A stretch of DNA of 64,000 bases from Iphione sp. A-MEVVRFRX5. Its lineage: Eukaryota. Positions 1 through 64,000 of the stretch are shown here, piece by piece. Where the stretch lies: assembly GCA_976226885.1 (NCBI GenBank), contig OZ320319.1:56296001-56360000 (forward strand). The letters run 5' to 3'. The position numbers and the translations under genes were made by a program. Numbering within the stretch: the first letter of the stretch is position 1; the number at the start of each line of letters is the position of its first letter. A model generated the notes under the pieces. The model did no database searches, had not been told where the DNA came from, and saw only the letters and a program-made list of their open reading frames with translations.

Positions 1-89
1 ACTTGGAGTTGGAATTAGGCCCGGGGAGGCCCTTTTAACTAGGCTGCATGCCTATTTATACAGGTTTCACACTACAACCTTAATCTTTG

Positions 90-130
<41 letters not shown>

Positions 131-166
131 GTAGTAGTAGTACTACTACTACTAGTAGTAGTAGTA
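90..166. repeat. Compound (ACT)n/(AGT)n microsatellite with alternating orientation (self-complementary)
   Basis: An ACT run (90-130) switches to GTA/TAG (131-140), back to ACT (141-153) and again to AGT (154-166). Confidence 0.95.
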
Positions 167-469
167 TTGGTTGTACTAAAGAGGAATTCAGCATCCCATT
201 CAGTATGAAACTGAATGTCTAGAGATTTCACAGTACAATTTTGACCCTCTTTACTAGTCCTACCAAAACATGATCCAAGAAACTGAACAAGTACCATCTG
301 CCAAGACAAGGGCCGGGCCCCAGTTCTCCGTATAAAGTTATGGCAATAAAGAACAGGTTTACAACGTGTACTAACAGAAATGCTCAGTAGTAATTGTAGT
401 GTGATAGACTTTCAACAATTCTCTTAAGATCTGCTATAAATTTAAAAATAAAAGACTTTATTTACCTCC

Positions 470-600
470 TCTCGGTAATGGCCGGAAGTTGATATCCAAT
501 GACAGAAGTAAACGAAATGGTAATCCCGAATACCCGGTTACAACAAAACTAGATGGCGCTGCGATCGATTCGAACCCGCTCAGAATCCACGAACGCCACT
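470..600. promoter_or_regulatory. CpG-rich promoter-like segment with ETS and YY1-like motifs
   Basis: CCGGAAGT at 482-489 and AGATGGCG at 551-558 lie in a locally CpG-rich patch. A minus-strand donor-like GAG|GTAAAT sits at 466/465. Confidence 0.35.
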
Positions 601-1932
601 GGAGGTAGGAGGGGAGGCAGCAGTTCTTGCAAAAGATACAACAATCCCTAACCATAGCAACGTCTGAAAGCTGCATTTTATTGACAAAACTTTGTATTCA
701 TTAAGGTATCCATTTTCTGCGCCTGTTTTCCATCATTTTCTTCTGCTCACATCGACTGTTCTCATCTTTGTCGTGCGAATGATTTTTAGAGATGCTGTAC
801 TGAAGGCATATTCATTGTTAACGATATACAGTCCTTTGCCTGCCATACATTACTGATGTATGGTGATAAAGTCCTAATGTTATCGAACAAATCTTTTAAC
901 TACTCCCCGTACAAACTAGCATTGTTGAAACGATGTAAGCTGACAACACAGACAAGCGCTATGCAGTCTACCTGTAGCGGTTATGGTGCGTTTTCTGTGT
1001 ATGGTGTGTTGGTGTAGCCCTTTCCTGTCAACCAAAAATGATGTTTTTGAAACTAGTAACTGTGGTTGATAAATCATGTTTACTTGTACTAGGGTTTAAT
1101 ACTAGAAATTCTTTTAATGTCAAACATCAAGTGAAAGCCCCTGAATGGACCCATCGCCTCACACCAGATGTTGCCTGCAAAAATTACCTAGAAACTTTAC
1201 AAATACCATCAACATTCCACTGACAGACTGCACTCACTTCCATCAGAAAATTGCCATGTTTTCACTGCTGCAGTTTTGTTAGTTCTGACAGGGGGGGTCA
1301 ACTGTTCTGGTGAAACATTATTGGACGATCTGAATTCTTGGTGAACAGTTATTGACAAACCAAATTAAACATGAAACGTTATCAGCATTGACTGGTGAAA
1401 TGTTATCAAAGAAACAATTCTTGGTGAAGCGTCATCTGTGCCCTCTTTAAACGTTAAAGGTAATTTGAATTCTTGGTGAAGCATTATTGGGTACCCCCTG
1501 ACCCCCCCCCCCGTGTTCTATACAGAAACTTCTAAAACAAAATAATTCTTATTCATGTTACCTGCATAGAAGCTAAACCATTTTCTCCTACCTACCTGCT
1601 ATAGCTTCATAGTACCTAGTGGCTTGAGAAAGAACATCCTCTTTTTTCTAGTCTGTCTGCTCTGCAAATGTACATTGTTTGTAGAGGAACCTTTTTCCTG
1701 CTCCTTGCACTGCTGGCTGTCCCCAATGGAACAGACCATGCCATCAGTTATCCAGTGTATACTCCCCCCCTGGTGGTGACCTTGAGAATAAATCAGTTAG
1801 CTCCACCACCTCCACTGGTCAAAACATATAGTGCTGTTGTCTCTCTCTTCACATAAACCTAAATATCCAGTTTAAATACTGAAGGATACAACAATATGGT
1901 ACCAAAGTATGTTGAGTATATATTGACAAAAC

Positions 1933-2045
1933 GGTTAAATTCAGTTTCTGGTCGTTGTCATCAGGACTAAGCCCCTCTTGGGCATATCGGCCCTTTGACA
2001 TCGGGGCTTTGTCCTGATGACAATGACTAGAAACTGAATTTAACC
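1933..2045 (-). mobile_element. Palindromic non-autonomous element, copy 1
   Basis: ~43-bp inverted arms with 3 mismatches surround a loop whose reverse complement reads GATGTCAAAGGGCCGATATGCCCAAG, homologous to copies at 2.8 and 4.1 kb. Confidence 0.8.
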
Positions 2046-2261
2046 ACTGTTCGAACAACGAGAATTATAATTTCTCTTTATTTTAGTGTTTTACATGTAA
2101 AAAATCATTATTATAATAAATACAAAACTACCACTGGGTTTTGGAGACATCAGAAAACACTAAACCAACATTTTAACTAAAAGAAATGATAATTAAATTT
2201 CAGTTTAGAATCAAATAAATGTCAAATCTGTATTTTTGGAAATGCTAGAACACTTTTTACA

Positions 2262-2322
2262 TTTCTGCTAATTTGGAATGTTTTTGTGTCCCAAGTCCCA
2301 TGCCTCACTTGAGTCCACTGTG
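2262..2322 (-). mobile_element. Transposon end with CACAGTG heptamer, 28-nt spacer and ACAAAAACA (RSS-like TIR), copy 1
   Basis: cactgtg at 2316-2322 and tgtttttgt at 2279-2287; aligns without gaps to 3138-3197. Confidence 0.45.
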
Positions 2323-2790
2323 CTCTATAGGGCACCAAAGTAACTCTCGTCTTTGCGCGAGAAGTGGGGAATTCACGGGAAATTCAAACCAGCTGGGCAT
2401 GTCTCCAGTCATTACTATGGGAGAAGCCTATACCCAAATCATTTTCTTTTTATTCACCAATAAATTTTGGTGATTTTTGCCTGAAATTTGAAATGTGTAC
2501 AGGTTTAAGGATAGAGAATATTCTTATCTGAAAATAATTTAATAAAAAATAACATATATATATAGGATAACAGTAAAATGCTTCTGTATACTCATAGATA
2601 TGGGATAGGTGTACAAATACTGAAAATTTCAAAGAAAATAGAATAATGGTTTATCTTGTAGAGACTTTGAAAGATCTGGGCCCATATGTTAAGCATTGTG
2701 AGAATTGACTGCCTGTGCCCAGCCTCTCCACAACAGGAAGTAGAACTCCCATGAGCTTTGGCGCTATATAGAGAACATCACGGCTCAAGT

Positions 2791-2930
2791 GTTAGAATGT
2801 AGTGGTTAAGTGTGTATTTTGTGTTTAGTCCTCAGGTTTAAGCCCTGATGTCGAGGGCCGAGAGGCCCGAGGCAGAGGGGCTTAAACCTGGGGACTAAAC
2901 ACAAAATACACACTTAGCCATTGTTCTAAC
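2791..2930 (+). mobile_element. Palindromic non-autonomous element, copy 2
   Basis: Near-perfect inverted arms 2803-2845 / 2878-2920 enclose an inner hairpin TCGAGGGCCGAGAGGCCCGA. Confidence 0.85.
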
Positions 2931-3137
2931 AATGAGCATAATATATTGCACTATTATATTTTCTTAGACATGAAAAAAAGAATATCCAAATAAATACAAA
3001 AATACCAATGGACTTTGGTGGGTACCAATTAAGTGTCTTATCTGGCTATAATGTCATCTAAAGAACAATTTAACAAAATATGACCAGTTTAAGTTTAAAA
3101 TTAATCAAATATATACAGATAACTACCATTTTTAAAA

Positions 3138-3197
3138 TTCTGCTACTTTGGAACGTTTTTGAGTCTAGAGACCCATGCCCCGCTTGAGACCACTGTG
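3138..3197 (-). mobile_element. Transposon end with CACAGTG heptamer, 28-nt spacer and TCAAAAACG (RSS-like TIR), copy 2
   Basis: cactgtg at 3191-3197 and cgtttttga at 3154-3162; homologous to 2262-2322. Confidence 0.45.
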
Positions 3198-3308
3198 CCT
3201 ATAGGCGACAATTACAGTGCGAGTGACTTATGTAGGTGATGCATCTAGGTGCCCACCCTGAATTGGTGGAATATATAATAATCACTAATAATCTTCTTGT
3301 GCTTGCAG

Positions 3309-3515
3309 TCACTGAGCATTACCCACCCAAGTTCCAGTGAGAACATGTCAAGACACACCACACAGACTATATTTGTGTATACAGATTGTACATGTAGTCA
3401 TCTTCCATCCTGAAGACTGCCGAAGCGCCAGCTATGATGCAACATCTTCTTCACCTAGACACACCACCTACATAAGTCCTCCCCAAACTCACCATCAACC
3501 TACGCATCTGCTACG
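3309..3515 (+). other. Candidate non-coding (5' UTR) exon
   Basis: Acceptor cttcttgtgcttgcag| before 3309 and donor ACG|gtaatg after 3515; no frame runs open through the whole exon. Confidence 0.3.
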
Positions 3516-4137
3516 GTAATGTGGTTATTCCAATGAAACTAGTGATTAATGTTGGGTGAGAGTGTATTTGGTGATCTGATGTTGCAGGATGTGAGTCATA
3601 TATTTATACATGTTATTTTGAAAATAAACGTGCTTCATTTATTTGGTTGCCACGCACTTGACAAAAGATAGTCTATATTATATGAAAGATTAATGTAATA
3701 ATCAGAAAATATTATGTAATAATTTACATGGTATTTTATGTCTCAATAATGAAGATTAAAGGATATTGCATGTTATACTTTTAGCATTGTTTAAACTTAT
3801 GGCTCATCAGAAGCTTCTGATAAGCTGTAAGGAGAAAACCTCTAGTATTTCACATGACGATATAACATATATCACTCATTTAAAGTTTTAAAATTTAGTT
3901 GTGTAAAGATGTTTATAATCAAAGGTGAACATGCTCAATTTCGAGATTCTTACAGGTCACAGCTTCTCCATGGTAACCTAGTGTTTTTTTTTCAAATTTG
4001 TGCATTACAAGGGAGTAACACCAGATGTATTAAATACTTTTCACCAAAAAGCAAGCAGGTTAATGAGCTCATATTTAAGATACTGGTGGCATTCAAAAAT
4101 CATTCATATATGATCGATTTTCCTATAGACAGACAGG

Positions 4138-4230
4138 AAACGGTTAAGCCCCAAGGTTGAGGGCCGATAGGCCCAAGGCTATAGGACTTAAACCGACAGA
4201 CCATACACAGAAAACACTTAACCGTAGTGC
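4138..4230 (+). mobile_element. Palindromic non-autonomous element, copy 3 (left arm truncated)
   Basis: Central GAGGGCCGATAGGCCCAAGG and a right arm ending CACTTAACC, as in copy 2. Confidence 0.7.
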
Positions 4231-4886
4231 TAAAGTCGAAGAAAAAGACTTAATATGATTTATAGTAATTCGTTATTTTGAAAATATATGAATAAGTATT
4301 CACAACAGACTCCAATGAACCAGTGAAAAACCACTTCCTACTGCTTTGTTTACTTTTTGAAAATACATTTTTTTTCACCTATATGACACCATTATTATAG
4401 TTATGTTGTTCTATTCTATCAAAAAATTCATTTTCTCACATGCTTTATTGCTTGATTTCTGATTTCCTAGCTATCAAAAATACTTTTACACATCAAATTC
4501 AACCCAGGCATTGCAATGAGAGTGCAGGCACGAGTGTTAGAACGTAGCCAGTCACCTGCCTGTCCAAATGTAGTTTTGCGCCAACATAGTATGTTGCCAA
4601 TCGCCCCAGTGGTGATATCCTTTACATAACATGACGCCATAATGTAATACATGTAAATGGAAAGAATACCGTACTCTCTGAATAGCTTTTGATCTTGCTC
4701 ATCCTTTTATAAAATTTTATTGCTAGGACCTGCTGTGTTCATTGAAGACATGCTCATCATATAAAGGTGATAGCCGATAAGTTCCTCTTAAGAACAGAAC
4801 ACTTGATCTTTTAGTTCAAAATCTAAATTGTGCTTGCACTGCGGGACACTATAGACTGCTCCCACAATGATTTCTTTGTTTTACAG

Positions 4887-5000
4887 ATGCAAACCTACTT
4901 TGGGATGCTGAAGATCACCAGCACTAAATTCTTCATCACCATACAATAGCTTTCTGTGGGCTCTACTAACCATTGACCATTGTATCCCTCCGCCACTCAG
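4887..5000 (+). other. Candidate non-coding (5' UTR) exon of the BTB-Kelch gene, with a 20-codon uORF
   Basis: Strong acceptor tttctttgttttacag| and strong donor CAG|gtaagg. All three frames contain stops. ATG at 4887 opens MQTYFGMLKITSTKFFITIQ*. Confidence 0.5.
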
Positions 5001-5242
5001 GTAAGGATGGAATGGACCCTGCATTCTGATGCATTTGTGCTAAGAATTATTTTTATTTCCAATATGGATAAGCCTAACTGCCGCCTGATGGTCAGTCAGC
5101 ACCTTACTGTCCAATAAAATTTATCATAGTTATCCAACAGTTTTGCAAAGTAATAAATAATGAAAAAGGCTGGGAACTCCAGAGAACAGTTTAAAGTGGC
5201 TTTAATGTAAACAGTCCAACCAATAAAATACAAATATCCTTT

Positions 5243-5290
5243 TGTCACAAGCTTTCGGGGTAAAAGTGGTTCCTTCCTCAGGTGAGAGAT
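5243..5290 (-). ncRNA. Minimal type I hammerhead ribozyme motif (solo Penelope-like terminal repeat remnant)
   Basis: Minus strand reads TCAC-CTGAGGA-A-GG..CCCC-GAAA-GCTT-GTGA with stem I TCAC/GTGA; stem II is degenerate. TATATAAAA lies ~35 nt upstream (5318-5326). Confidence 0.65.
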
Positions 5291-7173
5291 GAATGAAAGA
5301 AACCGTTGAACACCCTGTTTTATATACTGTTGTGTTACTAAGAGCAATAAACTTGGCAACCAGTTATAGCAGAGACATGCTTGTCGTCCGCTGGTTCCTT
5401 ACCACGTGGTACAAGTATGAGCTAAGAATAGACATCGAGCTTGATTGTTATTGCGTACTCTAATGTCTAGGTGTTGCGAAAGGGTGATCACGTGGCTACT
5501 CCGGTAACCACTCCAGTAACTTTACAGGAGCCACTACAGGAGCAACCAATCAGAAGGTTGCAGAGGTTATTTTTAGCAACAGTCTAGACAGAATATCTAG
5601 ACAGGGTCTATTCTTAGTACAAAAGCCAGACATATGTCTAGAGCAAGACTGTACTTTTCCTGTAATAAATAGATTCGTTTTCTCTCTTGCACTCCAAGAG
5701 AGCACCATTCCAGCAGACTAGATTTCTGCATTTGGAGTGAACCATATTTTATGATCGTTGCTATCATTTCTCATCGCCTTCCTTGCCGGAGACCAAGCTC
5801 ACATTACAATATGCTTTGAATTGAATGTCTTTGGCAGTGAATGTCTGTGCTGATTCTGACTGGCCAATAATGTCTGTGTGAGAGACATGGTCCTAGTTAA
5901 TAGGACTGACAGCCTTAAGGGCAACAATATTTATGTAAATATATGAAATAGAACAAGATAACACGCTGGAAAAATAATGATGAAGTCGTAATCAATAAAA
6001 AAATTCAGTATATATTAAAAAGTGTACTGATCACTAAACAATATTCCTGTACGAATACCAGGCCTGTCACATAAATATACCTGCTACCTACCCTAAAACT
6101 TGGGCTGCATCTTCTACTGATACCACATGGTTTAGGTAGTTCAACTTTGCCAGGCAAAGTTTATACTACATCTTTCATTGTAGTTCAGTGGAATCTTTAA
6201 TGTTGGTTACTCCTCCAGAGTTTGTCCAGAGTTTCATTATCTTCCAGCACAGGATAACAGCAGCTATATAAGGGACTGTACTAGGGGAGTCATTGTCATT
6301 CCTGCTTAGACCTTCTTGGAATAAACATCTTAAATTCACTGTGAGAGTTATGTCACTACATTTGGGGCAAGCAATACACATGAGAGAGCTGACAGACTTG
6401 GAGAAAGAGGATAAGATTTCTCAGGCCACTGCTAAAAAACTATAAAAGGTAGGAACCAATGGTCTGGCATATGGGTAGATATCATATTAAGGATTTTCGG
6501 TCAAAGTTTGAGTGATTTCTGTACAGAACTGACAAAACTACAGCAGTAGAAAGATGGAACTTCTGATGTAGGACTCAGTGTAGACTGTCACCAAGATGTT
6601 GAGGGTACTGCTAACTGGGTTATATTCCCACCTGCCATCTGGCATGAATCGATGGGTCCATTGAGGAATAGATTTCCATGTGTCAGTATCACTCCAGAAT
6701 CACCACATCACGTTCTCCTTCCAATGATAATAATGAACCCACCGGAGTGTATGAATCCACACTTCTACAGCTTCATGTATCACTAAGCCTGTATAGTTAT
6801 CCTACCCCACTGAACTTTAACTTACACAAGCAACGTCCCCAACTTTTCAATGTAGTTTAAAGAACAGCCATTTAGAAGGGCTAAATTGCATTGAAAAAAC
6901 AACTGATTTATCTTTTCTCAATCAGGGAAAGAGGAATATGGTAAACCAAAAAGGATTAGGAAACGCAGACCTTTTACACGTTTTCATCTCAATGTGTCAC
7001 TAGGGTATGCTATTGTATACCTTCTTAAAAATTGTTTGCATCTGATTTCTGTAGTTTTGAAGTAGTAGGGCTGTAATTATTCATGTTGTTTCTCAGTGGT
7101 TCCTGTGTTATCAAAATGTTTTTACTATGTACAGTTTCAATCCTCACTTTGTTTCTTCTAGGCAACTAGCAAC

Positions 7174-9291
7174 ATGTTCTACCGAAGGACTGCTGTCGGC
7201 CGCTTTAACAATCAGACCAAGCTTCCCGTTGGCTTATGTAAGAACCTGAACAGACTCCGCCTTGAGGGAAAGTACTGCGACCTTCACCTGGTGGTGAATG
7301 GTTACACGATGCCTGCTCATCGTGCTGTTCTGGCGGCTTCCAGCTCCTACTTTGACACCATGCTCAGTGGCAGTTTTGTCGAAGGGCAGTCACGCACCGT
7401 TGAATTGTCCGATGCATTCCGCACGTCAGAAACACTGCTGGACATCTTGTCCTACCTGTATACAGGCCAGATCATACTCACAGAGGACAACTATCATGAC
7501 ATCTTGAATGCTGCGACACACTTCCTCTTGGAGGACCTTCGAGACAGCTGCAGTCACTTTATCTTCGTCAATCTATCTCCAGTGAATGCCTTGCAACAGT
7601 GGGTTCTGGCAGATATGTTCAACCTCAACCATCTTGCAGATGTGGCTGCTTTAATGGTCAGAGCCCGTTTCCATGATCTGCTTATCTTTCGTGAAGAGCC
7701 CCTCCATGTGCCGAGCCAGGCACTGAAACGGGTCATCACTGAGGGAGCTATGGACTTCTTATATAGCATGGAGAGGGTCAAGTTCCTACTCAACTGGGCA
7801 GCTGTCAACTTAGAGGAGAGGACAGCTGCTGTGGATGCTCTGCTGCAGGATGAGGAGATTTGCGCCAAACTTGGTATTCCACCATGGAGGAGTCCTGGTG
7901 GACCTAGGAGGGAGCAGGAAGAGGATGCGCAAGAGGAGGTTGTTGGCTTATCTACAGGCATGGACTACCTTCGGTCTCTACTGGATGATCCACAGATCTC
8001 AGCACCCCAGCTGACGGAGACGAATGAGGCTCTGATGGGATGGCACTACAAGCCCCAGAGTGACCCAGATACGCGTGTACTTACGGTATGTGCCTACGTG
8101 GTCAACACAAACCGCTGGTACACAATCACCAAGATCAAAGTCAGTCGGCATTTTGGTAATCTGATGGGATTCATTGGTCGAAAGGCATTATTTCAGTCTC
8201 TCTATGGCTTTTGTGTGGTGAATCTGGACGACCTCACCTTCGAGCGGATTGCTCTGCCTTCACTGCAGCGTACAAGTGGTGTTCGCTCGCATAATGTGTT
8301 CCTCTTTGACAATCGGGTATTCTGTCTCATGGAGATCTCTAGGTACGTCAGAGGTGGTGGACTTCCAAATGACGCACCAGCTTTTCTCTATCCAGAGGCT
8401 CAGAGCTTCCTCAAGGTGTACAACTTTGAGACAAGACAGTGGAGCAAGGTATGTGACATACCAGTACCCACACAGATGACATGGCTGCCACTCCAGTTCC
8501 ATATCATCCCGCGCCATAATATGTCACGCTGCTATATCTTGGCGATGTCCTCTTCCAATGTCCTGCAGGCACGAGCCGCAGCCGAAAGCTGGCGCATTAA
8601 CGGGCCATATATGCTGGTGTTGTACAAGCGCCGAACCAAATATGCCCTCAACCGGCTGGCGGACCCTCCAGTCGATCAGGTGGAGAAGGGTGACACCTAC
8701 CGGTCACTTCGCTTCACAGGTAAGAATGACAAGCTGTATTTTTACGGCGTGCCGAGCCACAGTGGTCATCAAAGGCAGATGTGCCAGGGCCTTATGCAGT
8801 ACAAGCCCAGCTCCAATGAATGGACCATCCTACCGTCTCTTCCCATCACCTTCCCCAAAGCCCCACTCATCCAGGTAGAGGGTCTTGAGACAAGCACGGC
8901 TATGGTTGGTAGTGCCGCCAATGGAGGAGTGGAGTCATTCCAGCATGGTCATCTCTATCATCTGCGTGTCCAGTGCCCTTTTGTCTGCCAATTCTGGGCA
9001 GCCGACATCGAGAGCGGTGACGTGCGAGAACTGGCACCGCCACCCTGCGAGATTCTGCACGAGTTTGCCGTCTGCGAGCTACCGTTTGCCGTACTTGATG
9101 GCGCATGCGCACACTACTCGAAGCGCTTCGAGAGAGGAGGGCAGAGTCCTTTAGTACACGGTAATTTAGCCGGCTATGACAAGTGGGCATGTTCATTTTC
9201 CCAAGCTACAAGTTGCCCAGCATCTCCCGGTATTTCCGTAAGCCATTCCTCCTCATCTTCATCTGAGTCGGAAGTCGATGTGCAGAATTGA
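7174..9291 (+). CDS. BTB-BACK protein with divergent Kelch-type beta-propeller (KLHL/KBTBD-like), 705 aa, single coding exon
   Basis: BTB motif (CDLHLVVNGYTMPAHRAVLAASSSYFDTMLSG...LLDILSYLYTG), a BACK region, and Kelch-like W strands (NTNRWY, ETRQWSKV, KPSSNEWTILPSLP). Acceptor tttgtttcttctag| lies 12 nt before an AACATG start. Confidence 0.92.
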   Translation: MFYRRTAVGRFNNQTKLPVGLCKNLNRLRLEGKYCDLHLVVNGYTMPAHRAVLAASSSYFDTMLSGSFVEGQSRTVELSDAFRTSETLLDILSYLYTGQIILTEDNYHDILNAATHFLLEDLRDSCSHFIFVNLSPVNALQQWVLADMFNLNHLADVAALMVRARFHDLLIFREEPLHVPSQALKRVITEGAMDFLYSMERVKFLLNWAAVNLEERTAAVDALLQDEEICAKLGIPPWRSPGGPRREQEEDAQEEVVGLSTGMDYLRSLLDDPQISAPQLTETNEALMGWHYKPQSDPDTRVLTVCAYVVNTNRWYTITKIKVSRHFGNLMGFIGRKALFQSLYGFCVVNLDDLTFERIALPSLQRTSGVRSHNVFLFDNRVFCLMEISRYVRGGGLPNDAPAFLYPEAQSFLKVYNFETRQWSKVCDIPVPTQMTWLPLQFHIIPRHNMSRCYILAMSSSNVLQARAAAESWRINGPYMLVLYKRRTKYALNRLADPPVDQVEKGDTYRSLRFTGKNDKLYFYGVPSHSGHQRQMCQGLMQYKPSSNEWTILPSLPITFPKAPLIQVEGLETSTAMVGSAANGGVESFQHGHLYHLRVQCPFVCQFWAADIESGDVRELAPPPCEILHEFAVCELPFAVLDGACAHYSKRFERGGQSPLVHGNLAGYDKWACSFSQATSCPASPGISVSHSSSSSSESEVDVQN

Positions 9292-10167
9292 ACGAATGTA
9301 TCTATTATGTATCTTACCTTAAGATTAGTTGCAAGGAAAATTAAACAGGTAGTGGTTTGTATAGTAGATATGTATATCTTCTTGCACGTATAAACTTTGT
9401 TCGTAAATACTGAAATATACGTCCGTTCACACGTTATTAAATTTAGTTTATTAAGTACATGTCCATACATTAATAAGGCTCTTATTAAATTAATTCTATC
9501 GCAATTTAAATAATATCTCGTCAAGTGACATTGATTATCCATCCACAGTCTATAATGGTATACCGTTTCTCCTAATATATCTAGCACAGTGACACAATTT
9601 TTAGAAATTCTTCTATGACATTAACGTTGTATCTAGTAGATGGAGTACATCCTCTCCCTTATTTTGCTTTTGAATTTTTAAAATTGCTCAAGTAGTTGTT
9701 GAATTATAAAAGGTTTCATACAACATAAAGAGAAGAAATTTGTGAAATCTTGTCCCGTAGGAACAATGCAGGTAACCGGCTAAAATGTGGCACCATGATA
9801 GATTTTCCTAAACATTTTCCTTATTTATGAAACTTTATACCCAAAGGTTTTCAGATATGCCAAATTCACTAGTGGCATTGAAAAAGTATTTTCATGAAGT
9901 ACATTAGGCTTACATTACAAAGCAGCAGTTTGGATATGAATAGAGGATAAGTAAGGAGTGTGGGTAGTTAATTTCACTTAATTTCCTCATACCTAATTCA
10001 TACACAATATACACATTATACATCAGATTAAAACCGAACAATCAGGCTTTCTTATGATGTATGTTCTTTCCTATTATATGATATTCTCACTGAATGCTAA
10101 TGTATCAGATCTTTGTAGTAAATGGTTAAGCCACGAGAGAAAGTGTCTGGGGTGGCTTTCAATACTG

Positions 10168-10219
<52 letters not shown>
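10168..10219. repeat. (ATT)n microsatellite
   Basis: About 17 perfect ATT units. Confidence 0.98.
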
Positions 10220-10221
<2 letters not shown>

Positions 10222-11504
10222 CTTTATTTTCACTGGCGATTTCATACATAATGTATTCGCAGCCAGTCTTGTACTTCAAGACTTTTACAGTATTATATAT
10301 CTCTCTATACAGAATATTAGTAAATATGGTTTTTGCCATCACACGAGTTCTTCTGTAAACATATAAGGAACAATACTACTATACTGTCTAAACCTTCCAA
10401 TAAATGGCTAGTTAATTAAGTTACGATTTCTCAATTCAATTTGCCTATATGGGGTTAGACCAAGTCCACTGCATTGGTTTGCGTCTTTCAGTCTTGTAGT
10501 ATATTTGCCATTATATGGACCATGTCCTTTCCAATTTGTTAGAACTTTTAGCATATAGACCAAGTCCTTTCCATGCATCAGTTATAGGATAATTGCTTTA
10601 TATGGACTTCAATAGTGTATTTATTTTTATTATTACTGTCTGATTATTTATTAGTTTATTTTTTTAGGACAACATACACCCTTAATCTTTGTTACTACTA
10701 ACTACTATTGTTGATATTGGAACAATGTCCATTCCTTGGTACGGTCTATGAGGGAGAGATGGTAATGTAAAATGGCTGTTTGTGGATACCGTCTCCTTTA
10801 CATATACATGTATGTGTTTTTACTGTAAAAGTTTATTATCACTTGAAAATATGAATTTCTTAGCCCAAATTGTGATTGTTATATTAGATGTACATACAAT
10901 AAGACTTTGTCTTGCGGTTCCTTATAGTGTGAAATATACAGTTATATGCCTACCTTTACATGTACATATTACAGGCCTTTATATGTACGTGTGTACATAT
11001 ACATAAAAGGAATATTTCCCTCGTTTTCCAACACCCTCCTTATCTCTCGAAAAACAAAAATAGACAAGGAAGGCTGATCATATGTTTATGAGTACTGTTA
11101 ATATATGTACATTTATATTCACTGCCAATAATTCATATCTGTGATAGTGTGATAAGTGAATACCTCGTCAGATTACCATGTGAGAATGTCATTTAAAGCA
11201 TGCGAATTTAAAAGAACGTGTATATGATTGCGAAAATAAAACACTGTGATATCCTGATAATGACTATTATACCTACACTGTCTCGGCCTTATAGTCCAGT
11301 CGATGTTAATGTTCTCATCATAATTCAAGGTTGCCACACAAATCCAATAAAGAAAAATATTTTCAATATCAATTACTTTAAGAGTGTTAACAGTATAATG
11401 TTATACAATTTTCATGATTAATCAAACTATATATAGGATGTAGAACAAACAAAAGCACGACATCCAGATTCAAGTGATTAATCATTGTTGGTACATGTTG
11501 CAAA

Positions 11505-11545
11505 CTCAACGTTTTGGACCCTTAGTGGGCCCGCATCAGAAGGCA
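11505..11545 (-). ncRNA. Degenerate hammerhead ribozyme motif (PLE remnant)
   Basis: Minus strand CTGATGC-GGGCCC-ACTAA-GGGTCC-AAAA-CGTT; two core substitutions relative to CUGAUGA...GAAA. Confidence 0.45.
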
Positions 11546-11652
11546 TATTGAAAAATTGATTGGTTAACTAGAGTAATTATGGACAAGTTAATTAGGTGGT
11601 CAATATTCAAAATGGCTGATTTGCCATATATGTAATGGATCCAATGCTAACA

Positions 11653-11919
11653 TGTAATGGTCACTACAAGCGACTGTCAACAGCAGGTGATGGTGTAGCA
11701 CAAAGCCAACACCACACCAGCAGGTTCGATATCAGCCTTTTATTCTTCAGCGAATAGTACAGCAAGTCAGCATCTCAGCGGCATTAGGAAGGCGAGTCTG
11801 ATGAGAGCATCAGTTCAACTCTCTTATATACTCAGCTTTACCAAAGTGACTACGCAATCATACCTCGTAGACCGGACATAGTCATTAATTATATGTCACT
11901 TACACAATAGGTTATTACA
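11653..11919 (-). mobile_element. Candidate solo LTR (~267 bp)
   Basis: TGTAAT...ATTACA inverted termini. The minus strand has TATATAA (11824-11830) followed ~85 nt later by AATAAA (11739-11744). No TSD found. Confidence 0.5.
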
Positions 11920-12599
11920 TCTTAGGTAGCATGATGTCACAAGCGCCTGGCATCCAGGGTCTCATAAGGGCTCACTGATAACATCTTTGTTGTTCACAAA
12001 GTGACTCAAGACGAAACACAATGGCTTTACACTGTTTTATAAGACAATTTCCATACAATCTATACACTATATATGAACCAATAAACCACATAATATAACC
12101 GTTATCTCAATACTGCTTACTCTGAAGCATTACCTGAATATTGTGACATAATGTTATCTCACGCTAATATAATGCTACTGCATAATGTTACTTTATTGCG
12201 TGGTGGCTACAATATTTGGTTCTAACACTACTGTGTTACAATGGGTGTGTAGTCCATACCTAGTCAATACAAATTTGAGGCATGTACAATATGATTTCAG
12301 TGTCTGAGGGAAATATAACCCTCATTGATCACGATCTGTTTCAGACATTGTCCTACCCTCTGGTCCACTTTATCATTATGTATAGGTCCCAAACTAAATG
12401 CAGTGCGATGAACAGCAAAAAACTGTGAAAAAATGGCAAGATATGTGCAATCCTCCTGGTGTTTATCTCAGCAACATCTTTCTGTCTCTGTTGGACCCGT
12501 TTCGTGAGTCCCTTGAGCCTTGGATCTGTAAATAGATGCTTCAGGAATTAAGTATTACACTGAACAGAACTGGTCAGGGAAAGATCACTCGCATTTGTG

Positions 12600-14030
12600 C
12601 GTTTGACATTAGAAAGGAGTTAACTATAGCATGGTGTTTCCTGGAAATGCACATCCGTGACAAGGCATCTGCTGTGATCAGATCCTTCCCGGGGTTGTGG
12701 GGATTACTGCAGGTATATCTGAAACAGCATAGCCTTAGACCATACGAACCTAACCGCAGCCGCTAGACCAGGATCCCTCGGCTTCGGAGACGCTATAGAG
12801 TTTATGGTGGCTATATTGTCCGAACATACCTCCACTGTTTTACCCAACAGGTTGTGACCAATCACCTCAATCGCCATAGCAAGATTAAGGGCCTGAAGCT
12901 TAGAGATAGATAGGCGCTTCAAATCAGTGTTTCTCATCACATAGTAATACGAGCTACAGCAAATAATGACGTGGCGTGATACAGGTCTGACTAGCTGAGA
13001 TGCCTCCTTGAAAGTGGGAATGTTCTTCAACTGGAGTAATACGAGCTACAGTATGCACCGAAACATTCATTACATGCGTTAACACATATAGTCTTATCTA
13101 TTAAGATTTGCATTCCATTATACTTAGGCATATCGTTCGCGCACTGGATAGTGTGGTATTATCACACCAGGGGGAGACTCAGTATGGGCCTTATAACAGG
13201 GTGTTCCCGCCACCGTAGCGTCAATTGGCCACAGACTGAGTTGAAAAGTGCCTCCTCCCACCCTACATCTCTGTATATAAGTTATTGCATGCTTCTACAT
13301 GTTTATAAATATGAATATTCAATGATTGTAAGGTTTAAAGGTCTAGAAATGACCTATGGGAATGATATGAATAAATCATTATTCTCTACTGCCCATACTT
13401 GTCTGACTCCAATTTGTGATATATTTTAAACCATAACATGCCATCTTTGACTCTTTGGTTCACACTTACATGATTTCTACCTTCCTTGATAGCCTTCCTA
13501 TACTCATACAGTGGGTGATATACATTTGTACAAACAATCTTTCATGAAAACAGCATTTTGCAATACATTTTACAAACCCTACAAATTTTTTGACATTCTT
13601 CATTGTTACAGTCTGAGAGTGATATAGTGGATCAGCAGCTTCCCGGGCTAGTTGCACCTTTTCTTTAGGTATGGACAAGAACCTTTTCTGTACACCAATA
13701 TGAACACTTTGCTAAACAGCAGCACTTGCAGGAGGAATGCCCTTCTTCTCCGTCAGTTTGAAGCCTAGTTCCTGTATCAGGGACTTGGTGAAAAGTTAAT
13801 CATTGAGTATCTGCAAAAGTCTCACCGAAAATTACATAGTCATAAAGATATAGACCTTCATAACAATATTTGCTGCATTATGTTTTCTAATGGCTGTTGT
13901 AGATAGAATGATAACATCCTTGTGCCAAAAGGGAGTGACATGCCAAAATAATACAAAGAATTAATCACGTGATCAGTGACATCATTCAAGGTATGAGCTG
14001 TGTGCAATCTAGCTATTCTATTCTTGTTGC
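12600..14030 (-). mobile_element. Decayed tyrosine-recombinase retrotransposon (Ngaro/DIRS-type): RT C-half and RNase H
   Basis: YYFGMSLPFGTR (RT motif B), a decayed YxDD (YLYDYVIFG), SIPKEKV...VGF..IAKC...RLF, and RNase H GKTVEVCSDNIATINSIASPKPRDPGL; many stops. Confidence 0.75.
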
Positions 14031-17000
14031 TTAGAGCATGTGGACTTGTTGGTCACTCGCTCTGGTAACCTGTTTGGCCAACAATGGTCCGACTGGGCTG
14101 AAACTTTTAGTTTTTGTGACGATACAGCAAGTATTTACAAAGTTATGGCCATTTTCGTATCAACCCCTTCGCTGCTCGCCAGTGTTTCAGACCCAGGTTT
14201 GGCAGACCTGGGACCTTGGGGTCCCAATTTGCAGAAACTTGTGCCAGGGTAGCAGAGGTTTTAAAAAGGGCAATGTGTTGGAGCATGCTGAGGACAGTGA
14301 GATCCCACCATTGGCTACAGTAGGTGTTGTCACAGGACCTTTGGAGACATGACAAGATGGAACCCTGCACTGTAACACCTTGGAGGAATTATTAGCTGAG
14401 ATCCAAGATCTGTTTGCATATCTGATTTGCAACTGGGTCAGACTCACCTAGTCACTATGAATATTGATACTGGTAGTGCCCCGCCTATAGCCCAGAAACC
14501 CTATCGTAAACCTTTAGTGAAACAGAAAGTGATAGAAGAGAAAATTGACGAAATGTTAAAAACAAAAGGAATTAAACCTAGTAGGAGCCCTTGGGCATCT
14601 CATATAGTGCTAGTTGCTAAGAGGGATGGAACTTAATGGTTTTGTGTGGACTATCATTACCTTAACAATGTTACTACTAAATTCAATTGGCCATTGCCTC
14701 ACATTGATACTTTGACACTTTAGCCAGTTCAATGTCATGCCATTCAGACTTTGTAAAGCTCTGAGTGTGTTTTCCAAACTCGTGACTGAGGTTCCAGAGG
14801 GAATCTGTGGTACTTTTATCATGGCTTATCTGGCTTATCTTGATATGGTCTACAGATGGAGCAACCAATTTGTATCATTTGCAGCTTGTTTTCAACTGAT
14901 GCAGAGCTCCAGGGTTAAAGCTTAAACATAAAAAATGTAATTTCTTCTGCGATAACCTCAAGTACTCGGGCCAAGTGATAACAGCTGATGGAGTAAAACT
15001 GGACATGGCCAAGGTCCAAACTATCCATGACTTGCCACCTCCTCAGATTGTCAAAGATGTGTGGTCTTTCATTGGCATGTGTATGTTTTATCAACAATAC
15101 CTTCCAAGGTTTGCTGAAATGTGGAACCAATCTTGGTGCTAACACAAAAACATGGTAAATTCGCATAGGACAAAGAGCATCAATGTGCTTTTGAGGCACT
15201 AAAAGGGAAATTGATATCTACACTTGTTTTGATATTCCCCCATTTTGATAGACCCTTCCTATTATATACTGATGCCAGTGACACATCTATAGGTGCCGTA
15301 TTAATGCAGGAAGGCAATGACAGAGCAGAACATCTGATACAGTATCTGTAGCACCACTTACCATCCATGCAGCAAAGGTGGCCGATTATCAAGAAAGAGG
15401 CTTATGCTATTGTGAAGGCAATTAACAAATTCAAGCCTTTATGATATGGAAATAAATTTCTTGTGTGCACTGACCATAAACCTCTAAAGTCCTTGTTTAA
15501 AACTGAGATGATGAATACTAAAATGCAACAATGGGCTATGAAGCTATCGGAATATGATTGTACTATAGAGTACTTGAAGGGAAGCAAAAATGTTGTAGTA
15601 GATGCTTTAAGTTGACTGTGGGATGAAGGTGCAGCTGATTAAATGTCCAAGCAGTTAGCAGACAAACTATCATCTGAACAAGAAGCATAGATAGCGATCA
15701 TTCAAGAAGACCTACCTGTTGATCTGCATACAGACAAACATCAAGATGTAATGCATACACAACAAGACCCTATGACTGCTTCCTATGTACATGATCCTGC
15801 CTTTGTGAATATACAGGATTGTTGGTACTATTTCTGACAAGCCTGAACCCAGAATACGAGTAGTAGTCTGACTGGATACGTCCCCGAGTTGTTGAAGCAG
15901 CAACACAATCTTATGGGCCATATAGGGATAGATAAGACATATAATCATATTCACAAATGAATCTACTAGAAGCATCTATATCATGACATAATGCAATATG
16001 TTGGAATGTGTGTGGACTGCAATATGCAAGTCCTGAAATGACATTTGCACCCATTATAGCAAATGAAGTAAATTACATTTCCTTTCCAAAAGGTGGCAGT
16101 AGATACCTGTGGTCCCTACCAAGAGTCAGCAGCAGGGTACAAGTATGTACTGACTCTGGTTGATGTTTAATCAGGTTGGCCAGAGTTTTATCCCTTGAAG
16201 GATAAGTCTGCAAATGCAGTTGGCTGAATTTTTCTGGATGCAACGATACTGCAGCATGGGTGTCCATTAGTACTGTTGTCGGACAATGGCACAGAGTTTG
16301 TCAACAGGGTAGTTCAAGAAATTTGCAAAGAATATGTGATTGCAAGAATTACTACTAGTCCATATCACCCAGTGTCAAACGGCAAGGTTGAGGAAACTCA
16401 CCACGTCTGGAATGACATCTTACCAAAATCAACAAAGGGAGATATGACTTATTGGGAAAAGGTTATCCCAGCAGCATTAATGGCAATACAAATGAGTACC
16501 CACAAGTCCACCAAGTACACGCCGTTCTACTTGATGAATAGCAGATTTCCTATTCTACTGTTAGATACTCTGCTCCAGCCATGCATGAGATACTATGGTG
16601 ACAAACATCATCGCTTGGCTATACAGGCTCAGCACTTGGTGATGACAGTGGTTTGCCAAAATGCTGCTCAAGCCTGAGAGCACATGAAATGGAATCATAA
16701 TAGTAATACAAGAGACGTTCAGTTTAAAGTAGCAGATCGAGTGTACATGCATAACCCCACAAGGCAACAAAAAATGGATGTCCGATGGAAACTGCATTGC
16801 CATATCATACAAACTCCTGTTAATATCTTGAGTAGGGATCAGATAAGTGGCACCACTGAAAAGGTACATAGTGATTGATTGCAGTTGGCTAACCTTGGTT
16901 GGGTATTGCCACTGCCAGAAGATATGCAAAGGCCACAGCAGCACGCTGCTTGGGCAGCAGGTCCTGAACCCCCTAGCGATGGATGGGATGGAGGGGGATC

Positions 17001-17420
17001 ACCATGAGATGATGGTTCAGAGTTCTCATCAGAGGATGAAATTCCTTCAGCCAAATTGTTCAGATGAGAATGGGCTGGTGAGGTACCATCATTACAGCCA
17101 GATGTCAGTTTAGGTGAAGAACCAGATGCCAATAGGGTGGGGTTACCACAAGTTGACCCACCGAGGGATGCACCTGTTGCATCTGAACCTAAGGCACAGC
17201 AGCCAGTTTGGAGGAAGGAGGATATGCCTGTGGCCAGGGCTGCCTCTCCCCCAACAATGTTGGCAGACAGAACTGTTCCATCAGTGCCAGACATAGGAAC
17301 AGAGACCGTGGGGCATGGTCCTGTAGGTCTGAGCCAACGAGACATTAAGGCCAAAGGTATGGATACATTAGAAGGAGAAATGGGAGGTGCCTCTCTCATA
17401 ACTCAGGTGGAAGAGCCATG
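14030..17420 (+). mobile_element. Gypsy-A: decayed Ty3/Gypsy pol (RT, RNase H, HHCC, integrase, long C-terminal tail); gag and 5' LTR missing
   Basis: IDTGSAPPIAQKPYR, SPWASHIVLVAKRDG, LYTDASDTSIGAVL, TDHKPL, HNLMGHIG...CVDC, SDNGTEF, TTSPYHPVSNGKVE, TPFYLM; numerous stops and frameshifts. Confidence 0.92.
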
Positions 17421-17752
17421 AATCAAGGTTTTGTGCAAAGCAGAAACTGAGTTGAGTGACAGAGCAAAGAGGTATTTACATAGACAGGAAAAGAGAGCAC
17501 AGGTAGAACCCTTAGAGATATTAGGAGAAACTCAATGAAATGTTAGGGAAACTCAATGAATTCTGAGTAGGGTAACAAAATCAATCAAGGGATTGATAAA
17601 GGTCATTGAAGACATGGCTTCTAGGCAAAAAAGGTATTACAAGGAGTAGTAGATGTATTACAAATGATAACCAAATTTGAACCTAGTAATTCAAATTCCT
17701 TCAAAACTTCATCATATTCTACATCAGATGAGTTGAATTCTGAGGACTGATC

Positions 17753-17807
17753 CTAACCTCTCAATTGTTGCAGATAACCATAACCAAGATGTGGCAAACA
17801 GTGGTTA
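17753..17807 (+). pseudogene. env: Gypsy-A env part 1: splice acceptor, start codon and first signal-peptide codons
   Basis: CTAAC branch site (17753-17757), ttgttgcag| acceptor (17773) and CAAGATGT start (17789). ATG TGG CAA ACA GTG GTT A joins in frame to 19347 once PLE-A is removed. Confidence 0.75.
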
Positions 17808-17831
17808 GCCCCCTCATATGCCAACATATTC

Positions 17832-18998
17832 ATGGGAAACGTCGAAGAACAGTACATCTACACTCAGCCGCTACAGCCTAACCTGTACGTACGCTACATT
17901 GATGACAAATTTATGATATGGCCACACGGAAGAAGCACACTAGACACCTTTATAGAAAGAATACAACACAGTGTAGACACAATATCCTTCACAGAAAAAA
18001 TAAGTGCACACCAGGTGGAATTCCTAGATACCATAATCAGAAGGGACACCGCAGGCACTCTAAAAACCACTCTACATACCAAGGACACCGACACCAACAG
18101 TATCCTGCATTACCATTCAGCACATCCCAAAAATATGAAGGACAACATACCGTACAGTCAATTCCTTAGAATCCGAAGAATATGCAGTGATGATATAGAT
18201 TTTGTAACACACAGCCTAATGAAGGCAAGATCGATGTATGAAAGAAAATACCCCTTAAATATACTATCGAAAGCATTACACAATGTCTCCAAACAACCTC
18301 GTGAGGGAACCACCGGGGGTATTGAAAAACCACCACTCGCACCTGTGAATATATTCATCACCACATTCCACCCTGAGAATAAAGAAACAGAAAACATGAT
18401 AAGAAAGAATTGGCCGATCCTCCAAAGATCACAGACCACAAAAACCATCAGTAACAACAAACTTTTGATAGCATACAGAAGACCCCGCAACTTAAAGGAC
18501 ACTTTAGTAAGAGCACGATATCTAGATTACTCTAAGGAGAATTGCCCCCATAAAGTCAACAAAAACCTCTGCAGCGGTATAAACTGTAAATATTGCAGAC
18601 TCCTCAATAGGGGGCAACCCATTATTCACAATACAAACCAGAGATCATACCCAACCAAGAGGAATATCACATGCAACAGCAGCAACACAATATACGCCTT
18701 ACAATGCAAAACATGTGGGATGACATATGTAGGACAAACCAAAAGGAAAATTAAGGAACGCCTACGAGAACACATCTATGACATAACGAAGCGACCACAA
18801 AAAAACTTTATAACAGAACATTTTAATAAGCATTCCTGGAATACCAACCTGACAGTTAGCATATTAGAGTTTATCCACCTACCTCCCCAGAGCAACGATT
18901 CAAAGAAACTAAGAACTAAGATGGAAAATAGATGGATTCACCGCCTTAAGACTATCGCACCAAATGGGATGAACATCATGGATGGAGAATTCACCTAG
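17832..18998 (+). CDS. PLE-A truncated RT + Cys-rich linker + GIY-YIG endonuclease (388 aa, open)
   Basis: YVRYIDD, EFLD, NIPYSQFLRIRRICS, AYRRPRNLKDTLV, CSGINCKYC, IYALQCKTCGMTYVGQT...RLREH, ENRWIHRLKTIAPNGMN. Confidence 0.93.
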   Translation: MGNVEEQYIYTQPLQPNLYVRYIDDKFMIWPHGRSTLDTFIERIQHSVDTISFTEKISAHQVEFLDTIIRRDTAGTLKTTLHTKDTDTNSILHYHSAHPKNMKDNIPYSQFLRIRRICSDDIDFVTHSLMKARSMYERKYPLNILSKALHNVSKQPREGTTGGIEKPPLAPVNIFITTFHPENKETENMIRKNWPILQRSQTTKTISNNKLLIAYRRPRNLKDTLVRARYLDYSKENCPHKVNKNLCSGINCKYCRLLNRGQPIIHNTNQRSYPTKRNITCNSSNTIYALQCKTCGMTYVGQTKRKIKERLREHIYDITKRPQKNFITEHFNKHSWNTNLTVSILEFIHLPPQSNDSKKLRTKMENRWIHRLKTIAPNGMNIMDGEFT

Positions 18999-19132
18999 GA
19001 CTAGCCTCGTCATAAAAAAACCTGCATAAACACACAGGTTTTCAATTTTTTACCCTCACAATGGGAATATACCACTCCTAGTGTGTAAAATTCATCCAAT
19101 TAATATTTTTACATTAGATTAAATTCGAACAT

Positions 19133-19175
19133 TATGTGCCTGATGAGACATTGTCGAAACCGTGTGATACATAGT
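19133..19175 (+). ncRNA. Hammerhead ribozyme motif in PLE-A 3' tail
   Basis: CTGATGA (19140-19146), GAC-ATT-GTC, GAAAC (19156-19160). Stem I TATGTGC/ATACATA is imperfect and the cleavage triplet reads GTG (degenerate). Confidence 0.7.
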
Positions 19176-19346
19176 GGTAAACTATTTTAGCTTTCCTTGG
19201 AGGAAAAGGCATTGTGACACCTGTCGCCAATGGCAACAACCCAAACAAGTTTAAAAGGAAGCAGAGACAGAATGCTGGCCACTCACTCGGTAGCACTCCA
19301 AGAGTAAGGACTATTGCATACGTCTTATACATATAAACAGTGGTTA

Positions 19347-20884
19347 TTACCCTGTTCATCCGATGTTGGGTGTTGGTTGTGGGAGGACCCTTTGACAATG
19401 TTATCTTCCATAAGACAATGGAAGTACCAGCAGGACTATCTAGTTGGGAAATCGATTTGGTATCCCACTCTGCCATATATAAACAAGCCTTGGATCAGCT
19501 AACTGTTGACTTAGTAAAATTACAAGGAAAAATGGATACTGCTGCTGAAATCCCACCATTATGGAAAGAATGACCATCTGTCTATGCTAGAGAGTTGGCA
19601 ACTACTCTGTCTAATCACACACTTGTGTTGTGGCAATAAATCTTTTGAGCATATGAGAGAGTGGATCAGTTTGGGGGCTTAGGTACTGCTGTAGAGCTAA
19701 GACCTGTTTGGACAAATTTCCATACATCCCAAACGTGGGCACCTGCAACTATTGTGGGCTTTATCGTAGTCATTTTAGCTGCTCCTGTAGCTCGGGCAAT
19801 GTTTTTAAAGCTAGGCACATTAAAGGGACAGGTACATGAACTACATCAAACCCAAGAAATGGTAAAACTGATTGAGGATATGGTGACAATTCTGAATCAG
19901 ACTGGACAGAAGATTCAAGCAAATCATGTTTCAATAAATCAGATGATTGCAATCATTGAGCAAGTAGAAAACAATTTGTGGGCTGGCATCAGGTATAATG
20001 GACATGAATTTTTTATGGCCTACACTTTTATTGATTTTGAGTGGATGGTTGGAACCTTTGGGGAACAGTTGTATGTGGTTGAAGATGCAATTGCTAGGTA
20101 AGAAATAAAAGTGGCTCACCTCATGGCTGGAAGGTTAACACCAGAAATACTACCTGCGAATGAATTGAAGTTGGTGTTGGCCCACATCCAACACAACTTG
20201 CCGACACATATGTCATTACTGTTCCCTTTAGAAAATGTTTACGAGTACTATACCACTATTCAAGCTACTACTGTACTGACAGGAGATTCATTGGTAGTTA
20301 CCATAAAGATACCATTAATAGACCCCTGGGCCAAATTGATGCTGTATGAAGTAATCAATATTCCAGTAGCTGCAAGAGATTTGTCTACTGTTGTCTGATA
20401 TCATCTAGAGTTTCCATATTTTGGAATAACTGCTGATGGTAAAAGGTATGCTCAAGAAATGGGAGAGTATTTGGTCAGATGGAGAGACATCTATGCTAAG
20501 AATTGCATCCTAACCTCACCCTTGCATGAAATCAAGCAACATCAGTACTGTGTCATGGCTTTGTCTTGTGCTGAAGTAAAAAAGGTTGAGACTTTATGTA
20601 AACAGGAAACAGTCATGGACAAACACCTGCCGATTGCTCGCTATGTTGAGCAGGAAAAATGGGGTGTGTCCACTCGAGGTGATCTTAGCTTTCGTGCTGA
20701 CTGTCAGAATGGAACACAGCCAAAGGCACATGCACACTTTCCTTTCTCTATGATTAAGCTAGGTGATGGGTGTATGGCATTGTCACTATCACTCCCTACT
20801 TATTATCATAAGCATATGGAATACAAAGTCCATAAACCACCGTTAGAGACAGTTTGGATATTCATGAACTAGAGATATGGAAGA
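19347..20884 (+). pseudogene. env: Gypsy-A env part 2: class I fusion (baculovirus F / errantivirus env-like) ectodomain
   Basis: Signal peptide VVITLFIRCWVLVVGG, NVIFHK...SWEIDL, hydrophobic ATIVGFIVVILAAPVARAMF followed by heptad repeats, AGRLTPEILPANEL...LLFP...YEYY...IKIPL...LYEVINIP, and Cys-rich CILTSP...CVMAL. Several in-frame stops. Confidence 0.82.
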
Positions 20885-21273
20885 CTTTTTTTTTGTTACT
20901 TCAGTTGCACATGCTCCAAAGTTTAAGAACCTCACACATAAGGAATTTGCAGCCATAAAAAGTCTGAAAAAGGTACAGATATTTTTTTAAGGGGGTAAGA
21001 TGGTAATCCTGAATAGAGATGACTACATAGCCAAGGGCGAAAAACAACTGAACAACACCAAGTTCTATCACAACATGGATAGGGACCTTAGTACAGAGCA
21101 TGTTGAAATTATCAATAGGTTCCTCAGAGCACTCAATACCAGAGAGACTACTCCCCAAACTCCTAACAAAAGAACCAAGGACAGCAGAATTCTACCTTTT
21201 GCCCAAGATACATAAAGGCACAATGCCACCACCAGGGAGGCTGATAGGGTCAGCTAACAACTGCTCAACAGAG

Positions 21274-21730
21274 AACTAGTTGAAAAGATGACTGACACCA
21301 AATTCCAACAACAGGGTGACTTTAATCAACTTTTAACCATGTACAACTTGTGCGAGCTTTCGGCCCTCTTACGGGCCTTCGTCAGGCAGTTGTGGTTGGA
21401 TACCATTGGAGAGACCTCCTTTTATATCCTTTGGTTACTAAGTGCAATGTGTATAGTGATGGAATGTCTCATAGCCAATCAGAATAAAGTTGTTGAAAAA
21501 TGTTCTTGGATACTTAAAAGTCTTTGAAGTTCTTGGATACATATGGTATGTCAGCAACATTAAAATGTTCTTTAATAAGAAAATCGATTGAAACGTGCTA
21601 ATGATTAAAGGTTAACAAGAAAAAGCATAAATATCAGCTAATAAAATATTCTTGGATCACAGGTGAGTAGTATCACAGCGGTATATGCCAAGAAAAGCGA
21701 GAAAAAGTCCTGGATAATTAATCAGTTCAA
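21274..21730 (-). repeat. PLE-C 3' pseudo-LTR (~457 bp)
   Basis: Constant 4683-bp offset to 25957-26413 (no indels); about seven substitutions by eye, all transitions. Confidence 0.95.
21343..21393 (-). ncRNA. Type I hammerhead ribozyme with intact core (PLE-C 3' repeat)
   Basis: ACAACTGC-CTGACGA-A-GGCCC-GTAAGA-GGGCC-GAAA-GCTC-GCA(CAA)GTTGT: bulged stem I, 5-bp stem II, palindromic AGCU stem III, CUC cleavage triplet. Confidence 0.88.
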
Positions 21731-21830
21731 AAACACATCAGAGCCAGTCTGTCCTCTCTGCAGCTTGGATATATATGTAGATGAATAAGTTAATAAATAA
21801 GAATCACAGTTGGTAATTGATCACATAAAA

Positions 21831-22949
21831 TTACTCTGACTCGACGTCTGATGGTATATCACAGTTGGGGGCATATCTGAACTTCAACATCAAGAACATC
21901 TTGATGTCCTCGAACAGTTCTTGGTTGAAATGTTTCACCATTAAAAGGAAACTCACCAGGGCCTCTGCTGTTAGTCCATACAGGACATCGTGTCCACAGG
22001 ATGTTGTCAGTGCAGAGGCCCTGGGGTCACGAGTGTTGGTGGCTGCTTCACTCGTTGATGTGTGTTTGGTCTGGGTTGATTGATCGATCAGGTTGTTGAA
22101 GTTCAGACCATTTGAGAAGTAGCTGACATCCGGTGAGTGTTCGTAGTGTAGTCGTTTCCGACTTTGTTTGGTTGTATGCACAAAGTTCGGATCGTGTCGT
22201 ATCGGGTGCTTGCAGACTGGCCGATGTCGTTCTTGGATTGGGCGGTTGGGTGGTCGCTGGGCAGGTGCTGCTTGTATCACTGGTGGTTGACATGATGGTC
22301 CGGCAACAGCTGGGGGTGGTGGTGGTCCCTGTCGGTGGTCATCCTGCCGGGTGGCGTGGCTGGCTGCATCGGAAACGGGTGGTTGTGCTGTCGGTCCCTG
22401 GTAGCTGTTGTTGACATCTGCTGCTGTGGTGGGGCCATCGCCTGCCCCTTCATCGCGATCGTTGTTGGTGAGTTGTTGTGGGATGAGTTCCTCAATAGAA
22501 TAGTGTTCCTGCTCAGCCGGTTGCTGGAGGAGCCTCTCTAGATGTCGTGCTGCTTGCTCAGTTTCCATGTCGGATTCGTCGTCCGGTTGTTCGTTGTCTA
22601 CGGGAAGTTTTTCAGCGCTCTCGTTGTTGGAGGAGTCAGCATCCACAACGATGGGGTCATTAGATGAGAGTCCTGGTTGTTGATTTTGCCGACGTAGACA
22701 GGGAATCAATGGCAGTAGCAAGTTGAGGGCATCATCGGGGTTGCTGAGGTGTATTTTCTTGATGTGCCTGAGTAGTGCAGAGCGGCAGGAATACTTCTTA
22801 TCGAAGAGATCACATTCGTGATTCTTCAAGGGCTGTTCATGGTCCATCGCGATATGGCGGTTCAGCAACTTGTTTCCCATGCACGGTTTATCACATATAG
22901 AGCATTCAACCAGGACTATCTGGTATGTGTTGTTGTTGGCCGATGCCAT
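21831..22949 (-). CDS. PLE-C cargo ORF: 372 aa, two N-terminal C2H2 fingers, long disordered middle, TQT motif, C-terminal helical segment
   Basis: Finger 1 is C-x2-C-x12-H-x4-H (res 16-37). Finger 2 has the same spacing with its second Cys as Phe (TTC, one base from TGC). The ORF is open, starts 138 nt after the GIY-YIG stop, and has the same C/A-rich strand bias as pol. Confidence 0.85.
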   Translation of the reverse strand: MASANNNTYQIVLVECSICDKPCMGNKLLNRHIAMDHEQPLKNHECDLFDKKYSCRSALLRHIKKIHLSNPDDALNLLLPLIPCLRRQNQQPGLSSNDPIVVDADSSNNESAEKLPVDNEQPDDESDMETEQAARHLERLLQQPAEQEHYSIEELIPQQLTNNDRDEGAGDGPTTAADVNNSYQGPTAQPPVSDAASHATRQDDHRQGPPPPPAVAGPSCQPPVIQAAPAQRPPNRPIQERHRPVCKHPIRHDPNFVHTTKQSRKRLHYEHSPDVSYFSNGLNFNNLIDQSTQTKHTSTSEAATNTRDPRASALTTSCGHDVLYGLTAEALVSFLLMVKHFNQELFEDIKMFLMLKFRYAPNCDIPSDVESE

Positions 22950-23086
22950 ATTATTCAGAAACCATGTGCAGGAAGTAAATAAGAATGACCTAGTTGCTGG
23001 GTTATTGTGTCAACCTTTAGTTCACTCGTGTACGTTCAGTCCGTAGGGTCGCTGGGTGCCGAGTACCTGTATCCACCCCTCCTCAA

Positions 23087-25773
23087 TCAGAGTCGAGCAT
23101 TCAAGTTACGTGGTGCTCTATCTAGGTGAAGAACAGTGACGTCATCAATATGGCAGTTGGAGTTAAAATGTGCAGCAACTGGCTTAACTTCTTGCATGTT
23201 TCTGATGTCAATGAGGTGTTGCAACAGGTGTTGGTGAAGGGAATTGCTAGTTTGACCAACATACTTTTTTGCGCAACAGTTGCAGACGATGCAGTAGATC
23301 AAGTTGGTCGTGCGACACGTTGCTGAGCCGACTGTCTTGAGTTTGCGTGTGTTGGCTTGGTTCCAAATCAAACTTGTCTCTACGATACGTGGGCAAGTGG
23401 AACATCTCGGTTGTTGACATCTGTGCGTGCCTTTCAACGACTCGGTTTTTGGATAACGTGAGTTTGTGAGCAGATCTCATAGGTTTTTAACTCGGCGGTA
23501 TGCCACAATGATTCTATTTTGCAGGAAACTGGCGTTCCCCATCGACTGTTCCAGGATGGTGTATGCTGACTTCATTGTCAATTGGGTCTCTTTCAGACTC
23601 GGTTTGTGGTAGCTTTTGATGTATGGGATTTTCGCCAGTTGCTCAGGTGAGTGTTGTTGGAGCAGTGTTGTACTATCAAGGTGGCGGACTTAACGATAGG
23701 TCTGTAGGAGTAGGTTTGACAGTGCGACATCATTGTTTTGGCAGATGTGTCTAAATTTGACATTTCTGTACAGATAGTGCGGATCCGTATTAGTTGGCTG
23801 TACGGGATGCTTGTCTTTTGATGACTTGGGTGGTAGCTTGTGAAGTGTAGGTACTGATGTGCATCAGTGGGTTTCGTGTAGAGTTTTGTGGCGAGCTTGT
23901 TGCCAATTTTGTAGACAGTCGTGTCAAGGAAGTTTATTTCTTGGGCACTGGATTCATGAGTGAATTTGATGGTTGGATGTACTGTGTTGATAAAGCGGAT
24001 GAAGTGGTCCAGGGTGCTTGGGGGTCCTGGGTGGATCATAAACACATCGTCAATGTACCGCATCCATATCAGTGGTTTACTGGTGGCTGTTCTGAGGATA
24101 TTCTCTTCGATCATGGCCATGAACATGTTGGCATATGTGGGGGCCATGCGTGTCCCCATTGCTGTCCCATGTGTCTGGTGGAAATATCTGCTGTCGAATT
24201 GAAACGCGTTACATCTGAGGATGTCGTACATCATGCGGATGACTACCCATGTGTGTGGGTCCTCCTCTGGTCTCTGTAGTAGGGCCTCTCTGGCAGCCAT
24301 CAGGCCGTTCTTATGGGGTATGTTGGTGTATAACGAGCTGACGTCCACTGTCACAAGTATGTCTGAAGGTTTGACGTTGACCTCTGAGATGCATTGGATG
24401 AAGTGAGTGGTGTCCTTGACGTAGCTGGGTAGAGACTTTACATGGGGTATGAGGAGGCGGTCTACATAGGCGGATATTTGTTCTGTTGGGCAGCCACATG
24501 CCGATACGATCAGTCGTCCCGGAGTGTTGTCCTTATGGATCTTTGGTAGAAAGTAGATGTTCGGTGTGTTGGGGTTCTTCAGGAGTAGGGCATCCTTGGA
24601 CTCAGGTGGAAGGAAACCTTGAGCAACAGTCTGTAATGAAGGTCTTTATCTTGTTCTGGTAGTCAGGGGTTGGGTTGGATTGTAGTTCCTCATAGTGATC
24701 ACGGTTGAGAAGTTGGTGGTATGCTTCTGATTTGTAAGATGCTATATCTTGTACGACAATCGCACCTCCCTTGTCTGCTGGTTTGATGATGATGTTATGG
24801 TTGTCCCATAGTGATTTGATGGCTTGAATTTCACTGGGTGACAGATTCGGTCATGGTTTTCTTAGATGGCATTTCACGGTCGATCTTTCTATTGTGGTTA
24901 AGTAGCAGTCCAGGTGTTGGTCTTTGCCGGGTCTCGGGGTCCAGCCGGATGAAGGTTTTAGGATGCTGAGTGGAGAGTAGCTGGGGGGCTTGTCGTTGTC
25001 TTGGAAAAGATGTTTCAGTCTTATGCGTCGAGCAAACATGTAATAGTCCTGTAGTTCATGTGCTGGGTGGGGGGTGTGGATTGCGGGGACGAATTTGAGG
25101 CCATGTTCTAGTAGTTGTTCTTCAGCTTCAGTGAGGGTATATTGAGAGAGGTTGACTATGAGCAATTTCCGGTCAGTGGGCGTTGGTTGTTGGATTCTTG
25201 TGAACCTTCTTGCTGTTTTGCGCGCTTGTTGTTGAGTTCCAGGACCACAGCCTCCTCAAATTTTGTGAGCAGGTCGTTGAGTGTGTCTTGGTCCGTTGCA
25301 TCTAGGGCTGTCAGATGTTGTTGAAGTAGTTGGTCGTGTTCGTGGGTGAGTGCTGTCCATCTTGAGTGCCAGTAGTGATGTAGTATTTGTGTCAGTTCAC
25401 GAGCAAGATCTGCCGGTGCTGTTTCCCACTTCAGTTGGAACTCAATTGAGATGTCTGGTATCTGTGCTGACAATGTTGGTTGGAGTCCTCGCGGTGTGGT
25501 GTTGTTGTCTAGGTGATTGCAGAGGAAGTCACAGTGATGCTTGGCTGTAATTAGACCTTGCTTCAGCTTCTTTAGGATCTTGAAGGTGATTTGCATGTCC
25601 CTCCTAAGTGGGTGGTTGATGGTGGTTGGTTCATCGTTGTTGGAAGGAGTGACATTGGTCGGGGTTGTTGACTGCGAGCTAGGTCTTGAGCTTGTGCTTG
25701 GTGCTAGCATTTGATCGTTGTTGGGTTGTTTGTGGCCGTTGGTAGGTGGTCATTTCGGTTGTTGTTGATTCAT
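23087..25773 (-). pseudogene. PLE-C pol: N-terminal domain + RT + GIY-YIG (disrupted)
   Basis: HHCDFL...TPRGLQ, IVNLSQYTLT...GLKFVP, KPADKGG, YFLPKIHK...GRLIVS, DVSSLYTNIPH, GTAMGTRMAP, WMRYIDD, IYCIVCNCCAKKYVGQT. At least 3 frameshifts and 2-3 in-frame TGA stops (probable CGA>TGA). Confidence 0.92.
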
Positions 25774-25956
25774 TGCCTCTGGGGTGCCCTCTGGGGTGGC
25801 TCACGCCTTTGTGTCGGTGGATCGTAGGATGCAACAGGTCGTTGAAAACACGGATGTGTGGTTGAGTTGGTTGGTGACTCTGATAACACTGACGGTGGTT
25901 GGGCGTTGATGGAAATTGGGATCCGTTGGGATACTCTCAGTCAGATGGAAGTATAG

Positions 25957-26413
25957 AACTAGTTGAAAAGATGACTGACACCAAATTCCAACAACAGGGT
26001 GACTTTAATCAACTTTTAACCATGTACAACTTGTGCGAGCTTTCGGCCCTCTTACGGGCCTTTGTCAGGCAGTTGTGGTTGGATACCGTTGGAGAGACCT
26101 CCTTTTATACCCTTTGGTTACTAAGCGCAATGTGTATAGTGATGGAATGTCTCATAGCCAATCAGAATAAAGTTGTTGAAAAATGTTCTTGGATACTTAA
26201 AAGTCTTTGAAGTTCTTGGATACATATGGTATGTCAGCAACATTAAAATGTTCTTTAATAAGAAAATCGATTGAAACGTGCTAATGATTAAAGGTTAACA
26301 AGAAAAAGCATAAATATCAGCTAATAAAATGTTCTTGGATCACAGGTGAGTAGTATCACAGCGGTATATGCCAAGAAAAGCGAGAAAAAGTCCCGGATAA
26401 TTAGTCAGTTCAA
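25957..26413 (-). repeat. PLE-C 5' pseudo-LTR with CCAAT box, TATA box and hammerhead
   Basis: agccaatcag at 26156-26165 and minus-strand TATAAAAG at 26102-26109; direct repeat of 21274-21730. Confidence 0.93.
26026..26076 (-). ncRNA. Hammerhead ribozyme copy in PLE-C 5' repeat, core G8 mutated (CTGACAA)
   Basis: Identical to 21343-21393 except plus-strand tttgtcag versus ttcgtcag. Confidence 0.8.
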
Positions 26414-28241
26414 AACAGAGAGAATTTCCACCCTAGTGGACATACTCCTGAGACCGCTAGTCCTGGACATCAGATCCTACCTGAAGGATACAACTGACTT
26501 TCTTAGTAAGATAGACCATTTAGGGACCCTACCTAAAGATTCAATCCTATGCACACTGGATGTCTCATCACTCTACACCAACATCCCACACAAGGGAGGG
26601 ATAGCAGCCATCAAAAGACAGTAAGATGAGCACGTGGACAGGGACGAAACACAGATCACTGCCGACAGCATCTGCCATCTGTTGAGCATGGTGCTGACTA
26701 TGAACAATTTCAGGTTCAAGGGTGAACACTACTTCCAAGTGTCAGGGACCACAATGGGCACACGCATAGTGCTGACATACACTAACCTGTTCATGTCAGA
26801 CTTTGAGGAGACAAATGTATGCCGTACCATTTACAACCAATGGTGTGGTACAGGTATATAGATGACGTATTTGCCAAGTGGAAACCCAGGAATGCCGAAC
26901 ATACGACGTTCCATGAACACCTGAACAACTGTCACCCCAACATCAAGTTCACCCTAGAAGAATTGCCCACAGAAGTGAATTTCCGAGACATGCACTACCG
27001 TCCAACTGACACCAGGCAACAGAGTGATCACACGGGTATACCACAAACCAACAGATGGCTTCAATTACCTCCATTACACCTCAAATCACCTGCACCATTA
27101 CAAGAGAGGGACCTGTATGTCCAAATCTTATGGATATATGCACCACTGAGGAGGACTATATGTCATCAGCCGTAAAACTAGGGAAGGTTTTCGTCAAGAA
27201 AGGCTACCCCCTGGACCTCATCTTAGAAGCCTACACAGGCAGTGAAGAAGGACTGCAATGATTTACTGTGTGCATTGAACTGCAAGAGGGATGGGCAATC
27301 ACTGTCAATACTGGTCACCACATTCCACCCTGCTTTTGATGGCCTCAAAAGGAGTGTGGGACCTCCTCGGCAGATCCTGCGCCATGAGAAAAACACATTC
27401 CAAAGGCTTCAAGTGCAGCCTATGAAGGCCAACAAACCTTTGGGACCTGCTGGTATGTGCAAAACTACCAGAGTTATCACCCAGTCTGGTGAAACAGTGC
27501 ACCGCAAAGAAGTGCACAACCATGTCATGCTGATACTGCCTGAAACTCAACAAATCGGGCAGGATCACAAGCACTCACAGCAGCAGGAGTTATGTCACAA
27601 AGACAAATGTCAGCTGTAAGAGCTCCAATGTGATCTATTGCATGTCATGTACCAGATGTGGCAAGCAATATGTGGGCCAAACCAAAAACAGACTGATGGA
27701 CAGATTCCAGGGGCATTTGGCAATATCAAATGAGGTGCCACTGGGTCTATTATCAGCGAACACTTCAAAAGTGAAATCCACATAGTGGACTTCATACATG
27801 CAGATCCAGAAAGCGTGCATGCGAAACAGCTGTGTGATCTAATTGAACACAATTGGATATACCACTTGTACACTGTGGCACCCATAGGACTAAATGTTAT
27901 GGATGCCACATACAACTAGAGTGTCAAATTCAACCAGGGACCCCACCAGACCTAGCCACGTACCTAAGAATTGATCACTTACCTCTGATGGAAGGCCCCT
28001 GATGGACTAAAGAGGCACTCCAGGGAGTAACAGCTGTAACAGTGTGGGCCAACTGAACATAAAAGAAACCCCCCACTGTTGTTTCAGTCCTCCAGGACTG
28101 CCGTACCCAGACCTCAGTCCCAACCAGGTTGGGCTCTATCCCATAGCACCTACAGTATGCTGCACATTGCCATTATGTAGCAATACCTCCAACCTGCCAA
28201 GATCACCATGCCCAGCTGTCAAACCAAATATGTAAATATTA

Positions 28242-28290
28242 ATGGTGCCTGATGAGACTACATTGTCGAAACCATAAACACTTGTCTTGA
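28242..28290 (+). ncRNA. Hammerhead ribozyme motif in PLE-B 3' tail
   Basis: CTGATGA (28249-28255), GAC-TACATT-GTC, GAAAC (28268-28272), and a GTC at 28284-28286; stems I and III are degenerate. Confidence 0.6.
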
Positions 28291-28519
28291 TACACATATC
28301 AAAACAAATAATTGTCAACCTTAAACAAAATCCATTTTTGTTTTTCAATGACGTCACAATAGGCATGGAACAGTTACCAAAATGATTCATGCTGCTGCTT
28401 CTCCTCTCCCTGACAACTGGATTCCATTTAACTGTCATCAGCTTGAATGACACTATTCAGACACAGTAGCACCAATGCAATACACGTTAGCCATGTCACG
28501 AACATAGAGATATGGAAGA

Positions 28520-28880
28520 TGGAGCTGCCTGATCATTTGACTGTGACTAACCATTCTGGGACCTTGGTCCCTTTATGCAATCTGATGACAACTTGAAACA
28601 ACTTGTGGATACACTTAAAGTTTTAAAGGACTGTACTGATGACAGGAATTAGGGTCCTGCACCTAGTTGGTTGACTATTGTAGTAGTAGTGATAGGAGTC
28701 CTACTCATTGTTTTAACCTATGTGTGTTGCATTTGTAAGAAGGGATGGTATTGTAAATCATCCATTCCCATGGCTACTGTAAATTTACCAATGATCTTAC
28801 CAAGTATGTGGGGAGGAACCCCACCAGAGCATGCTAGAGCATGGGGAGTTTCTTCACCAATCTTAATACTTCCTAGATAA
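28520..28880 (+). pseudogene. env: Gypsy-A env part 3: membrane-proximal helix, transmembrane domain and cytoplasmic tail
   Basis: ELEIWK|MELPDHLTV joins across the PLE-B TSD, followed by NLKQLVDTLKVL and the TM segment WLTIVVVVIGVLLIVLTYVCCICKK. Confidence 0.8.
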
Positions 28881-29029
28881 ACCCTGGGGGTAAGAGTGGA
28901 CAAGAAGGGAAGTAAAATTGAAGTAATTGACCCTGTGGAAATTTTGGAGAATGTTGAAAATGTTAGGTCAACCCGGTTACAACCTAATCTCAATGCCATA
29001 TTGCACATGGCTTTGGGACGTGAATTTTT

Positions 29030-29330
29030 AAAGACTGGTGGCAGGAGAGTAAAGAATTCTTGCTCTAGTCTTGGAAGCATGCTTTGTTTTGTTTTTACTG
29101 TATAATTTTATGCTTATTGGAAACATTGCTGTGATTATGCTGAGTATATCTGCAGATAGTATATTTTGTATAGTTTGTACACAGCTAGATAAGTTAAGTG
29201 TATATGCTATATCACTTACTTAGCCTGTTGTGGCGAATGATTTTCAATTGCCGTCCTGATGTACATATCATGGTTTGTCCTGCTATCTGTTGTTTTATGT
29301 TACTGTAAATTAGTGCTCTTGCGGAGGCAT
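29030..29330 (+). mobile_element. Gypsy-A putative PPT and start of 3' LTR
   Basis: Purine tract GGCAGGAGAG (29040-29049) is followed by an AT-rich U3-like stretch. No partner LTR in the window. Confidence 0.35.
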
Positions 29331-30872
29331 GTGTCCTCAAGCTGATTGGTGTGTGGAAAGGATTTAGGAGCATCTTTCTGTGGAAGGGTTATGCCCTCTT
29401 GTGTAACCTTTCTGCAAAAATGGTCTGCCAACCACCAAAAGAGCCAGAGACCCAAGAAGAAGTAAAGGTCAGTGCATCTTCTGATCTTCTTCCTGTTTTA
29501 CCCATTGCCAACATTGTTGTGGACCTAGGCCCCTTTGGAGCTGGGAGAGTGGTGGCCAGGGTAGACTGCTGGGACAGGTTTATGAGTAACACGTTTGTCA
29601 AGTCGCTCACCAAAAGGAGTCACCTTGGACCTATTAGGTTTCCCAGAGCAAGACCACACCCTCTCCATACTGGAGTTGCATAAGGACTACGGCACCTTCC
29701 ACAGGCTAGTGTCAGGCCTATGGAGGAGGGGGTGGTGGAGAAAGTAACCACATCAGACAGGTCATTGGTATCCACCATTTTCCTGAGGCCAAAGAAGGCC
29801 GGCTCCCGCAGGGTGATCCTGAGCCTTAAGAAATTCAATCAGTGGGTCCCACACAGACATTTTAAGATAGACAACCTGGAGTCATTTCTCTCTCTCATAG
29901 GGAGGGACTTTTATTTCATGTCAGTCGACATAGTCCATGCATATTTCTCATGGTCCGTGACAGAGACAGGGATTTCTTCCAGTTCACACTGGGGGTACAA
30001 AGGTACCACTTCACCTGCTTACCTAATAGACTGGCATCTGCACTGCAGATGTTCACCCAGATGATGCAGGCAGTGTTGGAACATGTCTGCCAGGTGACAG
30101 ATGCCATCATCTCAGCCAACCTGGATGACATCATCATCTGTCACAGGGAGGGGCCCAAGGCACCAGGGTCCTGGTGGACATGCTGCAGGACCTAGGCTTC
30201 CTGATACACCTGGAAAAATAGGTCCTGTAACCAGTCTAATGCATCAAACATCTGGAGTTCATGGTTAACTCATGGTCACTCATGGTCTGGCTCCCACAGG
30301 GCAAGGTGGCAGGTATCAAGCAGGTTTACAGGGACTTCCTGAACAAGGAATCCCCCTCAGTCAGGCAGCTGACCTGCCTGGCTGGCAAACTGCAGGCCAC
30401 CCTTCACACAGTACCCCTGGCCCACCTGTATACCATGAACATTGTCATCAACAAGAACATGGGCCTAGTGCTGCTGGCGAGGACTCTGAGGCAAAGGTCA
30501 CTTTGTAAGAGAGGTCCAGGAGAGACCTGTAGTGGTGGAAACATCATGTGGGCAGAGGTACCAGGGCTATCAAGGACCCCCTCAGTCCAGGTGGACATCT
30601 ATACAGATGCATCCAAGATGGGCTGGGGGATGTATGTGGAAAACACCAGGTGGTCCTACAGCAAGGTCTGGACCAGGCCCAATGCCACACCAATGAACTG
30701 GAACTCTGGGTGGTCAAGTCAGTGCTAATGAAGGTGGAATTCCTCTGCATGGGGAAAATGTCTGGATCCACAAGGACAGCATGACCACACTGCTAATGAT
30801 CAGGGATAAGGGTCAGTCACCACCCTGCAATGACCTGTCTAGAGAGATCCTAACCTTCTTTGAGGGAAGAGG

Positions 30873-31135
30873 AGGAGTCGCTCATAGTAAATGCTCTAAT
30901 ATCGACGCATAACATGTACTGTGACATGCTGGCCCTACCACAGGGCCTACATCCACCGCGGCTCGATCTCCTGGTCAGTGTTTATGACAACAACACGGCT
31001 ACGGCGAGAGTGGAGCTGCTACGTGACTGCGGCATTCATGTGGTGCCAGGCGTGATCAAGTGTTGGACGGATACCCTGGTGACCTTTCTACGTAACTATG
31101 CAGTGTTTGTGAAAGCTACAAAGCATCTGAAGTAG
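30873..31135 (+). pseudogene. LINE ORF1 C-terminal remnant (possibly SGNH esterase block V)
   Basis: An open frame from the 5' junction to the stop includes LLRDCGIHVVPG...W, loosely like the DGxH motif of CR1/L2 ORF1 esterases. Confidence 0.3.
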
Positions 31136-31436
31136 GACTATGCTTGATCACGGAAAAATGGGTATATTACTACAGTCAAAGCGACTGCATCTCAGCAGTG
31201 CTTAAAGTTTTAGTATGAGTTGTGATTTTCCGATCAGTAAGACTGTGACTGTCACCACATGCCATAGATACATTCACAACCAACGTTAACGTTAACCATT
31301 TGATAACTCGCTGATTGGTAAACCTATGAACGTTTTCTTTTTCTTCTCTTTTTCCTGATCAGTTATGCAGAGTTAAAAATCTTTTCTTCTTCATAGGAGT
31401 AATTTTTGTTTTTCTGCCTACAATGAGGTTTTTGAT

Positions 31437-31675
31437 GATGACTGGACATGTAACTATGAAACTAACATTACTGTTTCAGGCTCTAATCAGCCGGGTTGAT
31501 ATGTACATTTTGTCTCGTCTCAAAGATAACATAGCATTGTGACTCATCTTGGTCTACAATGATGACTGGACATCTACCTTTGTAACTAAGATTACTGTTT
31601 TCGGGCTCTTATCAGCTAGGTATATATGAACATCTTATCTCGTCTTAAAGAAAACATAGCATTGTGACTCTTCTT
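31437..31675. repeat. Two-copy ~124-bp diverged tandem repeat in the LINE inter-ORF spacer
   Basis: GATGACTGGACAT...AACATAGCATTGTGACTC at 31437 and 31561. Confidence 0.85.
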
Positions 31676-31931
31676 GAGTAGAGGCTTTCTAACAAATAAA
31701 GGACGGTTTTTTAGAACGCTTGTGCTAATGTGATACTTCCCCATCTTGTTGTAAAGCGTTATGTAAAAGTGGACCCTGGAGCTTCAATCTTATGAAGTGC
31801 AGGTTCTATAGGTTTTTCGTTATACGAAGTTGTGTCTATCGTCGATCTGATTTCATAAGTGTTCGGTTCAGAGTGATCAGTCTCAAGTACAAGTAAATAA
31901 CCCGACTGTGTATTGAACTGCATTTGGGACT

Positions 31932-34721
31932 ATGGGATGTCTAAAGGTTATGACCTACAATGTGCGCAGTCTGCCTAAGAAGGTGAGGGAACTCGGGACC
32001 TTTATTTCCAGTGAAAATATTGACCTTGCTGTGATTACGGAGACTTGGCTAAACCAGACTCATAGCGACGGTGAACTGCACATTGCGGGGTACTCTATTG
32101 TCAGGCGTGATAGAATTTCTGCCTCGAACAAGCGGGGCGGTGGAGTTCTTATTTACATCAAGGAAGGTATTGACCTAATCTCCACGGAAGACCTCACCCA
32201 GGAAGGCAGTCTCTGTGAAATACTGGGTGTCAAGGTGAAGGTGGGCAAGAGACGCCCACATTACCTGATCGCGGTCTATCGGCCGCCGCATGACAAACTT
32301 GCAGACACACATAAAGCACTCAACGTGGTTATGACAGCTGCTACAAAGACAAAGAGATGCGACCTCACGGTCCTTGGAGACCTCAATTATAACTTCATGG
32401 TTAAAGGAAGGGTTGGTCAATCCATTACAGACTTGTTTTCAGGCTACGGTCTGACTCAGCTGGTAGGCTGCTCAACCATGGTCGACACGGACCATTGTCT
32501 GGACCATGTATGGGTGAGCTACGCTGGCCAACTAAGGGTGTCTGTCGCTGAGTACTTTCTGAGCGACCACCTACCGGTAATCCTGACCATGAAGAAAGGG
32601 GTGGCAAAAGGTACAATGGAAGAAATTAGGATGAGGCAATACCGAGATGTAGACGTCAATAAGATTCACAGCACACTGAATGAGCAGGGCCTACCGGATG
32701 TCGAAAGCGGTCCCGATAAGGCATGGTCCGAATTTGTCGTCAGAACTCGGGCCTTGATTGAGGAAGATGCACCGGAGGTGAGGAGGAAGAAGAGACTCCG
32801 ACCGGGGACAGTCCCCATTGATGATGGTTTGCGTGAACTAATCGCCGACCGGCGCTACTATTATCGAAAATGGAAATCAGTCGGTTGTGAGGATGCCAGA
32901 AGGATTTTTAAGCATCTTAACGCTGAGGTGAGGAAGGGGATGAGACTAGCAACAAAACTACACTGGTCGAGGAAAGTAAAAGAAGCAGGTGGTGACTCGT
33001 GCAAACTTTGGTGTGTGCTAAATGAAGTTCTCGGAAGAACAAGGAAGGAAGAGATACTGCCTAACGACAAAAGCGCTGACGGCGCTTCAGATGGAGAATC
33101 GCTCCCTGATAGGCTAAATGACTACTTCGTCGATGAGGTGAACAGACTAGCTGCAGGGCATCCCGCAACCGGCTGGGTGGCTTCGGGTAGAAGAGACACA
33201 TTTGACCTAGAGGAGCCGACCCCAGCAAGTATCCGACCGTACATCAGCCAACAAAAAGTCTGCAAGGCCTCGGGGGTTGATGGTATACCGACTCATCTCT
33301 TGAAGCCACTACTGCTCTTGAACGCAGACTTTGTGTCCGCACTCTTCTCCAAGATACGGTCTGTAGGACGGTATCCAGACGAATGGAAGGTGGCTCGCGT
33401 AACCCCGATCCACAAGAAGGGGGACCGCAAGGAGCTGGCCAATTATAGGCCAGTTTCCATTTTGCCCCTCCCAGGCAAAATCTTTGAGGGTTGGATGGTG
33501 GCAAGGTTAGTGACCTGCCTGGAGGAGAGACACTTCATTGGCAAGGCCCAACATGGCTTCCGAAGCGGTCAAAGTACTGAGACGGCTGTCGTGTGCCTAG
33601 TTAACAAGCTAAGGGAGGTCATAAACTCCGGAATGTATTGCTGCCTACTCACATTCGATTTAAAAAAGGCATTTGACCTGGTACCATCTGCGGTCGTGCT
33701 GAGAAGACTCCAAGAGGCGGGTGCAGGTAGTAATTTCAGGAAGCTGATTGGAAACTACTTCAACAATCGGATGCAGTTTGTCAGATGTCGGGGAGCGCAG
33801 TCGGGCTTACGGAGGGTGGAACACGGAGTACCGCAAGGCTCTGTGTTCGGCCCAATCGCGTTCTCTCTTGTGGTTGATGAAGTGGTAGGTTGCCTACCAC
33901 GTCACAGCGACCCTATCCTGTACGCCGATGACTTGAGCATCATAGTGCAGGCTCCCGACCTCCTACGCCTGCGTTCGAATGCACAACATACGGTGAATGA
34001 GGTCAGCCACTGGTGCAGAAATGTGGGCCTACTTCTGAGTGAAAAAAAGTGTGGCTACATGTGCCTTGGAAAGGCTGCAGCAGTTCCTTTGGAGCTTAAC
34101 CTGGGCAAGACAGCCCTGGCCAGCACATGCAAGACCTCACTACTAGGGTATGTGCTTGACAACCAGCTCAAGTTCAAAGATCAGATTAAGGTCTTAAAAA
34201 GCACAACATGGAGTGCCGCCTTGAAGCTAGGCAGAGCTAAGATGCTATTGCCGCTTCCACTCCGTGTGCGACTTTTCAAGGCGCTGGTCATGCCACATGT
34301 GGAATATGCATCTGCACTACTCTACTCTTGCACAAAAGGCGACATCTCAAGGCTGCAGGTCCATTTGAACCGCTGCCTGCGTATCGCTGTGCTAAGTAGC
34401 CACCAGATGTCTGTGAGGTCAGTAGCACTTAGGTACGGTATAGGTAGAATCTCGGACATCGTGGATACGAGAGCCGTCATCGCAACCCATCGGCAGGTCC
34501 ACTTGGGACTAATGCCAACAGCTGACAAATCCAAAACCAGGGATGGCTCGAGCTTGAGGGCAAGAATCCCTAAGCCAAAGAGCCGAAAATTCATGTGCAC
34601 CATTCGCTATGGTGCTACGAACACCTGGAATGGCCTTCCGCAAGCCATTAGGCAGGAAGCGACCGTGGGCCCACTGAAGAGGCATCTGCAGGTGCCCAGC
34701 GGGGCAGGAATGGTACACTAG
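31932..34721 (+). CDS. LINE ORF2: AP endonuclease + reverse transcriptase, 929 aa, uninterrupted
   Basis: YNVRSL, ITETWL, GGGVLIY, YRPP, GDLN, LDH, SDHLPV; NYRPVSILP, QHGFR, DLKKAFD, GVPQGSVFGP, YADD; C-terminal WNGLP. Confidence 0.97.
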   Translation: MGCLKVMTYNVRSLPKKVRELGTFISSENIDLAVITETWLNQTHSDGELHIAGYSIVRRDRISASNKRGGGVLIYIKEGIDLISTEDLTQEGSLCEILGVKVKVGKRRPHYLIAVYRPPHDKLADTHKALNVVMTAATKTKRCDLTVLGDLNYNFMVKGRVGQSITDLFSGYGLTQLVGCSTMVDTDHCLDHVWVSYAGQLRVSVAEYFLSDHLPVILTMKKGVAKGTMEEIRMRQYRDVDVNKIHSTLNEQGLPDVESGPDKAWSEFVVRTRALIEEDAPEVRRKKRLRPGTVPIDDGLRELIADRRYYYRKWKSVGCEDARRIFKHLNAEVRKGMRLATKLHWSRKVKEAGGDSCKLWCVLNEVLGRTRKEEILPNDKSADGASDGESLPDRLNDYFVDEVNRLAAGHPATGWVASGRRDTFDLEEPTPASIRPYISQQKVCKASGVDGIPTHLLKPLLLLNADFVSALFSKIRSVGRYPDEWKVARVTPIHKKGDRKELANYRPVSILPLPGKIFEGWMVARLVTCLEERHFIGKAQHGFRSGQSTETAVVCLVNKLREVINSGMYCCLLTFDLKKAFDLVPSAVVLRRLQEAGAGSNFRKLIGNYFNNRMQFVRCRGAQSGLRRVEHGVPQGSVFGPIAFSLVVDEVVGCLPRHSDPILYADDLSIIVQAPDLLRLRSNAQHTVNEVSHWCRNVGLLLSEKKCGYMCLGKAAAVPLELNLGKTALASTCKTSLLGYVLDNQLKFKDQIKVLKSTTWSAALKLGRAKMLLPLPLRVRLFKALVMPHVEYASALLYSCTKGDISRLQVHLNRCLRIAVLSSHQMSVRSVALRYGIGRISDIVDTRAVIATHRQVHLGLMPTADKSKTRDGSSLRARIPKPKSRKFMCTIRYGATNTWNGLPQAIRQEATVGPLKRHLQVPSGAGMVH

Positions 34722-37700
34722 GGTTGAACACAGACTATGAGGGGTTGACCACAGCCGCGGGTCGTTACCGAGATGAAGAAGGGGAGACTGGCTCATGGCG
34801 TTTTCTATAATTCTATAATTCCATTAAAGTGGGCAGGGTATCGTTCAGTGGTATGGCCACCGATTTTAAATCAATGAGGGGTAAATTCCTTAATTACCAG
34901 CCTTGCACATGCTCGCCTCGCCATCAAGATAGTACACCACGTGACTGGCAAGGTGTGCCAACAATTTTTCAAGCTATAAGCCCTAAGAAACAGTCACACT
35001 CAAAAGTATACCACACTGCTATCTCTAATTAGTAGGTTGTCTGATCCAATCTTGCATGTTCTGCACGGTATCTACTACAAGTGTATCACTGCATGCTACC
35101 TGCATGACTGTCAAAATGTTGTGAGAAGGTTAACACTGCATTAAGTGTGTCTGCGTGAAGCATGATATGCATATAACCCACCTATAGTGCCTGCAATAAT
35201 GAGTATGTCGCAACTCTGTAGTAATGAGTAAACACAGCCTCTCGTTGTATTAACCTGCCTAAGACATGGGTGAGAACGATGAATCAAAGTGAATGCCTGC
35301 TACGTTGTATCCATGCGTTATGTCTTGTGCTATGTACCCCTATGCTCAGCTAATATGTCGTGCGTTAACCCAAACAGTGTCCTTCACCATGATGTTTACT
35401 GTTTCTATGTCCTGTGTGTCCACCCCCTGTACTTATGTTAACCATCGGTAACCCTTACTTATGTTGAATTGTCCTGTTACATTAACCAAGGATAGCTTCG
35501 TGTACAAATGAAGATTGGTTAATAAACAAATAAACAAACAAACAAGAGGGATCATCCTGACGATGAACTTCTGCCCAGGGTTGGAAAACATCAAGGCTGA
35601 TGAAGCAAGTCGCCAGTTCAAATGCTTGTAGGGAGTGGGTGATGCAGCCCTAGTTCAGAACACTACCCCGGTGAGCAGAGAGGAGGCCGACTGTCGAGAT
35701 GGACATGCTGATCTGGGGCCCCCAGGGGTGGCACCTGTGTGCTGGCATGATGAGCCTGTGAATCCTAATCCTCTGACAGAGAAACAGATAGGGGTTGGGC
35801 TACCTGGGCTGGTGGCCTGCTGCATGTTCCAGGGCTGGGCCACCAGCTCAAAGTGTCAGTACCTCTCAGTGTTGACCAGATTCAAGCTGTACTGCTGGTT
35901 GCATGGTGTGGACTCAAAATCACCATGTCTGCTAAAGGCATTGGAGTTCCTGGAGGGGTTAGCCAATGAAGGCCTCTCTTACTCATATGTCAACGTGGCT
36001 AGGAGGTTCCTCTCCAGCTTCATCATCTTTGACTGAAGCTTCACCATTGGAACCAAACCCTATATCATATGTTTCATGAAGGGGGTGTGCCAGACCAAGC
36101 GGTTTATGGCCAAGTTTAAGGAGGTCTGGGATGTTGGCCAAGTCCTCAATAAACTGGCCATGTGGGGTGAGGCCCGGGCCACACCCTCGACCTGGAGGCC
36201 CTGACAAAAAAGACTGTGACACTGTGTCTCCTGGCCTCCAAACAGAGGGTCCAAACCCTCAAAGTGACAAAGAGAACTGACATCCATTTTGACCAGGATG
36301 CCTGCATGATCCATGTCTCTGGATGACTCAAGCATTCCAGGCACAATTTGAAAAACTTGGTCTTTAGATCATTTGAGGACAGGACCCTCTGTGTCTATGA
36401 CCATCTGGCCACCTACCTGGCAGCCACAGATTAATTCAACCACAAGGGAGTCATGTTTGTGGGATATTCCCACAAGACACCAGTGACATGAAGGACACTC
36501 TCAAGGCTTGAAGCCTTGACACCGATAAGTTCATGGCACACAGGACACATGCCGCCTCCACCAGTAAGGTGTTGCAGATGGGCTTGCCACTAGACACCAT
36601 CCTCAAGGCTGGAGGATGGATGGAGGCCTCCATCTTCACCCATTTTTACCACAGAGCAGTGAAGCAGGCAGGTGACTTTGGCTACACAAATCTTGAGAGT
36701 GCCAAAACGATATAGAACTCTGTGTTTTGTTCTGATTTGGTGTCAGTATTGATTGAAATGTGTTTTTATCATGCTTGATTCAAAAATGAATGACCACTTG
36801 GTTTCAGGTCTTTTCGTGAACTTTGGACTTCATGTGACATTTATTAGAGGCAAGGGGCTAATGTGGCAACTACAGGGTGTGGAGCAGGACAGTCCTCTAG
36901 AAGAACAGGAAGAGGGGGTGTCATGGGGCAAGACTGTGGCAGTGGAGCAGCGCATAAACTCCCACATGGTGATCAGCACTGGCAAGGGAGGACCCATGAG
37001 GGCACTTAGGATGGAAAAGACATTGACACTATGACCAGGGGACCCAACCTCAAATGGCCCAATCTTCCTTGGAGTCATTGGAGAATGAGGAGGACTCACA
37101 GAAGGAGGCAGACAATGAACCAGAGTCCCGGCCAGGGGCCAGAAGATAAAGCAGTGCATGGGCTGGTAGAGGAGTTGTCTAGTCATGTTACCATGGGATT
37201 GCCCATGGTGGATGGCCATTAAGGTGGGCACTTTCAACACAGTGACCTCCCCGCCCAACTTCCTACACCATTATCAGCTGGAGGCTAATGCAAATGGCTG
37301 GAATGACAAGGTGGTACAATTGGGGGTAGTCTTGAGAAAGTCAGTGCACATGGCTTTTAGGAATGCACAAGTGGAGGTGACCAAGGAGGGAGCTTTTGAG
37401 AAGATAGTGAACGAAGAAGAAGAAGAGTGCTTCTTCTGTAATGATCCCAGCCACTTCAAGAAAGACTGTCCCAAGTGGAAGGGCGATGCTTCCACATCGG
37501 CATTGTCAGGAAAAGGGGAAGTGCACACCCCTCAGTAAAATTGTGGTCAGCCATGTCGTAGGAAGAAGATGGCCTTCCTTGCTTAGAAGAACATTTATGG
37601 AGGATCCAAGTTGGCATGAAGGAGACCAAAGAACTGTGACTGGAGGGAGAACCAGAAGGGGTGTGCGAGGGAATCATCTTGTCCAGTCAGTTATGGGGAA

Positions 37701-39920
37701 GATTGGTGCAAAAGCTGGTGGACACCAGAGCCTGACTCACCTTGTTGAGTCAGGAGGTAGTCAGAGACATCAACCTAGAAGATCTTCAGGACATTCATGG
37801 TCAAGTGCTTTGCACTCTCTGCAGGTGGACAGCCAGACAGAGTTGGACATGGACTTCTCAGCAGCCACATTGAAGATCAATGCCCTGGTTGCTAACATAG
37901 ACTGTGATGGAATCCTGGACATGGACATATTTACAGAGTGGGAGGCACTCCCAGACATGTGAGGCCCAGCACTTAGGATCCAGTTGCTGCAAGATGGTCA
38001 ACCGTATTCTTGGAGGGTGGGGTTAGCAGCGGATACCATGGCTGATGGCAGTAGCACAATGGATGTAGAGGTGGAGTGACCTCAGGTTGCAGAGGCTGCG
38101 TGGATGGTTTTGAGGGTCAGACTGGGATCCATGTTGCCAGGGTATTGTGAGCTGCAGGTATGGGCTGCAGCATGGTGAGACTGTTAAATGCAGGGAAGAC
38201 TTCACAAGCTATGTTTGAAGGGACTATGGTGGACGGAGCTTCTATGGTGTGAGAGGTCGATGAGTGGTGGCCTGCCACCCCTTCCGGTCCAACACTTGAG
38301 GCTATGGAGCAGCTCATGGCAGAGCTACTAAGTGAGCTGACCATGGAGGAGTGGGGAACAGTGGCAGAGATGCTGAAGCAGAGTGCCAGGATATTCCAGC
38401 TGAAGGGAGAGCTGTTCAGATGCATGGAAGTAGTCACCCACACCAAGGCTCCAATTAGGTAACGTGTTCGTTGACTGCCCTCGCAGAAGAGGGAGATTGT
38501 CATCAAGGAGGTGGACAAGAAGCTGCAGAAGGGAGTGCTGGAGCCCTACACCAGCCCCTGGGCATCCCTGGTATCGCTGGTGAAGAAGAAAGATGAGACA
38601 TGGCAGTTCTGCATAGACTACCAGAGCTTCAACCATGTTTCAACGAAGGATGCCTACCCCCTCCCCAGGGATCGATGATATGCTCGATGCCCTGGGAGAG
38701 GCCCATTACTTCCCTGTGCTGGATTTGGCAGCAGGCTACTGGCAAGTGGGCCTCAAGCCTGACGGTAAGGAGAAGACGGCCATTTGCACAACCTCAGGGC
38801 TGTATCAGTTTACTGTGATGCCCTTTGGTCTCTGCAATGCACCCTCAATGGTCGAGTGGCTGATGGAGGCAGTGCTGCATGGGCTAGTGGGGCAGACCTG
38901 CTTGGTCTTCCTTGATGACATAATCATCATCGGAAAGGATGTTGGCATAATGGCCCCACAACTTTAGGAGGTCTTCAACCAGCAGGTGGACACAGGCCTC
39001 AAGGTCAAGCCCAGTAAGTGCCAACTGTTCTGGAGGAAGTGGCATACTTAGGTTACAAGGTCTCTGCAGAGGGGTCAGTCTGGAGAAAGTGGCAGTGATA
39101 CAAGGGTGACCACGGCCTAGGTGCCTAACAAAACTTTACAGCTTCATCAGGATCTGCTTGTATTATAGGAGCTTCATCCCCAGATTTACAGCTGTGGCGG
39201 CACCACTTCATGATTTGCTCCAGAAGGAAGTGGAGTATCAGTGGACCAACATTTGTGAGTTGGTGTTCTAGGAGCTGAAGAAGAGACTGGTGTCTGCCCC
39301 CATCCTGGGCTACCCTAGGTCTGAGGGACAGTTGTATCTGGACACAGACACTTCCACCAGCAGGCTGGGGGTGGTCCTCTAACAGAACCAAGACGGGAAG
39401 GAGAGACCACTCACCTATGCTACCTGCACTCTCAGTCGAGCCGAGTGCTCTATGTCTATTGTGTCATATGGAAAGAGCTACTGGCAGTGGTATTCAGGCT
39501 GTGGAAATTCAAGTCATACCTAGGAGGACAGGAAGTGACCATTCAGACAGACCATGGGTCACTCAGGTGCAGCTTCAAAGAACCTGAGGGCCAACTACCA
39601 TGCTGGATGGACATTTACACCTATGTTTTTTATACCACAGAGATACACTAGACAGGGTTGCACAACGATATACATGCTAGCCATGTTTACACCAAGATTT
39701 ACACCTATGACATGGACATTGTCCATCACCCTTGGAGGAAGCACGGCAATGTGGATGGGCTGTCCTGAGTTGACTGTCCTCAGTGTGGGCACTGGGAGGA
39801 AGAGGAAGGCAGCCAGAGAGCAGCGAGTCTAGAGGGAACTTCCACCCAGCCTGAGCTCCCATTTCAGTGGGCCCGCTGGTAAGAGGACCTAGTAAAATGG
39901 GATCAAACTAGCATTGGTCC

Positions 39921-41112
39921 GGGATCGGTAATTGCACATCTCCTCTCTCTATGACTGTCTGGACGCAGTGCCATATGGCCACTGCTACTGCTGGGGCGGG
40001 GTTGGACCAGTACACTTTCTTTCTTTCTTTACTTTCTACAAACACGGAGTCCCCAACCAGTGCCAGCCTAGATGTACGCCACAACACACAAGGGTTGGCC
40101 AACCTTGCTACTGCACGTTGCCCGCTGTCTAGCCCCACCTCCCGCCCCCCCCTTTTTCCCCATGTGTCCTTAGGTAGTACCTGATTCTTACCATCTAATC
40201 CCATTTTTTTTAAAAACCAACTGCCTGCCGAAATCACTAATTTTCTAAATGTGTTTCTACCCACAAGCTTATTTCGCCTATGTGTTACGCTGGCTCAGAA
40301 ATTGATCTGTTTCTTGCTAGCACTCGATGCGATCCTAGTCACACGTTGCTAATAATCGGCTGTACTCTTCATATCTTACATGGAATTTGGGTATGGCCAG
40401 TGTTGTAGTTATGTACCTAAAGAGCAAAACTGTTCTGTGCTGCAGCTATCCACCGTCCCTGAGGCAAATACTGCTAAAATGGGCCTATATGTATGTATCA
40501 TACTATAATGCATCCTATTTTTCAACCTTGCCAGGATATGAGGCAGCTAGTATCCAATTATGGTTTGTGCCAGTGCAGCTTATTGTATCTTCTTATATTT
40601 CTCTCGAGCATATTTCATACTACCCTTTGATCTAACAACATTATTGTCTTAAAACAGCTGTAACTATTGACCTACATTGTTCACCATATACTGCCACTCA
40701 TAGATTGGCAGGTAGCGACTCAAACTCCCAGGAGCAAGAGGTGTTGTTATATATTTAAATCTGGTTGACTGCTGATCTGCACCACATAATGAATGTTATT
40801 ACAGGTGCACACTGCTATGCACCTGCTGCTATTGTGTGGACTACTCATGACATCTTTGGAGTTTGATGGCACAAGACATTCGGTATCCAAACGGGTTTTG
40901 AGCCACTGGTCGGCTTGGATGCCTACTACTTGGTTTTGTAACCTATACTGCATCGTACATTGTACATTTCTTTAAATTTCTATTTTACATTGTGATATTT
41001 TCTATAATGCACTCAAGTTTGTTTCTTGTTCACTCACCTGTATTAACCAGGAAAACTCTATGTTGTATGAGAATGTGGTCAATAAAAGACTCAATCAATC
41101 AATCAAAAGAAA
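39921..41112 (+). mobile_element. Non-autonomous CR1-like non-LTR insertion in Gypsy-B
   Basis: AATAAA plus (TCAA)n tail at 41081-41105; possible TGGTCC TSD (39915-39920 / 41113-41118); decayed RHSVSKRVLSHW near the 3' end; GC/CT-rich 5' part. Confidence 0.6.
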
Positions 41113-43125
41113 TGGTCCTCACCTTGGAAGCAGGAATGGAGTTGCATACAATACCAGCACTTTGCAACTGGCAGGAGCAGCAACCCTTCTGTGAATGGCC
41201 ATGACTGAAGCTGCGAGAGGTAGTCCTGTGTTGGAGATGTGAGAGAGAAGATGAAAGCAAGTTAATGCAGGCCTATGTCCCACAATGGCTGAGGAAGCAA
41301 CTCTGGCAGCAGGTGCATGCAGGTCCCTTGGGCAGATACCAGGGAAGTCAGAGGACAGAAGGCATACTCCCATTGCAATACTGCTGGCCTGGTATGGCCT
41401 GGGACATGAGACTGTGGGGACCTGCCTACCTTGACTGCCAACAGACCAAGAAACCACAGGCTCAGAGGAGGGCCCCCCCAACCTCATGATGGCACCTGTC
41501 CCTGGGCTGTGGGAGCAGGTGGTAGTCAATGTGTGTGGGCCATTCCCAGTGACTCAGATGGGGAACATCATTGTCATGGCTGATCATTTTCCCAAGTGGG
41601 TGGAGGCTTTCCCAACCCCAGATGCTACTGCTAAGGTCCTGCTTAAAGAGATGGTGTGTTGCTTTGACCCCCTTGCATCATCCACTCAGATCAGGGGCCA
41701 ATTTTGCAGCAGAGATATTCCAGGGCTGCCGGCAATACTGGGTATTGAGAAGTTGAGGATGACCGCCTACCACCCCAGAGTGACAGGGTAGTGGAACGGT
41801 TCAACTGGACTCCAGTGAAGATGCTAGCCATGGTAATCAAGGAGGACGAGTCAGACTGGGATGAACAACTACCCTTCATCATGTTGGCCTACCAGACTAC
41901 TCCTCACCAGAGTACACAGCTGTCACTGAACTGGATGCTTCTTAATTGGGAGACAACCCTCCTGGTAGAACTGATGTATGGCACCCTGGCAGATGCACCA
42001 GCTTTGGGATTTGACTTTTTAGAAGATCAAAGCCAGGTGATCATTGCAGCCCACAACTTGGATAGGCAGTGATTGCAGAGGGCAGCTGAGTGACAGAAGG
42101 ATTGGTATGACAAACAAGTCTGCAAAGGAGATTTTGCCATTAATGATGGAGTGTGGCTGCTATAACCAGTGAAGAGGAAAGGCCATTCCCCCAAGCTAGA
42201 GTGATGCTGGTTAGGGCCCTGGACTGTGGTGAGCAAGCTGTCAGAAGTGGTCTATCAGATAGCCTGCAGTGGTAAACGGCAATTGGTACACGCTGATCTG
42301 TTGAAGCCAGTGTTTAGGACAGGGGAACTTTCACCTTGCCACCCAAGACCAGGGAGACAACCCCAGTGGAGCTGATGCTCTGTAGCTGGACTGCCTGGAG
42401 TCAGAACTTCAGCCACGCCAACATTGGCCCCCACATGGTATTGGGCCCTGCATACTCCTCTTCTGACCCCATTTGAGATGAAGCTGGTCCCAGGAAACTG
42501 GAAGCCCAGGAATACCAAGGAGGGGGCATGGGTGAAGTTGGTCAGAACCCCTCGTTGCAGGATTCTTGACAATAGAAGGGGGACATCCAGGGAAGTTCAG
42601 TGAAGAGTAGTGGTGATGTTCAGGGAGAAGGACTCCCTCAACCAGGAGAGGGTCATGTGACAACTGCAGTGACAGGTGTGTGGCACTGACCTGCAATGAG
42701 GGGGAACACAAAGATGCTCCATGTGTGCAGTTCCACAGGGCACTGGCCTGCACAGGCAGAGATGTAGCAAGAGGAGGACAGAGCATGCGGGGCTATGGAC
42801 ATTGAGGAATTCCCGGGAGCAAGTTATGGTCCAAGAACAGTTCCATGTACCAGGAGCCAGCCAAAGAGGAGAGGATGGACCTTATCTGTGGAAGAAAAGT
42901 TTGGTTCAGGATGAGCAGTCAGTAACTGGCATGAGACCACCCTGGCCAGAACCGCCCCCGCTGAGCTCGCACATGCAGTCCACTACACTAGTGAAACCTC
43001 TTCAGGCCGAGTGTGCAGGCTTATGGGTATCAAAGAATTTCCAGAATGGAGTTGTGGTCTGAGAGGAGTTCCAGATACCAGGAGCAAGCCAAGGGGGAGA
43101 GACCAGACCCTGTCTGAAGGAGTTT

Positions 43126-43762
43126 AATGATCAGAGAGACAATACGTTATTAAGGTTGTTACCATACGATATTATTGAAACTGTAGATCCAGTGAAGGTT
43201 GGCAGGATGTCATCCTGTAAAATATTAAGGTTATGTGACAGAGTTAGAGTGATTCCAATTAGACCTTGCAGGGAGAAATACAGGTGGTCCACCTCATATT
43301 TTGCTAGTGTATTATGGACAAAGTTACCTCAAAATATTACTGTACTAGATAGGAAGCTTTGATAGATTCTTAAAAGGACAGAGATGATGATATAGTATTG
43401 CTTACGAAATTGTTGTGAGAAATGTGTATGAGGAGGAGGGATAGGCATATTGTAAGAATAGAACTAGGTATACATTTAAGACAGAGAGATTGGATACAAG
43501 AGATTTGAGCTTATGATTTTTGGCTACAAGGATTTGTAATTAAAAGATAACAATAATCAATGATTGCCAGAAATTGGTAAATGTGCTGAATGAGAAAGGT
43601 AATCCACAAGAGTCCAAGAACAAGGAGTTTTTTGCTAATCACAGATGTAGAGTTTTTAGAGTTGTGGGCTGTGAAGTTTCATTGTTATCACATATCACAT
43701 TCCGGCAAAAATCTACATTAGATTGTATGTGATCCAAATAAACATTTGAACATTAAAAAAAT
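43126..43762 (+). mobile_element. LINE 3' fragment inserted in the Gypsy-B accessory region
   Basis: AT-rich; encodes EKYRWSTSYFASVLWTKLPQNI (ORF2 C-terminus type); interrupts a repeated module. Confidence 0.65.
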
Positions 43763-44439
43763 CTGCAGGGAAGATATCTGGCTCAGGATAACTGGTCGGC
43801 AACTGACATGAGACCACCCTGGCCAGAACTGCCCATGCTGGGCTTGCATGTGCAGACTACATTACAAGTGGAATTGAGGCAAAAAAGATTACCCAGCGAA
43901 GCCAGCAGAGAAGTAGATCAGAGCCTAGGACCATGTGAGTGGGGTGAAACATCAAGCATTGCAGAAATTTTGAAGACTCCACAAGGACCCTGTCATGCGG
44001 TCCTGCCCATGTGGAGCTATTTGGTGCTGTAATACGCTCCAAAGGGCTTGATCAATCAGTGTCGTGTGGGCCCGGGTACCTGCCTGTTTAAGGGCAGCAT
44101 ATCAGACTGCATGCTACTTAGTTATCCAGTGGGCATACCATCAACATTGAGGCAGCATATTTCAAAAGACAGACTCAAAACCACATGGAAGGTTCCCCAT
44201 CCTGTTTGGTCCCCTTGAGGAACTGCGGCAGCTGCAGATCCAGTTGAATAGAGTGACAACAAGACAGTGTCAGTAGAAAATGTGTGGGCTGACATTGGAC
44301 CGCATTCATGGTCGACTGTGGGCCAACACTGAGTGCACAGACTGTGGAGGGCAGCCTGCAAACCACAGCAGGTGGAGCAATGACACGGGCCAGTTATCAG
44401 ACCGCATGGGGCAGTCCAGTCAAGAGCCTGTTGACATTA

Positions 44440-44640
44440 TGACTGAAGGATGCTTCCCCTGTGACAGCTGCAGCTACAGTTGTGACAAGAAGGCTAACCT
44501 GGAGTGGCATCAGTGTAGATACACCAACCAAAGTTTTGGAAGACTTTGCCCTACTCCTGAGTTCCGTGAGAAGGCCTTCTGTCAATGTAATGAATTTAAG
44601 CACAATATGGAGAAGGTACATCATGGTCACCAGCCCCACT
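44440..44640 (+). pseudogene. Two degenerate C2H2-like fingers in the Gypsy-B post-integrase ORF
   Basis: FPCDSCSYSCDKKANLEWHQ and LCPTPEFREKAF...EFKHNMEKVH within ORF 44280-45071. Confidence 0.55.
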
Positions 44641-55413: not shown

Positions 55414-58142
55414 GTAAAGGAGTAGAAAACTAAGTTAAATCTAACCAAAACAGAAGGTCATCAATGCAAGTGGGCTGTACCATCTAATGGTTATATACTC
55501 CAAATCCATGACTCTCTGACATACTTATCCATTACTTAGAAATACTACTATCACTACTATAAATACATGGAAATTACATTTTATCATTATGATATCTGGA
55601 AGGAAAAAAGTACAAGGATGAGGGATACTCATGCATACATAAACTTAAAGGTGTCCCTGCAAATGACCTTGGAATGAATCATGTAGTGGCTGCATGGAGC
55701 ACATCTCTCATGCTTCTCCTTTTCCCCCTTCTTCCACACTGATGTCATGGCACTTAGGTCTGTAACAGTGCTTATTATGCCTTGGAGTAGCATGTCCTTT
55801 TCCTCTAGAAGAGATGGGTATACATAACGTCTCATCAAGATGAATAAGATTGACATGGGATTGTTTTTTCTGGTAAGGTGAAATTGACAAGTTAATAATA
55901 ATAAATTAATAATTTTGGCAAATGTCAAATCAAAGTGATCTTTGGAAAATGTTCACTGACAGTCTCAACAAGTTTTAAAACAAGTTTGGGAAGCAATAAG
56001 TACCTGAGGACAGCTGGAAAACTTCCTGCCATCTGTCTGCCAACTCAGTTGCCATGAACTGTTTGCTGCAGGTGTCATCATTGTAATGTTTGCAAGAACA
56101 CCTACAGGAAATGTTCACAGTCGCATAGTCAGTTTCACATAGTTTAAAAAATTTTAGAATGACCCTAAATACAACAGTAAAAATCGATACTAACATGTTT
56201 ACAAGATATTTCAGAACCTGTAAGGTAATTTGCAATGACAGAAACAATGTTTTGGGTTTTTTCTTAGATTGATGAGAGCAACTGCAAGTCATCATTAAGG
56301 TGGATTAAAAATGGCCCTAAATATAATTGTAACAGTAAAAACCTATTTTAACAAATTCCCAAAATACTTCAGAATCTGCAAGGGGATTTACAACTATAGA
56401 GACAATGTTTAATAGGTTTTTGTTGAAAGCAACTGCAAGTCACCATTATGGCAGGTTACAAAAACTCACCTGAAGTTTTTGCAGCATGTCCACTCATCTT
56501 TCAGGATCTCTTTTGCTGGATTAGTGACTACCAGTGGATCATCAACCTCCACTAAGGGTTCCTCCTCTTCCTCAGATTGTTCTTCCACTTCCTTCCCTCC
56601 TTCACCTCCTCCTCATAGAGAAAGAACTCATCAATGAGATTCTGCCATTGTGCCTCTGCAGCCACGCCATGTAAATTGGCCTGACTGATGTTGTTTAAAA
56701 TATCCGCCAAAGCTTGAGCCCGATCTGTGGCCATGCCTGGTTATTGGCAGACACTTCGCCATCTAAATGCTATGTAATTCCTATCTCTATCAATTAGTAC
56801 CCTCCACTAGAGCACAGACCCATGCCTGCTCACTACGAAGCCAGACATTTAAACTGACCCAAACAAATGCACGCAGGAGGCTCTTGACCAATCAGCACAC
56901 TGCATTCACTACACGTGACCCCCATGGCAATGATTGTTTATGTCACAGCTCTCTTTAAAATGCCTGGTCATTGGTCTGAAAGAATGTACTTTCAAAATCT
57001 TAAGATGTCATTGGCTAGAGAATTATGTGCCCTTTCAGCAAATACCCATGAAGTGGGCCTAGGATGATGTGAGGACCATAAGGCGAGCTGCTGAAGTTTG
57101 GAAAAATAGCCCCGAGCGAGCGTTCTTTTACCATTGTGCACTCAAGCATCCACCAACTTCAGAGCGATATTACAGGTACTTATAGTCATCATAGAAGTCT
57201 AATATTTACAAACAATAAACTTCAGACATGATAGATATGAAAACAATCAAAACCCCCTTTTCAATAATTTGACGACAGCTGACTTTGGAGGCCCATATCT
57301 TGGTTTCAGCCCCTGCGACTTCCGACTCGTTTCACCAGAACGGTTCACAAATTTCATGCAATTATTACATATTATTTTTTTCATAATATACAGATTTTAT
57401 GTAATAGAGACTCTTTGTCATCAATTTCTGTGATCAGTGACGCCAATGCATATGGTGAGGCAGCTGTTTTACACAAAGCATGTATACTTACAGGTCATGA
57501 CAAAATGTGTTTAAGATCACATACAGAGAAACATTTGTCACAAAAGCCTGCAAATCACCTTCTGAAACACTTTCTTAATTGAACATTTTCTTCTAGGAGC
57601 AATATTATTTTTCAGTGTTAACCTTAAAGTAATGTAAATTAGGGAAAATCAAATGTAAATTTTCTAAATTATCTTACTCTCAATCCTGCTATGTTGCCAC
57701 AGGAACCAAATAAATCAAGTACAATTATTTTCAAATAGCATGCAATTCAAGGGCTTTTGCTTGATGTATAACATTACAAAGTATCTCTTGTATTAAACCC
57801 TTCAACTAAACATATTTCAAACAGCAGTAACCCTTTCCCCAAACATTTTTCATGGACAGTATGCGGTTAACTACGTGGATTCCTCATTATTACACTGCTG
57901 TTGTTCAATTAGTGCAGAATTCGGTTTTATTTTATGATGGTAATATGTACACAGACTCGGTAAGAAAACTAAAGCTATTCATTCAACTGCAGAGGCTGTC
58001 GCCTACATTGCCAGTGAAAGAAAGCTCTCTTACATGGTGTTTAGGTATGTAAAATAGAACGCTAATCTGTAGGTAGACACACACAGGAGGGTATAACCAA
58101 GATATGTAGAGCTAAGAATAAATTTTACTTATATTTACTGAT

Positions 58143-58362
58143 ACAAGAGGTGGCCGTACGTATGGGACAGACAAAAACTTTTCTTAAATCCAGAATATAC
58201 TGATTTTCAGTGCTTTATAGACATTGCTTAGACTTGAGATAGGCAGAATATATTTACTAAATATAAAAACACACGGGGTAGTTAATATATGATAAAGCGC
58301 AATAGAGTATAGTGGCCCCATGGCCACCTTGTCTAGTATAGTGGCCCCATGGCCACCTTGTC
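58143..58362 (+). mobile_element. Short Helentron/Helitron-like non-autonomous element with duplicated 3' hairpin end
   Basis: ACAAGAGGTGGCC (58143) is complementary to GGCCACCTTGT (58322). A hairpin GTGGCC-CCAT-GGCCAC precedes CTAG|T. A 28-bp unit is repeated at 58306 and 58335. Confidence 0.5.
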
Positions 58363-60068
58363 AAGTGTTTCAATTTAGAGTCAAGACCTGTCTGTGAGCG
58401 AGGCAAGGAAAAGACACAAAAGTGGCACTATTATGTTAAAATAAAAGACACAAATCGTAAATAAATGACAATTTATTTTTATTGAATGACAATTAAGCTT
58501 ACATAGCTTAACATCAGTATAGTCCTCCTTGTCGATATATTAAAATATCAAAATGAGCCCCAAATACTCAATATATTCCCTAAAGGAAGGAGAACCATCA
58601 AGGCTTAGACATGGATCCACTTTAAATGTTGTCCTTTTAATAGAAACACTTCTCAGTATCGAGAGAATAAATTGCTCCAAAAATGATTTACGCGAACAAA
58701 GACATCCGAGTCTACTTATCAATCAGTAAACCACATACGTTTGTAGTCTATGCAGTAGTTTTAGATACATGTAATACATCATTTGGAGGGGGGAATATAT
58801 TTATATTTACAAATGAAATTAGAATACCCTTACGTTCCCATACATATAGATTGGTGTATATACAGTACATGTATATGAACTACCGCTGCAGACTTTGTGA
58901 CTGAACGTAAATCTTTTTAGGTCACGGAAACAAGAGATATTTTTACCATTCGGACCAAAGTAGCAGGAGACTCAGGGAACCCACCAGAAGAATGAATATA
59001 TTATATATACAAAAAATACATTTGCCTCTCCGAACAATAATAAAATATACATGTATCCTTAGCGTTCTGTTTCGGAACGGCAGTTGTCCGTACTGTCTGA
59101 GCCAACATTATAAGAAAAGTGGGAAATATAACAGAAAAGAAATCTCAAGCTATTCTATCAGCAAACAGTATACAGTGGACGATAGGAATTAGTCATCCTC
59201 TCATGTGGGTAATTTTCTTCCCGTAACTGACACCTTTATAGCCACTCTACCTTTAATGTGGAAGTCTATTAGAAAACATAAAAAAACCCACAAATATATT
59301 GATTTACACATGTTCTGACATATATTCATATGAAATGACAGTGAAACATACTAATGAAGTAAAATATGAAGGAAAGTCACTATCAATATAATGGGAGGAA
59401 AACTAAGCTTTAGCCCAATTTGGGATGAAAGAGGGCCTCGGACCAAACGTGACCATATGCTAGAGATTGAAATCAGCCTCGAGGCGACTGTATTGAAAAG
59501 CTGACCGCGTACCTTTCTGAATAATTTACATAACCATAGAAAAATCGTTCTTGAGAAATTCTATCGTAATTTGCGTTTGACTGACGTCTCGGTCTGTCTA
59601 TAGGCTCAGATTACATGTGAGTACATGTTATCTCTATGGGAAAAGAATTAGGCTCTCGAACATTTTTCACCCGAAAATTCATATCAGCCCCACCAGAGCT
59701 ATTAACGCGATTTCCTGTCAGTGGAATACAGATATAAAGACTGCACTAGCACTAGTCAATGCTGTGGTAGACACGTTAAAGCTAACGTGGACGTCTACAC
59801 AACGTATTTGAATTGGTTCTTCCAGGCACTCACTCTTTTAATCAGCCATCAACCAATGACAGAATCTGTCAAGACGACATTCACGAGTACACCTACTGAC
59901 ACTAAACCATTAAAGTCTGCACCACATACAGGATAAAATGAATAAAATATCAACAATCTCTCTTTTGTACCCATTTCGGAAATGAGTACTCAAGTTAAAG
60001 CACTCAAGTACGACCTGGAAAAAACAGAGCGTTGCCTAAAATAGTATTGGAAAAGACCTAGAATAGAA

Positions 60069-60143
60069 CCTAGGTGGCAGTAGAGCTTCCTCTGTTAGAC
60101 AATGCGGGGCCACCCAAACCTAAACCTGCAGGCCACCTAGTGG
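60069..60143. promoter_or_regulatory. Convergent CTCF-like motifs
   Basis: Minus-strand CCACTAGGTGGC (60132-60143) matches CCASYAGRKGGC; a partial plus-strand CCTAGGTGGCAG lies at 60069-60080. Confidence 0.25.
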
Positions 60144-63100
60144 TCGAGGGCGATGCTAACACGGCAGCTGGCAAACTGCACTTAAAAAACACCAAAAACA
60201 GGAATACAGAATCACAGAAGCAGAAAACGAGTCACACATGATGAAACTACAGAACAACTATTCACTTTTACTTCCCTCAAAAGCTGGCCACGTATGTAAG
60301 GGCCACTGCATGGACACAGCGTCTCCCTTCTGTCCTGGTTCTTTCAGGTGAATCGACATTTACGTTCTCCTAAGGGATACATATATCACAGCTTTCGATT
60401 TACAAAGGAAACCGGTAATTCAACATCGTGATAGCTACAAAATACTTCACTTATTATTTGCTCTAATTCTGATTACAGAATCCCTTTAATCAGCTGAATT
60501 GTGGACGGGAATCATATACGAACACTGACATTTTTGATAATTGTTGTATCAAATCTCCCAACACCTATACCACTTTCATTCGACTACTGTTACCGCCGGT
60601 ATTGACATCCGTTTTGCAATTCTCTCCATCAAACCGTAGTATCATCATTTCTGTAGGATATCCTGGCACAAAAATTTTGCCCACTGACACAGCTGTGAAT
60701 TGTTGACACTGGATGCATGTAAGGGACGGTAGGGTATGTAAGGCATTCAGTGATTGGCCGGATCTTGCATAAGAAAATGTATTGAGCATTGTGATCGGTG
60801 TGCATGACGTAAAGGTTCGTCTTTCTCGGACCAGGCCAGTCTTCCTCATAGCTCTGTGACACATTTAGTTCTAATAATGCGAAAAAAGGAAAAGCAGAAA
60901 CTTCCACTTCCAGACTTTTACAAATTCTGTTGGGAAAACGCTGGACAACAGTTACACTTTGCACTCAGTACGTTAAGTGTAGTGTTTAAGGAAGTTCAGA
61001 ACACTGCAAATTGGCCTCGCACATCCCTTTACCAGTATCTCCCTCGGGTCAATCTTAGTTTATATTGTATTGCCATGCCCTATACTCTAGCTCAGGACAA
61101 ACTCAGCCATGTTGTCATTTTCTTTTAAAACTTTTTCCTCAAGGGAAACACACCTACACAATGTTGTCATGTCTCATTCAAAAATATTTTCCTCAAGGCA
61201 GGCTCACCTGTATTATATTGTCATGTCCCATCTTCAACAAATCTATCTCAATCAGGGCAGATTCAGCCACATACGGATGTGTGGGAAGGACACTACACGG
61301 CATCTCATGCCTAGTGTGGGCATCAAGTAATGTTCTACTAATCTACACATACCTGGGGAGAAGAGAGCAGTCAAGGAAGTGTGCTAGTCCTTAAGGAACT
61401 ATAAAAATCATAATGTAATATATATTGACATACAGAGAAAGACATGTTACATAAGCGGTGAAAAGTAGAGATGCCTGCAGAGAGGACGAGTGAGAAGGAG
61501 GGGGAGATTGGAAAATGTGTGTGTGATCCTATGTATAGGATATTACAGCTTGCAGACATTAGAATCACATTTTGTTGTTTCAGAGGTTTTCTAACCATAC
61601 TGAAGCATTGCATAAATCGTGCACTGCGTCATTCCACAGCGTTTCACTTTGAGATCATTTCTCAAAGTGGTTTACAATCAATACACAAAGAAAAGAACAT
61701 TACATGTCGCAACCACACCTCAAATTTAAGACCAACTGGGCCCGCCCTTGTAGAAACGCACTGCTCTGAAGTAAAAAATACACATTAATTACTTGAAAAT
61801 CTTTAAAGCTTATTTGGTTCAGAAGCCTGACTGAAAAAAAACTTCTTATTTCTTTCAACTCTCCATCTGTTTTTGTCAGTCTGTTTACATTTTTTCGACT
61901 GTAACTATCATGTTTAATATGTACATAACTGATGCTTGCTTTATAACAAGTATGTCTCTTATACTAAATCATTTAGAGTTGAAAAATTGTTCAGACAAGT
62001 ACTTGTTCATATATATATATGTATAGATACATCAATTCATGTCCACATGGATGGAAAACAAACAGTAACCTGCACAAAACAATAATTGGCTTCTAATTCC
62101 TATAGCATGATATTCATACAACTAGGCTGTCAAAAGACAACAGCAGTTAGAAAATAAGGTTTCTGCTCACTGCCCTGCTGATTGGATATGAACGGTACAA
62201 ATTATCTGCTGGCAGTTCTATGTACAACAAACAAAACAGAAGATGTACTGCCAATGCAGAGTGCAGCGTACTTTTACCACTCCCACTCATTCTTGGAACC
62301 TATGCAGTACTCTTGGACATTTCCTCTCCACATCAAAGAGCGAAAGAAAGATTCATGCCTGGTGCGACTATACATGATTAAACTCGTCAGATACGTTTTG
62401 ATGGGGAATAAAAAAAAACAATTAAACTGTGCATTAGACATAAGCATGCTTCTGTTTTCGTAACTACCTGCATTAGAAATGACATGCAAAGTATGTATAC
62501 ACATACCGGATCCCGACTCATGCTCTATACCGCAGATAGTACCTTAACCGTTATTAGTTCGTCACTTGAATAAGATCATGGCTGGATCGACGATTTACTC
62601 CAGCATGCTAAGTTCTTGTCAATACCTGTCATTGAGTAGCGTGCATTGTGTGCGTAAATTGGTGCATTTACGTCAAACATTGAAGGTATCACTTCTATTA
62701 GAAAGTGATGTCTCAGGAAATACAAATACTCTATTAAATTAGCTGTACACATCAAAAGTGTCCTTTCACGATTCACTAAATGGGTATAAAGAAAAATAAA
62801 AAAGGGCCTACAAGAGACTACGGAACACTGTTAACAAGTAAAGCAGTACAGAATAGTGACTTGTACTCTTACTGAACAACTCTATATTCTATTGAAACCC
62901 TTGGAAACAATGGTGTATCACCAAAGTGAAGCATGAAGTATTCAATTCAATCATAAAAACTAGTCGTAGTCATTCCAGGTCACTCGCCAGATAAGCTTTT
63001 CGTTTCAACTCCTCTGCTCATGTCTTTCAGATTAAGTATTCGCTACATCCGAGGCGTTCACATTGGGAAGAGCTGTCACTCTCGCCTCTTCAGGGTGGCC

Positions 63101-64000
63101 CACTTCTTAAACCATATAGGGAAATATTTTTCGTCATACCGTGTTATTATGCTCTCTGTAGGCGTCTAAAAAAAGAGACGATCAAGTGATAAACCAAATT
63201 AACATCTAACTCGAATGGACCGAGATGCATATTCCGTGATATTTCAGTTCACTACTGAACGAAAGATGGAACAGAGAACACCCTCCGGTTTTACCTTTCA
63301 GCTCTCAGATGTGTAAGTCATACTGCTTGTTCGAAAGTCGGGAACATGGTTGGTCTACTTGAAGTGGGTACGGTTAACGTGTGTTAATCGAAACCAGAGC
63401 TATTTGCCGTACTCTGCATCTCCTACGTTTTGTGACCGATTGCTGGAGGCACCGTTGCTTGCACACTCCACACCACACCTTTGCAAGCCATCTGACTGAA
63501 TACAGACCGTCGGATGTGAGCCTTTCAGGATCACAACTTGTCTGACCTTCGCAACAGATGTACGCAATCAATCAAGTATCTTTCCTGAAATTTTGTGGGA
63601 GCTTCCTTGTGGCAGTAGGCCCGTTGACAACCTATGTGGTGTTAAAGAAACCAGAATCTAGTACGGCAGCAGAGCCCTTTCTAGAGATTATACTATACAC
63701 CATGGATTGCGTTCTCATACCTTGACTGACAAATCTGTTTGTTACCCTCAACTGTTCCATGTGCAGTGTTCACATTTGCGACCGTCTCATCTAGCGACAG
63801 TATTACAGACATGAAAACAACGTTAGTTCCTTTAAAAATATTCATAATCCCTCTGCTTTCTTCGTACTATGAAAGTCTATTTGAAACACTCCGTTTAACA
63901 TTAGAAAAGGACTAATTCTCCCTTAATGAATACAGCCACTCAAACTGGGAGTGATCAGCAGATGTGAGAAATGTCACATGGTTGTGCCAGGAGAGGAGCT

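Follow-up and report, generated by a model that had tools for sequence, protein, structure and literature searches.

In the 64-kb stretch of DNA analysed here (the window) lies an old copy, now dead, of a His-primed Ty3/gypsy element of an annelid, an 'ancient errantivirus' with an F-type env gene, whose intact relatives in the same genome have five open reading frames (ORFs); we put the probability of this reading at about 0.85. Only the window copy is dead; the family itself is no relic. The mitochondrial contig is of annelid type in its code and in its gene order, which was compared with the usual annelid order, and this agrees with the predicted non-insect host. An echinoderm host, which would contradict a published absence, was ruled out on the same grounds. 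The 'ancient' errantivirus clade is suggested by just the His primer site and the host phylum. The window contains the following parts of the element and of the Penelope-like elements (PLEs) that interrupt it:

14260..17750, + strand: decayed Ty3/gypsy pol from residue ~205, encoding reverse transcriptase (RT), RNase H and integrase, followed by a long C-terminal tail of acidic/coiled character
17746..17774, + strand: putative branch site, pyrimidine tract and CAG acceptor
17790..17807, + strand: env start codon and first six signal-peptide codons, containing the first copy of a 12-bp duplication (17796-17807)
17808..19334, + strand: PLE-A, a 5'-truncated Penelope-like element with an open RT C-terminus, GIY-YIG and a 3' tail
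19335..20884, + strand: env segment 2, with the remaining signal peptide, F2, degraded cleavage site, fusion peptide, heptad repeat and Cys-rich head; five stops; edges formed by the second 12-bp duplication copy (5') and the first 15-bp duplication copy (3')
20885..21274, + strand: 5' part of PLE-B, a truncated Penelope-like ORF upstream of the RT core, recognised by translation, its edge being the 15-bp duplication
21275..26413, - strand: PLE-C, Penelope-like, with RT, GIY-YIG and 99%-identical terminal direct repeats
26414..28504, + strand: 3' part of PLE-B, with decayed RT and GIY-YIG (motifs in translations) and a tail with a hammerhead core (28249-28271)
28505..29030, + strand: env segment 3, with membrane-proximal helix, transmembrane (TM) helix (~28670-28735), a Cys/basic stretch next to the membrane, and tail; carries stops at 28650 and 28878
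29031..29416, + strand: 3' untranslated remnant, which blastn aligns with the downstream part of other copies

Residues 205-1442 of an intact Pol protein align to the window pol with 59-82% identity (tblastn), and Pfam recognises its integrase core (rve, E 2e-6). The env start codon at 17790 lies directly behind this pol, as expected from the original prediction, which had also proposed that excision of three nested Penelope elements restores the env gene. This holds: a 12-bp word flanks PLE-A (17796 and 19335) and a 15-bp word flanks PLE-B together with PLE-C (20870 and 28505), each occurring exactly twice in the 64 kb, and uninterrupted genomic copies align across both outer insertions with an overlap that consists of the duplications only. 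The inner element PLE-C is flanked by an 8-bp word (21267 and 26414), which is weaker support when taken alone because it occurs five times in the window.

All three insertions can be assigned to the Penelope-like elements with C-terminal endonuclease, with which they share RT, a GIY-YIG domain at the C-terminus, terminal repeats (pseudo-LTRs), hammerhead motifs and 5' truncation (PMC8557442). PLE-A has a 404-aa open frame with a GIY-YIG match (E 3e-6) and a hammerhead-core motif at 19140-19159, and PLE-C gives an RVT_1 match (E 3e-8) and a core motif at 21358-21385. The single piece of the 3' part of PLE-B that was scanned had no Pfam match; its RT and GIY-YIG motifs are visible in the translation. 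A motif scan found six hammerhead cores against 1.9 expected, with one in each of the three PLEs; a search of Rfam found no hammerhead, and predicted folds show it only in part. In contrast to canonical Penelope-like elements, which have a single ORF (PMC8557442), PLE-C carries, downstream of the endonuclease, an additional ORF (21831-22949) with C2H2-like fingers and a weak zf-C2H2 match. Targeting of env by the PLEs is unsupported, the whole window being repeat-dense.

The intact 693-aa Env was mapped onto the window by tblastn: residues 5-509 correspond to 19340-20848 with 74% amino acid identity, residues 501-524 to 20815-20886, residues 516-545 to 28495-28584 and residues 546-693 to 28581-29027. 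The gene therefore ends at about 29027 and comprises ~688 codons (~690) of homologous sequence; the earlier figure of ~640 codons ending at 28880 has to be corrected, as it took the premature stop at 28878 for the end of env. That the copy is dead is confirmed by seven in-frame stops (19571, 19637, 19646, 20099, 20396, 28650 and 28878) and by frame changes near 20815-20850 and 28581-28584; in addition, a short stretch at ~19715-19745 is out of frame, with the cleavage-motif remnant PKRG in the neighbouring frame. Compared with an intact copy, a fraction of 0.47 of the CpG sites is different, against 0.23 of other sites, a twofold excess; the observed/expected CpG ratios are 0.21 versus 0.81. 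Homology to intact relatives runs from 14260 (pol residue 205) to ~29416, and homology and motif searches of the 64-kb window gave no trace of this element's gag, protease, LTR, primer site or polypurine tract. An LTR-like segment at 11694-12240 was rejected as its 5' LTR, since it lies on the opposite strand and has its own target duplication. The word 'complete' thus fits env, not the element. The window copy has been stripped of its two ends, has decayed at CpG sites and has received two Penelope-like insertions, one of which was later struck by the third.

About 1000 relatives of the window element (family A) make up ~1% of the genome; two exact words were found 937 and 1064 times, the latter being the word spanning acceptor and ATG, and reversed controls gave 0. 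An uneven spread over contigs was ruled out as a subgenome signal, as those match-free contigs for which a length was available are small. Intact relatives are ~11.4 kb long and consist, from 5' to 3', of an LTR, a tRNA-His primer site, ORF0 (308 aa), a strong splice-donor word, a 67-aa single-pass membrane ORF, gag (271 aa, two CCHC motifs), pol, env (693 aa), a polypurine tract and an LTR. Pol comprises protease, RT, RNase H and integrase, found by Pfam in that order in an intact copy, plus a tail of ~290 aa. LTR pairs are 99.1-100% identical in seven of nine fetched copies, and 4-bp target duplications flank all six copies in which they were read. LTRs, primer site, polypurine tract and short duplication thus characterise the family, not the window copy. 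In all seven LTR-flanked copies among the nine, env follows pol and precedes the 3' LTR, although stops or frameshifts break up pol in some of them; the search for intact copies called for earlier has thus yielded young members with 99-100% identical LTRs and full-length env. Estimated by the Nei-Gojobori method on the most divergent pairs, dN/dS is 0.04-0.05 for env, 0.04 for gag, 0.08 for pol and 0.17-0.19 for ORF0; for the small ORF, 27.5 synonymous stand against 6.5 replacement changes (dN/dS ~0.02-0.04), with dN>dS in shifted frames. All five ORFs are under purifying selection, which means that they were used during the spread of the element; infectivity does not follow from it.

None of five window env pieces matched a Pfam family at E<=0.1, and the identification as F protein therefore rests on the intact relatives. 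Three of three intact env copies match Baculo_F (E 2e-12 to 2e-14), and an AlphaFold model of an intact Env (pLDDT 79.7) matches baculovirus F and the F proteins of RSV, hPIV3 and NDV (E down to 1e-9), with modest TM-scores of 0.25-0.5; a single-sequence model of the intact ectodomain (pLDDT 39.8) was set aside. Both checks, profile and model, recover the predicted class I F fold in these relatives. The statement that no furin site is recognisable applies to the degraded window copy but not to its relatives: 13 of 19 family A loci carry R-x-K-R, a hydrophobic fusion peptide follows the site, and the column of its final Arg (residue 135) is 90% invariant across 115 homologues. A back-translated cleavage-site probe had no match in the genome. 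Env is probably a furin-activated class I fusogen, by which particles made in somatic cells would enter germ cells. It is rather unlikely that the family now spreads within germ cells and keeps env as a passenger from an infectious ancestor. It is true that ~1000 copies could arise in an intracellular burst, that 11 of the 19 loci examined have a broken env and that drosophilid elements often lose env (PMC13486581); however, these 19 loci were selected because they resemble the dead copy, the youngest ones retain a full-length env, and the dN/dS of env equals that of gag across subfamilies that are 0.55-0.75 apart in dS.

For the expression of env, we slightly favour a subgenomic RNA, in which a donor located 46 nt after ORF0 would be joined to the acceptor that lies 14 nt before the env ATG; a conserved block immediately 3' of the donor would mark unspliced RNA for packaging. 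The donor word is the only G/GTRAG in the 1.3-kb leader of both family A copies examined, and 16 of 17 aligned copies retain the TGCAG of the acceptor, whose CAG lies outside the coding constraint of the conserved start. Spliced env is also typical of Drosophila env-F elements (PMC12992720). One donor-to-acceptor probe for spliced genomic copies had no match, and the two matches of a second junction probe were point variants of the acceptor. The less likely alternative is translation from unspliced RNA by stop-restart or leaky scanning after pol, the donor serving another message and the acceptor-like word being partly a by-product of the pol stop. In intact family A copies, the branch-like word and the pol stop codon share bases, and this stop lies 37 nt before the env ATG; in the sister family C, the distance is 3-5 nt, without a pyrimidine tract or obvious acceptor, and an RNA spliced from a donor after ORF0 would still have a 308-codon ORF before env. 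However, pol is a low-yield product, and restart would hence produce little Env. Leaky scanning through ORF0 was not supported, ATG depletion being significant in one of four leaders (P 0.003, 0.15, 0.42 and 0.49). The acceptor-like sequence of the original prediction is thus present; splicing itself stays putative, and no clear acceptor adjoins the env ATG of family C.

The pol of family C is 57% identical to that of family A, and the two are sisters (SH-aLRT 99) in a tree built by a quick method from families without named reference elements. The layout is the same, with a small hydrophobic ORF in six of six loci, a leader ORF of 180 aa or more in five of six and the donor word at the same place in all four copies examined. 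The two leader ORFs have dN/dS values of 0.17-0.19 and 0.28-0.34, the small protein has 51-52 aa, and the furin motif is RKKR. Homology of ORF0 between families A and C is not demonstrable (BLASTP E 1.3; hhalign probability 0.9% over 11 columns), the small proteins do not align, and no relatives of the family C ORF0 were found. A third family is without the two-leader-ORF layout, and family B has no conserved donor (one of four).

Between primer site and gag, intact family A copies thus encode the orphan ORF0 and a cysteine-rich single-pass membrane protein; all 150 scored matches to the two ORFs are 100% identical over the query, and the small ORF is intact at 67 aa in 37 of 41 loci. ORF0 has an Arg-rich N-terminus, a disordered middle and an acidic-hydrophobic C-terminal motif; its relatives amount to one protein (59% identical), and the Atlas gave no usable match. 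The small protein starts with a di-cysteine motif, has 13 residues before its helix (residues 14-32, hydropathy 2.8) and bears an N-x-T sequon after it in 36 of 37 intact copies. It found no relatives, its Atlas scores (0.75-0.77) are under the usable level, and Pfam KleE (E 0.07) misses the cut-off. Env was present in four of 80 metagenome loci with RT, and none of the six inspected, most of them cut close to gag, had a hydrophobic leader ORF. The proposed roles are drawn from sequence features. There is an even chance that ORF0 is a nuclear or RNA-binding regulator. The small protein may, at slightly lower odds, be a palmitoylated accessory, probably with its C-terminus outside, which aids Env trafficking, budding or membrane permeability. 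The pneumovirus SH protein and similar small hydrophobic accessories, some of them viroporin-like, have ~65 aa, a helix near the N-terminus and a C-terminal glycosylation site and are encoded beside F; this is an analogy only, with neither sequence nor structure pointing to kinship.

A more far-reaching reading, which we consider improbable, takes the small membrane protein for a cell-cell fusogen of the sORF2/FAST type and ORF0 for the counterpart of sORF1, so that Env-coated particles and direct cell-to-cell transfer would coexist. The MDG1-group elements 412, mdg1 and Stalker share the order of a nuclear sORF1, a single-pass membrane sORF2 of ~70 aa and gag (PMC11952523); the small protein is likewise a short single-helix ORF upstream of gag, its 67 aa fall within the range of 63-107 aa, a Tyr closely follows the helix, and the published filter left out palmitoylated variants, such as a di-cysteine start might represent. 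MDG1-group elements differ in that they lack env, are unspliced and have a myristoylated sORF2 with a polybasic tail (PMC11952523). In the small protein, residue 2 is Val (Glu in family C) and not the Gly of a myristoylation motif, one Arg and then acidic residues replace the polybasic patch, and the 13 residues before the helix compare with ~30; the sequon suggests the opposite topology, and the family C protein likewise lacks these marks. Furthermore, ORF0 is three times as long as sORF1, no sequence link to MDG1-group elements was found, a second fusogen would be redundant beside an intact, strongly conserved Env, and sORF2 and env never occur together in 249 drosophilids (PMC13486581). An annelid 'complex' errantivirus lineage with F envelope, palmitoylated sORF2/FAST-like fusogen and nuclear regulator is accordingly doubtful. 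If true, it would be the first element to unite two systems of soma-to-germline transfer which exclude each other in flies; it would also be a candidate ancestral state of the env-less sORF2 elements, or one towards which these converged.

F-env Gypsy elements of annelids and molluscs, a His-primed set included, were published in 2026 (PMC13524379), and an annelid element of this kind is right but already known and no longer surprising. Family A resembles the 'ancient errantiviruses' of annelids, molluscs and barnacles (Chary and Hayashi, eLife 2026, PMC13524379) in its multi-copy state, gag-pol-env order, pol domain order and F fold (furin site and fusion peptide included), and in an identical 12-nt tRNA-His primer site, which in family A and in several of the published elements lies ~8 nt from the LTR end; its ~1000 copies are at or above their range of one to hundreds. 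The main text of that study does not mention accessory ORFs before gag or splicing. With the Drosophila errantiviruses gypsy, ZAM and Idefix, the element shares a baculovirus-F-related env after pol with signal peptide, furin site, fusion peptide, cysteines and TM helix; it differs from them in its annelid host, a His instead of a Ser, Lys or Leu primer, a CCHC-bearing gag, the extra leader ORFs and splicing that is putative here.

The env gene thus contributes one more annelid example to a group whose description dates from 2026, and the accessory genes matter more. Two pre-gag accessory genes in F-env Gypsy elements were not found in print; Gypsy elements with an envelope are regarded as simple, with three genes, whereas two sister families here keep two extra proteins under selection, an organisation otherwise tied to complex retroviruses or env-less MDG1 elements. 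Published catalogues that annotate gag, pol and env only may therefore contain unannotated leader genes. Since the family occupies ~1% of the genome and has identical LTR pairs, its expression, splicing and tissue of origin should be readable from ordinary RNA data, and this large young family would therefore allow a direct test of the soma-to-germline route for env elements outside insects.

The window element belongs to a Ty3/gypsy family (family A) that is structurally complete, numerous and young, and whose env has an F-type fold and is under purifying selection. Searching the 1.18-Gb assembly (89 contigs) with the window env gave 1460 candidates; apart from the window copy itself, the top 39 are 71-77% identical to it. 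An exact leader word and an exact env-start word occur 937 and 1064 times in the genome, with 0 occurrences of the reversed controls. LTR pairs are 99.1-100% identical in seven of nine copies fetched with flanks, and all six copies read have a polypurine tract, are flanked by 4-bp target duplications and carry a primer site 8 nt downstream of the LTR; its 12 nt are those of the His_GUG site in the table of PMC13524379. One copy is 11,395 bp long, which puts family A at about 1% of the genome. In an old-subfamily copy (L035, C1:96442049-96452048), gag and the greater part of pol have been deleted internally, so that the 5' half of the leader gene ORF0 immediately precedes the pol tail. This tail, which follows the integrase (about 290 aa; locus L027:7080-7950; window 16900-17750), starts acidic, turns basic and ends in a coiled helix, and a similar terminal helix precedes env in two further families, B and C. 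Its dN/dS is 0.2, and its dS (0.25-0.27) is about half the value of 0.58 obtained for the pol core; recombination or an RNA signal overlapping the frame might account for this.

The env frame is full-length in 8 of 19 loci, and the original prediction of an F-type envelope is borne out: Baculo_F is matched by all three intact copies examined (E 2e-12 to 2e-14). Among 1.84 billion representatives searched, 1611 are related to it at E<=0.001, most of them sharing 22-31% identity. A profile of 115 sequences, comprising the query and 114 of the 150 listed relatives, selected by length (580-760 aa), matches the solved fusion protein 9w4c/9w4d (E 6e-25), and the model built from this alignment (pLDDT 79.7) resembles the F proteins of RSV, hPIV3, NDV and baculovirus with modest TM-scores. 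Between subfamilies, dN/dS of env is 0.04-0.05, the same as that of gag. In the family, R-x-K-R followed by a hydrophobic peptide is kept in 13 of the 19 loci; in the window copy, where no furin site had been recognised, a short out-of-frame stretch lies at the cleavage site.

The window copy is dead, as proposed, with seven in-frame stops and at least two frame changes besides this stretch; in the DNA alignment (74% identity), 11 of 15 gaps are frame-shifting, which is an upper figure. It was rightly described as a complete env, as the remnant covers the whole of the intact 693-aa protein; however, the end assigned at 28880 is a premature stop, the homology ending near 29027, and the length is about 690 rather than 640 codons. 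Homology to the element starts within pol at 14260, and no protease, gag, primer site or LTR of this element was found within the window. Its dS to an intact copy is about 1.3-1.6, CpG sites have changed twice as often as other sites, and by its sequence it is a member of an older subfamily. A DIRS-like element begins where env homology ends and is interrupted by a non-LTR element; these and other features of the window are as follows:

1933-2045 and 2803-2920: long inverted repeats, one at each position, that form hairpins; both arms of the first contain hammerhead-like core words
7162-9291, plus strand: intronless BTB-BACK-Kelch-like host gene of 709 codons (BTB E 1e-23), possibly a retrogene
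11694-12240, minus strand: solo LTR flanked by a 4-bp target duplication, identical to the start of the family A LTR over 18 nt and unrelated beyond
29680-31140 and 35630-36040, plus strand: decayed RT/RNase H-like and recombinase-like frames resembling a DIRS-type element (no Pfam match in three of three pieces)
31917-34721, plus strand: young non-LTR element with an open 934-aa APE-endonuclease and RT frame
37300-43900: another decayed Gypsy element, whose RT shares 36-45% identity with family A pol; 95-bp repeats lie at 42902 and 43779
53440-55413, plus strand: short, internally deleted LTR element, its 476-aa gag/protease-like frame enclosed by 98-bp direct repeats that are 96% alike

The three nested Penelope-like insertions inferred from the sequence proved real. 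The outer elements, PLE-A and PLE-B, are flanked by a 12-bp word (17796 and 19335) and a 15-bp word (20870 and 28505), each occurring exactly twice in the window, and both sides of the two insertions align to uninterrupted copies elsewhere in the genome; PLE-C, within PLE-B, is bounded by an 8-bp word (21267 and 26414) and has terminal direct repeats that are 99% alike. The RT/GIY-YIG frame of PLE-A is open, and PLE-C matches RVT_1 in Pfam. Each element contains a hammerhead-core motif (six in the window versus 1.9 expected in the motif scan), and no hammerhead was called for these motifs by Rfam. While canonical EN+ Penelope elements have a single ORF according to the accessible text of PMC8557442, PLE-C carries a second one downstream of its GIY-YIG domain (21831-22949, minus strand; about 372 aa counted from its ATG). 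Its product combines weak C2H2 fingers with a disordered central part and a C-terminal helix that is conserved. This ORF has 49 genome matches, many within open frames of 300-411 aa, and a counterpart adjoins GIY-YIG in four of five other loci.

Intact copies of family A possess two ORFs between primer site and gag, both lost in the window copy. ORF0 (308 aa) is Arg-rich over its N-terminal 120 residues and Pro/Thr-rich in the centre, and finishes in an acidic-hydrophobic stretch; it lacks a Pfam match, resembles one database protein (59% identity, conserved at both ends), evolves at a dN/dS of 0.17-0.19 and persists as a remnant in the old subfamily (46%). The second ORF, of 67 aa, ends 15 nt upstream of gag; its product has one helix (residues 14-32), cysteine pairs at the N-terminus and beside the membrane, an N-x-T sequon and an aromatic C-terminal end. 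Of 41 loci, 37 keep this ORF intact, and its most divergent pair differs by 27.5 synonymous versus 6.5 replacement changes, a bias absent from shifted frames; in 128 kb of window sequence scanned, a single short ORF is similarly hydrophobic.

A search with a distant env identified at least two further families, B and C, both His-primed and F-env-bearing, on several contigs (L163-L173). A quick RT tree, built from 70 rows with at least 380 aligned residues each, joins A and C (SH-aLRT 99) and places B as their sister (98). Family C is 57% (pol), 44% (gag) and 35% (env) identical to family A, and has a 235-aa leader ORF and, in six of six loci, a cysteine-containing hydrophobic ORF of 51-52 aa ending 16 nt before gag, which is under purifying selection (dN/dS 0.17-0.19). 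The accessory proteins of A and C have in common only their position and an 11-column N-terminal likeness; a common origin is therefore inferred from synteny. Family B pol is 48% identical to that of family A, and its leaders (549-777 nt) contain no ORF longer than 42 aa in the four loci with a primer site.

Env of family A would be cleaved by furin and would fuse particles with germ cells, by analogy with Drosophila elements. Its RNA may be spliced, as is typical of Drosophila env-F in the accessible text of PMC12992720: the leader has a single G|GTRAG; located 46 bases after the ORF0 stop and followed by an invariant block, it could serve as donor to an acceptor 14 nt upstream of the env ATG. 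No spliced genomic copy was found for the one junction probed. In family C, where a donor word lies 91-93 nt after the leader ORF, env expression looks more like stop-restart translation. ORF0 might act as a regulator, and the small protein as a palmitoylated membrane accessory.

The host is not an insect, as had been suspected, provided that the 15.5-kb mitochondrial contig C89 belongs to it. All genes of C89 are on one strand and read well with the invertebrate code, and their order (cox1-N-cox2-D-(atp8)-Y-cox3-Q-nad6-cob ... nad5-F-E-P-T-nad4L-nad4 ... nad1-I-K-nad3-S1-nad2) is the annelid pattern. Two tRNA genes (L042-L043) depart from the common annelid order: tRNA-Gly, which is placed between Cys and Met, and tRNA-Leu(UAA), which sits between cob and Trp.

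Intact F-env Ty3/gypsy elements have been reported across animals, many in polychaetes, by Chary and Hayashi (accessible parts of PMC13524379), and those of polychaetes, molluscs and barnacles include His-primed ones; the original inference of an errantivirus-like element outside insects was therefore right and, as a kind, already in print. In MDG1-group elements, which pass from cell to cell without env, gag is preceded by two ORFs, sORF1 (nuclear) and sORF2 (transmembrane) (accessible text of PMC11952523), and sORF2 and env never occur together in 249 drosophilids in the accessible part of PMC13486581. The annelid 67-aa protein is similar to this sORF2 in place and size; however, it lacks the myristoylation motif, polybasic tail and 30-residue ectodomain, and its sequon would point to the opposite topology. 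As predicted from its sequence, it is outside sORF2 by the criteria in that text of PMC11952523, and it is unlikely to function like sORF2. For Gypsy elements with an env, no description of accessory ORFs in the leader was found in the open-access papers searched, including the main text of PMC13524379 and the accessible part of PMC8220671; a longer version of PMC13524379, in which the word 'accessory' occurs twice, and its figures, other supplements and repository may bear on this. Taken together, the env itself is a further member of an already published kind, and what sets family A apart is its five-gene layout.
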